Numbered from the stretch's first letter, positions 1-64,000 are shown. The stretch: 64,000 bases of DNA from Armatimonadota bacterium (GCA_034722055.1 JAYENL010000314.1:26641-90640), one strand, 5' to 3'. Program-made: numbers and translations. Notes: generated from the letters alone by a model not told the origin.

Positions 1-1
1 G

Positions 2-208
2 GTGGTGGCCCAGAACGTTCGGGTGCCCGACGGCTACGTCCGGCCGCTGGCGTGGGACCTGGCGCGGCGCATCAGCCGCTCGCTGAGCTTTCAGGGCGAG
101 CGCATCTGGTGCCAGGACAGCAAGCAGCTCGGGATCTGGGGCTACCCCACCACCTTCGTGCCCAACTACCACCATCACTACTGCCTCATCTTCCGGCGCC
201 AGGACTGA
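2..208 (+). CDS. 3' end of an unidentified upstream gene (partial; the ORF runs off the window start)
   Basis: The frame is open from the window edge to the stop at 206-208. The 68-aa C-terminal peptide matches no family I recognise. rimO starts 5 nt downstream. Confidence 0.3.
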   Translation: MVAQNVRVPDGYVRPLAWDLARRISRSLSFQGERIWCQDSKQLGIWGYPTTFVPNYHHHYCLIFRRQD

Positions 209-212
209 GCCG

Positions 213-1550
213 GTGATGGGACACGCGGTGGCGGTGGTGTCGCTGGGGTGCGCCAAGAACCTCGTGGACTCCGAGGTGATGCTGGGGCTCCTGGAGCAGG
301 CGGGGCACGAGCTGGTGGAGGACGTCGAGGATGCCGAGATCATCATCGTCAATACCTGCGCCTTCATCGAGCCAGCGGTGGAGGAGGCGGTGGAGGCGCT
401 GCTGGACCTGGCGGAGCTGAAGGCCGACGGGGCCCAGTGCCTCATCTGCGCCGGCTGCCTCACCTCCCGCTATGGCGAGGAGCTGCTGAGGGAGCTGCCG
501 GAGGTGGACGCCCTCGTGGGGCCGGGCTCGGTGGACCGCATCGCCGAGGTCGTCCAGTGCTGCCTGGCCGGCGAGCGAGTGATGGAGGCCGGGTCGCCGC
601 CCTGCCTCTGCTCGGCGGACACGCCGAGGGTGCGCACCGGCCCACAGTGGCTGGCGCATCTCAAGATCGCCGACGGCTGCAGCCATCACTGCACCTACTG
701 CCTGATCCCGCAGCTCCGCGGGCCCTATCGCAGCCGGCCGCCCGGCGACATCCGGGCTGAGGTGGCGGGCCTCATCGGCGAGGGCGTCCGCGAGATATGC
801 GTGATCGCCCAGGACACCTCTGCGTGGGGCCGCGACCTGACGGGAGAGCACTCCCTGGCGGGCCTGCTGGAGAGTCTGGAGCTGGGCGGCTGGGACGGAT
901 GGCTGCGGCTGCAGTATCTGCACCCCACGGGTATCAGCGACGAGCTGCTTGAGGTGGTGGCGGGCACCGAGCAGATCGTGCCCTACTTCGACATCCCGCT
1001 GCAGCACGCCGACGAGGCCGTGCTGCGGCGCATGGGACGGGGGGGCGATGCCCAGCGGCACCTGGCGCTGCTGGAGCGGGTGAGGGCCGCGGTCCCGGAT
1101 GGGGCCCTGCGGACCACGTTCATCGTGGGGCATCCGGGCGAGACGCGCCAGCGCTTCGAGCGGCTGTTGGCGTTCGTCCGGGAGGCGCGCTTCGACCGCC
1201 TCTCGGCCTTCGTCTACTGGGACGAGCCCGGAACGCGCTCGGAGTGCGTGGGGGAGAAGGTGCCCCGCGAACAGGCCCGCGATCGCCTGGACGAGCTGAT
1301 GCACCTGCAGCAGGAGATCTCGCGGGAGATCAACCAGGGCCTGGTGGGTGAGAGGCTGCGAGTGCTGGTGGAGGAGCCGGGCGATGATCCCGCGACGGTG
1401 GTGGGACGAACCTATCGCGATGCGCCCGGCATCGACGGCAACGCCATCATCCGGCGCGGCCCGCAGGTGCCGCCCGCCGGGCACTTCGTGGACGTGCTGG
1501 TGACCGAGGCGCTGGAGCACGACCTGCGGGGGCGTGCAACTCAACAGTGA
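213..1550 (+). CDS. rimO: Ribosomal protein S12 methylthiotransferase RimO (MiaB-family radical SAM plus TRAM domain)
   Basis: Protein identity: the N-terminal 'VAVVSLGCAKNLVDSE' MTTase motif, a radical-SAM CxxxCxxC cluster ('CSHHCTYC') and a C-terminal TRAM-like region. The length of about 445 aa is typical of RimO. Confidence 0.85.
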   Translation: MMGHAVAVVSLGCAKNLVDSEVMLGLLEQAGHELVEDVEDAEIIIVNTCAFIEPAVEEAVEALLDLAELKADGAQCLICAGCLTSRYGEELLRELPEVDALVGPGSVDRIAEVVQCCLAGERVMEAGSPPCLCSADTPRVRTGPQWLAHLKIADGCSHHCTYCLIPQLRGPYRSRPPGDIRAEVAGLIGEGVREICVIAQDTSAWGRDLTGEHSLAGLLESLELGGWDGWLRLQYLHPTGISDELLEVVAGTEQIVPYFDIPLQHADEAVLRRMGRGGDAQRHLALLERVRAAVPDGALRTTFIVGHPGETRQRFERLLAFVREARFDRLSAFVYWDEPGTRSECVGEKVPREQARDRLDELMHLQQEISREINQGLVGERLRVLVEEPGDDPATVVGRTYRDAPGIDGNAIIRRGPQVPPAGHFVDVLVTEALEHDLRGRATQQ

Positions 1551-1580
1551 GCAGTGCGCTACACGGGAGGACCTGACACG

Positions 1581-3449
1581 GTGGAGATCAGCGACGACCT
1601 TGCACTGAGATACCTTGGCGATCGGCTCTACGGGGCGATCCTGGGCCAGGCCGGGGCGGCGCGGCCGGCCAACCTGGTCCGCTCACTGCCGCAGGGCCTG
1701 CGCATCGGAGTCCCGCTCATTCGGCAGGTGCTGCAGGAGGACGGGCGGTTCGCGGAGGTGGCGGGACGCTTCGATCTCGCGGAGCGGGACTCGCTGGCCA
1801 GGCGGCCCTTCGGCGGCGTGGTGCTGGAGCTGCTGGCGCAGTATGGCCGGCCCATGCCCATTGCGCTGATGATCACCGGCCTGGCCAGCCTGCGCCGCGG
1901 CTCCCCGGAGTACTTCCAGGAGCTGCTGGACGAGTACGAGGAGAGCCGCGACGCCGTCGCCTACATCGAGGAGCAGGTGGTGGACACCGACTGGCTCCTG
2001 GTGATGGAGGGCGACGATGAGGAGGCCGTGCTCTTCTACAACGACCTCCGGGATGACGACGAGCTGCGGGAGCTGTGGCAGGAGTGCGAGGAGCGGGATC
2101 TGCGCAAGCGAGACCCAGGGCTGACCGCCGCCAACATCCTGGAGGCCTTCGACCGGCCACTGGGACCGCGGCAGCTCGCCTTCCTGACGTGGCTGCACCA
2201 TCCGCAGATCTTCGACCCAACGGAGTTCATTGCGCAGACGCTGCAGCGCGATGACGTCATCCCGGCCGCGGGCCTGTGGATGAGCCGCGAGCAGCTCGAC
2301 GCGCTGCACGAGCGGCTGCGGGAGCTGTCTGACCAGCTCTCGGCTGAGGGCGAGGAGCCCGTTCACGTGGACATCGGGGAGGTGCTGGCCAAGGAGCCCC
2401 CTGCCACGCCCTACACACTCGATGATGAGGATCGGGCCAACATCCTGTCAGTGGTCGGCGAGGCCCAGGTGCCGATCGGTCTCGACGAGCTGATCGTCGA
2501 TCTGCTCGAGATCAGCCCCGACCAGAGGAAGTTCGTGGCCGCGGCTCACCGCCTGCAGGAGATGCTGCAGGGAGAACCGGGGCTGCTACAGGTCTCCCTG
2601 GGCCGCTACCTGTCGCGGGAATCCATCCCCGACTGGGTTCGGGAGGTCCCCCAGCCGCTCGTTCCGGTGCGCACGGAGTTCGAGGAGGACGTCCTGGTGG
2701 AGCCGGAGATCCTCCCCGATGAGCTGCTGGAGGAGGTGCGGGACCCCGTCTACGAGGACGTGGCCTGCGGGGTGGAGATCGAGCCCGACGAGGACCTCAT
2801 GGCGGAGGACAGCGCGGACTGCCCGCTGCTGCACCACCACTACGTCATGGGCACGGTGCCGGTGCGGGGCATCGACCGGCCGCTGTTCGACTTCGACGTC
2901 CCGATGACGTTGCTGATACTGCGCGACGCCGAACGGGGCCTCTATCCGGCCTGGCTCAACCTGGACCTGGGTCTGATGTTCGGGCTGTCGCGCTGGTACC
3001 AGCGGTACCTGCCGCCCAGCGGAGCGATCTTCACCATCGCCCGGACCGACGATCCGGTGGCCTACACGCTGGCGTACGATGGCGACACGGACGAGGAGCT
3101 GACGCCGGCCGAGGAGCGCATGGCCGTGCTGGAGCGGAAGCGCGAGCGGGTCAGCCATCGGCCCATCTCGGTCTTCGACCTCATGGTGGAGCTGCTGGGC
3201 GAGCACGAGGATGGCCTGAGCTTCAACGCGCTGTGGGCGGAGATGAATGTCGTGCGCCGCACCTCGCGATGGCAGATCGCGTCGCTGCTGGCCTACTACC
3301 CGTGCTTTGAGGCCGCCGACGGCAAGTGGTCGCTGGACCGGGAGCTGATCCGCGAGCCGGGGTCGGAGGAGCTTGAGGACTTCCTCATCCGAGACGAGGC
3401 CGAGGAGGCGGAGGAGACCGAAGAGGGCAACGAGGCGCCGGAGGAGTAG
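1581..3449 (+). CDS. Large acidic hypothetical protein (about 620 aa), probably cotranscribed with rimO
   Basis: Long ORF on the same strand, starting 4-30 nt after the rimO stop. There is a GTG at 1554. A GTG at 1581 is preceded by 'GGGAGGA', so 1581 is used. The protein is Asp/Glu-rich with a C-terminal 'EAEEAEETEEGNEAPEE' tail. I recognise no domain. Confidence 0.55.
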   Translation: MEISDDLALRYLGDRLYGAILGQAGAARPANLVRSLPQGLRIGVPLIRQVLQEDGRFAEVAGRFDLAERDSLARRPFGGVVLELLAQYGRPMPIALMITGLASLRRGSPEYFQELLDEYEESRDAVAYIEEQVVDTDWLLVMEGDDEEAVLFYNDLRDDDELRELWQECEERDLRKRDPGLTAANILEAFDRPLGPRQLAFLTWLHHPQIFDPTEFIAQTLQRDDVIPAAGLWMSREQLDALHERLRELSDQLSAEGEEPVHVDIGEVLAKEPPATPYTLDDEDRANILSVVGEAQVPIGLDELIVDLLEISPDQRKFVAAAHRLQEMLQGEPGLLQVSLGRYLSRESIPDWVREVPQPLVPVRTEFEEDVLVEPEILPDELLEEVRDPVYEDVACGVEIEPDEDLMAEDSADCPLLHHHYVMGTVPVRGIDRPLFDFDVPMTLLILRDAERGLYPAWLNLDLGLMFGLSRWYQRYLPPSGAIFTIARTDDPVAYTLAYDGDTDEELTPAEERMAVLERKRERVSHRPISVFDLMVELLGEHEDGLSFNALWAEMNVVRRTSRWQIASLLAYYPCFEAADGKWSLDRELIREPGSEELEDFLIRDEAEEAEETEEGNEAPEE

Positions 3450-3598
3450 GGCGCGTTCTCAAGTGTCGGTTCGGCGGGGGGACCGCGCAGCTATCAGCTA
3501 CCGGCTATCAGCTAACGGAAACGGCCGACGGCCAGGCTGGGGAGGCACCGCCAGGTGTCCGCGCTTGCGCTGCGTTCGACCAAGTGGTCGAAGCATTG

Positions 3599-3754
3599 AG
3601 TGGCGCTTCGGGCCACAAGCCGGCGGGGGCGCCGGCTTCCCAGGATGGGGAGGCAGCGGGGGTGCCGGCTTCCGAGGATGGGGAGGCAGCGTGGGCGCGG
3701 CTTCTCAGGATGGCATATCTACCCTTTCTGGGGCGCGGGCGCCCTCGCCCGCGG
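3599..3754 (+). repeat. Intergenic repeat element R1, copy a: three tandem units of about 33 bp (GGCGCCGGCTTCCCAGGATGGGGAGGCAGCG) plus a GGGGCGCGGGCGCCCTCGCCCGC tail
   Basis: Three consecutive units at 3626-3657, 3658-3690 and 3691-3723. The 5' end 'GCCACAAGCCGGCGGGGGCGCCGGCTTCCCA' is identical to the inverted copy at about 15785-15814. It lies in a 775-bp gene-free gap. Confidence 0.8.
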
Positions 3755-4003
3755 GCCGTGTCGTGCGGAGGTCGGGCGTGCCTACGCCCGACGCGGGCCG
3801 AAGCCCCGCAGCCGTTGCCGTTGGAGGGGCCGCACGACGACGGGTGCGACGCACCCGGAGGAGGTCGGCCCAACATCGCGTGCCGTTTGAGGGCCCGCTC
3901 GAATGACAGTCGCGCTTCGCGCGACGGCTGGCCTGGGCAGGCCAGGCCTCCGTACGACACTGAGCCGCAGCGCCGCAACTCCCCGAGCCCATCCGTGTGG
4001 AAC

Positions 4004-4082
4004 TCGGGGGCGCCGGCTTCCCAGCATCGCATACCCATTGGTGCTGGGTTGCAGGCGCCCTCGCCCGCAACGGACAATCTGG
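4004..4082 (+). repeat. Intergenic repeat element R1, copy b (one degenerate unit plus the 'CTGGGTTGCAGGCGCCCTCGCCCGCAACGGACAATCTGG' module)
   Basis: Shares 'GGGGCGCCGGCTTCCCAG' with copies a and c. Shares the 'CTGGGTTGCRGGCG...GACAATCTG' module with 6066-6085. Confidence 0.7.
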
Positions 4083-4225
4083 GGCCGCATCCTGGGGCCG
4101 GTTGCGCGCGCGGCGGAGGACGGGTATGATGAGGACACTGCCCGCGGGCGTCCGCCCCGGGCAGTTCGCTCGCCGGGCAGCGCCGGCGGGCAGCGTCTCG
4201 AGCATGCTGGAAAGGTGACCACAGG

Positions 4226-5725
4226 ATGTCAGAGGTACGCACGCGCTTCGCGCCCGCACCCACAGGGAACCTGCACGTGGGCGGCGCGCATACCGCGCTC
4301 TTCGCCTGGCTCTTCGCCCGCTACGAGGGCGGGGAGTTCGTCCTGCGCATCGAGGACACCGACGAGCTGCGCTCCACCGAGCAGTCCCTGCGCGCCATCT
4401 ACGACGGCCTGCGCTGGCTGGGTATCGACTGGGATGAGGGCCCCGATGTCGGGGGGCCCTACGCGCCCTACATCCAGTCGGAGCGGCTGGAGGTCTATGA
4501 GGAGCACATCGACCGGCTGCTCGACGCCGGCAGGGCCTACAGGTGCTTCTGCACGCCCGAGGAGCTGGAGGAGCGGCGCGAGATCATGCGCGCGCGAGGG
4601 GAGCCCCCTCGCTACGACGGGAAATGCCTGGAGCTGGGAGAGGAGCAGCGGCAGACGCTCCTGGCCGAGGGGAAGCCCTACTGCGTGCGCTTCCACGTCA
4701 AGGAGTCCGGGACCACGGTGGTGGAGGACCTGGTGCGCGGGGAGGTGTCCTTCGACAACTCGCTGATGGGCGACTTCGTCATCCGCAAGACCTCCGGCTA
4801 CCCGACATATCACCTGGCGGTGGTGGTGGACGACCACCTTATGGAGGTCAGTCACGTCATCCGCGCCGAGGAGCACCTCTCCAACACCCCCTCGCACGTG
4901 CAGCTCATGGAGGCGCTGGGCTTTGAGCGCCCGCAGTTCGCGCACCTGCCCCTGATCATGGGCACCGATCGCACGAAGCTGAGCAAGCGCCATGGAGCGG
5001 TGAACCTGCTGGACTACAGGGAGCAGGGCTTCCTGCCGGAGGCGATGCGCAACTTCCTGGCGCTCATCGGCTGGTCGCCGGGGACCGATGAGGAGATCCT
5101 CGACCTCCAGGAGCTGATCGACACCTTCACCCTCGAGGGCGTCAGCAAGTCGCCGGGGGTCTTTGACCTCGAGAAGGCCACCTGGCTGAACGGTGAGTAT
5201 CTCAAGCAGGCCGATCCGGAGTACTTGGCCGACCTCCTGGAGCCGATCCTGCGGGAGGAGGGCCTGATCGAGGAGGACCTCAGCGCCGAGCGGCGGGAGT
5301 GGCTGGTGGCGGTGGTGGACCTGATGAAGGAGCGCACCCGCCTGCTCCGGGACTTCGTGACCTGGGGCCGCTACTACTTCACCAACGACTTCCCCTACGA
5401 CAACCGGGCCCGCAAGAAGTGGCTGCGGCGGGAGGAGGTCCCCGAGCGCCTGGACATGCTGGCTGACAGGCTGGAGACGCTGGAGAGCTGGGACGTGGAC
5501 GGCATCGAGCGGGTCATCAGGGGCCTGGCCGACGACCTCGGCGTGAGCGCCGCGAAGGTCATCCACCCCTGCCGGGCGGCCGTGACGGGACAGACCATCG
5601 GGCCCAGCCTGTTCCACCTCATGGAGCTCGTCCCGCAGCGGGATGTGGTGGCGCGGCTGCGCCGGGCCGCGGAGCTGGGACGGGCGGGGAAGATGGAGCC
5701 GATCCCCGAGCAGGACGAGCAGTAG
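4226..5725 (+). CDS. gltX: Glutamyl-tRNA synthetase
   Basis: N-terminal class I HIGH motif ('PTGNLHVGGAHTALF') and KMSKS-type 'KLSKR'. The 499 aa are colinear with GltX. An 'AAAGGTGA' RBS is present. Confidence 0.95.
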   Translation: MSEVRTRFAPAPTGNLHVGGAHTALFAWLFARYEGGEFVLRIEDTDELRSTEQSLRAIYDGLRWLGIDWDEGPDVGGPYAPYIQSERLEVYEEHIDRLLDAGRAYRCFCTPEELEERREIMRARGEPPRYDGKCLELGEEQRQTLLAEGKPYCVRFHVKESGTTVVEDLVRGEVSFDNSLMGDFVIRKTSGYPTYHLAVVVDDHLMEVSHVIRAEEHLSNTPSHVQLMEALGFERPQFAHLPLIMGTDRTKLSKRHGAVNLLDYREQGFLPEAMRNFLALIGWSPGTDEEILDLQELIDTFTLEGVSKSPGVFDLEKATWLNGEYLKQADPEYLADLLEPILREEGLIEEDLSAERREWLVAVVDLMKERTRLLRDFVTWGRYYFTNDFPYDNRARKKWLRREEVPERLDMLADRLETLESWDVDGIERVIRGLADDLGVSAAKVIHPCRAAVTGQTIGPSLFHLMELVPQRDVVARLRRAAELGRAGKMEPIPEQDEQ

Positions 5726-5997
5726 CCCGCCGGCAGCATGGGCACGGCCTGCGGGCCGATGCAGACGCCGGGAAGTCGGCCTCGCCACCCCTTCCGGGCC
5801 CCAGAGCAGGAGCCGCGGCAGCATCCCACTAACCTCGCTGGCATGGTGAACATTGGGCTCATCGGCTGCGTCTATTCTGACTGAAGACACAAGAGATGTG
5901 CCGGCCACCGAAGGTTTGGTGGGGGATGCGGGTGCTGTCCCCGCCAGCACCCAAATCCCCCGCCGTTGATTCCCCCCCGATGCGGTGTGAATTCCAA

Positions 5998-6085
5998 GTA
6001 TCGGGAGAACGCGCGGGCGAGGGCGCCCGCGCCCCAATACTTACCTGGGTTGCGGGCGAGCTACCTCCACCCGACAATCTGACGC
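5998..6085 (-). repeat. Intergenic repeat element R1, copy d (mosaic and partial)
   Basis: Contains 'GCGGGCGAGGGCGCCCGCGCCCC', which is the reverse complement of the R1a tail, and 'CTGGGTTGCGGGCG...CCGACAATCTG', which is shared with R1b. Confidence 0.6.
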
Positions 6086-6108
6086 CGTACCCCCCTCGAC
6101 GCCTCCAT

Positions 6109-6137
6109 TTGACAGGCCCCGCGTGCTGTGCTAAGGT
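6109..6137 (+). promoter_or_regulatory. Candidate sigma70-type promoter (TTGACA-17bp-TAAGGT) about 250 nt upstream of cysK
   Basis: TTGACA at 6109-6114, a 17-nt spacer, then TAAGGT at 6132-6137. It is oriented toward cysK. This is an AT-rich hexamer pair within 70% GC DNA. Confidence 0.4.
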
Positions 6138-6384
6138 CTCTGGCGGTCAGTTGACAGAGTTGAGCTGATAGCCGCGCGGCCTTGCCCAGGCGGACACGCA
6201 GATGGCAGCGATCACCCGGCGCTCAGCACGGATCGAGGTGACGGGACCGAGGGTCGGCCGCGTGCGACCGCTGGGTATGATGTCGTAGCTTCACAGGGCC
6301 CCCGCCCGGCCGGGATGTGCGGCCGCTCCGGGCATCGGGGCCTGTTTGCATGTACGGGCGGACGGGCAGGGACGCGGGGAGGCG

Positions 6385-7317
6385 ATGGGCGTGAGGATCT
6401 TCGAGGACATCACCCAGACCATCGGCAACACGCCCCTGGTCCGGCTGGCGAGGCTGGACTCGGGTCTGCCCGGGCGGGTGGTGGGGAAGCTGGAGGCGTT
6501 CAATCCCGCCGGGTGCGTGAAGGAGCGCATCGGCTGGGAGATGATCGTCACCGCGGAGCGGGAGGGGCGGATCGAGCCCGACCGCACCACGATCATCGAG
6601 CCCACCAGCGGCAACACCGGGGTGGGGCTGGCGATGGTGGGGGCGGCGCGCGGCTACCGGGTGGTGCTGTGCATGCCCGAGAGCATGAGCCTGGAGCGGC
6701 GCAAGCTCCTGGCCGCCTTCGGCGCGGAGCTGGAGCTGACTCCGGCCTCCGGCGGGATGGCCTCGGCCATTGAGCGGGCGAGGGAGCTGGCGGGGGAGCT
6801 TGAGGACGCCTGGATCCCGATGCAGTTCGAGAATCCTGCCAACCCGGCGGCCCACCAGCGGACTACGGCTGAGGAGATCTGGGCGGACACGGAGGGAGCC
6901 GTGGACGCCGTGGTGGCGGGCATCGGCACCGGTGGGACGGTCACCGGGATCGCGCGCGCCCTCAAGCCCCGCAAGCAGGAGCTGCGCATCATTGGGGTGG
7001 AGCCCGCCGAGTCCGCGGTCATCTCAGGCGAGGAGCCGGGGCCGCACGGCATTCAGGGCATCGGGGCGGGCTTCATCCCGGACGTGCTGGAGGTGGCCCT
7101 GCTGGATGAGGTGGTGCAGGTGACCACCGAGGACGCAAAGGTCATGGGTCGGCGGCTGGCGGCGGAGGAGGGCATCCTGGCGGGGATCTCCTCGGGCGCC
7201 GCCGTCCACGCGGCGCTGGCGGTGGCCGCGCGGGACGAGATGCGGGAGCGGCTGATCGTGGTTATCCTGCCGGACACCGGCGAGCGCTACCTCTCGACGG
7301 ACCTGTTCGAGCGGTAA
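6385..7317 (+). CDS. cysK: Cysteine synthase A (O-acetylserine sulfhydrylase, PLP-dependent)
   Basis: Typical CysK N-terminus ('[17 protein letters not shown]'). The PLP-lysine region '[19 protein letters not shown]', 'TSGNTG' and the glycine-rich '[10 protein letters not shown]' loop are all present. ATG 6385 is preceded by 'GGGGAGG'. Confidence 0.9.
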
Positions 7318-7357
7318 GAGCTGACGCGGCTGGGTCCGGGCGGAAGGAGGTTCGGCG

Positions 7358-7510
7358 ATGCTGGGACGGATACAGCCGGAGGCCGAGGTGATGATCCGTA
7401 TGGCGATGCCCCGGCGCCCCTGGCCGGGGCGCATGCTGAGCCGTGGCGGGCGACGCATCGTGCAGATGACCCGCGTCCGGCATGGCCGATCCGAGCGGGC
7501 GCGGCTGTGA
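7358..7510 (+). CDS. Possible Met-rich 50-aa upstream ORF or leader peptide (speculative)
   Basis: A strong SD 'GGAAGGAGG' lies 7 nt before the ATG. Seven of the 50 codons are ATG, in a 70% GC background: MLGRIQPEAEVMIRMAMPRRPWPGRMLSRGGRRIVQMTRVRHGRSERARL. The ORF ends 13 nt before the probable GTG start of the downstream homocysteine-synthesis gene. Confidence 0.3.
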   Translation: MLGRIQPEAEVMIRMAMPRRPWPGRMLSRGGRRIVQMTRVRHGRSERARL

Positions 7511-7523
7511 GAGAGTGATACCG

Positions 7524-8741
7524 GTGGCGAAGACGTACGACGAGATCAACGAGAGGATCCGGCGGGGAGAGGTCGTGGTGGTCACGGCCGAGCAGATGGT
7601 TGACGTCGTCGATGAGCTGGGGGCGAGTGGGGCTGCGGAGAAGGTGGACGTGGTGACGACAGGCACCTTCGGCCCCATGTGCTCCTCGGGCGCCTTCCTC
7701 AACTTCGGCCACTCCACCCCGCGGATCAAGGTCTCGAAGGCGTGGCTGAACGAGGTGCCGGCCTACGCCGGCCTGGCTGCGGTGGACCTCTACATCGGCG
7801 CGGCGGAGGTGGCGGAGGGCGACCCCCTCAACCGGACGCATCCAGGGAGCTTCAACTACGGCGGCGGGCACGTTATCGAGGACCTTGTGGCGGGCCGGGA
7901 CGTGCGCCTGCGGGCGCGGGCCTACGGCACCGACTGCTATCCGCGGCGAGAGCTGGACACGTGGCTGAACATCGAGGACCTCAACGAGGCCTTCATGTGC
8001 AACCCGCGCAACGCCTACCAGAACTACAACGTGGCGGTCAATACCTCTGCCGACCGCGACATCTACACCTACATGGGCGTGGTCAAGAGGGACCTGGGGA
8101 GCGCCAACTACTGCTCCGCCGGCCAGCTCAGCCCCCTCCTGAACGACCCGCACTACAGAACCATCGGGGTCGGGACGCCGGTCTTCATTGGCGGCGCCCG
8201 GGGGCGCGTGTTCTGGCAGGGCACCCAGCACGACCCCACCACCCCCCGCAACGAGAGGGGCGTGCCCACCGGCGGCGGGGGCACGCTGGCCACGGTGGGG
8301 GACCTCAAGCAGATGGACCCCCGCTTCGTGGTGGGGGTGAGCATGCTCGGCTACGGCGTGTCGCTGGCGCTGGGCATCGGGACGGCGATCCCGATTCTGG
8401 ATGAGGAGATGGCGGCCTTCACCGGCGTCAGCGACGCCGACATAGTGGCCCCGATCGTGGACTACTCCCGCGATTACGGGCACAATGAGGGGGAGCCGCT
8501 GGGCCATGTGTCCTACGTGGAGCTCAAGCGCGGCCAAGTCCGGATTGAGGGCAAGGCGGTCCCTACGGCGTCGCTGTCCAGCTACGTGCGGGCGCGGGAG
8601 ATCGCGGAGACGCTCAAGTCCTGGGTCGAGGCCGGCGAGTTCCTGCTCAACGAGCCCGTGCAGGCGCTGCCCTCCGCCGAGGAGAGCGAGGGCTTTAGGA
8701 TGCTCAACTACCGGCCCGCGGCGCCGGAAGGGGATGAGTGA
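7524..8741 (+). CDS. Homocysteine biosynthesis protein of the DUF39 / MA1821 family (sulfide-dependent homocysteine formation, as described in methanogens)
   Basis: About 400 aa protein colinear with the MA1821/MJ0100 DUF39 core. It has the N-terminal '...YDEINERIRRGEVVVVTAEQMV' and Gly-rich conserved blocks. A gene for the known MA1822-type partner ferredoxin follows with an overlapping stop/start. There is an alternative in-frame ATG at 7482. Confidence 0.55.
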   Translation: MAKTYDEINERIRRGEVVVVTAEQMVDVVDELGASGAAEKVDVVTTGTFGPMCSSGAFLNFGHSTPRIKVSKAWLNEVPAYAGLAAVDLYIGAAEVAEGDPLNRTHPGSFNYGGGHVIEDLVAGRDVRLRARAYGTDCYPRRELDTWLNIEDLNEAFMCNPRNAYQNYNVAVNTSADRDIYTYMGVVKRDLGSANYCSAGQLSPLLNDPHYRTIGVGTPVFIGGARGRVFWQGTQHDPTTPRNERGVPTGGGGTLATVGDLKQMDPRFVVGVSMLGYGVSLALGIGTAIPILDEEMAAFTGVSDADIVAPIVDYSRDYGHNEGEPLGHVSYVELKRGQVRIEGKAVPTASLSSYVRAREIAETLKSWVEAGEFLLNEPVQALPSAEESEGFRMLNYRPAAPEGDE

Positions 8742-9151
8742 GGATGGCGGAGAGCAGAGTCGTGCTGCACTTCCCGAAGCACCTCCTCGACCAGCCGGTG
8801 ACCTCCACGACCGTGGAGCGCTTCAACCTGCACTTCAACATCCTGCGCGCCGACATCACCCAGGACCAGGAGGGCCTGATGGTCCTGGGCCTGGTTGGCG
8901 AGCCCGAGAACATCGAGGGCGCCATCGAGTTCATGCGCGAGCAGGGCGTGCGCGTCCAGCCGCTGGAGCAGGATGTGGTTCGCGACGATGACCGATGCAC
9001 CCACTGCGGCGCCTGCGTCGTGGTATGCCCCACCGATGCTCTGGCCATGGACCCCGACAGCCGCCAGGTCAGCTTCGATGCCGACAAGTGCGTGGCGTGC
9101 GGGATATGCGTGCCGGTCTGCCCGCCGCGGGCGATGTCGATACACTTCTGA
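8738..9151 (+). CDS. NIL-domain / 2x[4Fe-4S] ferredoxin (MA1822-like partner of the DUF39 protein)
   Basis: An N-terminal NIL-like domain of about 75 aa is followed by two CxxCxxCxxxCP motifs ('CTHCGACVVVCP', 'CVACGICVPVCP'). A GTG/ATG start overlaps the upstream stop. Confidence 0.6.
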   Translation: MRMAESRVVLHFPKHLLDQPVTSTTVERFNLHFNILRADITQDQEGLMVLGLVGEPENIEGAIEFMREQGVRVQPLEQDVVRDDDRCTHCGACVVVCPTDALAMDPDSRQVSFDADKCVACGICVPVCPPRAMSIHF

Positions 9152-9327
9152 GGGCACCTGCGAGAGATGCCTCGGCGAACGGCGGCGGGCTGGAAGCCTG
9201 CCTCACGAGGCGAGGGCAGAGAAGCAGATAAGCGGAGGACCACGAGAAACGGGGGACGAGTCTGAAGCCGCGTCCCTCCGAACGGCATCGCGGCTCCGCA
9301 GAGAGTAGGTCGGCGAGCAGTGGTCGT

Positions 9328-9744
<417 letters not shown>

Positions 9745-9904
9745 GTACAGCCGCTCCCTCCTGCGCCCGTGACACACTGCGGGTGCCCCGGGCTTAGGGG
9801 ACATCCGGTGTGCGCCGATTATATCAGAGCCCCCCTGTCGTGTCAAACTGCTCGGATTGGCGCTCGGCCCCGCTCAGGGCCTCCAGGACCGCCGCGAGGC
9901 AGTC

Positions 9905-11452
9905 CTAGGTGTCCCCCTCCGCGCCCTCCACGAGTCTGGCCGCCTCGTCGTAGCTGGACTCCACCTGCCGGTAGAGCTGCTGGTACAGCCGATGGTATCC
10001 GCGGTAGAGCTGGTGGCTGCGCTCATCCACGCGCGGGGCGTCAACGGTGCGGATGGTGGCCTCGCAGGCCTCCTCCACAGATGCGTAGAGCCCGGCGCCC
10101 ACCGCAGCCAGCAGAGCCACGCCGTAGGCCGGGCCCTCATCGACGTTGATGAGGCAGTGCGGGTAGCCGGTGACGTCGGTCTGAATCTGCCGCCACAGCC
10201 GACTGCGCGCGCCGCCGCCGGAGGCCCGAACCTCGCTGATCTGCACGCCCATCTCCTCGATGATCTCAAAGGAGTCCCTCAGCCCGTAAGCCACGCCCTC
10301 CAGCACCGCGCGGATGAGGTGGGGCTTGCCGTGGCGGAGGCTGAGGCCGAAGAACATCCCGCGGGCGTTGGGGTTGGGATAGGGCGTCCGCTCGCCGGTG
10401 AGGTAAGGGAGGAAGACCAGCCCCTCGCTGCCCACCGGTGCCTGCGCGGCCTGCTCGGTCATCAGCTCGTAGGCGTCGATGCCCATGTTGCGGGCGATCT
10501 CCACCTCCGCGTCACAGAGGGTATCACGGACCCAGCGCAGGGAGCCGCCGGCGGAGAGCATCACGCCCATGACGTGCCATCTGCCGGGCACCGCGTGGCA
10601 GAAGGTGTGAGTCCGGAGCTTCTCATCCACCCTCGGCTCGTCGAGGTGTGCGAAGACCACGCCGGAGGTGCCGGTGCTCACCGACACGACCCCCGAGCGG
10701 ACGATGCCGTTGCCCACGGCGCCGGCGGCCTGGTCGCCGCCACCGCCCACCACCGGCGTGCCCTCGGCCAGCCCCGTCAGACCGGCGGCCTCGGCGGTGA
10801 CGTGCCCGCTTACCTCGGGGGACTCGTAGACCTCCGGCAGCCAGTCGCGGGGCAGCTCCAGGCGGTCGAGGATCAGCTCCGACCAGCGCCGCCGGGGGAC
10901 GTTGAGCAGTGAGGTCCCGGACGCATCCGAGACCTCCGTGGCGTACTGGCCGGTGAGCTTCAGCCGCACGTAGTCCTTGGGCAGCAGCACCTTGCGGACG
11001 CGGGCGTAGGCCTCCGGCTCCTCGTCCCGCAGCCAGATGATCTTGGGGGCCGTGAAGCCCGTGAGCACGGGGTTGAGGGTCTCGGAGACGACCTCCTCGG
11101 CGCCCACGGCCTCGGTGATCTCGTCGCACTGGCGGGCGGTGCGCTGATCGCACCACAGTATCGCCGGCCGGATGACCTGGTCGCTCTCGTCGAGGAATAC
11201 GGACCCGTGCATCTGGCCCGAGAGGCCCACGCCGGCGATGTGCCCGGCGCGCACGCCGGACTGCTCGATGAGCGCCGTAACGCTGGCGATGGTGGCGGTC
11301 CACCAGTCGGACGGGTCCTGCTCGGCCCAGTTCGGCCTGGGGGTGGAGAGGGGGTACTCGGTGGCATCACTGGCCACCGTGGCACCATCCTCGTCGATCA
11401 GCAGCGCCCGGGTGCTGGTGGTGCCCACATCGATGCCCAGCAAGTAACTCAT
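9905..11452 (-). CDS. xylB: Xylulokinase (FGGY carbohydrate kinase family)
   Basis: 'LLGIDVGTTSTRALLID' N-terminus, an FGGY N-domain, 'GGGDQAAGAVGNG' and a C-terminal FGGY domain. About 515 aa. Confidence 0.8.
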   Translation of the reverse strand: MSYLLGIDVGTTSTRALLIDEDGATVASDATEYPLSTPRPNWAEQDPSDWWTATIASVTALIEQSGVRAGHIAGVGLSGQMHGSVFLDESDQVIRPAILWCDQRTARQCDEITEAVGAEEVVSETLNPVLTGFTAPKIIWLRDEEPEAYARVRKVLLPKDYVRLKLTGQYATEVSDASGTSLLNVPRRRWSELILDRLELPRDWLPEVYESPEVSGHVTAEAAGLTGLAEGTPVVGGGGDQAAGAVGNGIVRSGVVSVSTGTSGVVFAHLDEPRVDEKLRTHTFCHAVPGRWHVMGVMLSAGGSLRWVRDTLCDAEVEIARNMGIDAYELMTEQAAQAPVGSEGLVFLPYLTGERTPYPNPNARGMFFGLSLRHGKPHLIRAVLEGVAYGLRDSFEIIEEMGVQISEVRASGGGARSRLWRQIQTDVTGYPHCLINVDEGPAYGVALLAAVGAGLYASVEEACEATIRTVDAPRVDERSHQLYRGYHRLYQQLYRQVESSYDEAARLVEGAEGDT

Positions 11453-11491
11453 GGCCGGCCTCCTTTGCGCGAACGGTCGGGTCCAGCGAGG

Positions 11492-11863
11492 TCAGGCCCT
11501 CTCGATGACCACCGTGGCCCCGGACGGGACCTGCTTGAGCGGCTCCAGGTCCCCGGTCATCTTGCCGATGACCGTCACCCCGCTGGCGGGCCGGATCTCC
11601 TCCTCCGTGCTCTCCGGCGTCATGCCGAAGAACATGCAGAACGCTGAACCCGGTGGCCAGTAGGCCAGGTCGCCGAGATCCACGACCTGCTGCAGGTCCT
11701 CGCCGGGGCAGTCAACGTCGATGCTGAAGTAGATCTCCTCGCCCCAGGTCCCGGCCGTGCCCTCGATGGGCAGCGCCTCGGCGATCATCTGCGCGCAGTC
11801 GGTGTCATTCAGCTCCGCCTCGATCTCGACGTCCCCAGCCGTGATCGTGATGGGTGTGGGCAT
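11492..11863 (-). CDS. Cyclophilin-like fold protein (DUF369 / PF04126-like), function unknown
   Basis: 123-aa acidic protein. Its pattern is 'ITAGDVEIEAELNDTD...YWPPGSAFCMFFG', as in the small cyclophilin-like family. It sits between xylB and a TIM-barrel isomerase. Confidence 0.45.
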   Translation of the reverse strand: MPTPITITAGDVEIEAELNDTDCAQMIAEALPIEGTAGTWGEEIYFSIDVDCPGEDLQQVVDLGDLAYWPPGSAFCMFFGMTPESTEEEIRPASGVTVIGKMTGDLEPLKQVPSGATVVIERA

Positions 11864-11924
11864 GCGGTCGTCCTCCTCCTGTCCAACTGCGGATGGCAGG
11901 ATGCTTTCGCTGCAATCGAGCGCC

Positions 11925-12770
11925 TCAGGCGAAGATGCGGAGGTAGTTGAGCCCCTTCACGAAGCCCTCCTCGCGCCCCAGCGCCCTGTCCTCATGCTCG
12001 ATGCTCAGCACGCCGTTGTAGCCGTTGTCGCGCAGCCGCGCGATGTACACGCCCCAGTCGATGTCCCCGTAGCCGGGGATGCAGTAGCGCCACCAGCCGC
12101 GCCCCGCCTGGTTGCCCAGCCACGCCAGCTTGTGCTGCACGACCTCTGTGTCCTTGGCGTGGCTGTGGAAGATGCGGTCGGCGAAGGCCTCCATGGCGTG
12201 CAGGTAGTCGATCCCCTGCCAGTAGAGGTGTGAGGGGTCGAAGTTCAGGCCGAAGTTCTCGGCCGGCACGGTCTCGAATACCTGCTCCCAGTGACCCAGG
12301 TGCATGATGTTGGTGGCGAACCAGTTCTCCATCGCCAGCCGTACACCGCGGTCGGCCGCGATAGGGCAGAACTCGTTGTAGAAGGGCCCCGCGATCTGCT
12401 CGATAGTCTCCTCCCTGGACATGCCCTCCGGCGGGCGGCCCGCCAGGCAGCCCACCACCTCGATCTCGTTGGCGGAGGCCATCTCGACCGCGCGGGAGAG
12501 CGCGTCCTGGTACTGCTGGCGCTGGCCCTCGTCGGCGTCGCTTATGTCGAGGTAGCAGGCCAGCATGCTGACCTCCAGGCCGGCGTCGCGAACGCGGCTG
12601 ATGACGTCGGCGGCCTGGCCCTCATCGAAGTCCACGTTGAGGTGCTTGCAGCCGGGCCTGACGTCGATCTCGAGGGCGTCGAAGCCGGCCTCGGTGGCGA
12701 ACTTCACGATGGTGTCGATGGACTCGTTGCGGAACGGCGCGGTGAGCAGTCCTACCTGCATCTCAGTCAT
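11925..12770 (-). CDS. Sugar phosphate isomerase/epimerase (xylose isomerase-like TIM barrel)
   Basis: AP-endonuclease-2 / XI-like TIM barrel. Conserved Glu/His/Asp metal ligands ('LSIEHED', 'HAKD'). 281 aa. Confidence 0.7.
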   Translation of the reverse strand: MTEMQVGLLTAPFRNESIDTIVKFATEAGFDALEIDVRPGCKHLNVDFDEGQAADVISRVRDAGLEVSMLACYLDISDADEGQRQQYQDALSRAVEMASANEIEVVGCLAGRPPEGMSREETIEQIAGPFYNEFCPIAADRGVRLAMENWFATNIMHLGHWEQVFETVPAENFGLNFDPSHLYWQGIDYLHAMEAFADRIFHSHAKDTEVVQHKLAWLGNQAGRGWWRYCIPGYGDIDWGVYIARLRDNGYNGVLSIEHEDRALGREEGFVKGLNYLRIFA

Positions 12771-13935
12771 CTCCTGTGGAGTGCGGCTGGGCGGCCCCGC
12801 GTGCGGCCAGGAAGCACCGGACCATCTGCTGGGCCGTGAATGCGATCATCTCTGTGGCGACTTCGGGCCGCATGGCCTCGCTCAGCGCCATGGGCCTGTT
12901 GAGGATACACGCCAGGGCCTCGAAGCCCCGCTCATGGAGGCTGACGGCGTCCAGGGCGACCCCGCCGCCGATGGCGATGACCGGCGCCCCCTCGCGCTCG
13001 GCCACGGAGGTGACGCCCGCGGGAGTCTTGCCGAAGGCCGTCTGGCTGTCGATGGCCCCCTCCCCGGTGATGCACAGGTCGGCGCCGCGCATCCGTCCCG
13101 GCAGGTCCACGGCGTCGATGACGATCTCCACGCCCGGCTCCAGCGTGGCTCCGCAGAACGCCACCAGCCCCGCGCCGAGGCCGCCGGCCGCACCGGCACC
13201 CGGGATGTCCCGCACATCCAGGCCCAGGTCGCGCTGCACCACGTCCGCGAACAGTCGCAGATTCTCGTCGAGCAGCTCGACGTCCTCGAGCGAGGCGCCC
13301 TTCTGGGGGCTATAGACGTGAGCCGCGCCGCGCTCCCCGTAGAGAGGGTTGTCCACGTCGCAGGCCACGCGCACCTCGGTCTCATTCAGGCGGGGGTCGG
13401 CGCCGGCCATCTCGATGGCGGCCAGCCGGCCCAGCTCCGCGCCGCCGAAGCCGATCTCCTCGCCGTCCTCGTCCAGCAGCCGCACCCCCAGAGCCTGGGC
13501 CATGCCGGCGCCGGCGTCGGTGGTGGCGCTCCCGCCGATGCCCACGATGAGCTTGCGGCGGCCCCGGTCGAGGGCAGCGCGCATCAGCTCGCCGGTCCCG
13601 TAGGTGGTGGTCGTGAGGGGATCGCGCCGGTCCTGGGGCACCAGCGGGAGGCCGGAGGCGGCGGCCATCTCGATGACCGCCGTCTCCCCGTCGCCCAGCA
13701 GCCCGTAGGTGGCCTCCACCGGCTCGCCCAGCGGGCCGGTGACACGCTCGGTGATGAGCTGGCCGTCGGTGGCATCGACCAGCGACTGCACGGTTCCCTC
13801 ACCGCCGTCGGCCATGGGCACCTGTACCAGCTCGAACTCATCGTCGATGGCCGAGATCCCCTCGGCGGCGGCCTGGCAGACCTCCAGGGCGGTGAGGCAG
13901 CCCTTGAAGGAGTCCGGCGCGATGACGATCCTCAA
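12763..13935 (-). CDS. Glycerate kinase (GlxK/GarK family)
   Basis: 'MRIVIAPDSFKG' N-terminus and glycine-rich nucleotide-binding loops ('GIGGSATTDAGAG', 'GAGAAGGLGAG') typical of PF02595. Confidence 0.8.
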   Translation of the reverse strand: MRIVIAPDSFKGCLTALEVCQAAAEGISAIDDEFELVQVPMADGGEGTVQSLVDATDGQLITERVTGPLGEPVEATYGLLGDGETAVIEMAAASGLPLVPQDRRDPLTTTTYGTGELMRAALDRGRRKLIVGIGGSATTDAGAGMAQALGVRLLDEDGEEIGFGGAELGRLAAIEMAGADPRLNETEVRVACDVDNPLYGERGAAHVYSPQKGASLEDVELLDENLRLFADVVQRDLGLDVRDIPGAGAAGGLGAGLVAFCGATLEPGVEIVIDAVDLPGRMRGADLCITGEGAIDSQTAFGKTPAGVTSVAEREGAPVIAIGGGVALDAVSLHERGFEALACILNRPMALSEAMRPEVATEMIAFTAQQMVRCFLAARGAAQPHSTGDD

Positions 13936-14006
13936 ACTCTACGCACTCCCTACAGGGCGGCCGCAGCCGCACCCGCGGCTGGCGCGGAACCGGACACTCC
14001 CGCCGC

Positions 14007-14954
14007 CTACAGCATCGACCAGGCTGCATGGAAGGCGCGCTTGGTGCCAGCGACAACCAGATCCGGGTCCTCGTCGGCGATGGTGGAGACCTCGAAGGTC
14101 ACCACCGGCTTGTCGGTGGGCAGATCGTCCCTGTCGAAGTAGCCCACATAGATCAGCGTCTCCAGGAAGCGTGCCAGCTCCGGAACGTCGTTCTCGCTGC
14201 CCGGATAGCCGAAGCCGGGGTGCTTGTCCCCGTAGCCCTCCATGGACTCGTCGGCCATGATGGCGTTGCCCACGTGCACGTGGATGAGGTGGTCGATGGT
14301 GGGACTGAGCATCTCCTGCGGCGTCTCGCCCAGCAGCGGCATGTGCGACAGGTCCTGAGTCAGGCCGAAGTTGTCCACCTGCTCCTTGACCCGCTCGGCC
14401 AGCTCCGCCGCTCGCTCGCTGGGACCGATGAGGCACTTCTTGTCGATGGTGTCGTCGAACTGCTCCAGTGACAGCCACACCGGCTGGCCGTCGCCGGCCT
14501 TGCTGGTGGAGTACTCGCACAGCTCGACGCACGAGTCCACGAGCGCGGACATGGCGTCCTCGCGCCTGCTGTCCTCAACGTCCGGACCGCTGAGGAAGGC
14601 GCAGATGCGGCAGTCGAGCTCGTAGGCGGCGTCGATGGACTTCTTCACGTCGTCCACGGCCCTCTGCCGCTCTGCGTCGTCCAGAGAGTTCACGTCCAGC
14701 CCGCCCAGCAGCAGCGGCGGCTGGGCGCCCAGTCCGAGGCTGAGGTGAGCGGTCGTCGCCATCTGCTTCAGCCCGTCCATGACTTCCTGGTGCTGGCTGC
14801 GGCGCACCTCCAACACATCGAAGAAGTCGTCCTCAGCGATCCTCTGCGCCGTCTCCAGGATCATCTGAGGATCGTCGTCTTGGATGATGGGGTAGGCCAT
14901 GAAGTGCACTATGCCCAGATCCATCATGTCCCGCCAGTGCCTGTCCGCGTACAT
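14007..14954 (-). CDS. Sugar phosphate isomerase/epimerase (xylose isomerase-like TIM barrel)
   Basis: XI-like TIM-barrel signature. The probable start is 'MYADRHW' at 14954; the ORF itself extends to 15017. Confidence 0.65.
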   Translation of the reverse strand: MYADRHWRDMMDLGIVHFMAYPIIQDDDPQMILETAQRIAEDDFFDVLEVRRSQHQEVMDGLKQMATTAHLSLGLGAQPPLLLGGLDVNSLDDAERQRAVDDVKKSIDAAYELDCRICAFLSGPDVEDSRREDAMSALVDSCVELCEYSTSKAGDGQPVWLSLEQFDDTIDKKCLIGPSERAAELAERVKEQVDNFGLTQDLSHMPLLGETPQEMLSPTIDHLIHVHVGNAIMADESMEGYGDKHPGFGYPGSENDVPELARFLETLIYVGYFDRDDLPTDKPVVTFEVSTIADEDPDLVVAGTKRAFHAAWSML

Positions 14955-15473
14955 GTTGGCTCCTCCCGTCGAGCCGCCTCCAGGGCGGCCAGAACTCGTA
15001 CTGTGGCAGTAGCACACGTCCCGGCGCGGAGGCCGACACGTGCTCTGCGCATGCTTTCCGTAGACTATACTTCCCGCCCCGAGAGAGGGATTCCTTCAGT
15101 GCGGCACATTTGGCTCGCAAACCGGCGGGGCTCGATGTCCGCGGGGCCGGCTTGGCGCGCCTGGCAGCCCTCCTCAGGAGAGCTACTCCGGCGGCGTGTG
15201 CCGGGCCGTTTGGAGGGGCGCGACTACGCCCGCGCCCGGTCGTCGTGCCGTATGGAGGGGCCGGACCACTGTCCGGCCCGGCCTTCTCTCTGGCTCTGGA
15301 TTACCCACAACTTCCGGAGGAAGGCCTGCGATGGAGTTGAGCAAGAGCTCAACCGTGTCGTCGTTCGGAGAGGCCGCCCGAACGGAGCGAGGGTGCCGCC
15401 CGGCCTGCCCGTTAGGTAGTCGAGGCCCCCCGCCTTCACGCCGTTCAGGCCTCTCCAGAGAGAGGTGTCCTGG

Positions 15474-15496
15474 GCCGGGGTGGAACCTTCGGCCTG
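15474..15496 (+). repeat. Intergenic repeat R2 module (GGGCCGGGGTGGAACCTTCGGCC), copy a
   Basis: The same 16-23 bp palindromic core recurs at 48123-48140 and as an inverted pair at 51914-51977. A flanking 'CGGCGGCCCCTCCATCACGGCAAC' is shared with 52040-52070. Confidence 0.75.
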
Positions 15497-15556
15497 TTCG
15501 CTGCGCTCACTGGCCTCACCGGGCGCTACGCGCCCGGCGGCCCCTCCATCACGGCA

Positions 15557-15620
15557 ACCGGCTTTGCCGCGCAGCGTGGGCACGGGCCCTCCACGAGCGC
15601 GGCAGATGTGGGTAATGCAT
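15557..15620 (-). repeat. Intergenic repeat R3 module (ATGCATTACCCACA...CTGCGCGGCAAAGC), copy a
   Basis: Its reverse complement matches 37459-37525: 'ATGCATTACCCACA', 'GCGCGCTCG' and 'CTGCGCGGCAAAGCGGTT'. A second block, 'GGCACCCTCGCT..GGGCGGCCTCTC', is also shared. Confidence 0.7.
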
Positions 15621-15627
15621 AGCTCTC

Positions 15628-15814
15628 TCTGGAGGGCCCGCGCCCCAGCGAAGGTGTTCCATCCTGGCAGGCCGGCGGCCCCCTGGCCCACTGCATCTTC
15701 GGGAAGCCGGCGCCCCCGCCGGCCCACTCCATCCTTGGGAAGCCGGCGCCCCGGCCGGCCCACTCCATGTTTGGGAAGCCGGCGCCCCCGCCGGCTTGTG
15801 GCGCACAGCGCCAC
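15628..15814 (-). repeat. Intergenic repeat element R1, copy c (three tandem units of about 33 bp, inverted orientation)
   Basis: Three 'GGGAAGCCGGCGCCCCCGCCGGCCCACTCCATCCTT' units. The end 'CCCCCGCCGGCTTGTGGCGC' is an exact reverse complement of the R1a 5' end. It lies in a 900-bp gene-free gap. Confidence 0.8.
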
Positions 15815-15922
15815 TGTGGTGATGGCGGGCAGGTGATGCCGAAGCGGCGGGGAATAGCGGTACGGCCTCCATCTGCGGTCCCGTCGCCGACCGAGGCGGG
15901 GCTGGCATGGGAGGGAGCGACC

Positions 15923-17230
15923 GTGAGGCGGACTGCAGTGGCCATCGCAGCGGCACTGATGCTCATCCCGGCGGCGCGTGCGCAGGAGGCGGGCGAACAG
16001 CCCGACCAGCCTGCCGAGCGGATTCTGGCTACCGTTGACGGCGAGGAGATCACCGACCGCGAGCTGTGGTGGTACATGGAGCAGACCGCGGGCGGGAAGC
16101 TTCTCGACGAGCTCATCCTGCGCCACCTGCTGGCCGCCGAGGCAGAGGGGCAGGGCGTGAAGGTGGGCACTCCGGAGGTGGATGAGGCTGTCGCCGCGCT
16201 GAGGGCCGAGCACGGCTCCGAGGATACCTTCGAGGCCTGGCTGCGCGAGACGGGGCAGACCATGAAGGGCCTGCGCATGCAACTGCAGCAGGAGCTGCTC
16301 ATCGACAAGCTCCTGGAGCAGCGCATGGGGCTGACTGAGGAGGGCATCCGGGAGTATTACGAGGCCCATCGGGAGGAGTTCACCGAGCCATCGCGGGTGC
16401 ATCTGATGGACATCGTGACCCTGTCGCTGGTGGAGGCCTTTGAGGCCCGGGAGCGACTGGCCGCGGGCGAGCAGTTCGCCGCGGTGGCGCGGGAGATGTC
16501 ACACGATCCCACCGCCGAGCAGGGCGGGGACCGCGGCTGGATCACGCCCGACGACGTCCTCAATGAGCACGTGGCGGACGTGGTCTTCGCCATGGCTGAG
16601 GGGGAGATCTCCGACCCAGTGGACTGCGAGGACCACTGGCACGTGTTCTGGGTGAAGGAGGTCGAACGAGGCCGGGCTCTGTCCCTGGAGGAGGCTCGGC
16701 CACAGGTGGAGGAGCGCATCATTAAGCTGCGAGGCATCTCCCGGGAGCTGTTTCTGACGCTGCTGCGCCGGCGGGCGGAGATCGACGTGCGGTGGGAGGC
16801 GCACGACTACCTGAAGCAGGTCTACGCCGACCTGCGTATGATCAAGGTCGTTGTTGACGGCCAGCGCCTGGAGCTGCCGACGGCGCCGGTGATGGTGGCG
16901 GGGTCACGCCTGCTCGTCCCGGCCAAGGACCTGCTGGAGGCTCTGGGCGCCGAGGTGAGCTGGAACGCGGAGGCCGGGGTCCTGGAGGCAACCAGAGACG
17001 GCACGAGGGTCACGCTGGTGAGGGGCCTGCCGGTGATGGGCGTCGGCGACGAGGAGATCGAGATGAAGGAGCCGCCGCAGATCCGCGAGGGGGTGCTGAT
17101 GATCGCGCCGCGGGCGCCGGTGCAGGCGCTGGGGGGCAGCCTCCTGTGGAACCGGACGGAGAACACGTTGTATGTAGAGTCCCACCCCGAGGCGGAACAG
17201 GCCCCGGAGGGCGCCGAGACTGCCGGGTAG
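15923..17230 (+). CDS. Secreted SurA-like peptidyl-prolyl isomerase (PpiC/parvulin domain) fused to a copper-amine-oxidase-N-like stalk domain
   Basis: Signal peptide 'RRTAVAIAAALMLIPAARAQEA', then a SurA-N-like helical region. The parvulin block is 'FAMAEGEISDPVDCEDHWHVFWVKE'. The C-terminal 'VVVDGQRLELPTAPVMVAGSRLLVPAKDLLEALGAEVSW' is a Cu_amine_oxidN1-type motif. A GTG start follows a GGGAGGGA SD. The track ORF starts earlier, inside the repeat. Confidence 0.65.
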   Translation: MRRTAVAIAAALMLIPAARAQEAGEQPDQPAERILATVDGEEITDRELWWYMEQTAGGKLLDELILRHLLAAEAEGQGVKVGTPEVDEAVAALRAEHGSEDTFEAWLRETGQTMKGLRMQLQQELLIDKLLEQRMGLTEEGIREYYEAHREEFTEPSRVHLMDIVTLSLVEAFEARERLAAGEQFAAVAREMSHDPTAEQGGDRGWITPDDVLNEHVADVVFAMAEGEISDPVDCEDHWHVFWVKEVERGRALSLEEARPQVEERIIKLRGISRELFLTLLRRRAEIDVRWEAHDYLKQVYADLRMIKVVVDGQRLELPTAPVMVAGSRLLVPAKDLLEALGAEVSWNAEAGVLEATRDGTRVTLVRGLPVMGVGDEEIEMKEPPQIREGVLMIAPRAPVQALGGSLLWNRTENTLYVESHPEAEQAPEGAETAG

Positions 17231-17259
17231 GTGTGCGCGAAGAGCTCACCACGCTGTGA

Positions 17260-18783
17260 ATGACGGGGTGGCCGCCCTTGCGGCGGCTGCCCCCTCTGTT
17301 TCGACGTGCGGGCCGACAGGCGAGGAGAGCAGTGCCCCAGAGGAGCCAGCCCGAGAGCGAGGTCCCGGTTCTGCGCATCCTCCACGAGCGCCCGGAGGAG
17401 TGCGCTTTCCAGACCCTCACCAGGGGGCAGAGAGTGGCCGGTCTGGGCCTGCTGGCCGCGCTGGTGGGGGCCCTCATCCTCCGGCCGCTGCCCACGCTGA
17501 TCGCGGTCAACGGGGCGCTGATCGTCTTCTACGTGGTGCACTCGGCCTACAAGTTCTACCTGGTGTGGGCGTCGCTGGAGCGGCCGGTGCTGCTGTCGGC
17601 GACCGAGGACGAGATGCGCCAGGTCGATGACGCGTCTCTGCCCACCTACACCGTGCTCATCCCCCTGTATCGGGAGGCGGCGGTGCTGGGGCGGCTGGTG
17701 GAGGGCCTGCAGCGGCTGGACTACCCGCCCGAGAAGCTGGACGTGATGCTGCTGCTGGAGGAGGACGACGCGCAGACCATCGCGGCGGCCCAGCGGATGG
17801 ACCTGCCGGCGCACATCCGCCCGGTCATCGTCCCCGACAGCCGGCCTAAGACCAAGCCCAAGGCCTGCAACTGGGGCCTGTTCACCTGTGATTCGGACCT
17901 CCTGGTCATCTTCGACGCCGAGGATAGACCTGAGCCCGATCAGCTCAGGAAGGCCGCTATCGCCTTCCGGAAGATCCCGGACAACGTGGTCTGCCTGCAG
18001 GCGCGGCTGAACTACTACAACCAGCGCCAGAACCTGCTCACGCGGTGGTTCACAGCGGAGTACTCCGTATGGTTCGATCTCTTCCTGCCGGGGCTGACGG
18101 CCACCGGCGCGCCGATTCCGCTGGGCGGCACCAGCAATCACTTCCGGGTGGAGCCGCTCAAGGAGCTGGGCGGCTGGGACCCCTTCAACGTGACGGAGGA
18201 CTGCGACCTGGGCGTGCGGCTGCACAAGCACGGCTGGAGCACGGCCATGCTGGCCTCCACCACGTGGGAGGAGGCCAACGGGGCATTCTTCTCGTGGTTC
18301 CGCCAGCGCTCCCGGTGGGTGAAGGGCTACCTGCAGACCTGGCTGGTGCATATGCGCCGGCCGGTGAGGCTGGTCGGGGAGCTGGGCCCGGGGGGCTGGT
18401 TCTCGTTCCAGATGACCATCGGCGGCACGCTGCTGTGCTTTTTGATCAACCCCATCTACTGGCTGATGACGCTGGTCTGGCTGCTCACGCAGGCCACCGC
18501 CATAGCGGCGCTGTTCCCGGCCGGCATCTACCTGCTGGGCAGCTTCTGTCTCTTCGGCGCCAACTTCGTCTTCGTCTACATGGCGGTGGCCGGCTGCATG
18601 CACCGCGGCTACTGGGACCTGGTGAAGTACGCCGTGCTGACGCCCATCTACTGGCTGATGATGAGCATCGGGGCCTACAAGGCCATCGCCCAGATCGCGG
18701 TGCGCCCGCACTACTGGGAGAAGACCGATCACGGCATCTTCGACCTGGAGGGCGCGGTCAGCGACGCCGGTGAAACGCCGTGA
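17260..18783 (+). CDS. Family 2 glycosyltransferase, processive synthase type (DXD and QxxRW motifs, N- and C-terminal TM helices)
   Basis: 'YTVLIPLYRE', 'FDAEDRP' (DXD) and 'FRQRSRWVKG' (QxxRW). Hydrophobic segments flank the catalytic domain. The start is uncertain, with an alternative GTG near 17332. Confidence 0.75.
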   Translation: MTGWPPLRRLPPLFRRAGRQARRAVPQRSQPESEVPVLRILHERPEECAFQTLTRGQRVAGLGLLAALVGALILRPLPTLIAVNGALIVFYVVHSAYKFYLVWASLERPVLLSATEDEMRQVDDASLPTYTVLIPLYREAAVLGRLVEGLQRLDYPPEKLDVMLLLEEDDAQTIAAAQRMDLPAHIRPVIVPDSRPKTKPKACNWGLFTCDSDLLVIFDAEDRPEPDQLRKAAIAFRKIPDNVVCLQARLNYYNQRQNLLTRWFTAEYSVWFDLFLPGLTATGAPIPLGGTSNHFRVEPLKELGGWDPFNVTEDCDLGVRLHKHGWSTAMLASTTWEEANGAFFSWFRQRSRWVKGYLQTWLVHMRRPVRLVGELGPGGWFSFQMTIGGTLLCFLINPIYWLMTLVWLLTQATAIAALFPAGIYLLGSFCLFGANFVFVYMAVAGCMHRGYWDLVKYAVLTPIYWLMMSIGAYKAIAQIAVRPHYWEKTDHGIFDLEGAVSDAGETP

Positions 18784-20300
18784 GCCCGCGTGCGGGTCGC
18801 GCTGAGGTCTGGGTGGTCTTCGGCCTGGTGACGCTGCTGACGCTGGGCATCGGCCTGCGAGGGCGGCTTGCCGAGCAGCGGGTCAACTGGGATGGGCTGG
18901 CGGCGGTGGCGCACGCCAATGACGTCTTCCGAGCTGAGCGGGGGGCGAACCTGGCGATGATCGGCTTCGTGCAGCCGCCGCTGCCGGCGCTGCTGCAGCT
19001 TCCCGTGGTGCTCCTCGTGCCGTCCCTGGCGACCGGCGGGATGGCGGCGAACCTGCTGGGGGCGGTGGTGGCCGGGGTGGCGGCGGCGCTGCTGCTGGGC
19101 ATGTGCGTGGAGGTGGGGCTGCCGGCGGCCTGGCGCTGGCCGCTGGTGGCGCTGTTCGCCCTGCACCCGATGATCCTGGGACCGGCCGCCTGCGGAGCGC
19201 CCATGGCGCTGCTGACGGCGCTGTTGCTGGGCGCGGCCTGGGCCCTGCTGCGGTGGTCGCAGGCGGAGGGCCTGCGGGAGCTGATCACCGCCAGCGTGCT
19301 GCTGGCCGCGGCCCTGATCACCCGCTACGAGGCGGTCTTCATCGTAGCGGGCGCGCTGATCTACCTGGCGTGGCGCACGCTGCGCGGCGACGGCTCGTGG
19401 AGCAAGCTGGAGGGCACGCTGATCACCTTCGGCCTGCCCATCGCCTACGTCGCCGGCGTGTGGGTCATCGCCAACTGGGCCATCATGGGCGATCCCTGGC
19501 ACTTTTTGCGGGAGACATTCGCCTCCCGGGGCCGCGCGGACGCCGCGGAGATGCTCTCGTTGTCCCTGCGCCTGACCATGGTGTGGTTTTTCCCCGCCCT
19601 GGCCCTCGTGTATAATCAGATGCGAGGTGTGGGCAGGCGGCCGGCGGCGGCCCGACCGGTGGCATGGCTGGTGCTGGCCGCGGTCGTGGCCCCCGCGCTC
19701 TTCCCGGGTGTCTTCGCCTCGTTAGGGCCGGCCGGGGACTGGAGCCGCCTGGCGACGGTCCTGTCTATGGTCCTGGCCGGGGGCTACGCCATGGTAGCGG
19801 TGCTGGCGGGTGAGCGCGTCCGTGGCGAGGCGAACGGCGGCCCCATGCACGGCACGGTGGTCATCGCCGCCGCGAGTCTGGGCGTGGCGCTGTGGCTGGT
19901 TGGCTCGGAGGGCCTCCTGGCGAGCGCCGGGGCGCCCTATCTGGGCGGCGGCCTGCTGACGGACTCCGCCCGCGCGGAGCTCTCCGCGGCCGAGCTGCTC
20001 CGCGACACGGAGCTGCCCGCAGGCCGGAGGCACATGATCGTGGGCTGGCCGGGATTCGCGGTGGTGCTCTTCTCGGGTCGAACCGGGGAGATGGCCGTGC
20101 TCCGGACGGAGGACCTGCCTGACCACTGGGAGGACCTGTGGATCGGCAGCCGGATCGTGCTGCTGGTGGGCGAGGAGCATGGCGGGGTGCCGGCCACAGT
20201 GGTGCAGGACGACCTGGGGCTGGGGCCGCGCCTGCACCTGGACCCGAAGTGGGGGGCCGGGCCCTGGGAGTGCTACGCGGTCGGCAGCGGCTCGGACTGA
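18780..20300 (+). CDS. Polytopic membrane protein, possibly a GT-C-like glycosyltransferase or synthase partner
   Basis: Its start overlaps the GT2 stop. About 10 predicted TM helices in the first 330 aa, then a C-terminal soluble domain. No confident family assignment. Confidence 0.5.
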   Translation: MSPRAGRAEVWVVFGLVTLLTLGIGLRGRLAEQRVNWDGLAAVAHANDVFRAERGANLAMIGFVQPPLPALLQLPVVLLVPSLATGGMAANLLGAVVAGVAAALLLGMCVEVGLPAAWRWPLVALFALHPMILGPAACGAPMALLTALLLGAAWALLRWSQAEGLRELITASVLLAAALITRYEAVFIVAGALIYLAWRTLRGDGSWSKLEGTLITFGLPIAYVAGVWVIANWAIMGDPWHFLRETFASRGRADAAEMLSLSLRLTMVWFFPALALVYNQMRGVGRRPAAARPVAWLVLAAVVAPALFPGVFASLGPAGDWSRLATVLSMVLAGGYAMVAVLAGERVRGEANGGPMHGTVVIAAASLGVALWLVGSEGLLASAGAPYLGGGLLTDSARAELSAAELLRDTELPAGRRHMIVGWPGFAVVLFSGRTGEMAVLRTEDLPDHWEDLWIGSRIVLLVGEEHGGVPATVVQDDLGLGPRLHLDPKWGAGPWECYAVGSGSD

Positions 20301-20355
20301 TGTCGTGACAGCAATATCGACGGGCTTGCGGGGCGCCTCACATCAGGAGGACGCC

Positions 20356-23262
20356 ATGGTGCGCCGGATCGTCATCGCTGTGATGGCTCTGAGCATGGTC
20401 GCGTTGTGCGTGGCGCGGGACGAGGAGTACCGCGCCGTGCGCGCCGAGCTGGAGGGGGCCACCTCGCTGTGGACCGTGGACACGCCCGTTCTGGAGACCA
20501 CCGAGGATGCCAAGTACCAGACCGAGCGCTACGGTGAGGACTTCACCTACGTCCTGCACGGCCTGCCGCCCGGCCCGGCGCGGCTGAAGCTGGGCCTGTG
20601 CGAGAATCGCTGGACTGAGCCGGGGGAGCGCGTCTTCGACGTCCAGGTGAACGGGCGCACGGTGATTGACGACTATGACATCCTCGAGCACACCGCGATG
20701 AACGAGGCGGTGACCGTAAGCGCGGACATCACCATTCCCGAGGGCGAGCCGCTGCGCGTCCGGTTCGTGGCCGAGACGGATAACGCCAAGGTCAACGTCA
20801 TCCGCATCTACACCGCCGAGTGGGTGCTGGAGACCACGCCCCGGGACGAGAAGAGCGCCGCGCTGCAGCCCGAGCAGCGCGACCTGCCAGCCTCCGAGGA
20901 CGTCTGGGAGACGCAGCTTGGGAGGCTGGGCAGCCGCGTGGCCATCAATCCTCGGCCCCAGCGGGGCGTCTGGTGGCAGAGCCCTTTGGGCCATGCCGAG
21001 TATCGCAGCGCGTACTTCGACCCCGAGACCGTGGACTTCGCGCAGCAGCCCGCCCGGTACATCTTCGGGGTGAAGGTAGGGGACCTGGCGATCTCGATGC
21101 CCTTCGATGACCGCCTGCCCCACTTCTCGAAGATCGACCAGAGCGAGACCATGACGCGCCTGAGCTACGAGTGCAGCTCCCCGGAGCTGCCTGTTGACGT
21201 GCGCTTCACCTGGGGGGCACCATTCTATCCGCAGGACGTGAAGCTCTCGGTGGCTCCCTATCTGACGCTGGAGGTGGCGGTGACCGGCAACGACCCGCAG
21301 GAGCAGTCCGGACAGGTGCTCATCGGCCGCTCCCTGCCCATCGGCGATCCCATGATGGCCTTCTCCCACGAGGGAATCACCGGGCTGCGCCGCACTCCGG
21401 AGGTCTTCGAGATCCCCACAGAGGAGCGGTGGGTGGTTGACGAGACGGAGGGCGTGCACCTGCACACCACCGGCCTGCCCCTGGGCGAGGGGCTGCCCGA
21501 GGACTCCGGCGCCACGGAGAAGGACAGTGACGGGCGGGTCATCCTGCCGCTGATGTGGGACCAGCCCTACGGCGGCCTGGCATGGGACTTCACGGTGCAG
21601 CCGGGGGAGACGAGGCGCTGCCGCATCGTCTACATCGGCTGGGTCGATGGCACCGTGCAGACGATCAATGACGTGGAGCACCGCTTCAAGTACCACGAGC
21701 TGTTTGACAGCCCCGATGTCCTCGCACGCTACGCCTTCGACAACTGGGATGAGATCCAGCGGCGCTGCGCGGTGTTCGAGCGCACGGTCTCGGAGGCCAC
21801 CATCCCCGAGGCATTGCGCCAGTTCCTGGCGTTCGCAACGCACAGCTACCTGGTCAACACCTGGTGGACCATCTCCCCCGAGGGGCGGGACTGGTTCACC
21901 GTCTGGGAGGGCTGCTGCCAGCTCCAGTCCACCGTCGATGTGGAGTACAACGTCGCGCCGCTGTACTTCCACATGTGGCCGGAGCTGCTGCGCATGGAGC
22001 TTGACGAGTGGGTGGGGCATATCTGGGACGGCGTGCTGGCCCACGACATGGGGGTCGGCCTGCAGGTGGATCAGATGGCCTACTGGCACCCCATGGAGAT
22101 CGAGGAGAACACCAACTTCGTGCTGCTGTTGCACCAGTACTGGGCCTGGACCGGCGACGAGGAGGCGGTGCGGCGGCACTTCGAGTCCGTCCGGGAGCTG
22201 CTGAAGTGGGTGACCGACGCGGACACGGACGGCGACGGCTTCCCGGAGCAGGGCCTCTACAACACCATCGACCAGGGCTCGGCGGCCATCCAGTACGCCT
22301 CGGATCAGGTCTACCTGGCGGTCAGATCGATGGCCGCCTACGCCGCCGGGGCGCGCATGGCCGAGCTGGTGGGCCGGCCGGAGGACGCCACCCGCTGGAC
22401 GCAGCGGGTGCGGCTTACGGCCCGCACGCTGGCCCAGGAGGGGTGGCTGGACGACCACTACGTAGTGGCGCTGAACCAGACGCGCGATGTCGAGCCGGCG
22501 GCGGCCCCGGCCGGGCCGCCGGTCGAGGACTATGGCATGGGCGGGGACTTCGGCATGATGGATGGCGGGGCCGGGGAGTACGCCGGCTACGACCCGGTGA
22601 GCATGACGGAGACGGCCCAGCCGATCAGCGGCTGGGACAGCTACTCCATCTACACCACCAACGGGCTGCTGTATCCGATGCGCTCGGGGATGGAGGTTGG
22701 CGGCCTGGACCTGGAGCGCCTCCGCCGCGACCTCCGGCGCGCCGCCGGGGAGACCATGCAGGGTTACGGCTCCCCGCACACCAGCCACGAGGAGAACATG
22801 TGGGTGTCGCAGAACATCTGGCGGGACATGGCGGCGGCCTACCTGGGCATCGACTACGTGGACAACATCGAGCGCTACTGGGACCTGCAGCGGTACATCA
22901 ACACCCGCAAGTTCGGGGCCTTCACCGATGTCTACGTCTATGGCAGGGATTCCACCTCGCTGGACTACTACCCCCGTGGCGTGGCGGCGTACGGGCTCTA
23001 TGCGGCGCTGGCGGGTCTGCAGTTTGATCGCACTCGCGGGGTGCTCTCGCTCTCGCCCCTGCGCACGCCGCTGCGCCTGCCCCTGACCATGTTCGCGGAC
23101 TGGGAGGCGGAGCGCATCCCGTGGCTGATCGTGGAGGGCGACCCCTCGGAGCCGGCAGTTCGGATCGAGGGCGGCGAGCTGCCAGAGGGGATGCAGGTGC
23201 GACTGCGCCCGCGCGGGCAGCCCTTCGCTGATGGTGAGCGCATCCAGCTCGGTGGCGAGTAG
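20356..23262 (+). CDS. Secreted glycoside hydrolase-like protein with an N-terminal malectin-like carbohydrate-binding domain and an (alpha/alpha)6-barrel-like catalytic region
   Basis: ATG at 20356 follows an AGGAGG SD. Signal peptide 'MVRRIVIAVMALSMVALCVA'. The malectin-like block is 'ERVFDVQVNGRTVIDDYDIL'. The long C-terminal region has the acidic-residue content and length of GH52 / glutaminase-A-like six-hairpin hydrolases. The 1688-aa antisense ORF overlapping it has no recognisable homology. Confidence 0.6.
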   Translation: MVRRIVIAVMALSMVALCVARDEEYRAVRAELEGATSLWTVDTPVLETTEDAKYQTERYGEDFTYVLHGLPPGPARLKLGLCENRWTEPGERVFDVQVNGRTVIDDYDILEHTAMNEAVTVSADITIPEGEPLRVRFVAETDNAKVNVIRIYTAEWVLETTPRDEKSAALQPEQRDLPASEDVWETQLGRLGSRVAINPRPQRGVWWQSPLGHAEYRSAYFDPETVDFAQQPARYIFGVKVGDLAISMPFDDRLPHFSKIDQSETMTRLSYECSSPELPVDVRFTWGAPFYPQDVKLSVAPYLTLEVAVTGNDPQEQSGQVLIGRSLPIGDPMMAFSHEGITGLRRTPEVFEIPTEERWVVDETEGVHLHTTGLPLGEGLPEDSGATEKDSDGRVILPLMWDQPYGGLAWDFTVQPGETRRCRIVYIGWVDGTVQTINDVEHRFKYHELFDSPDVLARYAFDNWDEIQRRCAVFERTVSEATIPEALRQFLAFATHSYLVNTWWTISPEGRDWFTVWEGCCQLQSTVDVEYNVAPLYFHMWPELLRMELDEWVGHIWDGVLAHDMGVGLQVDQMAYWHPMEIEENTNFVLLLHQYWAWTGDEEAVRRHFESVRELLKWVTDADTDGDGFPEQGLYNTIDQGSAAIQYASDQVYLAVRSMAAYAAGARMAELVGRPEDATRWTQRVRLTARTLAQEGWLDDHYVVALNQTRDVEPAAAPAGPPVEDYGMGGDFGMMDGGAGEYAGYDPVSMTETAQPISGWDSYSIYTTNGLLYPMRSGMEVGGLDLERLRRDLRRAAGETMQGYGSPHTSHEENMWVSQNIWRDMAAAYLGIDYVDNIERYWDLQRYINTRKFGAFTDVYVYGRDSTSLDYYPRGVAAYGLYAALAGLQFDRTRGVLSLSPLRTPLRLPLTMFADWEAERIPWLIVEGDPSEPAVRIEGGELPEGMQVRLRPRGQPFADGERIQLGGE

Positions 23263-23277
23263 CCGGAGGTGCCGACA

Positions 23278-25512
23278 GTGGCGGAGTGCATGCGCGAGCG
23301 AACCACCGACAGCTACGACATCTGCGTGGTGGGCGGGGGGTTGGCAGGCATCTGCGCCGCGCTGGCCGCGGCCCGCCACGGCGCGCGCACGGCGCTGGTG
23401 GATGACCGCCCGGTGCTGGGAGGCTGCTCCAGCACGGAGCTGCGCGTGCCGGCCTGCGGGGCGGGCTATCACAACCCCTGGGGCACCGAGACGGGGATCA
23501 TCCACGAGCTGATTCTGGAGGACCGCGCCCGCAACCACGCCGAGGTCGGCTACGGGCAGGCGAACGCCATCTGGGAGATGGTGCTCTATGACGCCTGCCG
23601 CCGGGAGCCGAGCCTGGAGATGCATCTCAACACCTGCATCGACGAGGTGCAGATGGCCGACGCCCGCGCCATCGGGCTGGTCAGCGGCCCCCAGTCGCAC
23701 AGCGGCACCAGGCTGCGCATCCCCGCGCGGCTGTTCATCGACTGCTCCGGCGACGGCTGCGTGGGTGTGGGCGCCGGAGTGCCCTTTCGCGTCGGCCCGG
23801 AGGCGCGCGGGGAGTACGGTGAGAGCTTCGCGCCCGAGGAGCCGGACGATTTCGTGATGGGCTCCAGCCTCATCTTCCGGGCGGTGGACACCGGCCGGGA
23901 GGTGCCCTTCGAGCCGCCGGAGTGGGCGGAGAGGTATGACTTCCCCGACGGCATCCCGTATCGCTCCACGCGCGACTTCACCGGCGGCTACTGGTGGATC
24001 GAGATCGGCTGGCCGCTGGATACCCTCCACGATGACCCGCAGATCCGCGACGAGCTGCTGAGCCACCTCTTCGGCGTCTGGGATCACATCAAGAACCGCG
24101 GCCGCGAGCGCGAGGAGGCGCGCACCTGGGCACTCGACTGGGTGGGCTTTCTGCCCGCACGGCGGGAGAGCCGGCGCTTCGTCGGCGCACACGTGCTGAC
24201 CCAGCAGGAGATCCAGGGCGCGGAGCGCTTCCCCGACACCGTCGCGGTCGGTGGCTGGTCGATCGACGATCACACGCGGGGCGGGATCACCGCGCTGGAC
24301 AAGCGCCCCTCCTTCGACCGCGTGCGGGTGGCGGACTACCTGGTGACGCCCTACCCGGTGCCGCTGCGCAGCCTCTACGCCGAGGAGGTCGAGAACCTGC
24401 TCTTCGCCGGGCGGGTGCTCAGCGCCAGCCGGGTGGCCTTCTGCTCTCTGCGCGTGCAGCAGACGCTGGCGACCACGGGCCAGGCGGCGGGCACGGCCGC
24501 CGCCTGGTGCATCGAGCGCGACTGCCGGCCGCACGAGATCGATGACCCCCGGCCCATCCAGCAGCGCCTTCTGCGGGATGACGCCTGGCTGCCGGGAGTG
24601 CAGGAGGACAATCTGGCGCGGGACGTGCGCGGCGCGCGGGCCTCGGCCTCGAGCGAGGCCGCCCTGCGCCCGGAGGCGGCGCAGGACGGCGCCGACCTGG
24701 CGGCCCAGCCTGCGGGGCTGATGCCGGTCTCCGAGGACCGCATTGAGCGCGTGGCCCTGTTCCTCGACAACCAGGAGGGCGAGGCGGAGATCACGCTGCG
24801 CATCTATCGGGCGTCGAACGTGTGGGACCTGGATGCGCTTGAACGCGAGCCGCTCGCGTCGGCGACCGCCGCGGTCCCCTACGGCAGCGGGTGGGTGGAT
24901 GTGAGCATTGACATGGACGCCGAGCCCGGGGCCCTGTACTGGTTCCGCGCTGAGGGCCCCGACGAGATCATGTGGCGGTTCGCCGAGGAGATGGCGCCGG
25001 GGACGGCCGCGTGCCACCTGCGGCCGGATGGCACCCGCTGGTTCGCCGGTGGTGGTCGGGGAGGCTGGCGATCCATGGCGCTGCGCGTCGCCCCGGAGAG
25101 CCGGCCCTTCGGACCTGACCAGGCCATCAACGGCTGCGCCCGGCCCGACCGGGCCGCGAACCTGTGGATCTCCGATCCTCACCAGCCGCTGCCGCAGTGG
25201 CTGGAGGTTGAGCTGGCTGAGCCCACCGAGATCGACGCTGCTGCCATCATCTTCGATACGAACCTGTCGCGTACCAACGGCGCCATGCCGGGACTGATGC
25301 GCGCGCCCGAGTGCGTTCGCGACTACCGGCTGGAGGCTGAGGCGGACGGCGGCTGGGAGGAGCTGGCGCGAGTGACGGGCAACTACCACAGGCGCCGGGA
25401 GCACCGCTTCGAGCCGGTGATCGTCCGACGCGTGCGCCTGACCGTCGAGGCCACCAACGGCGATCCCTCGGCGCGCGTCTGCGCTTTGAGACTCTACCGT
25501 GACGGGCGATGA
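23278..25512 (+). CDS. FAD-dependent oxidoreductase (PF12831-like) with a C-terminal discoidin/F5-8-type-C-like domain
   Basis: 'YDICVVGGGLAGICAALAAARHGARTALV' Rossmann dinucleotide-binding motif at the N-terminus. About 740 aa. A GTG at 23278 sits 9 nt after 'GGAGG'; alternatives are 23269 and 23290. Confidence 0.65.
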   Translation: MAECMRERTTDSYDICVVGGGLAGICAALAAARHGARTALVDDRPVLGGCSSTELRVPACGAGYHNPWGTETGIIHELILEDRARNHAEVGYGQANAIWEMVLYDACRREPSLEMHLNTCIDEVQMADARAIGLVSGPQSHSGTRLRIPARLFIDCSGDGCVGVGAGVPFRVGPEARGEYGESFAPEEPDDFVMGSSLIFRAVDTGREVPFEPPEWAERYDFPDGIPYRSTRDFTGGYWWIEIGWPLDTLHDDPQIRDELLSHLFGVWDHIKNRGREREEARTWALDWVGFLPARRESRRFVGAHVLTQQEIQGAERFPDTVAVGGWSIDDHTRGGITALDKRPSFDRVRVADYLVTPYPVPLRSLYAEEVENLLFAGRVLSASRVAFCSLRVQQTLATTGQAAGTAAAWCIERDCRPHEIDDPRPIQQRLLRDDAWLPGVQEDNLARDVRGARASASSEAALRPEAAQDGADLAAQPAGLMPVSEDRIERVALFLDNQEGEAEITLRIYRASNVWDLDALEREPLASATAAVPYGSGWVDVSIDMDAEPGALYWFRAEGPDEIMWRFAEEMAPGTAACHLRPDGTRWFAGGGRGGWRSMALRVAPESRPFGPDQAINGCARPDRAANLWISDPHQPLPQWLEVELAEPTEIDAAAIIFDTNLSRTNGAMPGLMRAPECVRDYRLEAEADGGWEELARVTGNYHRRREHRFEPVIVRRVRLTVEATNGDPSARVCALRLYRDGR

Positions 25513-25532
25513 CGCACCGGGAGGCGACCTTC

Positions 25533-26927
25533 ATGTCTGACCTGCGGGCGGGAGTCGCGACCATCGACATCACGCCACCCATCGGGCTGACCATGGCGGG
25601 CTATGGCGCGCGCACGCGGCCCTCCGACGGCATCGAGGACCCGCTGCTGGCCTACGCCCTGGCGCTGGAGCAGGGCGACGAGGCCTCCGCGATGGTGGTG
25701 GGCGACCTCATCGGCGTCCCCGAAGAGCTGTGCGGCAGAATCCGCGAGCGGGTGGAGGAGCTGTGCGACCTCGACGGCGATCGGGTCCTTGTATGTGGCA
25801 CTCACACGCACTGGGGGCCGGTGCTGCAGGCGACCGGGTACCTTCCAGAGGACCTGCGCGAGGCGGTCTCCGAGGACTACACGGCGACGGTCGTCCGGCA
25901 GATGGCCGGCGCGGTGGCGGAGGCGTGGCGTCTGCGGGAGCCGGCCACGGCGCTGGCGGGGACCGGCCATGCCGACCTGGTGAAGTTCAACCGGCGGCCC
26001 GTGAACGCCGGGGGAAAGACGGAGATGAACCTGCGGCTGCCTCTGGAGCAGGCGCTGACGGCATCCCGTGTGGGGGCGGAGCTGGCGGAGACCTGGGAGC
26101 CAGGCGGCGGGCCGGGCGAGCGCCTCAGCGAGCCCCTGGATGAACTGGACGGGCTCCGCGTGGGGCCGGCCAACACCGACCTGCCGGTGCTGAAGCTGAT
26201 GCGACCGGACGGCTCGCCGCTGGCGGCCGTCATGGTCTTCGGCTGCCATCCCGTCTGCGGCGCTGACCCGGACACCACGTTCTACCGCTACTCGGCAGAC
26301 TGGCCGCGCTACGCCCGGCGCGTGGTGGAGCTGACGCTGGGCTGCCCGGCGATGCTGCTGCTGGGCTGCGCCGGGGATCAGGTGCCCGTGCGCCGGGGCG
26401 GCGAGTCCCGGCAGCGCACCGGGCACTCCGTGGGCGCGGAGGCCGTTCGCGTCTGGGAGCTCATCGAGGGGGAGTCAATCGGGCCGCTGCGGATCGCCAG
26501 CCGGACGGTGGAGCTGCCTCTGCGGGACCTGCCCAGCGTCGAGGAGGCGCGGGCGGCGCTGGAGGCCACCGACGATCCCGAGGGCAAAGGCGCCATGCGC
26601 GAGCGCCACACCCTCTCGCAGGCCGAGCGCTTCGAGGGGATGGAGGCCGTGCCTGTGCAGGCCTGGGGCATGTCGCTGGGCGAGCAGTGGGGACTCGTGG
26701 GGCTGCCGGGCGAGGTGCTGTGCGAGTTCGAGCTGCAGATTCGCCAGCGGACGCCCTTCGCGAACACGGCGGTGGTGGAGCTGGCGCTGGGGAGCCCCGG
26801 GTACCTGCCGACCGACCCGTCCATCGACGAGGGCGGCTACGAGCCGGGCTGGTCGCCCTTCGGCAAGGGCACGGAGGCGGCGGCCGTGGAGGGGGCTGTC
26901 GCGACACTCGAGGAGTGCGCGGGCTGA
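25533..26927 (+). CDS. Neutral/alkaline ceramidase-like hydrolase (PF04734-like N-terminal domain)
   Basis: 'GVATIDITPPIGLTMAGYG' and 'VLVCGTHTHWGP' fit the ceramidase-family signature blocks. ATG 25533 sits 8 nt after 'GGGAGG'. The ORF overlaps the upstream stop when started at 25509. Confidence 0.5.
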   Translation: MSDLRAGVATIDITPPIGLTMAGYGARTRPSDGIEDPLLAYALALEQGDEASAMVVGDLIGVPEELCGRIRERVEELCDLDGDRVLVCGTHTHWGPVLQATGYLPEDLREAVSEDYTATVVRQMAGAVAEAWRLREPATALAGTGHADLVKFNRRPVNAGGKTEMNLRLPLEQALTASRVGAELAETWEPGGGPGERLSEPLDELDGLRVGPANTDLPVLKLMRPDGSPLAAVMVFGCHPVCGADPDTTFYRYSADWPRYARRVVELTLGCPAMLLLGCAGDQVPVRRGGESRQRTGHSVGAEAVRVWELIEGESIGPLRIASRTVELPLRDLPSVEEARAALEATDDPEGKGAMRERHTLSQAERFEGMEAVPVQAWGMSLGEQWGLVGLPGEVLCEFELQIRQRTPFANTAVVELALGSPGYLPTDPSIDEGGYEPGWSPFGKGTEAAAVEGAVATLEECAG

Positions 26928-26945
26928 GCGTGGAGGAGGCACGGC

Positions 26946-27500
26946 GTGAGCATGTCGGAGCGGATCGGCCGCCACGCTGAGATGGAGTGCGTCTCCCGCC
27001 TGGCGACCGAGGAGGACCTGCCGGTGCTGGCCATCTTCGAGCGGGAGCTGGCCCGGCTGTCGTTCCCCGAGGACCCCATCCTGGACCTGGAGTATCACAC
27101 CGAGAAGCTGCAGCGGGCCATAGAGCGGGAGCCGGAGGGCATGATCGTGCAGACGGTGACCTCCGAGGAGTCGGTCGCCGGTGATGAGATCGCCGCCTGG
27201 ATGTGGCTGATGACGAAGAGGACGCTGGCGACCGGCGAGCCCTACGGCGTGCTGCGCAGCCTCTACGTGCGGCGGCGGTACCGGCGGCACGGGCTGGCGC
27301 TGAGCCTGGCGGAGTATGCCCTGCGCTACTTCGCCCGGCGCGACGTGAAGAAGATCATGGCCAAGGTCCACACTGAGAACAAGCCGGCGGTGCAGGTGCT
27401 GCGGCGCGTGGGCTTCGAGCCCCTGCACACCACGCTGCAGTACCGCCTGCAGCCCGGCGAGCCCTACTTCTTCGACGAGGAGGACGAGGAGGAGCTCTGA
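26946..27500 (+). CDS. GNAT family N-acetyltransferase
   Basis: 184 aa. Acetyl-CoA-binding motif 'LYVRRRYRRHGLALSLAEYAL' (R/Q-x-x-G-x-G/A). Confidence 0.7.
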   Translation: MSMSERIGRHAEMECVSRLATEEDLPVLAIFERELARLSFPEDPILDLEYHTEKLQRAIEREPEGMIVQTVTSEESVAGDEIAAWMWLMTKRTLATGEPYGVLRSLYVRRRYRRHGLALSLAEYALRYFARRDVKKIMAKVHTENKPAVQVLRRVGFEPLHTTLQYRLQPGEPYFFDEEDEEEL

Positions 27501-27504
27501 CGGC

Positions 27505-30123
27505 TCAGCCCTCCGCCGTCCGCAGCAGCGTGTCGGCGATATGGAAGCGGCAGGGTCTGGGGATGCCCCAGCCGGGGTAGTACATCATCTTGATGAGCTC
27601 CCCGCGTATCTCCATCCCCGGCTCGTCTCGGGAGTAGATCATCGAGCCGGTCTCCCTGGCCTCCACGCGGTCGATGATGAAGGCCTGCGTCAGCGTCCCG
27701 CCCAGGTCCACCACCAGGCACCGTCCCTCCAGCCCCTCCGGCAGCTCCGCGTCGGTCTCGAAGGCGTCGAACTCGTCGCCGGCCTCGACTCGATGCGTGG
27801 CGATGACCTCACCCTGGTGCCAGCCGGGCCCGGAGAGGTCGATGTCCCCTGCGGCCAGGCGCGTGGCGTCAACCCCGTAGGCGTGCACGGGCCGGTCGCC
27901 GTCGAAGCGCAGGTGGGCGAAGCGGCCCGCGAAGGTCACGCCGCCGGCGGTGGCGTGTTCGGCGAAGGGGCCGTCATCGGCGGAGCTGAGGATCAGGTCG
28001 GTGCGGCCGTCGGCCAGCGTCACCCGCAGGCCGACGTCCATCGGCCCGCCCCACTGGACGGGCTCGATGGACTGCACGTTCGGCCGCCCCTGGAAGGCAT
28101 CGTGGACCGCCACGAAGACCGACTCCCCGCTGGTGCGGCGCACGTCGATGAAGTCCGCGTATCCCTCGTGGCGCATGGCCGGGCCGCGCGCGACGATCAC
28201 TCGCGTCCCCGGCGCCCCCAGCACGTGCGTCCGGAGGCTGGAGCCGGCCTGGTAGTCGAACTGCGCGGTCCACCCCTCTCCCGTGTCCGCGGCCCGCAGC
28301 ATGTCCAGGTACTGGTGCAGCACGCCCTCCATGGGCGTGAGGTCCAGCGAGGTCGTCAGCGTGTAGGGGTCCTGCAGGCAGCCGTGCAGCATCCAGTCAT
28401 GCGTCTCCCCGCCGCGGACGCGGAAGATGTCCACCGCGTAGACCTGGCTGCCGTCTATGCGCACCAGGGCCACCGTGCGGCGGTAGATCTCCGGCTCCGG
28501 ATACCACGCGCGCTCGCCCTCGGCCTCCGCCACCTGCACGGTATCCCAGTCGGGGCAGAAGCAGCGCAGCTTGGGGTCATTGAGTGCGTTCCCGTGGCCG
28601 CCGTCCCGGTAGCGCCAGTTGGGGATGTCGATGGTCATGCCGGCGTGCTGCGAGATGCCCTCCATGGCGTCGGCCTCGGTAATCGGCCGCCGGTGGCTCT
28701 CGTGCGGGAAGCGCCCCTGCTGGTTCTGCTCGTCGATGACCACCGTGTTGTGCCCCGCGGTCATGGTCTGCCACTCGCGGGTGGAGGGCCAGTCGTCTGG
28801 GGCGCGGTACTTGGTCTCCGAGAGGTGCTCGCGGCCCCCGGCGAAGAGGATGATGCTCAGGGCGTCGTAGTGCTCGTGGCCGTGGGTGCCGGAGTAGTGG
28901 AGGTGAAGCTGCGCCTGGTCGTCGCCCTCGCCAGTCCCCAGGATGGCGTGCCCCATGCAGCCAAGGATGCGCGGGTAGGAGCGCTGGGGCTTGCTGTCCC
29001 ACCAGGCGCCGTGGGGGAATGAGGCGTCGTGGAGCTTGGCGTAGTCCTTGTTCGGGAAGGTCAGCTTCTTGAGGGCGTCCCACATGCGCTGGTGCTGGCG
29101 GGCGTACTCCGCCGCCAGGTCCAGGTGGTCGTATCGCGGCAGGTCGATCTCGCAGGTGTAGCCGGGCGGGTCGGAGTAGCCCTCTACCGCCGCCGGCGCC
29201 CTCCGGGTCAGGCCCACAGTAATGTCTTTATGGTAGCTCGGCGAGCCCTCATGCCAGAATCCGTCGGCGTAGTACATGGCGTTGATGATATAGCGATAGC
29301 GCTGCACGGCGATGTGCACGTAGTGGGGCTCGGGGATGGCCATGCCATACAGCGGCAGCGAGCGGAGCATGTAGTGCGTGAGGTTCCCCAGGCCCAGCGG
29401 CCGCTCCAGGTAATGCTCGGGGATGTGGCGGATCAGGTCTCGCTCGATCTGCTCCACCGCGCCCAACTGCTGCATGGCGCCCGAGGCGTGGATCATGTCA
29501 AAGGCCCGGACCACGGGCAGTCCGAACTCGATGTCGGAGACGAACCACACGCCCCACAGGCCGTTGGCGTCCCACGCCCGGCGGTAGGCCTCATCGTCCT
29601 GGTCGCGCAGCTGCCCCTCGCGCGTGACCAGCGGCCACTGCGGCATGACCTGTGCGTAGCGCTGCAGGATCAGCGCGCAGCGGCGGGCGGCGTTGGCGTC
29701 GCCGGTCAGCCGCCACAGGCGGGCCAGGTCCCAGGCCACCAGCCGCATGGCGATGTTGCTGTCATCCAGCGCACCGCGCTCGGTGATCTGCGCCCGCAGC
29801 TCATCCTCGGAGACCTCCAGCCAGGGAGCCGTCAGCGCCGCCAGGATTCGCGCCGCCCGCTCCCCGGGGTCCGCCTCTCCAGTGGTCTGGTGTAGCCGGA
29901 AGAGCAGGTCGGCCGCCGCGCGGGGCGGCGCGTTCTCCTCCGCGAGCGGCTGGCGCGGCTTCACGCTCGCCAGCAGCTCATCGTCGCTCTGCGGGAAGCG
30001 ATCCTCGAGCCGCTCCCGCGTCGCTTCAGGATCGCACTCGTAGCTGAGGAACGGCCGCTGCGCCACGGCCTGTATCGTCGAGCTGACCAGGAGCACGACT
30101 GCCACCAGCAGCATTGCACGCAT
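27505..30123 (-). CDS. Secreted heparinase II/III-like polysaccharide lyase (alginate-lyase-like alpha toroid plus heparinase II/III C-terminal domain)
   Basis: Signal peptide 'MRAMLLVAVVLLVSSTIQAVAQ'. Heparinase II/III hallmark 'HYSGTHGHEHYDALSIILFAGGREHL...AGHNTVVID'. The true start is the ATG at 30123; the track ORF extends further upstream. Confidence 0.7.
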   Translation of the reverse strand: MRAMLLVAVVLLVSSTIQAVAQRPFLSYECDPEATRERLEDRFPQSDDELLASVKPRQPLAEENAPPRAAADLLFRLHQTTGEADPGERAARILAALTAPWLEVSEDELRAQITERGALDDSNIAMRLVAWDLARLWRLTGDANAARRCALILQRYAQVMPQWPLVTREGQLRDQDDEAYRRAWDANGLWGVWFVSDIEFGLPVVRAFDMIHASGAMQQLGAVEQIERDLIRHIPEHYLERPLGLGNLTHYMLRSLPLYGMAIPEPHYVHIAVQRYRYIINAMYYADGFWHEGSPSYHKDITVGLTRRAPAAVEGYSDPPGYTCEIDLPRYDHLDLAAEYARQHQRMWDALKKLTFPNKDYAKLHDASFPHGAWWDSKPQRSYPRILGCMGHAILGTGEGDDQAQLHLHYSGTHGHEHYDALSIILFAGGREHLSETKYRAPDDWPSTREWQTMTAGHNTVVIDEQNQQGRFPHESHRRPITEADAMEGISQHAGMTIDIPNWRYRDGGHGNALNDPKLRCFCPDWDTVQVAEAEGERAWYPEPEIYRRTVALVRIDGSQVYAVDIFRVRGGETHDWMLHGCLQDPYTLTTSLDLTPMEGVLHQYLDMLRAADTGEGWTAQFDYQAGSSLRTHVLGAPGTRVIVARGPAMRHEGYADFIDVRRTSGESVFVAVHDAFQGRPNVQSIEPVQWGGPMDVGLRVTLADGRTDLILSSADDGPFAEHATAGGVTFAGRFAHLRFDGDRPVHAYGVDATRLAAGDIDLSGPGWHQGEVIATHRVEAGDEFDAFETDAELPEGLEGRCLVVDLGGTLTQAFIIDRVEARETGSMIYSRDEPGMEIRGELIKMMYYPGWGIPRPCRFHIADTLLRTAEG

Positions 30124-30152
30124 TGTCGCACGCTCCCGTCCCGTTTCCGCGG

Positions 30153-32144
30153 TCACTCCACCACCAGCGAGGGTGCCGGGAAGAAGTAGTGCACCACGAT
30201 CCAGAACGTCAGGATGACGCTCACGCCCAGGATGAGGCCGAATGCCAGCGGTCGAAGGCGATTGAAGGCCCGGAAGCCGCCGAACTTGACCACGGTGACC
30301 TTCCACAGCCAGCCGATGAAGATCGACATCCAGTAGCGGCTGATAGGCCAGCCCAGCCAGGCCACGTATCCCAGCGGATGCAGCGGCCACCACACGAACC
30401 GCCGGCGCAGGGCCACCAGGCTCCAGGTGAGGCCCGCACCCAGCGCCAGGCCGATCCAGTCCGCCAGGCCCATCGCCGAGGGCGTCTGCAGATACCGGGC
30501 CAGGCGGGTGGTGGTGTTCAGACCCGAGCCGCTGGGCCACCAGCCCAGCTTGGGCACACTCCAGTTGTAGATAACATACAGCGACGTCACATGGCTGCAG
30601 AGAATGGCCACAATGACCGCCAGCATGGCCACCAGGACGATCTGGGCGCGATGGGCCTTCATCTCCGCGCCGACCTTCAGCCCCTGCGCCACCGCCGCCA
30701 TGTTCATGGTGGCAGTGGAGCGGATCTGCGTCCAGCTCGTGGCGGTCATCAGCGCGATGTTGTGTGCTCCCACGCGCTCGGTGCCGGCGATCTCGAAGAT
30801 GGCCTCGTTGAGCCGGAAGGGGCTGGAGTAGATGAACATGCCGGCCTCGCAGACCACGCGCGCCACGACCATCCCCACCAGCGGGAAGGCGGCATACTGC
30901 ACGATGGCCCACAGCGTGTCCATGCCGACGTATGAGCACCACCACACGATGAAGGCGAAGGCGCCCAAGAACCCCAGCACGGAGAGCCGGTAGGGCTCAT
31001 CCGCGTCAGCCGCCTCCGGCCTGCGGCGGACCGTGCCGAAGGCGACGCCCACGGCCTTGCGGAGGTGGTCGCGGGCCGACCACAGCAGGGCCCCGGCCAG
31101 AACCGCATAGCCCCCGATGGTCTGGAACTCGAAGAACTGGTAGTGGCCCACATCCACGCCCACAGCGATGCGCACGAACTGCTGGATTCGCTGGAACCAC
31201 CAGAAGAACCACAGCGAGAAGCCCACCTCGGCGGTGAGAAGGTAGGCGATGCCGACCATCTCGGGGTAGAGGTGCCTGGGGATGTTGTTGAAGGCCGACC
31301 ACGGGCCGCCGAGGGTGGTGCGGATGGTTTCCTGCAACTGGATGTCGGGGATGGCCGGCCAGTAGGCGTGCAGGCCCTTGATGGAGTAGAGGATGCACGC
31401 GGAGGCGAAGGCGATCCACATCAGGGGGCTGTGCATCAGCTCCGCGGCGCCGCTCGGCTCCCCCTCCACCACCTCCACCGGCACCTGCACCAGCGGGTAC
31501 AGCAGACGCTCCTCCCGCTCCCACCGATGCGCCAGGGCGGTCATGAAGCACAGGACCATCCAGTAGATGGCGAAGAAGAACGGCGTCCACACCAGCAGCG
31601 GGGTCACCCAGGCCCGCCAGGGGACGCTCCGGCCCGGCGGAAGGCCCTCGTAGGCCCAGCGGACGGCCGCGGCCTCCGGGGCGGTGTCAGGCACGAGCAT
31701 GGGGTTGAGGTCCTCGAGATACAGCTCCGGCGGCGCGATGTCGGGCGTGGCGTAGTACACGATGCCCAGCAGGTTCAGGTAGACGTGCTGGGCGAACTCC
31801 TGGCCGGCGATGGCTCCCACCACCAGGAGCATCAGGAAGACCAGCAGCAACTCCCGAGCATTGAGCCGCAGTCGCCTCGTGACGCGGCCGATCAGCCGCA
31901 TGGCGGCGTTGGCGCCGATCAGGGCGAGGAGGATGCACACGGCGCCGCGCGGGAGGTAGCCGGTGCCGATGATCTCGTAGCGGAGGAAGACCCCGAAGCA
32001 GCCCACCACGGTGAAGAAGACCACCATGATGAGGCCCACGATGACGGCGCGGGCGGTGACCCCGGAGAGCCCCGCCCGCTCCTCGGCCTCCGCAACCACC
32101 TGCTCATCGGTGCTGGAGGGGGTATCCAACGCCAGCGCGCTCAC
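30153..32144 (-). CDS. Large polytopic membrane protein of unknown function (about 14 TM helices), upstream of the lyase in the same operon
   Basis: 663 aa and highly hydrophobic throughout. The 30-nt gap to the lyase start implies co-transcription. Confidence 0.6.
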   Translation of the reverse strand: MSALALDTPSSTDEQVVAEAEERAGLSGVTARAVIVGLIMVVFFTVVGCFGVFLRYEIIGTGYLPRGAVCILLALIGANAAMRLIGRVTRRLRLNARELLLVFLMLLVVGAIAGQEFAQHVYLNLLGIVYYATPDIAPPELYLEDLNPMLVPDTAPEAAAVRWAYEGLPPGRSVPWRAWVTPLLVWTPFFFAIYWMVLCFMTALAHRWEREERLLYPLVQVPVEVVEGEPSGAAELMHSPLMWIAFASACILYSIKGLHAYWPAIPDIQLQETIRTTLGGPWSAFNNIPRHLYPEMVGIAYLLTAEVGFSLWFFWWFQRIQQFVRIAVGVDVGHYQFFEFQTIGGYAVLAGALLWSARDHLRKAVGVAFGTVRRRPEAADADEPYRLSVLGFLGAFAFIVWWCSYVGMDTLWAIVQYAAFPLVGMVVARVVCEAGMFIYSSPFRLNEAIFEIAGTERVGAHNIALMTATSWTQIRSTATMNMAAVAQGLKVGAEMKAHRAQIVLVAMLAVIVAILCSHVTSLYVIYNWSVPKLGWWPSGSGLNTTTRLARYLQTPSAMGLADWIGLALGAGLTWSLVALRRRFVWWPLHPLGYVAWLGWPISRYWMSIFIGWLWKVTVVKFGGFRAFNRLRPLAFGLILGVSVILTFWIVVHYFFPAPSLVVE

Positions 32145-32300
32145 TCCCCATTCGGATCTCTCGGGTCCATGCCCAGGGGCGGGAGCCCTATCATTCCGTC
32201 CTCACCGGCCGCACACCTGCCGGCACCGAAGGGGGGAGCGGCGGCGGCGGCGAATACTTCACTGTCGGCATCACTGGGATTTCGCGGAGAAGCGACTCTC

Positions 32301-35177
32301 ATGGGGCGTCTGCTCGACCGCAGTGTGCCGGAGCGCCTTGGCCTGGCCGTAGGGCTGAGCCTCTTCCTGCTCGTGCTGCTGTTGGATGGCCTGGGGCGAC
32401 TTCAGGGCCTGGAGAACACGCTCCTGGGCGTGCGCTACGAGCTCCGTGGCCCCCGCGATCCCGCCGCGGAGGTCGTGCTGATCCCGTTTGAGGAGGGCAG
32501 CATTTTCGCCGGGGAGGGCGCTCTGCCATGGTCGCGGCAGGGCCTGGCGGGAGTGGTGGCGCGGCTGGATCAGGCCGGCGCTGCCGTCATCGGCCTGGAC
32601 CTGCCGGCGCTGGCCGGGGGGGTCATCCCCCCGCTGAGACCGGGCGAGGATCGGATGCTGGCGGCGGCGATGAAGGCGCATGGGGGGGTGGTGCTGCCCA
32701 TGGTCATCCGGGAGACGGCCTCCGCGGCGCCGCCATCAGACGCCGCGAACCGCTTCGCGCTGGGGCCGGGGAGGCTACCCAGGCCCGCGCACCTCCGGCC
32801 GGGCCATCTGGCGGTGCCCTCCAGGACTCTGTGCGAGGCGGCCGCGGGGCTGGGCACCACGAACATCTACCCCGACCTCGACGGCTCCACCATCGAGGCG
32901 CCTCTGGCGGCCTCCTGGGGGAGCACCATCTACCCGTCATTCTGGCTGGAGCTGGTGCGGGTGCTGGAGGGGCTCCCACCCGGCGCCGCCGAGATGGCCG
33001 AGGGCGAGGTTCGCGTGGGCCCCCGGAGCTACGCCGTCGATCCCCAGGCGGAGATCCTGATCAACTACGTGGGCAAGTACCGTCAGTTCCCGCGCCTTCC
33101 CTACCACTCCGCGACCGAGATGCCTCTGGCGAACCTTCGCAGCGTTGTCGAGGGGAGGATCGTGCTGGTAGGCAACGACCTGGCGGGCGTGACATCCATG
33201 CTGCGCACGCCGACCTCGCCGCTGATGCCGGGCGTTGAGATCGCCGCCACCGTGACGGAGAATCTGGCGGCGGCCACCATGCTCCGGCGGGCGCCGGCCT
33301 GGCTGGTGTGGGTGGCCACGCTGGTGCTGGTGCTGTGCGCGGGATGGATGACGGCCCGGGCGTCGCCGCTGGGCGGGGTGTTCATGACCCTGATACTGCT
33401 GGGCGTTACGGCGGTCGCGGGTCTAGCGCTGTTCATGGTGGGCGTCTACGTGGCGGTCGTCCCGGCCTTGCTGGCCGTGGCCCTGACGGGCGGGACTCTC
33501 ACGGTCACTTCTGCCGCGGAGGCCGAGCGCCACCGGACAGAGGCGGAGGGGCGGCTGCAGTCGCGGCTGCAGGCCATCGCCGGCATCGGCCGCCTGGTGA
33601 ACTCCAGCCTGGACGACGAGCAGCTTCTCGTGGAGATCCTCCGCTGGGCGGAGAGCGAGATCAACGCCGAGGCCTGCTCGCTGCTTCTCATGGAGCCGGA
33701 CGGTGAGACGCTGCGGTTTGAGGTGGCGCTGGGCGAGAAGGGGCACATGCTCAAGGACATCCGCCTCCGCGTTGGCGAGGGCCTGGCCGGGACGGCAGCA
33801 GCTACCCGCGAGCCCATCGTGGCCGACGACGTGACAGGCGATGAGCGCTGGAGCCGGGATGTGGCCTACGCCATCGACTACGAGACCGAGTCCATCGCCT
33901 GCGTGCCCATGGTGCTGCGGGACGAGGTCCTGGGCGTGATCGAGGTCATCAACAAGCGGGGCGGGAGGTTCGGCGACTACGACATCCAGCTTCTGCAGGT
34001 GATCGCCCACCAGTCGGCGCTGTTCCTGGAGAACGCGCGTCTGTATCGGGCGCTGTCGGAGAAGGTGGACCTGGCCAACGAGGAGCTGCGGCAGGCCAAC
34101 GAGCGCCTGCAGTTCGAGATGGCGCGCATCGCCACTCTGGTGGACGAGATGGGTGATGCGGTGGTGGCCACCGACGAGGCCGACCAAGTGGTGATCTTCA
34201 ACAACGCTGCGGAGCGCATCTTCGGCATCAAGGAGAGCGAGGCTCGCGGTCGGCAGGCGGTCACCGTCTTCGATCATCCTGAGCTGGCCAGGCTCTTCGG
34301 CATGCCCCTGTCGCCGCACGGTGGCTCCTACGAGACGGAGATCACCCTCGACGGGGCTCAGCCGCTGGTGGTGCGGGCCCAGATCGCGCTTATCGAGCAG
34401 CCCGGTCAGGCGGAGGTGGGCAAGTGCGCGGTGTTCAGCGACATCACGCACCTCAAAGAGCTGGACCGCATGAAGACCGACCTCATCTCGTTCGTCTCCC
34501 ACGAGCTGAAGAACCCCATCTCGTCGCTGCAGGGGGCTTGCCGCCTGCTGCACGACCGCCTGGACGTGGAGGACCCCCGCACCGGAAGGCTGCTGGAGAT
34601 CGCCTCCCGACAGGGGCGCCGGATGCAGCACCTGGTGCAGGGCTTCCTGGACCTGTCCCGGATCGAGGCCGGGCACCCGCTGGAGCTCAACTGGGAAGAG
34701 GTGACTGACCTTCGGGGGCTGATCGGGGAGGTGATGTCCTTGATCCGCGGCATGGGCTCGGAGCACCACCTGCACGCTGAGGTGGATGAGGACCTGCCGG
34801 CCTTCTGGGCCGACCGTGAGAAGCTGGAGGCAGTCCTCATCAACCTCATTGACAACGCGGTCAAATACTCACCGGACGGCGGCGATGTCACGGTCCGGGC
34901 CCTGCTGCGCGATGAGCGGGTGATGATTGAGGTGGAGGACGAGGGAGTGGGGATCCGGGAGGAGGACCTTCCCAAGCTCTTCAAGAGCTTCCAGCGGATC
35001 CACGACTCCACCTACGGGCGGGTGAGCGGCACCGGCGTGGGACTCTACATCTGCAAGCACATCATTGAGGCGCATGGGGGAGACATCACGGTGGAGAGCA
35101 CCTGGGGGGAGGGATCCATCTTCCGCCTGCACATCCCCCTGCGCGAGGCGCCGCCGGAGGGCGCGGCGGACCGATGA
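32301..35177 (+). CDS. CHASE2-TM-GAF-PAS sensor histidine kinase
   Basis: ATG at 32301. N-terminal TM helix plus an extracytoplasmic CHASE2-like domain, then 3-4 TM helices ('WLVWVATLVLVLCAGW...'). A GAF domain ('LLLMEPDGETLRFEVALGE...GLAGTAAAT') and a PAS-like segment follow. HisKA H-box 'FVSHELKNPISSLQG' and HATPase_c N/G boxes ('LINLIDNAVKYS', 'GTGVGLYICK') are present. Confidence 0.85.
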   Translation: MGRLLDRSVPERLGLAVGLSLFLLVLLLDGLGRLQGLENTLLGVRYELRGPRDPAAEVVLIPFEEGSIFAGEGALPWSRQGLAGVVARLDQAGAAVIGLDLPALAGGVIPPLRPGEDRMLAAAMKAHGGVVLPMVIRETASAAPPSDAANRFALGPGRLPRPAHLRPGHLAVPSRTLCEAAAGLGTTNIYPDLDGSTIEAPLAASWGSTIYPSFWLELVRVLEGLPPGAAEMAEGEVRVGPRSYAVDPQAEILINYVGKYRQFPRLPYHSATEMPLANLRSVVEGRIVLVGNDLAGVTSMLRTPTSPLMPGVEIAATVTENLAAATMLRRAPAWLVWVATLVLVLCAGWMTARASPLGGVFMTLILLGVTAVAGLALFMVGVYVAVVPALLAVALTGGTLTVTSAAEAERHRTEAEGRLQSRLQAIAGIGRLVNSSLDDEQLLVEILRWAESEINAEACSLLLMEPDGETLRFEVALGEKGHMLKDIRLRVGEGLAGTAAATREPIVADDVTGDERWSRDVAYAIDYETESIACVPMVLRDEVLGVIEVINKRGGRFGDYDIQLLQVIAHQSALFLENARLYRALSEKVDLANEELRQANERLQFEMARIATLVDEMGDAVVATDEADQVVIFNNAAERIFGIKESEARGRQAVTVFDHPELARLFGMPLSPHGGSYETEITLDGAQPLVVRAQIALIEQPGQAEVGKCAVFSDITHLKELDRMKTDLISFVSHELKNPISSLQGACRLLHDRLDVEDPRTGRLLEIASRQGRRMQHLVQGFLDLSRIEAGHPLELNWEEVTDLRGLIGEVMSLIRGMGSEHHLHAEVDEDLPAFWADREKLEAVLINLIDNAVKYSPDGGDVTVRALLRDERVMIEVEDEGVGIREEDLPKLFKSFQRIHDSTYGRVSGTGVGLYICKHIIEAHGGDITVESTWGEGSIFRLHIPLREAPPEGAADR

Positions 35178-35383
35178 GAGATCACCGGCTGCGGGAGGGG
35201 GACGTGGTGCGCCTGAAGAAGCCCCATCCCTGTGGGGCCAATGCCTGGGAGGTCATGCGGCTGGGCATGGACATCAAGCTCCGGTGCACCGGCTGCGGAC
35301 ACATCATACGCATGGCGCGGTCGCGCCTGGAACGTCGCATTCGGGGGTACGTGGAAGACGACGGGGACGGTGGGGAGGCGTGA
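35174..35383 (+). CDS. DUF951 family small protein
   Basis: Its 'DVVRLKKPHPCGANAWEVMRLGMDIKLRCTGCGH' block matches the DUF951 consensus from memory (database confirmation still needed). An ATGA start/stop overlap with the kinase gene. Confidence 0.65.
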   Translation: MRDHRLREGDVVRLKKPHPCGANAWEVMRLGMDIKLRCTGCGHIIRMARSRLERRIRGYVEDDGDGGEA

Positions 35384-35853
35384 AGGAGGCGCAGTTCTTG
35401 CGCCAGACCTTCGCCAGGCTGCCCACGGCCGATTGTGAGGGCTGCCACGGCTGCGCCTCGCGCTGTGTGGGCAATCTTCGCATCACGCGGACCGAGTTCG
35501 AGGCCATTGGCGACTACCTCGGTGGCGGGATGTACTTCCCCGCCGCTCGGACCAACGCGCAGATGGTGGTGCCGTGCGAGTTCAGCGAGCCGGATGGGCC
35601 GCACTGTGTCATCTACCCGGTGCGACCGCTGATCTGTCGCCTCTTCGGGATAGTGCCGTGGCTGCCGTGCCCGCTCGGGCGGGCCCTGCCGACGGTCCCC
35701 GACGCGGCGGAGATCATGCAGCAGTATCAGCAGTTCGAGCGCCACAGCTTCCGGCAGTGGCTGCGCTGCGGCCCATCGCGCGGGACCGTCCTGGCGCCGG
35801 ATGCAGCGACACGCACAGGAAGGATGCAGACATCGAGACATGGCAACAGTTGA
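35380..35853 (+). CDS. Cysteine-cluster protein (YkgJ/UPF0153-like putative Fe-S or Zn-binding protein)
   Basis: GTG start overlapping the DUF951 stop. 'CEGCHGCASRC' plus a downstream 'CEF...C...C' cysteine cluster. Low-similarity call. Confidence 0.4.
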   Translation: MKEAQFLRQTFARLPTADCEGCHGCASRCVGNLRITRTEFEAIGDYLGGGMYFPAARTNAQMVVPCEFSEPDGPHCVIYPVRPLICRLFGIVPWLPCPLGRALPTVPDAAEIMQQYQQFERHSFRQWLRCGPSRGTVLAPDAATRTGRMQTSRHGNS

Positions 35854-36283
35854 GAGCATGGTGCAGATCGACGCTTCCGTTGACCGCGTGTATGAGATCG
35901 CCCGCGACATCGAGGCCTTCCCGGAGTTCATGGATGACGTGGTTGAGGTGGAGATCCTGGAGCAGACCCCGGAGCGGCAGGTGAGCCGCTGGGTGGGGCT
36001 GATCAAGGAGTTCAATCGCACCATCGAGTGGACCGAGGAGGACCTCTGGGACGCCGAGGAGCGGAGCTGTCGCTTCTGCATGCTGGAGGGCGACTTCACC
36101 GCCTACAGCGGCATCTGGCTCTTCGAGGAGGTTGACGGCGGGACGGTGGCGAACCTCACCGTGGAATACGAGTACGATGTCCCGCTGATCGGTCCGCTGA
36201 TCAAGAAGCTCCTGCACCGCAAGGTTCAGGAGAACTGTGATAACATGCTCGAGGCCATCAAGGACAGGGCCGAGAGCGAGTGA
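35840..36283 (+). CDS. SRPBCC-superfamily protein (polyketide cyclase/dehydrase-like, START/Bet v1 fold)
   Basis: 147 aa, 'VDRVYEIARDIEAFPEFM...'. Its length and hydrophobic periodicity are typical of PF03364/PF10604. Confidence 0.55.
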   Translation: MATVESMVQIDASVDRVYEIARDIEAFPEFMDDVVEVEILEQTPERQVSRWVGLIKEFNRTIEWTEEDLWDAEERSCRFCMLEGDFTAYSGIWLFEEVDGGTVANLTVEYEYDVPLIGPLIKKLLHRKVQENCDNMLEAIKDRAESE

Positions 36284-36427
36284 GTCGTGGACTGCTCCCG
36301 GCCGGAGCATCGTGATCGCCGGCGCAGTGTTGTGTCGGCCGCAGCTTGAGCGCGGGGTGCGGTTGTGATATACTGCGCCGGAGGCTGCATCGGATCCGGC
36401 CGGGCGCATCGAAAGGTGAGGTGCGAG

Positions 36428-37333
36428 ATGCAGATTCACCGCAACTATCGCACTGGGTTTGCAGTCATCGTCTCCGTGCTGTGCTGTCTTCTGGTGGTGG
36501 GCGTTGCGGACGCGCGCGAGGTGCAGCTTGCGGGCATCCGTCTCGGCCAGCACGCCGTGAACCTGCTGGACATCTACGGGCAGCCCATGGGCATCGCCAC
36601 CGGCCAGGGCCAGGCCTTCGCCGGTGGGGGGGCCGGCGCCGGCATGGGCGCCGGAATGGGCATGGGCGCTGAGATGCCTGGAGCGGCCATGGGCGCTGAG
36701 ATGCCAGGGATGGGCCCCGGGATGGGCCCCGGCATGGGTATGGAGCCGGGTATGGGCGCGATGCCGGCCGGACCTGAGGCCGGCATGGCCCCGGAGGCCG
36801 GGATGATGGGGCCCGGCGAGTTCCCGGGAGCCGAGATGGGCGCGCCCGGTGCCGGGCCGGCGGTCGGCGCTGCAGCCGCGGGCGCCGGGGTCCAGCGCGG
36901 CGCCTACCCCACGTGGGCCCTCCCGGTGTGGGTGGACCTGGGCTCGAACGAGATCCAGTGGCTGTATCGCGTGCGAGGCGTGGTGCTGGGCTTCGTGCTG
37001 GATCGCGACGGCTACATCAACTCCATTGCCATTGCCGGCGAGGAGTGTGACTTCGCCCGCACCAGCCTGTGGCAGCCACATCAGTACGTGAAGCTCGGCG
37101 ACACCTACAAGCATGTGATCTACCGTTACGGCTGGCCGGACGAGACCCTGACCTACTTCTCGCAGGGGCAGGGCGAAGTGGGGACGGGCGGCGGGCCGGT
37201 CAGCGTTACGTTCGGCGGCACGGTGCGCGAGTTCTCCCGCGACTCCATCCTGCGCTACACCGAGCACAATAACGTGGAGTTCACCTTCCACGATATGAAG
37301 TGTGTCCGCATCCACATCTGGACCCACGAGTGA
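36428..37333 (+). CDS. Secreted protein with a Met/Gly/Pro-rich low-complexity region and a C-terminal globular domain (unknown function)
   Basis: ATG 36428 follows an 'AAAGGTGAGG' SD. Signal peptide 'MQIHRNYRTGFAVIVSVLCCLLVVGVADA'. Residues about 70-150 read 'GMGAGMGMGAEMPGAAMGAEMPGMGPGMGPGMGMEPGMGAMP...', encoded by nucleotide-level tandem repeats at 36640-36850. Confidence 0.6.
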   Translation: MQIHRNYRTGFAVIVSVLCCLLVVGVADAREVQLAGIRLGQHAVNLLDIYGQPMGIATGQGQAFAGGGAGAGMGAGMGMGAEMPGAAMGAEMPGMGPGMGPGMGMEPGMGAMPAGPEAGMAPEAGMMGPGEFPGAEMGAPGAGPAVGAAAAGAGVQRGAYPTWALPVWVDLGSNEIQWLYRVRGVVLGFVLDRDGYINSIAIAGEECDFARTSLWQPHQYVKLGDTYKHVIYRYGWPDETLTYFSQGQGEVGTGGGPVSVTFGGTVREFSRDSILRYTEHNNVEFTFHDMKCVRIHIWTHE

Positions 37334-37458
37334 GCGGCGCAGCACGTAGACCGAACAGGCCCCCGGACTCCCGGGGGCCTTTGATTTGGCTATGCACTAC
37401 GTACCTGCTGGACGGCAACGGCGCGGGCGGGCAAGCAAGTCCGCCTCCTCTTGACGCC

Positions 37459-37525
37459 ATGCATTACCCACACCCGGCGCGCTCGCGCGAGTCCCTCGGC
37501 CGCACTGCGCGGCAAAGCGGTTCGC
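37459..37525 (+). repeat. Intergenic repeat R3 module, copy b
   Basis: Matches the reverse complement of 15557-15620. Further similarity, 'GGCACCCTCGCT', extends to about 37640. Confidence 0.7.
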
Positions 37526-37768
37526 AATGTCGTTGCTGACGGCGAGCGGCAGACCGCCGGGATAGAAGCCGCCGCCTGCGCAAGACGGCTGCGCACGCGG
37601 CACCCTCGCTACGCTGGGGCGGCCTCTCAGTGCAACAACAGGCCTGAGCCCCGCCTCCGTCACAGGCCTCGGCCAGGATGTGGCTAATGCAGGGCCGTAC
37701 GGCTGGGCGACGGTAAAACGACAATAGCCGGGCGGGTGAGATCGCTTGCGATCTCCGGAAGGGCGCGC

Positions 37769-37928
37769 TCACTGTTCCGTGGGCGGCGACGGCTCCTGCT
37801 GGCTATCACCTTCGGCGCCTCCGGCGGCCGGGACCCGCGACGCCCGTCCCTGCGAGAGATAGAGGACCAGCAGCAGCATTGCCAGCGCCATGTCGAGGCC
37901 GGTTATGTGTGTCAGCAGATGGTGCATT
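37769..37928 (-). CDS. Possible small hydrophobic protein (52 aa), speculative
   Basis: A perfect SD 'AAGGAG' lies 8 nt upstream of the ATG (37928 on the minus strand). MHHLLTHITGLDMALAMLLLVLYLSQGRASRVPAAGGAEGDSQQEPSPPTEQ. It lies in an otherwise gene-free 800-bp gap. Confidence 0.3.
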
Positions 37929-38079
37929 GGTCTCGCTCCTTCCGCCGAACATCGGTTCGTAGTATACGTGGGCCGCCGACGAGAGTCAAGCCCGAGCGAA
38001 TGTTCGTTCGAAAGGAGTCCGCCATGTGGCGGGGCCGAGGCTACAGATGATGCCGAGGGACTCTGCCATTGCCCTTGAC

Positions 38080-38127
38080 GACACTCCTATAATAGTGTAA
38101 CCTGATGGGCACTCTCATAGGAGTGTC
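38080..38127 (+). promoter_or_regulatory. 11-bp perfect inverted repeat (GACACTCCTAT-N26-ATAGGAGTGTC) within an AT-rich promoter-like island upstream of sat
   Basis: Arms at 38080-38090 and 38117-38127. 'TTGACG' (38075-80) and 'TATAAT' (38088-93) lie within or adjacent, but the hexamer spacing is not canonical. It sits 50-95 nt upstream of the sat start. Confidence 0.45.
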
Positions 38128-38175
38128 ACGTCGCGGGGCTGACGGCCATTGATTGAGGGAGGAAGCACACGCACC

Positions 38176-39330
38176 ATGATCGCACCGCACGGTGGAGAGC
38201 TCGTCAACAGCGTGCTGGAGGGGGAGGCCCTGGAGGAGGCGCGCGCCAGGGCGGCGGAGTTGCCGACGCTGGTGGTGCCGGAGGAGGCCATCAGTGATGT
38301 CCGCAACCTGGCGCGCGGAGTCTTCAGCCCCCTGCAGGGCTTCGTGACACGGGAGCAGTTCCTCGGGATCGTCAACGACGAGCGTCTGCCGGACGGCACC
38401 ATCTTCCCCATCCCCATCTTCCTCACAGTCGATGATCCGGATCAGGTGCAGGGGGGCGGTGAGGTCGCCCTGGTGAGCGAGGCCGACCCGGACACGCCGG
38501 TGGCCCTCATGACGGTGCAGGAGGTCTTCGAGTGGGATAAGTCCGCCGCGGCGGCGGCGGTGTTCGGGACCGACGACATGGCACACCCCGGCGTGGCGGG
38601 CTACCACGCTCGCGGCGACTATATGGTGGGCGGCACGGTGGAGCTGCTGCACAACGGTCGCGGCCCCTTTGCCGAGGTGAACCTCTTCCCGGCGGAGACC
38701 CGGGAGCTGTTCGCCGATCGCCGGTGGCGGACCGTCTGTGCCTTCCAGACCCGGAACGTGCCGCACGTGGGCCACGAGGAGCTGCAGAAGACCGTGCTGG
38801 GGCTGGTTGACGGCCTCATGATCCAGCCGGTCATCGGGAAGAAGAAGACGGGTGACTACCAGGACGAGGTCATCATCGCGGCCTACCAGGCGCTGATCGC
38901 GAGCTACTTCCACCCCGACCACGTGCTGTTGAACATCCTCCCCACCGAGATGCGCTACGCCGGCCCCAGGGAGGCCATCCTGCACGGGATCATGCGCAAG
39001 AACTACGGCTGCACACACATCATCATCGGCCGCGACCACGCCGGCGTGGGGGACTACTACGGCGAAGAGGAGGCCATTGAGAAGTTCGAGGCCATGGCCG
39101 ATGAGCTGGAGATCCAGCCCATCACCATCCGCGGGGACTTCTGGTACTGCCGCACCTGCGGCAGGGTCGCCTCCAGCCGTACCTGCCCCCATGAGGGCGA
39201 GGCGCGCCTGTCGTTCAGCGGGACCGAGATACGGGCGATGATCAGCGAGGGCACACCGCCGCGGCCGGAGGTCATGCGGGCGGAGGTCTTCGAGGTCATC
39301 GAGCAGTTTGACCAGCCGTTCGTGTCGTAG
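38176..39330 (+). CDS. sat: Sulfate adenylyltransferase (ATP sulfurylase)
   Basis: 'MIAPHGGELVN' N-terminus, 'QTRNVPHVGHEEL' (the QTRN...H motif) and 'GRDHAGVGDYYG'. About 385 aa. There is an alternative ATG at 38149. Confidence 0.9.
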   Translation: MIAPHGGELVNSVLEGEALEEARARAAELPTLVVPEEAISDVRNLARGVFSPLQGFVTREQFLGIVNDERLPDGTIFPIPIFLTVDDPDQVQGGGEVALVSEADPDTPVALMTVQEVFEWDKSAAAAAVFGTDDMAHPGVAGYHARGDYMVGGTVELLHNGRGPFAEVNLFPAETRELFADRRWRTVCAFQTRNVPHVGHEELQKTVLGLVDGLMIQPVIGKKKTGDYQDEVIIAAYQALIASYFHPDHVLLNILPTEMRYAGPREAILHGIMRKNYGCTHIIIGRDHAGVGDYYGEEEAIEKFEAMADELEIQPITIRGDFWYCRTCGRVASSRTCPHEGEARLSFSGTEIRAMISEGTPPRPEVMRAEVFEVIEQFDQPFVS

Positions 39331-39358
39331 CCGAATCCGGGCGGACGAGGAGAGCATC

Positions 39359-39916
39359 ATGCAGAGCGGAGTCGTCATCTGGTTCACGGGCATTCCGGCC
39401 TCTGGCAAGTCCACGCTGGCCACGGCGGTGCAGGAGCGGCTGGAGGCCATGGGCCTGCCGGTCGAGAACCTCGACGCCGACGAGGTGCGGGCCAACCTCA
39501 GCCCCAACCTGGGCTACACGGAGGAGGCCCGCGACGAGAACACCAAGCGCCTGGCGTGGTTCGCGCAGAAGCTGGCGGGGTACGGGGCGAACGTGATGAT
39601 CGCGGCGGTGGCCCCCAAGCGCCGCTACCGGGCCCGCGGCCGCCAGTGGTGCGACAGGTTCGTGGAGGTCTACGTGGAGTGCCCGCTGGAGGTGTGCCAG
39701 CAGCGCGATCCCAAGGGCCTCTACGCCCGCGCCGCGCGCGGCGAGGTCAGCGACATCGCCGGCCTGCACCAGCCCTACGAGGCGCCGGAGGCCCCGGAGG
39801 TGCACGTGACGACCTCCGAGTCCACCATCGAGGAGTGCACCGACGCCGTGATGGCCGCGCTGGCGGAGCTGGGCCATCTGTCCCTGGAGCCGGCCATGAG
39901 GCAGGCGAGCGAGTGA
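39359..39916 (+). CDS. cysC: Adenylylsulfate (APS) kinase
   Basis: 'VIWFTGIPASGKSTLA' P-loop at the N-terminus. About 185 aa. ATG 39359 follows an AGGAGA SD. It lies immediately downstream of sat. Confidence 0.9.
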   Translation: MQSGVVIWFTGIPASGKSTLATAVQERLEAMGLPVENLDADEVRANLSPNLGYTEEARDENTKRLAWFAQKLAGYGANVMIAAVAPKRRYRARGRQWCDRFVEVYVECPLEVCQQRDPKGLYARAARGEVSDIAGLHQPYEAPEAPEVHVTTSESTIEECTDAVMAALAELGHLSLEPAMRQASE

Positions 39917-39917
39917 C

Positions 39918-41261
39918 ATGCTTCGCTGGTTCAGGCGCGGACCGCAGCGGAAGCTGGTCATCATCGGCCTCGACGGCGTCCCCCACTCCCTGCTCACGGA
40001 GCTGATGGAGGCCGGTGAGATGCCCACGCTGGCCCAGATGGCGGGGTGCGGCGACCTCCGCCCCGCTCGCTCCACGCAGCCGACCGTCTCCTGCGCGGCG
40101 TGGACGTCCTTCGTCACCGGCGTGAACCCCGGCGTCCACGGCGTCTTCGGCTTCGTGGATCGCCGGCCCGGCTCCTACCAGCAGTACATCACCGGCGCGC
40201 CCCACGTGAAGTCGCCGCAACTGTGGCGGATGGTGGGTGAGCGCGACCACCGCGTCATCATCATGAACGTGCCGGTCACCTCTCCGCCACCGGAGGTCAA
40301 CGGCCTCCTGGTGGGCGGCTTCCTGGCGCCGAAGCTGGAGGGCGCCACCCACCCGCCGGAGCTCGCCACTCGGCTGGAGCGCCTCGGCTACCGCATCGAC
40401 ATCGACCCCTGGCAGGCCCGGCAGTCCCTGGACCTGCTGCTGGAGGACCTCGACGCCACCCTCGCTGGGCGGGTCGCCGGGGCCACGGAGCTGCTCTCGC
40501 GTGAGCGGTGGTCCCTGGCGATGGTGCACATCATGGGGACCGATCGCATCAACCACTTCCTGTGGGCCAAGTGGGATGACAAAGACCCCCAGTACGCCCC
40601 GCGCTTCGTCGAGTACTACTCCAAGGTGGACGCCGCGGTGGCGCAGATCGCGGAGGCGGCGGGCGACGACGCGGAGTTGCTGCTGCTCAGCGACCACGGC
40701 TTCACGCGCACGGTTCACGAGATCAACCTCGACGTGTGGCTGCGGGAGCGCGGCTACCTGAGCGTCCCGGTGTCGGAGGAGGCCGGCATTGGCGACGTGG
40801 ATGAGCGGACGCGCGTCTTCTCGATGACCCCGGGGCGCATCTACGTCAACCTTCGCGGCCGCGAGCCGCAGGGCAGCGTCGAGCCGGGTGAGGAGTATGA
40901 CGCCTTGCGGGCGGAGGTGGCAGCGGAGCTGATGGAGCTGACCGACCCGGACTCAGGCCAGCCGGTGCTGCAGAGCGTGCAGCCGCGGGAGAAGCTGTTC
41001 TCGGGGGCGGCGCTGGAGCAGGCGCCGGACCTGCTGGCGATCCCCCGCGACGGCTACGATCTCAAGAGCGCGCTGGGCGGCGAGGAGCTGTTCACCTCCA
41101 GCCCCATCACCGGTATGCACACCTTCGACGACGCCTTCTGGCTGATCCGCGGCAGGCAGTTCGCGGACGGCACCCCGCGCGTGGAGGACGGCGCCCCAAC
41201 CGCGCTGGCGCTGCTGGAGGAGGAGATCCCCGGGCACATCGAGGGCCGCCCCATGGCATGA
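39918..41261 (+). CDS. Alkaline-phosphatase-superfamily protein (type I phosphodiesterase / nucleotide pyrophosphatase-like, PF01663)
   Basis: Its start overlaps the cysC stop (TGACATG). 'KLVIIGLDGVPHSLL' and 'SDHGF' metal-ligand blocks are typical of the AlkP core. Confidence 0.6.
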   Translation: MLRWFRRGPQRKLVIIGLDGVPHSLLTELMEAGEMPTLAQMAGCGDLRPARSTQPTVSCAAWTSFVTGVNPGVHGVFGFVDRRPGSYQQYITGAPHVKSPQLWRMVGERDHRVIIMNVPVTSPPPEVNGLLVGGFLAPKLEGATHPPELATRLERLGYRIDIDPWQARQSLDLLLEDLDATLAGRVAGATELLSRERWSLAMVHIMGTDRINHFLWAKWDDKDPQYAPRFVEYYSKVDAAVAQIAEAAGDDAELLLLSDHGFTRTVHEINLDVWLRERGYLSVPVSEEAGIGDVDERTRVFSMTPGRIYVNLRGREPQGSVEPGEEYDALRAEVAAELMELTDPDSGQPVLQSVQPREKLFSGAALEQAPDLLAIPRDGYDLKSALGGEELFTSSPITGMHTFDDAFWLIRGRQFADGTPRVEDGAPTALALLEEEIPGHIEGRPMA

Positions 41262-41399
41262 GTCATGGCGAACCGAACGCGCGCGGCCGCGACAGCAACG
41301 GCCGTGGCGTGGCCAGAGACGCGCGCGGTGGCTGCGGTGAAACCTCGCGCGCCGCACGCAGCACCTCACGCCTCCCGCCAACGACTCGCGATGGCCGGG

Positions 41400-41688
41400 A
41401 CGTCCCCGCGCAGGCCATCACCACGTCGGCCGCCCCGTCCTGATCGCTGCTGACCCAGCCCCAGCTCCCCACGCCGGCGGTGCAGTGCTTGACCGCCATG
41501 TCCATGTCCAGCCACTGCGGCTGCTCCTGCTTGCCGGCCACGATGACGTTGACGTACTCGCGGCTGCGCAGGCAGTGGTCGGCCACCGACAGCAGCGTGT
41601 TGGCGTCCGGCGGCAGGTAGATGCGGATGACGTCGGCCTTCTTGTTGACTACGTGGTCGATGAAGGCGTTCGTCAGCGGCCATGGCGG
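41400..41688 (-). pseudogene. Phosphoketolase (xfp) gene remnant, an internal C-terminal fragment of about 95 aa
   Basis: Minus-strand translation '[95 protein letters not shown]' is colinear with the XFP C-terminal domain. A stop lies directly upstream, and a 1-nt frameshift and loss of similarity follow 'GDVP'. No remaining gene body is present. Confidence 0.6.
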
Positions 41689-41815
41689 CTACCTCCTCGA
41701 ACGGCCTGACACACGTGCGGCCCTCTTTGCGCAGAAGAGGACATGGCCTCGGCAGTGACGAACCTGCGGGCGTTGGGCACATCCAGCACGCAGTAACTCC
41801 TCGCGGGGAGGTCCT

Positions 41816-42892
41816 ATGATGGGCTATCACATCCAGCTTCCGGACGGGGCGTATCACGTCGTGACTGCGCTCGAGCACTGCGCCTGGCCGAACCTGACGC
41901 CCATGCCGAACGGGGAGATCGGGGCGGTTATCTACAGCCACCCCAGCCATGGCTGGCACGAGGGCGATCCGGAGCTGTGGGTCAGCGCCGACGGCGGCTA
42001 CACCTGGGCGCTGCGCAGCGAGGTCACCGAGCACGAGCCGCCGACGGTGCGCATGAACGTGGCGGCGGGCCTCAACGCCCAGGGCCACCTGGTGGCGCTG
42101 GTGAGCGGCTGGAGCCTGCAGGGGGAGGAGCGCGGCGGCCGCGGCCATGTCCTCAAGCCCTGGGTCTGCATCTCCACCGACGAGGGGCACACCTGGGAGC
42201 AGGTGGGCGAGGTGGCGCCGGCCGCCGGCGAGCTTCCCGGCTTCCAGGATGCGCCCACGCTGATCCCCTTCGGCGACGTCTGCCCTGCCGGCGACGAGGT
42301 CGTGGTGAGCTGCTACGGGTCCGCCGACTGGGAGACCGACAGCCGGCGCCACAGCGTCCTGCTGCGCAGCGCCGACGGCGGCCGCACCTGGGGCGACGGC
42401 TCCATCATCGGCGAGGGCAACTACAACGAGACCGACATCCTGGTGCACAGCTCCGGGCGCTGGCTGGCGCTGTGCCGCACCTGGGGCGTGCGCACCGACG
42501 AGCCCGGCGTGGTCCTGCCCGCGAACGTGCGCCTGTTCGTCTCCGAGGACAGGGGGCGCACCTGGCAGCCGAGCCACCACCTGGGGCTCCCCGGCCAGCA
42601 CCCCGGGCACCTGCTGGAGCTGGGCGACGGGCGCGTCCTGGCCAGCTACGGGAGCCGCATCCCGCGCTTCCGCGGCGTCTGCGGTCGCATCAGTGACGAT
42701 GCGGGTGAGACCTGGTCCGCGCCCTTCGTGATCGTGGGCGGGCTGCTGGAGGGCGACCTGGGCTACCCCTCCAGCGTGCAGGTCGATGACGACGAGATCG
42801 TCACCTGCTACTACTCCAACTGCTCGCCGTGGCACCAGCGCTATCACATGGGCGTGGTGCGGTGGAGCCTGGATGCCGTGCCGCTGGACTGA
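41816..42892 (+). CDS. BNR/Asp-box repeat protein (sialidase-like beta-propeller glycosidase)
   Basis: Four Asp-box motifs: 'SADGGYTW', 'STDEGHTW', 'SADGGRTW', 'SEDRGRTW', plus 'DDAGETW'. A GGGGAGG SD is present. Confidence 0.75.
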   Translation: MMGYHIQLPDGAYHVVTALEHCAWPNLTPMPNGEIGAVIYSHPSHGWHEGDPELWVSADGGYTWALRSEVTEHEPPTVRMNVAAGLNAQGHLVALVSGWSLQGEERGGRGHVLKPWVCISTDEGHTWEQVGEVAPAAGELPGFQDAPTLIPFGDVCPAGDEVVVSCYGSADWETDSRRHSVLLRSADGGRTWGDGSIIGEGNYNETDILVHSSGRWLALCRTWGVRTDEPGVVLPANVRLFVSEDRGRTWQPSHHLGLPGQHPGHLLELGDGRVLASYGSRIPRFRGVCGRISDDAGETWSAPFVIVGGLLEGDLGYPSSVQVDDDEIVTCYYSNCSPWHQRYHMGVVRWSLDAVPLD

Positions 42893-42957
42893 ATGGCGGG
42901 GGAGAGGACACAACGGCGTCGCGCGTGAACCCGCCACGAATGGGGTCAGGCCGCGAT

Positions 42958-43052
42958 CCGTTCCGTGGCATGGGCACTCCTGCCCGTGCGCCGTTTCGTA
43001 CGTGCGGGGCTTTCAACGGCCGACGGACAGGAGTGTCCGTCGCACGGAACGG
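42958..43052 (+). other. Large imperfect palindrome (about 95 nt) between convergent genes. Candidate bidirectional terminator or REP-like element
   Basis: The left arm 'CCGTTCCGTGGCATGGGCACTCCTGCCCGTG' pairs with the right arm 'GACGGACAGGAGTGTCCGTCGCACGGAACGG' at about 25 of 31 positions. Confidence 0.45.
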
Positions 43053-43212
43053 CTAACGATCGCGAGTGACGCTGCTCAGGATCGCTGGATGTGCGCGAAC
43101 TCCCAGGTCTCCGTTGATTCGAGGGCGGCAAGGGCGGTTGTGGTAGAGCGGCAGGCGGCCCGGGTGCCCTCCTCCGAATTCCTCCCGCGCTGGGGCGTCG
43201 TGGGGCGGGACG

Positions 43213-44052
43213 CTACCCCGCGCCCTGCCACAGCCGCTGGAGGTGCCGGAGGCTGTGGTGCAGGGCGGCCTGTGTGCGCTCCATCGGGGCGTGCTCCACG
43301 TTGATGACGTGCACGCGATCTACCTGCTGTCCCCTGGCGGCCTCCACGTACCGTTGCAGCGGGGCGTCGCCGGTGCCGAGCTGCACCGACAGGAAGGGGC
43401 GCTGACCGTCGGGGTCCGGCCGGTGGTCCTTCCAGCCGATGACCGGCACGCGGCCGGGATGGCGCTCCAGCAGCTCCCAGCCCGGCTGCTCGCAGGTGGT
43501 CATGTGGCCCGTGTTGAGCAGGATGCCGGCACGCTCGGAGGACAGCTCCTCCAGGTAGCGCTCGCAGTCGGCCACGCTCTCGATGACGCCGTGGTAGTGC
43601 GCATCGACGGCAAAGAGCATGTCGCCGAACTCCCCTGCCACGGCGTCCACGATCCGCGCCAGCCGGCGGATCTGCTCCAGCTTCTCCTCGGGGGTCAGCC
43701 CGGCCGCCTCGGCGCGGCCGCCCGAATGCCCCACATGCCGGCAGCCGAGGCCCTCGGCCGCCCGGCAGGCGTCGCGGAGGTGCGTCACGCTCTCGTCGAA
43801 CGCGGCCTCGGAGGTCGGATCGACGCCTGAGCCGTAGAGGCCCACGATCTCCATGCCGGCCTCATCCGCGATGGACTTCACCAGGTCCAGATCCGACTGT
43901 GCGAGGTCCAGCAGGCAGGCCTCGGGCGTCTCTTGCGCCGTGAGCGCCGGGCGGCCGGGGATGGACATGAGCATGACGCCCTCGAAGCCGGCGTCGCGCA
44001 GCACCTGCAGCGCCGCCGGCAGCGACATGGTGTCGCGGCCCTCGTAGGTCAT
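43213..44052 (-). CDS. Sugar phosphate isomerase/epimerase (xylose isomerase-like TIM barrel)
   Basis: XI-like TIM-barrel motifs. The probable start is 'MTYEGRDTMSLPAAL' at 44052; the ORF extends to 44124. Confidence 0.65.
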   Translation of the reverse strand: MTYEGRDTMSLPAALQVLRDAGFEGVMLMSIPGRPALTAQETPEACLLDLAQSDLDLVKSIADEAGMEIVGLYGSGVDPTSEAAFDESVTHLRDACRAAEGLGCRHVGHSGGRAEAAGLTPEEKLEQIRRLARIVDAVAGEFGDMLFAVDAHYHGVIESVADCERYLEELSSERAGILLNTGHMTTCEQPGWELLERHPGRVPVIGWKDHRPDPDGQRPFLSVQLGTGDAPLQRYVEAARGQQVDRVHVINVEHAPMERTQAALHHSLRHLQRLWQGAG

Positions 44053-44075
44053 GGCGTGGATGATGGCCGAGAAGC

Positions 44076-45032
44076 TCACTGCGGAGCACCCTCTTCGCGG
44101 AGCCGATGGAGGATGGCCTCGCACAGCTCCATGGTGCGAACGGTGTCCTCGACAGGCGCGATGTCCTGCTCCTCACCGCGCACCGCCGCGAGGAAGTTGG
44201 CGACGTCGTCGTGGTAGCCCCACCAGTCGATCAGCCGCTGGGGATTCCACGTGCCCATCTGCATGCAGATGTCGTCGGCCTCCGGTCGATGGTAGCGCAG
44301 GTCGCCGTCGTGGGAGAAGACGGTGTGGCCGGCCCGGCCGGTGATCTCGAAGTAGATGAACTCATCGCCTGAGTCCATCTCCGACGTGACGTTCAGCGAC
44401 GCCAGCGCGCCGCTGGCGAGGGTGATGGCCGCCACGTAGCCGCGAACGCCCTCCTGGGCCAGCGGCGTAGCCTGCACGCTTTTCCAGTCGCCCAGCAGAT
44501 GCAGAATGGTGTCCACCGCATGCACGTTCTGGTCAGTGATTGCGCTGCTCCACGTCCTCCCGGCCATCAGCCCGTAGCGGAAGACCATGAGCGTCGGCGC
44601 CCCGAACTCGTCGGCCGTCAGGATCTCGCGGGTCCGCCGAACCGCAGGGGCGGACCGGAGGTTGAAGCCGACGTGGCAGACCACGCCGGCCTCATGCGCC
44701 GCCTCGGCCATCTCCCGCACCGGCGGGGATGACGAGGCCGCCGGCTTCTGCACGTAGAGTGGGAAGCCAGCGCGGAGCACGTCCAGGCCCACCTCGCACT
44801 GCATCTGCGGCGGCCCGACGCAGAAGACAGCGTCGGGCCCCTCGCGCTGCAGCATCTCGCGGAAGTCCACGTAGACGCTCTCGAAGCCGTGGCGGTCCGC
44901 CGCTCGCCGGGCCCTCTCCTCCACCAGGTCGCAGACGGCCGCGAGCTGAACGTCATGGCGGCCAAGCTGCGGGAAGATGAACCGGCTGCTGAAGCTGCCG
45001 GCGCCGATGTAGGCGATGCGCAGGCTCATCAT
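44076..45032 (-). CDS. Gfo/Idh/MocA family NAD(P)-dependent oxidoreductase
   Basis: 'MSLRIAYIGAGSFS' Rossmann N-terminus and a GFO_IDH_MocA C-terminal domain. The start is at MMSL (45032). Confidence 0.8.
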   Translation of the reverse strand: MMSLRIAYIGAGSFSSRFIFPQLGRHDVQLAAVCDLVEERARRAADRHGFESVYVDFREMLQREGPDAVFCVGPPQMQCEVGLDVLRAGFPLYVQKPAASSSPPVREMAEAAHEAGVVCHVGFNLRSAPAVRRTREILTADEFGAPTLMVFRYGLMAGRTWSSAITDQNVHAVDTILHLLGDWKSVQATPLAQEGVRGYVAAITLASGALASLNVTSEMDSGDEFIYFEITGRAGHTVFSHDGDLRYHRPEADDICMQMGTWNPQRLIDWWGYHDDVANFLAAVRGEEQDIAPVEDTVRTMELCEAILHRLREEGAPQ

Positions 45033-45039
45033 CAGTCCC

Positions 45040-46014
45040 TCACGGTGCGCTGGACTCCTCGGGGCCCGGGAACAGCTCGCACAGGGCCTCGTAGACGTCA
45101 TCGGGCACGTCGGCGTCGGCGGCCTGGATGTTGTCCTCGAGCTGGCTCACCTTGGTGACGCCGCTGATGACCGACGTCAGGGCCGGATGCCGCAGGCACC
45201 AGGCCATGGCGAGCTGCGCGGCGGTCAGACCCAGGTCGCCGGCCATCTCCTCCAGGCGCTTGGCCTTTCGCAGGATCTCGTCGGTCCAGTAGAGGTCCAT
45301 CAGGATCTTATTCTGGGCCTCGTCGGCCGCGCGCGTGCCCTCCGGTGGCGGCTCGCCGGGCTCGTACTTGGCGGTCAGCACGCCGTGCGCCAGCGGCGAG
45401 AACACCACGTTGCCCAGGCCGTTGTGCAGGCAGGTGGGGAAGACCGCCTCCTCCGGCTCGCGCCACAGGAGGCTGTAGCGGGGCTGATTGGAGACCGGCG
45501 GGCGGCAGTTCATCATCTTCGCCAGGTCCACGGCCTCCTGGATCAGCTCCGCCGGCCACTCGCTGGTGCCCCAGTAGAGGATCTTGCCCTGCCGGGCGAG
45601 GTCCTCCATGATGCGGATGGTCTCCTCCAGCGGCGTCTCCGGGTCGGGCCGGTGGCACTGATACAGATCGATGTAGTCGGTCTGCAGGCGCCGCAGGGAC
45701 GCGTCGCACTGCTCGAAGACGTGCTTGGCCGAGAGCCCGCTGTCGTTCGGCCCCTCGCCCATCGGCGCCCAGACCTTGGTGGCCAGCACGTAGTCGTCGC
45801 GATCATAGTCCTGCAGGATCTTGCCGAGCGCGATCTCGGCCTGGCCCCGGTTGTAGGCATTGGCGGTGTCGATCCAGTTGATGCCCCCGTCGAAGGCCAC
45901 CTTCACGCACTCGGCGGCGGTCTCGTCATCGACGTGCATGCCGATGGTCAGGTAGCTGCCGAGGCCGATGGTGCTGAGCTTCACGCCCCACTTGCCCAGA
46001 TTGCGGTACTCCAT
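45040..46014 (-). CDS. Aldo/keto reductase
   Basis: 'MEYRNLGKWGVKLSTIGLGSY' and 'IDTANAYN'. The catalytic tetrad context 'DLYQCHRPD' is present. 324 aa. Confidence 0.85.
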   Translation of the reverse strand: MEYRNLGKWGVKLSTIGLGSYLTIGMHVDDETAAECVKVAFDGGINWIDTANAYNRGQAEIALGKILQDYDRDDYVLATKVWAPMGEGPNDSGLSAKHVFEQCDASLRRLQTDYIDLYQCHRPDPETPLEETIRIMEDLARQGKILYWGTSEWPAELIQEAVDLAKMMNCRPPVSNQPRYSLLWREPEEAVFPTCLHNGLGNVVFSPLAHGVLTAKYEPGEPPPEGTRAADEAQNKILMDLYWTDEILRKAKRLEEMAGDLGLTAAQLAMAWCLRHPALTSVISGVTKVSQLEDNIQAADADVPDDVYEALCELFPGPEESSAP

Positions 46015-46086
46015 GCTCTACACCCTTTCTTGCCAACGGTGCGGTGGTGAGCAGCATTTCGTCGCACTGGTTGCCTCGTCCTCCGT

Positions 46087-47205
46087 TCAGCCGGGCGGGC
46101 CCACCTCCTGGAAGGGCGCGGGAGGCGCGCCGCAGTGCCTCCGGATGCGGTCCATGAACTTCCACAGCGCCCCGTAGTGGCAGATCGGGGGCAGACCGTG
46201 GTCCACGCTGGGGAAGTAGCCGCCGTGCTCCAGCATCTGCGGCACCTTGGCGTCCACCTCGGCGATGGCCGTCTCGCCCGTGGGATCGACCATGGCGTGC
46301 TTGTCCAGCCCGCCGCAGATGACGAAGCGCGGCAGCTCGCGGCGGATCTGCAGGATGTCGGAGCCGCCGTGGGTCGGCTCGAAGGCGTGGCACATGTTCA
46401 CGCCCGCCTCCCACAGGCAATGCACCAGCTCGCTGACATCACCGTCGCAGTCAATGTCCACCACCGCGGCACCGACCTCGCGCGCGAAGTTGGCCACCTC
46501 GCGGTAGTAGGGACCGCAGAACTCGGCGAAGGCCTCCGGTGAGATGAGCATCCCGCCGCGGTAGCACATGTCCTCCCAGCCGCAGATGGCGTCGATCTGG
46601 ATGCGATCGGCCACCCACCGGGCCTGGTCGAGGAACAGGTCGGTCTGAGCGCGGTTGATCTCGTGGATCAGGTCGGGGTCGTCGTGCATCAGGTAGCTGA
46701 TACGGTCGATCCCGAACCAGCTCCGCAGCCTCCCCCAGTAGCTGGGGCAGCTCACCGCCAGCGGCTCATCGGGCTGCTCGTCAGGAAGCTGCGGCCGGCC
46801 GCGGTCGGGGTGTGCCGGGTCCCAGCGCGGCCGCATCTGTAGCTCCCAGTCGCGGCGGTCCTCGAACATGTAGCTCTGGAACTGGGGCATCATATAGTGG
46901 TCGGGGTTGTCGGCCAGCTCCCGCGTCTCGGCCTTGTAGCAGCGCACCAGCACGTATCCGTCGCCGAGGTCGATGCGCTCCACCTCGAAGGCCGGCACGA
47001 AGCCGGTGTGCAGCCCGATCTGGTGGTAGCCCTCCACCCCCCAGAACTCTTCGACGGACTCGAAGTCGCTGGGATAGCCCTCCTCGTGCTGCCACCGGGC
47101 GATGGTCTCGCGATGGGCGATGCCGATGCCGGGCGCCCACCAGTAGGGGACGTAGTCAGGCTCCTCGAACCTCGCCACCGCCAGGAAGCGCTCGCGGGTC
47201 GTCAC
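46087..47205 (-). CDS. Uroporphyrinogen decarboxylase (URO-D)-fold family protein (non-haem paralog; function unknown)
   Basis: 372 aa with a URO-D/MtaA-like TIM-barrel pattern. It lies within a sugar-catabolic operon rather than a haem locus. Confidence 0.45.
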   Translation of the reverse strand: MTTRERFLAVARFEEPDYVPYWWAPGIGIAHRETIARWQHEEGYPSDFESVEEFWGVEGYHQIGLHTGFVPAFEVERIDLGDGYVLVRCYKAETRELADNPDHYMMPQFQSYMFEDRRDWELQMRPRWDPAHPDRGRPQLPDEQPDEPLAVSCPSYWGRLRSWFGIDRISYLMHDDPDLIHEINRAQTDLFLDQARWVADRIQIDAICGWEDMCYRGGMLISPEAFAEFCGPYYREVANFAREVGAAVVDIDCDGDVSELVHCLWEAGVNMCHAFEPTHGGSDILQIRRELPRFVICGGLDKHAMVDPTGETAIAEVDAKVPQMLEHGGYFPSVDHGLPPICHYGALWKFMDRIRRHCGAPPAPFQEVGPPG

Positions 47206-47990
47206 CTGCGCCCCTCCAGGACTATCGTCTCGCCGGGCTGAGGCATGTGCGTGTCGGGGAAGATCTCTGTGGTCGCGGCGAGCACCTCCTCGCGATCCCC
47301 AGCGCCGATGTGCACGAGCGCCAGCATGGCGGCCCCCGCGTCGGCGGCGATGCGCGCGGACTGGAGGGCGCTGGAGTGACCGGCGCTGCTATCCGGGTCC
47401 GGATCGGTGAGGCCGGTCGAGCCCTCCATGACCAGCAGGTCCACGCTCCGGAAGAAGTCTGCCAGTTCGGGGAGGTAGGCGGTATCGCCTGAGATGCCGA
47501 TCGTGGCCCCTGTCTGCGTGTCGCAAAGCCGGTACGCGAGGCCCTGCACCGGATGGCGGGTGGGAGCCGTCTGCACCTCCAGTTCGCCCACGCGGAGACT
47601 CTCGCCGGGCTGCAGTGGCAGGACCTGCGGCCGGGCGCTGACGGACGCGAAGCGGTCGGCCTGCAGGTAGTCCAGGGCCAGGTCCACCACGCGCTCGATG
47701 TCCTCGGCCGGGCCGGCGACGGCCAGTTCGGCGGCGTCCTCGAGTCGCGACGCCTGCATAGCCCGGTAGAACAGCACGCCGGCCAGGCCCATGTAGTGGT
47801 CGTGGTGGCAGTGGGTGATCAGCACATGCGAGAGGTCGGTGGCGTCTCGCTCGGACCGCCGCAGCATCGACAGGGCCGCGCACCAGCCGCAGTCGATCAG
47901 CACATGCTCGTTGAGCAGGAAGCAGGCGGTGTCATCGTCCGCCGGCGGCGTGCAGCTTGCGGTTCCGATGAAGGTCAGCGTCGTCGGCAC
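47202..47990 (-). CDS. MBL-fold metallo-hydrolase
   Basis: 'HVLITHCHHDHYMG' (the HxHxDH motif). 262 aa. Its stop overlaps the start of the URO-D-like gene. Confidence 0.7.
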   Translation of the reverse strand: MPTTLTFIGTASCTPPADDDTACFLLNEHVLIDCGWCAALSMLRRSERDATDLSHVLITHCHHDHYMGLAGVLFYRAMQASRLEDAAELAVAGPAEDIERVVDLALDYLQADRFASVSARPQVLPLQPGESLRVGELEVQTAPTRHPVQGLAYRLCDTQTGATIGISGDTAYLPELADFFRSVDLLVMEGSTGLTDPDPDSSAGHSSALQSARIAADAGAAMLALVHIGAGDREEVLAATTEIFPDTHMPQPGETIVLEGRR

Positions 47991-48122
47991 GGCGCGTCAC
48001 CTCTCGTGTTCAGTGCCGGGAATTCGCTTACCTTGCCGCACCCGCCACGATGCCCGCGCCCACCATGGAGTGGCCGCCGCGAGCGAGCGGGGCGCGGTCA
48101 GGAGCGGGAGCGAGTGACCGCG

Positions 48123-48140
48123 CAGGTTCCACCCCGGCCC
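48123..48140 (+). repeat. Intergenic repeat R2 module, copy b
   Basis: 'CAGGTTCCACCCCGGCCC', with the flanking 'CCGCGAGCGAGCGG...GAGCGAGTGACC' shared with 51866-51912. Confidence 0.7.
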
Positions 48141-48155
48141 GCGTCCTCCGAGCAG

Positions 48156-48875
48156 TCACTGATCCTTGTCACGCCCGCCCCAGCCCGCCGAGATGCGCTC
48201 GATGCAGCCCTCGGGCCGGTAGTCGGCGGGATCGACGCCCAGCCCCAGCTCATCGCGGATGGCCTGCAGCTCCCGGAGGCGCTCCGCCGAGAGAGCGTCC
48301 GCGCCGCCGAGCTGCTGGATAACCGCGGCCACCTGCGCCCCCTGCTCCACCCACTCCATGCGGTGGTGCGCCTCCCAGATATCCCGGCCCACCGCCACGA
48401 CGCCATGGTTGCGCAGCAGGAAGGCGTCGGCCTGCTGCAGCATCGGCAGGGCGGTCTCAGGCACCTCCGGGCTGCCGGGCGGGGCGAACCGCGCGCAGGG
48501 CACCTCCCAGAGCGTGACCGCGACCTCCGTGATGTAGTGCGTGGGCAGCGGCCGGCCCAGCGCCGCGAAGGCCGTGGCGTAGGGCGGATGAGCGTGCACG
48601 ACCGCCCCTACGTCGCGCCGGGCGCAGTAGCAGACCAGGTGCAGCATGGCCTCCGAGGACGCTTCCCCCGGACCGATCACTCGCCCATCGGGGGTCATCA
48701 TGACGATCTGGTCGGGCGCCATGAAGCCCTTGGAGACGCCGGTGGGGGTGCAGAGGATGTTGCCATCGGCCATCCGGGCGCTGATGTTCCCGTCGGTGGC
48801 CGCCACCTGTGAGCGGGCCCACAGGCGCTGGCCAACCTCGCAGATGGCCTTGCGAAGCTCCTGCTCGCTCGCCAT
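48156..48875 (-). CDS. Class II aldolase/adducin family protein (fuculose-1-phosphate aldolase / ribulose-5-phosphate 4-epimerase-like)
   Basis: 'ATDGNISARM' and 'TPTGVSKG'. The zinc ligands lie in 'AVVHAHPPYATA'. 239 aa. Confidence 0.8.
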   Translation of the reverse strand: MASEQELRKAICEVGQRLWARSQVAATDGNISARMADGNILCTPTGVSKGFMAPDQIVMMTPDGRVIGPGEASSEAMLHLVCYCARRDVGAVVHAHPPYATAFAALGRPLPTHYITEVAVTLWEVPCARFAPPGSPEVPETALPMLQQADAFLLRNHGVVAVGRDIWEAHHRMEWVEQGAQVAAVIQQLGGADALSAERLRELQAIRDELGLGVDPADYRPEGCIERISAGWGGRDKDQ

Positions 48876-48892
48876 CTCGCTCTCCTCGTCCG

Positions 48893-49864
48893 CTACAGGT
48901 CGCTGAGCATCACTGGCTCGCCGGAGTCGGCCGACTGGTTGGCGGCGAGGCTCACGGCCAGGGACTCGATGCCGTCGGAGTAGTCCGACAGGATGAGCGA
49001 CTGGTCACCGGTCTCGACGGCCTGCACGAATGCCTCACTCTCCCGGAAGTGTGCGGAGATGGGCTGGAAGGTCTTGGTCTCGCTGCCGGCCCGGGTGCGC
49101 AGCTCGAAGTTGGACTGATCGAAGACCACCGTCTTGCGGTCACCGATGATGCACAGCCCGTTGCGCCATCCCGGCGGCACGCAGGAGTTGGTGATGTTGC
49201 CCACCGCACCGCTCTCGAAGCGGAGGTTGACGGTGCCCACGTCCGGCACCGAGATGTTCTCCACGTCCGTCATCGCCCGCAGGGCCATCTCGGCGTACAC
49301 CCGCTCCACGTCGCCCGCCAGATAGCGGGCCATGTCCACGATGTGCGTGGTCTGCTCCACGATCTGGCCCCCGGACTGCTCCTTCACGCGCCACCACGCC
49401 ACCCCCGGCAGCCCGCCCATCCACCACCCCAGGACCATGGCGATGGTCTCGCCCTCCAGGGCCTCCTGCGCCCACCTGGCTGTGTCGTGATAGCGCCAGT
49501 GGTAGCCGACGCAGTTGATGACGCCGGCGCGCTCGATGGCGGCCTCGATCTCCCGAACCTTCGCCATGCTCAGCCCGATGGGCTTCTCAACGAAGATCGC
49601 CATGCCCGCCTCCGCGGCCATGATCTCCTGATCCTCGTGCGCGAAGGGCGGCAGGCAGATGTAGACGGCGTCCATCTCCACGCTGTCGTACATCGCCTCA
49701 TGGGTAGCGAATGCCCGGCCGCCGTACTCCTCCGCGGCCGCCTCGGCCTTCTCCTCCACGATGTCGCTGAAGGCCACCATCTCCGCGTCCTCGATCTTGG
49801 CGAGGTTGCGCATGTGCGCGTTCGCGATCCCGCCGCATCCGACGAATCCGATCCTCACTGCCAT
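48893..49864 (-). CDS. Gfo/Idh/MocA family oxidoreductase
   Basis: 'MAVRIGFVGCGGIANAH'. ATG 49864 is preceded by GGGAGGAG. Confidence 0.8.
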   Translation of the reverse strand: MAVRIGFVGCGGIANAHMRNLAKIEDAEMVAFSDIVEEKAEAAAEEYGGRAFATHEAMYDSVEMDAVYICLPPFAHEDQEIMAAEAGMAIFVEKPIGLSMAKVREIEAAIERAGVINCVGYHWRYHDTARWAQEALEGETIAMVLGWWMGGLPGVAWWRVKEQSGGQIVEQTTHIVDMARYLAGDVERVYAEMALRAMTDVENISVPDVGTVNLRFESGAVGNITNSCVPPGWRNGLCIIGDRKTVVFDQSNFELRTRAGSETKTFQPISAHFRESEAFVQAVETGDQSLILSDYSDGIESLAVSLAANQSADSGEPVMLSDL

Positions 49865-49968
49865 GTGGTGCTCCTCCCTCTTCTTCTCGGGCCGTTCCAC
49901 GGCCCGATGCGCTGGCTGTTCGCTGCGACAGCAGTACGCTTCTGCAGTAGTTCGCAGCCCCGGCGACG

Positions 49969-50727
49969 TCACCTGCCTGCGGGGCGCAGACGGTCGCGGC
50001 CCGCGGCCAGCGCCGCCTCGAGATCGGCCACCAGCCCTCGGACGGCCTCTGAGGCCTCATCGAAGAGCCGCGCCCGGTGCAGCAGCAGGACCTCCGCGAG
50101 GTGCCGGTCAGCGACCTGGCGCTCCAGCGCCGGACAGGGAGGTACCTGCAGCGAGCGGATCTCGTCGAAGCTGAGGTTCGCCGGCCCCACGCCGTTGAGC
50201 AGCCGGTGGATCTGCGCCCATCCAAAGCGGGTGCGCAGGAATGCGGCCACGTAGTCAGGATCGAGGCCGCCGAGGCGCACCAGGTCCACGAAGCAGTCCA
50301 CGACCGCTGGCTCCTCGGCGTGATAGACCGCCAGGCGGTTGCGCTCCAGCGATCCCGCGCCGGAGCGCGCGATCAGGAGGTCACCGCGACGCACCATGGC
50401 CCTCTCGATGGCCCAGGGGGAGCCCCGGGCCACGTGCACCGCGCCGGCCATGTCAACGCCGCTGGTGCCGAGGGCTCCCTGGCCGATCATGGGGATGCCG
50501 CCGCGCGTCATCTGGGGCCTGCGGCCCGTGACGATGGCCCCGTAGGTGATGTGGTCGATGAACTCTCCCAGCGGCCGCAGAGGGAGCTGGCACCCGGCCA
50601 GCACCTCATCGTAGCCGGTGTGCCAGTATGACGGGTCCAGGCGGCGGATGAGCTTGTCGTCCTGAGCGCGATGGGTCAGAAACACCTGCGGACCTCCTGC
50701 CGGCGGCTGGCAGTCGATGGAGGACAT
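49969..50727 (-). CDS. Type I restriction-modification specificity-subunit-like protein with a single target-recognition domain (orphan HsdS-like)
   Basis: 'LGEFIDHITYG...GIPMIGQG' and the conserved C-terminal region 'NGVGPANLSFDEIRSLQVPPCPALERQVADRHLAEV' fit the Methylase_S pattern. No hsdM or hsdR is in the window. It is the first gene of a minus-strand sugar operon. Confidence 0.5.
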   Translation of the reverse strand: MSSIDCQPPAGGPQVFLTHRAQDDKLIRRLDPSYWHTGYDEVLAGCQLPLRPLGEFIDHITYGAIVTGRRPQMTRGGIPMIGQGALGTSGVDMAGAVHVARGSPWAIERAMVRRGDLLIARSGAGSLERNRLAVYHAEEPAVVDCFVDLVRLGGLDPDYVAAFLRTRFGWAQIHRLLNGVGPANLSFDEIRSLQVPPCPALERQVADRHLAEVLLLHRARLFDEASEAVRGLVADLEAALAAGRDRLRPAGR

Positions 50728-50815
50728 TCGCCGGCGGAGCGAGAATCGCCTACGCTGCCAGGCAGATGGATTGCACGGCCGACGCGGCTGAGACCACAAT
50801 CAAGGAGGGACACCA

Positions 50816-51736
50816 ATGGCTTTCATGCCGGAGCAGGCTAGGTTCATCGATTTCAGGGACGCGGCAGAGTGTGCGCGCGTTCGGGCCATCACCAAGGAGG
50901 AGATCACCGACCACCCCAATCCGGACTTCCAGATCAGTGTCGTTGAGGATGCGGCAGAGTTCTACGGCCGGTTCGCAACGGACATCGTGCTGCGTATCGT
51001 CCAGGCCCGAGACGAGGGCCGGGAGTGTGTGCTGATTCTGCCCGTGGGCCCGGTACCACAGTACGCCATCGCGGCGGAGATGATCAACCGGATGGGCATC
51101 GACTGCAGCCACCTGGTGACCTTCAACATGGATGAGTACGCCGACGAGGACGGCACCACCGCCCCGGCCGAGTGGGAGGGGTCCTTCGCCACCGCCATGT
51201 GGGGGAACCTCTTCGGCCGCATCGACGAGAGCCTGCGGCCCCCGGACGAGAACATCCACTTCCCCGACAGCGACAACATCGACGACTACTCGCAGATGAT
51301 CGCCGACTACGGCGGCGCGGACTGCTGCTACGGGGGGATCGGGTGGTGCGGGCATATCGCCTTCTGGGAGTCGCACATGGGGCACCGGTACGACACCATG
51401 GAGGAGTACAAGGCCGCCCAGGCCCAGATTGTGGAGCTTCACCCCATGACCATCATGCAGAACGCCCTGCACAGCTTCGGCGGCGACTGGTCGTGGGTGC
51501 CGCCCAAGGCCGCGACCATCGCCCCAGCCGACATCATGGGCGCGAAGCACCGCAGCTTCTGGCTGGACGGGATGTGCGGGCCGGCCACGCCCATGAGCTG
51601 GCAGCGCTTCATCGCCCGGCTGGTGGCGCACGGGCCGGTCAGCAAGTTCATCCCCGGCTCCATCCTGCAGGAGGCCCGGACGGACTACACCATCCTCGGC
51701 GGGGTGGCCGACAACGTCGAGATCGAGATGGCGTAG
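50816..51736 (+). CDS. Glucosamine-6-phosphate deaminase (NagB)-like / SugarP-isomerase fold protein
   Basis: 'CVLILPVGPVPQY' and 'VTFNMDEYADEDG' (the NagB 'FNMDEY' signature). AAGGAGG SD. 306 aa. Confidence 0.65.
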   Translation: MAFMPEQARFIDFRDAAECARVRAITKEEITDHPNPDFQISVVEDAAEFYGRFATDIVLRIVQARDEGRECVLILPVGPVPQYAIAAEMINRMGIDCSHLVTFNMDEYADEDGTTAPAEWEGSFATAMWGNLFGRIDESLRPPDENIHFPDSDNIDDYSQMIADYGGADCCYGGIGWCGHIAFWESHMGHRYDTMEEYKAAQAQIVELHPMTIMQNALHSFGGDWSWVPPKAATIAPADIMGAKHRSFWLDGMCGPATPMSWQRFIARLVAHGPVSKFIPGSILQEARTDYTILGGVADNVEIEMA

Positions 51737-51913
51737 CGGCCTTGCGATCGGCAGGATGGACGATGCCTGGAAACCGTTGCATGGCTGTGCCTTCCGCGCA
51801 TCTTGCGCGCCGCTTCCGAGCGACAACGGTCTCGATTGCTGTCGTTGCGTGGAGGGGCCGCCGCGAGCGAAGCGAGCGGTGGGAGGTCGGGAGCGTAGCG
51901 AGTGACCTCACAG

Positions 51914-51977
51914 GTTCCACCCCGGCCCATTTCGTTTGATTCCGCGAAGCGGCAGACGGCCGGGCCGGGGTGGAACC
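51914..51977 (+). repeat. Palindromic R2 element: a 16-bp perfect stem (GGTTCCACCCCGGCCC / GGGCCGGGGTGGAACC) with a 32-nt loop between convergent genes. A likely REP or bidirectional terminator
   Basis: Arms at 51914-51929 and 51962-51977. The same 16-mer is present at 15474-15496 and 48123-48140. Confidence 0.75.
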
Positions 51978-52148
51978 TTCGGCCCTTGCGGGCCTCACTC
52001 CTCGCGCCAACGCTTCGCATTGGACGCTCGCAGCGGCCCCTCCATGCGCCACAGGCAACGACCGTGCCTCTCGTAGACGCCCCAGCCTGAGGCAGCACTG
52101 GGGCGTACGTAGCGCAGGAGAGCTGTGGAGTTGTGCGTAGAGGCCAGG

Positions 52149-53282
52149 TCAGATGCGCGTACCGGAATGCTTGATGAGGGTGAACTGCAGCGTGCTCTCC
52201 TCGGCGGCAGGCACCTCCAGGCGCATCACCACACGCCCCGCTTCGGTCACATACAGAGCCTGGGTCTCGAAGTCCCAGGTGTCCAGGACGGTCTCGACGA
52301 CCTCGAGCTGCGCCCTCCGGTCCGTGTGATTGCTCACCCGCAGCTCGTAGCGCTCCACGGTGTCGAAGCCGCAGACGCGGCCGAGGCGGTCGAACTCCAG
52401 GCGCACCTTCGACCGCTCCAGCAGCCTGCGCTCGACCAGGATGTCGCGCTCGGCGCCCAGCGGCACCTCCATGGACTCCCCCGCGGCGTAGCTTAGCTCC
52501 CCCCGAACCAGCTCCCAGGTGGCCTCCTCGTCCTCGATGGCCACGCTCAAAGGCCCCTTGGGCAGCGCCTCGCGCTCGAGGCCCCCCGACTGCGGCGGCT
52601 CCACCACGAGGATGCGCTCGACCCGCTCGGGGGCTTGCTCGGAGTCGATGCGGTGCAGGAGCCGCGCGCGCAGGGACACGGGCGGGAGGAAGCCGGCGCG
52701 CACCGCAGTGCCCTGCGGCAGCGCGTCCACGCCCATGATGGGGAACGTCGGCTGCGCGGGCTCGCCGACGGCCATCCCCGGCCGCCCCAGCACGACCTCG
52801 GCCGTGATGGGGTCGAGCTTGACGCCGCTGCCGTTGGTGACCGTCACATAGCCCCGCAGCAGCGCCTCCTCGGCCCCGGGCGCCCACGTCATCCGGTAGC
52901 TGGGGCTCCAGGAGATGCCCTTGAGCAGGTAGCTCACCGTCACGGGGTACTCCCCGGCGTCGCGGGCCGTGACCGTCCATCGGAGGCTCTTGCCGCCCCC
53001 GGAGGGGCGGACGGTCTCGCCGAGGCTGAGGCCCTCGGCGGCGCGCAGCCTCACCGAGCCGGCGTCCAGGTTGTCGCTGGACCACGAGAAGGTCAGCACG
53101 CTCTCGCCCTCGCGCATCTGGGCGGTAACGTGCTGGCGGATGAGCGCATCGGAGGTCTCCGTGCAGAGCGCGACCTCCGAGGGCATGGGCGCGGCGACCT
53201 GATGCACCTCCGGCGCCGCCTCCGCCGTCGCCCACCCGATCACCGCGATCGCGGCCGTCAGTGCGTGCAGCCTTCTGATCAT
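52149..53282 (-). CDS. Secreted hypothetical protein, DUF4139-like (mucoidy-inhibitor MuiA-like) domain
   Basis: The ATG at 53282 begins a signal peptide 'MIRRLHALTAAIAVIGWATAEAAP'. The C-terminal 'VERYELRVSNHTDRRAQLEVVETVL' resembles the DUF4139 block. This is a weak call. Confidence 0.4.
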   Translation of the reverse strand: MIRRLHALTAAIAVIGWATAEAAPEVHQVAAPMPSEVALCTETSDALIRQHVTAQMREGESVLTFSWSSDNLDAGSVRLRAAEGLSLGETVRPSGGGKSLRWTVTARDAGEYPVTVSYLLKGISWSPSYRMTWAPGAEEALLRGYVTVTNGSGVKLDPITAEVVLGRPGMAVGEPAQPTFPIMGVDALPQGTAVRAGFLPPVSLRARLLHRIDSEQAPERVERILVVEPPQSGGLEREALPKGPLSVAIEDEEATWELVRGELSYAAGESMEVPLGAERDILVERRLLERSKVRLEFDRLGRVCGFDTVERYELRVSNHTDRRAQLEVVETVLDTWDFETQALYVTEAGRVVMRLEVPAAEESTLQFTLIKHSGTRI

Positions 53283-53295
53283 GGCCCCGCTCCTG

Positions 53296-56046
53296 TCATC
53301 GTACTGCGAACGAATCCGTGGCTGTGGCGCCGGCAACGCCCTCGACGCTGACCCGCACGGTGTGCTCTCCCTTGCCGATGGTCTCCTCACCGGCCCACTG
53401 CACCGTGACGGCCTCCCCGGCCGGCACCTGGACACTCTTCGCCGCCGGGAACCCCCTGGCCTCCAGCAAGGCGCAGTGTACCGTGGCCTCGACCGGCTCC
53501 TCGCAGCCCCAACTGCGGAGCGTGGCGCTGACCTTCCAGGGCTTGCCCCACTCTATGTCCGCTGCCGACACTTCGGTTACGACCACCGGCAGGCGAGGCC
53601 CCGGGAGGACCGCCACCTCAATCGGCAGGGCGGCGTGCGCGGGGACAGTGCCGCGCGCCGTGGCCTCGGCCCGCAGCATGGCGGGCCCCGGCCGCCGGCC
53701 CTCCGGGCGCCAGGTGAACTCGGCGTCCGCGCGCCCATGGGGACCGACGCTCACCCGGCGCCAACGCGGGATGACCGTTCCGGAGGGCGCCGCCACCGTC
53801 ACCTCCACCTCGCGGGCCGTCCCCGCGGCGTTGGAGACCGCCAGGCGCAGGTTCAGGGCATCCTCAGGGGCGACCGACGGCTCGTCAGTCACCAGCGTCA
53901 ATTCGAGCTGTCGCGGCGAGCCCCAGCCGGCGGCCAGGCAGCGCCCCACGTCCGCGGTCCAGTCGTAGGTGCATCCCGTGGCCATGACATTGACGACCTG
54001 GAAGCCGGCGACGTCGGGCGCCACGCCCGGCGGACAGGCGAACTGGGCCCGCCCGTCCTCATCCGTGGATGCCGAGGCCACCGCCTCGCCGTCGGCCCAC
54101 CATCTGCCCGTCACGCGGGCGGTGTGCACCGGCGCGCCGCCGGCGTCGGTCACCCGCACTCGAGCCGCGGGGCGGCCGCTCGCCTCGCTGAGCGTGAGCT
54201 CAGCCACGTGGATGAGGCGATGGTGCTCGGGCTCCTGGACGAGCACGCGGCGGAGCTGGTGGCCGCGGTCGATGCGCCAAGCGTCGTCGAAGAAGCCGGC
54301 CTCCACGAAGTACGCCGCCTCATAGCAGGTCACCGGTGGCTTGTTGTTCACGTTCAGCACAAACGGCAGCTCCGACTGATCGTTGTTGAACACGAGGTAG
54401 TCCGGATAGGCCCAGGGCAGCTTCTCCAGGTCGTAGCCCAGCAGTTGGGGCGAGCCCCCATCGGGCTTCATGTACATGCGGCGGTTCGCGATCACGAGGT
54501 AGGTCGAGAAGTCGGTGAGGGGGTTCGGGTAGCACATCAGCGCCCCGAACTTCTCGCCGAGGTATCGCCGGTCTCCGTGCTGGGGATCGTGCACGATGAC
54601 GCCGTCATCGCGCACCTCCACCGGGAAGGGATGTGCGGCGTGGGCGCGGCGCAGCAGGCGGCTGCTGTCGATGCTGCCGAAAAGCACGATGGTGTGGGAG
54701 GCCAGGTCGGCGGGGTCGATGCCGTCCTCCGGGACCGCCTCGACCGCCTCCGCGTGGACCATGAAGCCGTTCCAGCTTTCGGCGAACTGCTCCGCCTCCA
54801 GCCGGTGGCGGGCGACCTCGTCGGCTCCTCCCGCGGTTGCCCAGGCCACCACGAAGGGCGACAGGAAGGCGTGCCCCACCGGCCCGCAGAGGTCCGGATG
54901 CTTGCGCAGCGCGTTCATCCGCGGGCGGCGGTGCCATCCGATGACCATCCCGGCAGCGTCCACGTCGGCCTCCAGGCTGATGGTTCCGGGAAAGCCCTCG
55001 TAGCAGGGGAAGCCGTCGGCGTAGACGCGCACCCACCCCTCGGCGGCTGACGGACTCGCCGCCAGGTGCAGCGTAAAGGCCCTCAGGTTCTCGGTACGCA
55101 CGGCCACGGCGTCGCCCTCGGCGTAGGCCTCGAGCTGGCCGGAGAGGCCGTCGATCAGCAGGTCCTCGATGCGGCCCCAGTAGAGCTGCGCGTGGGGGAG
55201 GACGGTGCTCTGGACGGTGAAGCCTGCCGGCCACCGGATGCGGCGGCGGCCCACGAAGAAGCCGTAGATGGCGCGGTAGTCGGTGCCGCCGCCGTGGCCG
55301 AGGGTCGGGTTGAAGATCAGCCTGTAGTCGTAGGCGCCCGGCTGCTTCGCCGACAGCTCCCAGAGCCGCTGGCGCAGGCGCAGGCCGTTCTCGGGAAGCA
55401 CCGTGGTGTCGCTGCCATCGACGATGTGCCCGACCGCGCCCCACCTCCCTCGCTCAGCCCAGTACAGCGGGGAGGCCGCCTCCAGCAGCGGCCTGCGGAA
55501 CTCCTCGATGAGGTCGCGATAGTCCGTGCGGGCGTACCAGTGGTGGTGCCAGAGGCGGAAGTCGGTCCAGCCATCCACGCCCATGACGGCCGCGAAGACG
55601 TCCGGATGCCGGAGCCCGTGCCGCAGGGCGCCGGTGCCGCCCATCGAGCCGCCGGTCATGTAGACGCGGTCGCGGTCGATGCCGAAGCGGGCCGCAGCGT
55701 CGTCCACCACGCGCAGCGTCTCCAGGTCGCCCACGCCCTCGTAGAAGTTCGGCCCGCGGGCGTTGAGATGGATCATCACCCAGCCGTGCTCGTCCGCCCA
55801 CTGCCGCTGGAAGCCGGAGAAGCTGGTGCTCACGCGCCACCCGTACCCGTGGCCATGCAGCACCGCGGGGTAGCCCTGCTCCGAGGGCGGAGGCGAGCCC
55901 GGCAGGTAGACGCCGTAGGCCTGGATGGAGTCATCGAGGGGCGACCGGTACTCGACCAGCCGCGAGACGCCCTCGGCCGGGGCGCCGGCACACGCCAGGC
56001 AGCCCAGAAGGGCGGCGAAGCCGGTGGCGCGCAGTGACAGCATCAC
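53296..56046 (-). CDS. Large secreted alpha/beta-hydrolase-fold protein (esterase or S9-peptidase-like N-domain) with C-terminal beta-sandwich domains
   Basis: Signal/lipobox-like 'MMLSLRATGFAALLGCLACAGA'. A nucleophile elbow 'GGSMGGTGA' (GxSxG) follows the 'HGHGYGW' block. 916 aa. Confidence 0.6.
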   Translation of the reverse strand: MMLSLRATGFAALLGCLACAGAPAEGVSRLVEYRSPLDDSIQAYGVYLPGSPPPSEQGYPAVLHGHGYGWRVSTSFSGFQRQWADEHGWVMIHLNARGPNFYEGVGDLETLRVVDDAAARFGIDRDRVYMTGGSMGGTGALRHGLRHPDVFAAVMGVDGWTDFRLWHHHWYARTDYRDLIEEFRRPLLEAASPLYWAERGRWGAVGHIVDGSDTTVLPENGLRLRQRLWELSAKQPGAYDYRLIFNPTLGHGGGTDYRAIYGFFVGRRRIRWPAGFTVQSTVLPHAQLYWGRIEDLLIDGLSGQLEAYAEGDAVAVRTENLRAFTLHLAASPSAAEGWVRVYADGFPCYEGFPGTISLEADVDAAGMVIGWHRRPRMNALRKHPDLCGPVGHAFLSPFVVAWATAGGADEVARHRLEAEQFAESWNGFMVHAEAVEAVPEDGIDPADLASHTIVLFGSIDSSRLLRRAHAAHPFPVEVRDDGVIVHDPQHGDRRYLGEKFGALMCYPNPLTDFSTYLVIANRRMYMKPDGGSPQLLGYDLEKLPWAYPDYLVFNNDQSELPFVLNVNNKPPVTCYEAAYFVEAGFFDDAWRIDRGHQLRRVLVQEPEHHRLIHVAELTLSEASGRPAARVRVTDAGGAPVHTARVTGRWWADGEAVASASTDEDGRAQFACPPGVAPDVAGFQVVNVMATGCTYDWTADVGRCLAAGWGSPRQLELTLVTDEPSVAPEDALNLRLAVSNAAGTAREVEVTVAAPSGTVIPRWRRVSVGPHGRADAEFTWRPEGRRPGPAMLRAEATARGTVPAHAALPIEVAVLPGPRLPVVVTEVSAADIEWGKPWKVSATLRSWGCEEPVEATVHCALLEARGFPAAKSVQVPAGEAVTVQWAGEETIGKGEHTVRVSVEGVAGATATDSFAVR

Positions 56047-56102
56047 GCCCCGGTGGCTCGCGCCTCGGGTTTCGCCGCGGCCTCTCGCGCTACCGACGGG
56101 GG

Positions 56103-58286
56103 TCAGTCCGAGGCCTCCTCGGCGTCCGCGAGGCTGAAGAGGATCTCCCGCAGCCTCCGCAGTGCCTGCTCCGCCGCGCCGGCATCAGTGTCCTCCGGCG
56201 CGCGCGCCGCGAATCGAGCGCCCACGTACTTCTCGGTGAGCACCGAGAGGTCCTGCGCCACCGCCGGGCGTGCCGCCGTCACGTCCCGCGCGAACTCCCA
56301 GGGCGCATCCGACGGCTCCCGGGCCAGGCCCTCCCCCTCCAGCCACCGCAATGCCTGGCGGTAGGCGTGGAGGATACGCCCCTCAGCGGAGACCCCCGGT
56401 CGCAACGGCCGGATTCTCCACCGGTACCAGCGTCCCCCGACGCCCAGCGCGATCACGACCACCACCAGGCCGATGCCCAGTGCCAGGAGGATGATCCTAT
56501 GGGCGACCGCCCATGCGCCGGCGCTGCCCAGCACCTGGCGAATCTGCCAGGCGGCGCCCCCGGCCTCGCCCTCCTCCTCTTCCGGCTCCTCCGGCTCCGG
56601 CGTGGGGTCGAGGTCGATCCAGCCGGCGCGCGACAGGAAGACCTCCACCCAGGCATGGGCGTCCTGATCGCGGATCTCGTAGACCTGGCGCTGGGGACGG
56701 AACTCGCCGGACGTGAAGCCGGTTACCAGGCGAGTCGGCACGCTTAGGGTCCGGAGGAGGACCGCGGCTGCGGAGGCGAAGTGATTGCAGTAGCCCGTCC
56801 GGCTCTCGAAGAGGAAGTGGTCCACGTAGTCCCTGCCCTCGGGCAGGGGCGGCGCCTCCAGGTCGTACTCGTACTCGGCCTTCACGTAGTTGGTGATGGC
56901 GAGTGCTATGCCGGTCGGGTCCTCCGCCCCGTCCTCCGCCACGATCCGCCGGGCGAGCCGGCGCACACGGTCGGGGAGGCCGTCCGGGAGCTGCAGGGCG
57001 TATTGCATGTCCACGGGTTTCGGAGGCTCGGCGCCGGGAGGCGCCATGACCGCCGCGGGTGAGGCGATAACCCCCCTGTACTTCTCGCCGAGCATGAAGT
57101 GGCCGGTGAACATGACCATGCCGGAGCGGTCGATGCGCATCGAGGGCACGTCTACCTCCAGGTAGCGGGGGCACCACGCCACCGGCAGCGTCCCCAGGAA
57201 GCCGTAGGCGCTGGTGACCTCTACGTCCAGCTCATCGATGACGGCCGGTGACAATCCCATCTCCTCGACGGCCGGGAACTGGTAGCGACCGCCCGCCTCC
57301 GGCCGCAGACGCCGCCACTGGCGCTGGCTCTGCCGCCAGCGGTCGCCCTCGTAGATGTCGTAGGTGCCGGTGCGCATCCTCAGCGGGCCCTCGGCCTTCA
57401 CGATCAGCATGAGGCGGTCGCGCGGCTCCGGAGCGGGGCCGCCCAGTTGCAGCGACCGCTCGGTCATGTGCGGCGGCGGCCCCTCGCGGATCATCAGCCG
57501 CGCCAGCCGCCAGGCGAGCTGCCGGCGCAGCCACCGACCAGCCAGGTTGGAGGGCTCCAGCCGGGCCGCGACCGAGGCCATGATGACCGCTGCGACCGCC
57601 GCGGCAAGCATCAGGGCCAGCCAGGAGTTGACCGTCGGCCGCCACCGTCCGCCTCGAATCCGATCCGACGCCACCCGAGCGTCAACCTCTTCGAGGCGCT
57701 CGGCGGCGTGCTCGCCGGCCAGCATCCCCAGGGTTCCGCCTATGACCACAACCGTCCCCGCTATGGCGGTCGTTGTGGGCACCGACAGGAGCACCAGCAG
57801 CAGCCCCGAGCAGGCCGGGAGCGCCGTCTGAGTGAGGTCCCGCGTGGAGCGCATGGCGAAGGCCCGGAAGGCCATCACCCAGTAGAAGGCCACCACCAGG
57901 AAGCGGTAGCTGAGCACCAGCCTGGAGACGCCGGACGCGCCGCTCAGCCAGCCCATCTTCAGGTGCACGATGCCCAGCGCAACCGCGGCGATGAAGGTAA
58001 TCCAGTTGGGCCAGAAGCGGGGGAGACTCGAGAAGTGCAATCGCCACACGACCGGGAAGGCGGCCGTGATGATCACCGCCAGCTCCACAATGACGAGTAC
58101 GTTGGCGACCAGGGCCGTGGCGGCCAGCAGCGCCCCGTACATGGTCAGCCACCCGGCGAGCATCAGAGCCAGCCAGCGCCGGCGCTCGGCCGGGGTCTCC
58201 GCCGGCGGCCTGTGCGGCACCGGAGTGAAGCGGTGGCGCTCCAGGAAGCCCCAGACGCGGCCCGAGAGGGAGGCGACCGAGGCCAT
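56103..58286 (-). CDS. Transglutaminase-like membrane protein (TgpA-type: DUF3488 TM region, transglutaminase core, DUF4129)
   Basis: Cys-His-Asp core 'GYCNHFASAAAVLLR...AHAWVEVF...DLDPTP'. About 7 N-terminal TM helices and a C-terminal TM plus tail. Confidence 0.75.
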   Translation of the reverse strand: MASVASLSGRVWGFLERHRFTPVPHRPPAETPAERRRWLALMLAGWLTMYGALLAATALVANVLVIVELAVIITAAFPVVWRLHFSSLPRFWPNWITFIAAVALGIVHLKMGWLSGASGVSRLVLSYRFLVVAFYWVMAFRAFAMRSTRDLTQTALPACSGLLLVLLSVPTTTAIAGTVVVIGGTLGMLAGEHAAERLEEVDARVASDRIRGGRWRPTVNSWLALMLAAAVAAVIMASVAARLEPSNLAGRWLRRQLAWRLARLMIREGPPPHMTERSLQLGGPAPEPRDRLMLIVKAEGPLRMRTGTYDIYEGDRWRQSQRQWRRLRPEAGGRYQFPAVEEMGLSPAVIDELDVEVTSAYGFLGTLPVAWCPRYLEVDVPSMRIDRSGMVMFTGHFMLGEKYRGVIASPAAVMAPPGAEPPKPVDMQYALQLPDGLPDRVRRLARRIVAEDGAEDPTGIALAITNYVKAEYEYDLEAPPLPEGRDYVDHFLFESRTGYCNHFASAAAVLLRTLSVPTRLVTGFTSGEFRPQRQVYEIRDQDAHAWVEVFLSRAGWIDLDPTPEPEEPEEEEGEAGGAAWQIRQVLGSAGAWAVAHRIILLALGIGLVVVVIALGVGGRWYRWRIRPLRPGVSAEGRILHAYRQALRWLEGEGLAREPSDAPWEFARDVTAARPAVAQDLSVLTEKYVGARFAARAPEDTDAGAAEQALRRLREILFSLADAEEASD

Positions 58287-59539
58287 CAGAAGGCCCCCAC
58301 GGCCGAGCGGCGCGCGGTGGCGGCAGCGGCGAGGGCCTCGGTAATGTCGGCGGGGGACCGGAGCACGGCCACCTGGATGCCGGCGGCCCTGGCGGACTCG
58401 ACGGTCCGGCGGGGGATCACCGCGAAGCGTTCGGGAGCGCCCTCAAGATCGCCACGCACCACCACCAGCGTCACGGAGCCGGCTGCGCCGGATCGGGCCG
58501 CGATGACCTCCACCAGCGGCTCCTCGACGGCGGTGGTGACGACGAAGACCGAGGCGCCGCGGGGCACGGAGCGGAGCTGTGACGCCAGCGACGCGGCGAA
58601 CGCACCGTCCTCCACCAGCCGGGCCTCGGCCAGCGCCACCATGATGCGGTGAAGATGCGGCTGGCCGGACCCGGACCGGCTGACCGCCTGCGGCAGCCCC
58701 TCCCCGAAGACCGCCACCGACCGCTGCTCCGCGAGTCCGGCGCGGGCGATCGACGCCGCGGCGGAGATGGCTGTCTCCAGCGTGCTGACCGCGCCCTGGC
58801 CGTAGTGGTTGCCGGCCAGCAGGTCGAGGTGCACCGAGATGAGGTCGTGGCGGATGGGCTCGTACTCCTTCACTGCCAGCTCGCCCACGTGGGCGGTGAC
58901 CTTCCAGTGCACATGGCGCAGGTCATCGCCGGGGGTGTGCTCCCGGATGCCGCGGAACTCGCCCTGGTCCCGGCGGGCGTCACGCCCGCGGAAGGCGTAG
59001 CGCCCGTAGCCGGCCTCCCAGGCCGCCACCGGCGGCAGGTCGTAGGTGCGGGGGAAGACCACCAGCTCGTGGGCCTCGCCCCGCTCGCGGCGCTGCTCGA
59101 ACATGCCGATGGGATCGGTGTCGATCAGGGCTGGAGGCCGGAGGCGGTACCGTCCGCGCAGTGGGGGGGCCAGCTCAAGCTCCAAGTCCAGTTCCGAGAG
59201 CGGTGGCATGGGTGGGAGGAGGAACCGGCGGCGGAGCGTGACGCCCTCCACCGTCAGGTTCTCCAGCGTCGCCTCCACGGCCGCGGAGCCGACGGTGATG
59301 CCGCCGACGGACCGCACGTGCAGCTCGGGCCTGATGGGAGCGCCGGCCACGGCATTGCGGCCCGGCGGCGACATCTGCACGCGCAGACGGGTCAGGGCGA
59401 GCTGCGACAGCAGAAAGGCGACGAGCATGACCGCACCGCAGACGCCCGCCAGCACGTACATCACGCGGGCGTCATTCATGGCGCCGACGGCCCAGAGGAC
59501 CACGGCGGCCAGGGCGAAGATGCGGAAGTTGCGGCTCAT
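58286..59539 (-). CDS. DUF58 domain protein (vWA-like), partner of the MoxR ATPase
   Basis: DUF58 signature 'EFRGIREHTPGDDLRHVHWKVTAHVGELAVKEYEP' and an N-terminal TM segment. Confidence 0.7.
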   Translation of the reverse strand: MSRNFRIFALAAVVLWAVGAMNDARVMYVLAGVCGAVMLVAFLLSQLALTRLRVQMSPPGRNAVAGAPIRPELHVRSVGGITVGSAAVEATLENLTVEGVTLRRRFLLPPMPPLSELDLELELAPPLRGRYRLRPPALIDTDPIGMFEQRRERGEAHELVVFPRTYDLPPVAAWEAGYGRYAFRGRDARRDQGEFRGIREHTPGDDLRHVHWKVTAHVGELAVKEYEPIRHDLISVHLDLLAGNHYGQGAVSTLETAISAAASIARAGLAEQRSVAVFGEGLPQAVSRSGSGQPHLHRIMVALAEARLVEDGAFAASLASQLRSVPRGASVFVVTTAVEEPLVEVIAARSGAAGSVTLVVVRGDLEGAPERFAVIPRRTVESARAAGIQVAVLRSPADITEALAAAATARRSAVGAF

Positions 59540-59560
59540 GATCGACCCTCGCCTGACGGC

Positions 59561-60517
59561 TTACGATGGGACGGGAACGCTGTGCAGCAGCTCGTCCACG
59601 ACCTGGGCGCCCGTCACGCCGCTGACGCGGGCCTCGGGGCGCGGGATGAGTCGGTGCGCCAGTGCCGCCCGAGCGATGCCCTTGACATCGTCCGGGCCTA
59701 CGAAGTCCCGGGCCCCGACGGTCGCCACCGCCTGCGCGCAGCGCACCAGCGCCAGACTCCCCCGCGGCCCGGCGCCGAGGTAGAGCTGATCGGACTGCCG
59801 CGTCCTCTCGATGAGCTCCAGGACGTAGTCGTAGATCTCCTCCGAGACGTGGCAGCGGGCCGCCGTCTGCTGCACCGCCGCGACGTCCTCGGAGGCCGCC
59901 ACCGGCTCCAGCTCCTCCACGGGGTGGCCCAGGAGCTGCTCCTGGACGATCTGCTTCTCCTCGTCCCGCTGGGGGTAGCCGATGGAGAAGCGCAGCAGGA
60001 AGCGGTCGAGCTGGGACTCGGGAAGCGGGTAGACGCCCTCGTACTCGATGGGGTTCTCGGTGGCGATGACCATGAAGGGCCGCTGCAGGGGGTGAGTGAC
60101 GCCGTCCACGGTGACCTGCCGCTCCTCCATGGCCTCCAGGAGGCTCGACTGCGTGCGCGGCGAGGCCCGGTTGATCTCATCCGCCAGCACGATGTTGGCG
60201 AAGACCGGCCCCGGCCGGAAGACGAACTCGGCCTCCTTCTGGTCGAAGATGGAGACGCCGGTGACGTCGGTGGGCAGAAGGTCCGGGGTGAACTGAATGC
60301 GCCGGAACTGGCCCCCGATGGAGGCGGCCAGCGAGCGGGCCAGCATGGTCTTGCCCACGCCGGGAACGTCCTCAAGCAGCACGTGGCCGCGGGCGATCAT
60401 GGCCACCAGCACGCGCTCAACGGCCTCGCGCTTGCCGATGATCACCCGCTCCACGTTGTCCGCGATGCGATTGCAGACGGCCGCGGCCTCATCGACCGTC
60501 ATCGCCGTCCTCGGCAT
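59561..60517 (-). CDS. MoxR-family AAA+ ATPase
   Basis: Walker A 'GVPGVGKT', Walker B 'LADEINRA', and 'TENPIEYEGVYPLPESQLDRF' (the MoxR signature). 318 aa. Confidence 0.9.
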   Translation of the reverse strand: MPRTAMTVDEAAAVCNRIADNVERVIIGKREAVERVLVAMIARGHVLLEDVPGVGKTMLARSLAASIGGQFRRIQFTPDLLPTDVTGVSIFDQKEAEFVFRPGPVFANIVLADEINRASPRTQSSLLEAMEERQVTVDGVTHPLQRPFMVIATENPIEYEGVYPLPESQLDRFLLRFSIGYPQRDEEKQIVQEQLLGHPVEELEPVAASEDVAAVQQTAARCHVSEEIYDYVLELIERTRQSDQLYLGAGPRGSLALVRCAQAVATVGARDFVGPDDVKGIARAALAHRLIPRPEARVSGVTGAQVVDELLHSVPVPS

Positions 60518-60543
60518 TCATCCCCACGCTCCAGTGTGCTGCG

Positions 60544-61362
60544 CTACCCGGTGGCCTGTGCGATGTACTCCCGCATGACCCCGGCGTCGTGCGGCAGGAC
60601 CTCCTCGGGCTCAAAGGCTCTGATCCACTCGCCTGAGAGGAGGCCGTCGTAGTCGATGCTCGCCAGCAGCCCGATGGCCTCGTCGTGCGGAATCTCGCCC
60701 TCGCCCATCAGGGCGATCTGCCAGCCGGCGGGGCCGCCGTCCTCGGGCGGCACGCCGTCGTGCACGTGGCAGTGCCGGACGAAGTCCCTCACGTTGCTGA
60801 AGGCCGTCTCCATGTCCTCTCCGTGGCGCCAGGGGTGCATGATGTCCCAGGTGATGGCCACGTTGGGGTGATCGGCCATGCGCACCGTCTCCGCGCAGTC
60901 GGCGGAGAGGCTGTAGGCGTCGTGGGTCTCCACGCACAGGTAGACGCCGCACTCGCCGGCGTGCTGGCCGCACTCGTGCAGGGCCTCGGCGACCACCTTC
61001 TTGGCGTCCGCGAAGTCCATGCCCTCCGGGGTCATGCCCCCGAAGACGCGGATGTTCTGCGCGCCCAGGTCTGCGGCCAGGTCGCAGTACTGCCTGGTGA
61101 GATCGATGCTCTCCTGCAGCTCGTGGTCGCTGTCGAGGGCGTAGCGGCGCGAGGTGGCGATGGTGTGCAGGTCCACGCCGCAGTCTGCGAACTGCTGCTT
61201 GATGGCGGCGCGCTGCTTCTTGGTCGTGTCCAGCTCCACGCCGTGGTTGTGATCCGCCTCACAGCGTGGCTCCACGGCGTCGTAGCCGTAGCGGATGGCG
61301 GCGGCCAGGTGCTCCTCCAGCGACCAGTCGGGAGCCACGAAGGTCATGAAGCTGATCCTCAT
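60544..61362 (-). CDS. Sugar phosphate isomerase/epimerase (xylose isomerase-like TIM barrel)
   Basis: XI-like TIM-barrel pattern ('LCVETHD', 'HCHVHD'). Confidence 0.65.
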   Translation of the reverse strand: MRISFMTFVAPDWSLEEHLAAAIRYGYDAVEPRCEADHNHGVELDTTKKQRAAIKQQFADCGVDLHTIATSRRYALDSDHELQESIDLTRQYCDLAADLGAQNIRVFGGMTPEGMDFADAKKVVAEALHECGQHAGECGVYLCVETHDAYSLSADCAETVRMADHPNVAITWDIMHPWRHGEDMETAFSNVRDFVRHCHVHDGVPPEDGGPAGWQIALMGEGEIPHDEAIGLLASIDYDGLLSGEWIRAFEPEEVLPHDAGVMREYIAQATG

Positions 61363-61368
61363 GCAGAT

Positions 61369-62052
61369 TCACCTTTTCTCGTGATCTACCGGCGCATCAG
61401 TCTTCGGCGGCCGCGACACCCAGGGGCAGTCGGGCAGCATGTAGCGCAACATCAGCTCCTCGCCGCTTCCCTCGGCCAGCCCGATGCGTGTGGTGACCAG
61501 GATCTCATCGGGCCGGTCAGGGCCCGGCGCTACGAACAGCTCGCCGCCGGTGACCCGCCCGCGATTGTGCTCGATCGACACGCCGAACGCCTCTACGAGT
61601 TTCGCCGGGCCGCTGCAGAGGTCCTTCACTCGGCGGCGCCCGCGCCGCCTGCGCATCTCCTCAATACCCGCGATCGGCTGGGCGGAGCGCAGCAGCACCG
61701 CCTCGGGCGTGCCCTCCGGCTGGGTCACAATGTTCAGGCACAAATGCATGCCGTATATCAGGTAGATGTAGATGGTGCCGGGCGGGCCGAACATGGGGTC
61801 ATTGCGCTCGGTTCTTCCGCGCGCAGCGTGGCAGCCCGGATCGTTCTCGGCCAGGTAGGCCTCGGTCTCCACCAGCCGGCCCACCACGTGCGCCTGCTCG
61901 CTGCGGTGCACCAGGAGGCAGCCGAGGAGGTCCCTGGCGACCGCAGGGGTGTCCTGAAGGTAGAACTCCGGCGGAAGGGGCCGGAGCTGTTCGACGGGCG
62001 GCGAGCTGTCCTCAGGATTGGGGTTAGCCACGGGCCATCTCGGGTATACCAA
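61369..62052 (-). CDS. DNA-3-methyladenine glycosylase (Mpg/AAG family)
   Basis: 'VGRLVETEAYLAENDPGCHAARGRTERNDPMFGPPGTIYIYLIYGMHLCLN' matches the AAG-family core. Confidence 0.8.
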   Translation of the reverse strand: MVYPRWPVANPNPEDSSPPVEQLRPLPPEFYLQDTPAVARDLLGCLLVHRSEQAHVVGRLVETEAYLAENDPGCHAARGRTERNDPMFGPPGTIYIYLIYGMHLCLNIVTQPEGTPEAVLLRSAQPIAGIEEMRRRRGRRRVKDLCSGPAKLVEAFGVSIEHNRGRVTGGELFVAPGPDRPDEILVTTRIGLAEGSGEELMLRYMLPDCPWVSRPPKTDAPVDHEKR

Positions 62053-62231
62053 TCATGGTCGAGCGAGAGCGAGACCTCGGAGACAGAGTACGCGCGGCAC
62101 CGGGCCGCGCAAGGCAGGTTCGCCGGCACCTACAGACGCCCTCCCAGGTTTGCACGCCGGCGCCTGCAGACAGCGCCCACCATCTCCGGTGGGCGCTGTC
62201 ACTTCGTGGCGGCCCGCTCGCCGACGCGCCG

Positions 62232-62777
62232 TCAGGGCCCCAGGGGCTGCTGCAGTCCGGCGCCCATCTCATCGTGCTTGATACCGCCGCTGCCGCCCCC
62301 GGCGATCTCCGACTGCACCGCGCAGAGCACCCGCCGGCCGCTGTCCACCACGCCGAAGACCAGCAAGGCGCCCATCTTCAAGGGGTCCTCGTCGGCACCC
62401 ACCGCCTGGATCAGCCGCTGCTGGATCTGCTCCATCTGCCGCATGGTCCGCTGGCGCCTGCGCAGGTACTCCTCGACCGCCGCGGCCCGTGCCTCACGGG
62501 GCTCGGCGTCGTCGAGCACCGCCACCGCCATCGCCTCCAGATCGGCCCGGAGGCGCTCCTGGAGGCGATGCAGGTGGAACTTGGTGCCGAAGACCATCCG
62601 CATCTGCTGCTCGGTGAAGCCCGCGCTCTTGCCGAAGTCGATGCGCGCCTGGCGAACGTTGTCCTCGCCCAGCTCCGCGCCCAGGTCGGTAACCGGGCCT
62701 GCCTCATCCGCCTGCGCCGCACTCCCGAGCACCAGGACCACGGCTGCGATCACCCACACACCCGCTGCTATCCTCAC
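62232..62777 (-). CDS. Hypothetical periplasmic protein (signal peptide; weak Spy/CpxP-like LTxxQ resemblance)
   Basis: GTG start before 'VRIAAGVWVIAAVVLVLGSAAQA'. 'FTEQQMRMVF'. Helical and charged. Low confidence in function. Confidence 0.35.
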   Translation of the reverse strand: MRIAAGVWVIAAVVLVLGSAAQADEAGPVTDLGAELGEDNVRQARIDFGKSAGFTEQQMRMVFGTKFHLHRLQERLRADLEAMAVAVLDDAEPREARAAAVEEYLRRRQRTMRQMEQIQQRLIQAVGADEDPLKMGALLVFGVVDSGRRVLCAVQSEIAGGGSGGIKHDEMGAGLQQPLGP

Positions 62778-63212
62778 CGTGCCAGCACCTCCTGCATCGG
62801 ATTCAGCCGGCTCTATTGGCGTCAGACGCTCCACGTGGCGCAGGGTTCAGTATTCTGCCGCATTATTGCGTTTCCCAGCAGGGCGAGGCGACGATATGTG
62901 ACGAAAGCGTACCATGAGCGGGAGGCGTCGCGCAGGGCCGGCTTTCCCAAGCCGGCCATCGCCCGGAGGCGCTTACGCGCCTCTCCCCGCGGCGACAGCC
63001 CCGCCCGAAGGGCAATTGTCGTGCCAACAACGACGACGGCTGTGGCCTTCGGCTCCTCCCGCAGGGCGGACTTGCGCGTCCCTCGACTGAACCCCAACAA
63101 GCCGTTCCGGCGACCATGAACCGGCGGCACCAAACGCGCCGCAGGACTCGGGCCGCTGGCGGGGAATGCTGACTCGGCAGGCAAAAACAGGCACTCCCGG
63201 GAGGACAGTGTG

Positions 63213-64000
63213 ATGCGGACCCCGCGCGATTCGGACATCTCGGTGCTGGACACTGACATCATCCTGGAGCCACAGCAGGCCCGCACGCCGCTGAAGTTCG
63301 GTGCAGTGGTGGTGGAGAGCGTGCCGTTCTGCAAGGTGCGGGTGACGGTGGAGAACGGGAACCACGACGTGGCGGAGGGATGGGGCGGGATCTTCCTGAT
63401 GGACCAGTGGGGGTGGCCGGACCCCTCGGTCTCCCACGAGGACAAGCAGCGGGTGATGCAGCGCGTGGTGGAGGACTACGTGCACCTGGTGGCCACCCAT
63501 CCGGGCAACTGCCACCCCATCGACATCTTCACGGACCTGGAGGACGACCTGGCGCGGGTCAGCCGGGAGGCCTGCGAGATGGAGGGCGTCGATGCCCAGC
63601 AGCCCTTCCTGAGCGCCCTGATCTGCGCGTCACCGACGGACGCGGCGCTGCACGACGCCTTCGGCAACGTCAACGCCATCGACACCTACGATGGCTACGG
63701 GCCGGAGCTGATGGATGACCTCAGCAAGTGGCTGGGGCCTGAGTTCGAGGCCGAGTACCCCCAGCAGTACATCCGCGACGAGTATCTCCCCAAGGTGCCC
63801 ATCTTTCACCTGGTGGGCGGGCTGGACAAGCTCACCCGCGACGAGCTCGACGAGTCCGACCCCGACGACGGCCTGCCCAACTGCCTGGCGGACTGGATCG
63901 CGCACGAGGGGATGTACTGCCTGAAGGTCAAGCTGCGCGGTGACGACCTGGACTGGGACGTCGAGCGCATGATCGCCGTCCACGACGTGGGCCGGGAGGA
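63213..64000 (+). CDS. Enolase-superfamily (mandelate racemase / muconate lactonizing enzyme-like) protein, N-terminal about 260 aa (partial; runs off the window end)
   Basis: Open frame from ATG 63213 to the window end, but not in the supplied ORF track. N-terminal capping-domain-like sequence, then 'GMYCLKVKLRGDDLDWDVERMIAV' (the KxK barrel motif). Confidence 0.45.
   Translation, partial: MRTPRDSDISVLDTDIILEPQQARTPLKFGAVVVESVPFCKVRVTVENGNHDVAEGWGGIFLMDQWGWPDPSVSHEDKQRVMQRVVEDYVHLVATHPGNCHPIDIFTDLEDDLARVSREACEMEGVDAQQPFLSALICASPTDAALHDAFGNVNAIDTYDGYGPELMDDLSKWLGPEFEAEYPQQYIRDEYLPKVPIFHLVGGLDKLTRDELDESDPDDGLPNCLADWIAHEGMYCLKVKLRGDDLDWDVERMIAVHDVGRE

Follow-up and report, generated by a model that had tools for sequence, protein, structure and literature searches.

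An exported Armatimonadota protein family with a methionine-rich disordered loop inserted into a predicted yfeY/BLIP-like domain

In bacterial metallo-oxidases, a folded domain carries inserted Met-loops, flexible omega-loops that serve as gatekeepers (PMC9775220) and are proposed to gate access and to recruit Cu(I) (PMC9775220, PMC12041951). CueO (E. coli and Hafnia) and Aquifex McoA, which host such loops, are oxidases of the cupredoxin fold that have a T1 copper site and whose genes lie in copper-resistance operons. The Met-rich region of CueO also contains His. SilE/PcoE and the N-terminal domain of PcoB are exported, disordered and Met-containing metal ‘sponges’, which combine His with Met in their motifs and belong to sil/pco operons (PMC5008109, PMC12509749). 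The ectodomain of Ctr1, a eukaryotic membrane transporter, carries Met-only clusters known as Mets motifs (MxM, MxxM and MxMxxM; PMC9117721), which are short (3-5 Met) and lie beside His/ATCUN sites. A different use of methionine is found in MrpX of Azospira suillum, a periplasmic protein with a signal peptide and 20% Met. Hypochlorite oxidises it and YedY/MsrP recycles it (PMC4436054); it is a small stand-alone peptide with 44% charged residues, encoded in a yedYZ-mrpX operon under SigF/NrsF control.

The second element of the protein described here is its host fold. The curators of ECOD merged the yfeY-like families (CAP_assoc_N, DUF4309, DUF1131) with the BLIP-like families (BLIP, SmpA_OmlA, DUF3862, PepSY-like), and several members of the merged group are, according to the same curators, enzyme inhibitors (PMC11836899). 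The group corresponds to the ECOD cystatin/monellin H-group, and its BLIP-like families fall in the Pfam clan PepSY (CL0320). Both the fold class and Met-rich loops are thus known; what is new is their combination, in a family that carries no annotation.

The loop resembles those of CueO and McoA in being a flexible Met-rich insert in a folded periplasmic domain, disordered or invisible in structures and of differing length among orthologues, but it is three times as long as the 29 residues of McoA, is dominated by Gly, Pro and Ala, and its predicted host is BLIP-like, with neither a metal site nor a copper context. With SilE/PcoE and PcoB it shares disorder, export and Met content, but it contains no His at all and has no sil or pco neighbours. 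Its Met-only clusters have the same spacing as the Mets motifs of Ctr1, to which the protein has no homology, and with MrpX it shares a signal peptide, a predicted periplasmic location and a Met content of about 20% in the segment concerned.

The coding sequence, for an uncharacterised exported protein restricted to Armatimonadota, occupies positions 36428-37333 of the window (the whole 64-kb stretch of DNA that was analysed, 69% GC), on the + strand like every feature given below. Translation is free of stops over 301 residues before the stop codon, and the GC3 of 0.85 is usual for true genes of the window. A candidate sigma-70-like promoter (TTGAGC-17 nt-TATACT with an extended TG, 36346-36374) lies 54 nt 5’ of the ATG; promoter-like sites, defined by consensus match only, number 3 in 2 kb against 0.2 expected. 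A Shine-Dalgarno-like AGGTGAGG (36414-36421) can be read 6 nt before the ATG, and the gene is followed by a predicted intrinsic terminator (37357-37390) with a 10-bp stem (9 G-C pairs), a 4-nt loop and the T-tract TTTGATTTGG. Neither the Rfam nor the tRNA scan of the window gave a match. By its sequence features this is a real gene, predicted to be monocistronic: promoter-like site, Shine-Dalgarno sequence and terminator are all its own, and its transcription unit looks independent.

The N-terminus, MQIHRNYRTGFAVIVSVLCCLLVVGVADA|REV, has the n/h/c layout and the A-x-A site of a Sec signal peptide (residues 1-29, 36428-36514), in which two Arg (R5 and R8) precede a core of 15 hydrophobic residues (11-25) and cleavage is predicted at VADA|R; the structural model places a helix at residues 5-27. 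Export by Sec and signal peptidase I, and with it the earlier note’s description of the product as secreted, is well supported, since the A-x-A directly precedes an invariant (R/K/N)E(V/I)QLAG in all homologues aligned. A lipoprotein reading was considered and rejected; there is no lipobox, and the Cys residues of the signal peptide are not conserved. LpxD, a secretin and a SurA-like protein are encoded among the related loci and the window and fit a diderm envelope, with which a periplasmic location is consistent.

Alignment of the homologues resolves, after the signal peptide, a conserved segment of 31 residues (78% identity), an unalignable loop and a conserved part of 143 residues (64%). 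In an AlphaFold2 model built on 33 sequences (pTM 0.55), residues 30-60 fold together with residues 159-301 at a pLDDT of about 82-94, and both residues 61-157 (pLDDT < 50) and a second, Gly-rich loop (244-270) are disordered. The first of the folded segments, residues 30-60 (36515-36607), is a beta-alpha-beta ‘LGxxxxxVxxxYGxP’ unit (REVQLAGIRLGQHAVNLLDIYGQPMGIATG) with a mean identity of 78% among homologues and a pLDDT of 84-93, which has a helix at 43-50 and a strand at 55-58 and packs on the C-terminal part. The rest of the domain, residues 159-301 (36902-37330), contains the second ‘KLGDTYKHVIYRYGWPD’ unit, the near-invariant C207 and the second disordered loop. The signature that begins a unit, hydrophobic-x-(L/I)G-x5-V-x3-(Y/L)G-x-P, is found in both, as IRLGQHAVNLLDIYGQP (37-53) and VKLGDTYKHVIYRYGWP (221-237), and its L, G, G and P are invariant in both copies across the homologue alignment. 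Invariant polar and aromatic positions include E31, R38, H42, D192, R211, D225, R233, Y234, R271, Y277, N282, R294 and W163, W168, W178, W215 and W298. The earlier note had assumed a separate C-terminal domain, and this has to be given up in the light of the model, in which the C-terminal part and residues 30-60 form one yfeY/BLIP-like domain.

The model resembles solved yfeY-like and BLIP-like proteins in having a helix packed on an antiparallel sheet and in its tandem duplication, at a sequence identity to these structural relatives of only 10-18%. A profile from which the loop had been deleted gave sub-threshold matches only when compared with the PDB, and in one of these the second signature copy was aligned to LKIGESYKKIVEKLGEPD of the putative BLIP 3d4e; the full protein retrieved only a low-complexity artefact from the PDB (23fu_L, E 0.003). 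Pfam returned 0 matches at E <= 10 for the full protein and none above the gathering threshold for 20 loop-deleted homologues (best DUF3862, E 0.075, and DUF2845, E 0.084), so that the threshold was not reached for DUF4309 (PF14172), DUF1131, CAP_assoc_N, DUF3862, SmpA_OmlA or BLIP, and NCBIfam gave only a spurious match (E 0.09). Membership of the yfeY/BLIP-like group therefore holds at the level of the fold and extends to no curated sequence family. At that level the model makes it very probable that the mature protein is one compact yfeY/BLIP-like domain of two BamE-like ‘LGxxxxxVxxxYGxP’ alpha/beta units, the first of which is split by the loop after the YGQP strand.

The solved relatives, CAP_assoc_N (PDB 4ifa, 4h0a), YjgB of DUF4309 (4ygt) and YfeY of DUF1131 (2qzb), differ from the present protein in that none has a disordered Met-rich insertion of about 100 residues, and YfeY and BamE are lipoproteins, which the present protein is not. 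For YjgB, YfeY and CAP_assoc_N, the nearest structural relatives, function is not assigned either. C207 is conserved in 98% of sequences; a disulfide was considered for it, but a possible partner (273 or 292) is found in only 65%.

The Met-loop itself (residues 61-158, 98 aa; 36608-36901; pLDDT < 50) is a disordered acidic Gly/Ala/Pro/Met insert, and on the model it is an insertion into the folded domain. The counts for residues 70-150 are 16 Met, 26 Gly, 18 Ala, 12 Pro and 7 Glu; the Met count is lower than the ‘more than 20’ given earlier for this segment, but the Met/Gly/Pro-rich tract is real, with 19.8% Met against 2.4% in the 46 other open reading frames of the window (binomial P ~1e-10), which reach at most 7 Met per 81 residues. 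The loop is net acidic and enriched 8-fold in Met, has no His, Cys, Lys or Trp and hardly any Arg, and only about 8% of its residues are charged. Its DNA has a GC content of 77-80%. Mean identity among homologues drops to 43% in the loop, where the alignment has an average of 37 gap columns, from 64-78% in the flanks. Within it, a conserved GPGEFP motif (residues 128-133, 36809-36826), whose G130 is nearly invariant among aligned homologues, marks the boundary between a Met-dense N-terminal part and an Ala/Gly part poor in Met.

The DNA of the tract had been described as tandemly repeated and as possibly variable in length and liable to slippage; the first description stands in part, and the second holds between species. 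Both quoted repeats are present twice, ATGGGCGCTGAGATGCCWGG at 36662 and 36689 and GGGATGGGCCCCGG at 36707 and 36719 (0 expected by chance in each case), within a stretch of short repeats (36635-36738) made up of a 12-nt unit in 2.2 copies (36635-36661), a 27-nt pair (36653-36706) and a 12-nt unit in 2.7 copies (36707-36738). Tandem Repeats Finder reports only units of 12-18 nt in 2.2-2.7 copies, and a repeat-family search finds families of 2-3 copies with 66-93% identity, so the tract is, by its sequence, a cryptically repetitive low-complexity region and not a tandem-repeat array. Comparison with the closest relative (L013) reveals six indels of 3-12 nt, all in frame and all within the Met-loop, the flanks of which differ mainly by synonymous changes. 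The gene is 100% identical in DNA between the window and three Logan contigs, which come from three sequencing runs of apparently one population. Sequence comparison thus shows a loop that is indel-prone over evolutionary time and variable in length between species, but the four copies from one population, being identical, provide no evidence of active slippage and no sign of hypervariability of the contingency type.

Across 110 homologues the insert ranges from 35 to 148 aa (median 91) and consists of 32% Gly, 20% Ala, 15% Pro, 13% Met (median) and 6.6% Glu+Asp, with 0.0% His, Lys, Cys and Trp and 0.4% Arg. His is absent from the approximately 10,000 insert residues of this set, and a single His is found in 48 further species. 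Met is almost the sole hydrophobic residue, Val, Leu, Ile and Phe each contributing about 2% or less, and about 60% of insert Met are preceded by Gly. Gaps of 2, 3 and 4 residues between Met occur 228, 242 and 187 times in the 110 loops against 162, 136 and 112 in shuffled sequences; MxM, MxxM and MxxxM are thus enriched (z ~ +6 to +10) and adjacent MM is depleted. GPGxFP is present in 66 of the 110 inserts, or in 84 with a looser pattern, and Met density falls from 18% before it to 5% after it.

Met content ranges from 0 to 30% of the loop across homologues and from 3 to 30% over the 48 species. One clade (P0118/P0119) has Gly/Ala/Pro/Glu loops with 0-1 Met, and a tandem paralogue at one locus (L008) has a Met-free loop of the same composition; Met is therefore frequent but optional, and it is the acidic, basic-residue-free and predicted disordered character that is family-wide. 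Zipacnadia of anoxic Guaymas sediments have the variants richest in Met (16-27%); many carriers are predicted anaerobes, Zipacnadia strict ones (PMC10290634). Met/Gly tracts also arose in the second loop of one homologue (P0115) and in the C-terminal tails of three others (P0108, P0113 and P0120). A proteome-wide Met-rich habit was considered and is not seen: in the ~200 kb of window and homologous loci, no other Met-rich low-complexity region was found, this gene being the only one. A search of the 5.8-billion-protein database with the loop alone returned nothing at E <= 10, presumably through low-complexity correction.

The family is small and, in the sequence searches, confined to Armatimonadota. 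A separate search of 5.8 billion proteins gave at least 150 homologues, all ‘hypothetical’ and none with a Pfam domain; those named are Armatimonadota MAGs, the best among the matches listed is 85% identical, and the identical protein is encoded on the three Logan contigs. The C-terminal 144 residues matched only 94 clusters (50% identity) among 1.84 billion cluster representatives. In a scan of GTDB with one genome per species (185,579 species), all 57 of 57 loci were from Armatimonadota, namely Armatimonadia, Candidatus Zipacnadia and MAGs labelled WS1.

In the window the gene is preceded by genes for a CHASE2-GAF-PAS histidine kinase, DUF951, a CxxCxxCC protein and an SRPBCC protein, and followed by about 0.8 kb of non-coding DNA and then sat, cysC and a phosphodiesterase gene. 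The upstream block is kept in the clade of the window, the DUF951-SRPBCC context occurring in 16 of 57 species loci; in other clades the gene lies immediately upstream of dnaG-rpoD, and dnaG is no more than 4 kb away in 35 of the 57. The genes upstream at two further loci (L003, L007) were considered as conserved partners and discarded, as they encode unrelated lipoproteins; a paralogue is found only in L008. Genes for copper or silver homeostasis (copA, cus, cop, pco, multicopper oxidase, HMA, CsoR) are absent from the 64-kb window, as are those for methionine sulfoxide reductases (msrP/msrQ, msrA/B), and neither kind occurs within ~8 kb at nine homologous loci. By distribution and context the gene appears as that of a vertically inherited, housekeeping-type envelope protein, unlike an accessory resistance determinant.

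One account of such a loop is neutral expansion, by which slippage would deposit filler at a permissive hairpin and composition would reflect mutational drift. The variable length and unalignable sequence, the short DNA repeats, the confinement of indels to the loop, the range of Met content down to none and a few distant representatives that seem to have no strong low-complexity region would all be expected of filler, but the loop is kept in essentially all full-length members over class-level divergence, and every indel is in frame. Nor does Met enrichment look like a side effect of mutation: GC-rich DNA disfavours ATG, the GC-favoured Arg is excluded despite Arg-rich, GC-rich genomes, and Met/Gly tracts were gained independently at three sites. 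GC bias as the cause of the composition was rejected, since Met enrichment persists in a relative of 53% GC (L007/P0072) and the Met fraction correlates only weakly with genome GC (r = 0.24). The exclusion of basic residues, the internal GPGxFP motif with its polarised Met distribution, and the recurrent independent gains make pure drift unlikely, and these sequence patterns argue that loop composition is under selection in most lineages, without conservation of sequence. Slippage could instead serve as a contingency mechanism, with slipped-strand mispairing varying the copy number of repeats in a surface-exposed protein within populations. The 12-nt and 27-nt direct repeats and the small indels between species are what such a mechanism would leave behind, but the units are imperfect and in only 2-2.7 copies, the copies from separate runs are identical over the gene, and on/off switching is impossible because all length changes are in frame; this reading is very improbable.

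The earlier note had proposed a possible periplasmic metal-binding protein. As a Cu(I)/Ag(I) sponge or chaperone, the protein would bind soft monovalent ions at MX1-3M sites through the ~16 thioethers of the loop, its acidic background free of Lys and Arg would attract cations, and the folded domain would deliver or anchor the loop. The protein is exported, and the likeness to thioether-only Cu(I)/Ag(I) motifs is supported: the enriched MxM, MxxM and MxxxM spacing, with MM depleted, matches that of Ctr1, whose Met-only MxMxxM motifs select for Cu(I)/Ag(I) (PMC9117721), and the Met-rich inserts of CueO and McoA recruit Cu(I) (PMC12041951, PMC9775220). A His-free thioether loop would also suit anaerobes, in which copper is Cu(I), and many carriers are predicted to be such (PMC10290634). 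Against this stand the missing copper genes in the window and at the nine loci, the housekeeping type of synteny, vertical inheritance within a single phylum, orthologues whose loop has no Met, and the lack of His in the loop, when SilE, the PcoB N-terminal domain and CopI use His together with Met (PMC5008109, PMC12509749). The predicted host fold lacks a metal site and bears no relation to the cupredoxin fold, the CopC beta-barrel or the CusF OB fold. Free copper is, moreover, scarce in sulfidic sediments, the habitat of many carriers. The earlier note had let its proposal depend in part on the C-terminal domain not belonging to a family of unrelated function, and half of its case against itself is now made: the domain maps to a fold class of inhibitor and binding modules that lacks metal-binding proteins. 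The copper interpretation is possible and a reasonable hypothesis, neither confirmed nor favoured by the available evidence; we consider the sponge or chaperone doubtful, and we infer that the protein is not a dedicated copper-resistance component. Weaker still is a sacrificial antioxidant of the MrpX type, in which the Met of the loop would scavenge HOCl/ROS and be re-reduced by a periplasmic methionine sulfoxide reductase. The local Met density is similar and a disordered loop would be fully solvent-exposed; however, neither msrP/msrQ (yedYZ) nor msrA/B is found in the window or the loci, the loop is sparsely charged and embedded in a folded domain where MrpX is highly charged and stands alone, and the top Met variants occur in predicted anaerobic Zipacnadia. 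We regard it as improbable.

The reading we tentatively put forward, as a possibility drawn from analogy, is that of a gating or bristle loop on a binding module. The globular part would be a periplasmic protein-binding or inhibitor-type module, as are characterised members of the fold class; this extrapolates from BLIP, TsiN and BamE, as YjgB, YfeY and CAP_assoc_N are uncharacterised. The fold would hold the ends of the loop close together, and the loop would form an acidic flexible bristle or a gating arm over the module, gating its host domain as the Met-loops of bacterial metallo-oxidases do theirs. The Met residues would provide soft, flexible thioether contacts, selected in most lineages and dispensable for the core role. 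A generic bristle leaves unexplained both Met as the near-sole hydrophobic residue and the Met spacing of 2-4 residues; it predicts neither, and these two features are better explained by thioether chemistry. A more speculative proposal, to which we give little credence, is a metal- or redox-gated inhibitor, in which Cu(I) binding or Met oxidation would compact the elastin-like acidic loop and so switch the binding or inhibitor face of the BLIP-like scaffold. It would make the protein an undescribed periplasmic sensor or buffer of mostly anaerobic Armatimonadota.

No open question is solved by these findings, and the copper reading should not enter annotation. Their value is at present mainly descriptive, in that they define an unannotated family, without a Pfam model, that comprises about 94 clusters at 50% identity and has a predicted yfeY/BLIP-like fold, and provide a clear case of a loop whose composition, Met-rich, acidic and without basic residues, appears to be selected without conservation of its sequence. 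If the loop binds Cu(I) or responds to oxidation, Met-only disordered loops would be a portable module that occurs outside copper enzymes, and there would be a first lead to the function of a conserved envelope protein specific to the almost uncultured phylum Armatimonadota.

The target gene (36428–37333, +) follows a block of genes at 30153–36283 that is kept, together with the target itself, in the homologous loci L001, L009 and L013. It includes genes for a divergent DUF6785/DUF6784 membrane protein and a CHASE2-GAF-PAS histidine kinase, then DUF951, whose start overlaps with the kinase stop (35174–35177), a CxxCxxCC protein (35380–35853) and, immediately before the target, an SRPBCC protein (35801–36283).

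Downstream, the target's terminator is followed by sat, with about 0.8 kb in between (37334–38148) that contains no ORF supported by GC3, gives no match in an Rfam scan and has two promoter-like sites, both on the minus strand. The sat-cysC-phosphodiesterase segment (38149–41261) looks like a clade-specific insertion, because relatives carry YjbQ or BNR genes at the same position. Genes for methionine and cysteine supply are abundant in the window, where sat and cysC (38149–39916) are accompanied by a sulfur-amino-acid cluster (6346–9151) encoding a PALP enzyme, HcyBio (homocysteine biosynthesis, sulfur incorporation) and a NIL-2x[4Fe-4S] ferredoxin.

Elsewhere in the window, a 107-residue ORF (41263–41586, −) matches the XFP_C (phosphoketolase C-terminal) model, which has 202 positions, over positions 1–46 only; it probably represents a pseudogene or a fragment of a gene. 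An operon-like cluster on the minus strand (56103–60517) encodes a MoxR-type AAA_3 ATPase, a DUF58 protein and a transglutaminase/DUF4129 membrane protein. The gene at 15767–17230 (+) encodes a fusion of a SurA_N/PPIC-type prolyl isomerase with a Cu_amine_oxidN1 domain, described as ‘copper amine oxidase N-terminal-like’; its name notwithstanding, this domain is not a copper site.

The family also occurs in a dnaG-rpoD context. In L003 and L007, homologous loci from two distant clades, conserved genes for a PASTA protein, an ECF sigma factor, large unannotated proteins and a lipoprotein form a run ahead of the family gene, and dnaG, rpoD (carrying a Big_5 insertion) and an nSTAND-PQQ beta-propeller protein come after it. 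L008, from the metagenome-assembled genome GCA_021372855.1, has two tandem family paralogues (6993–7895 and 8001–9020 of that locus) directly upstream of dnaG, both of which have loops composed of Gly, Ala, Pro and Glu that are essentially Met-free, and C-terminal tails containing proline and arginine.

Within the target protein, C207 (codon at 37046–37048) lies in an AGE-x-C-(D/N)-(F/Y/W)-AR-T motif and is 98% conserved, whereas a candidate disulfide partner, at position 273 or 292, is found in only about 65% of sequences. The exported protein would thus carry a thiol that is conserved yet unpaired.
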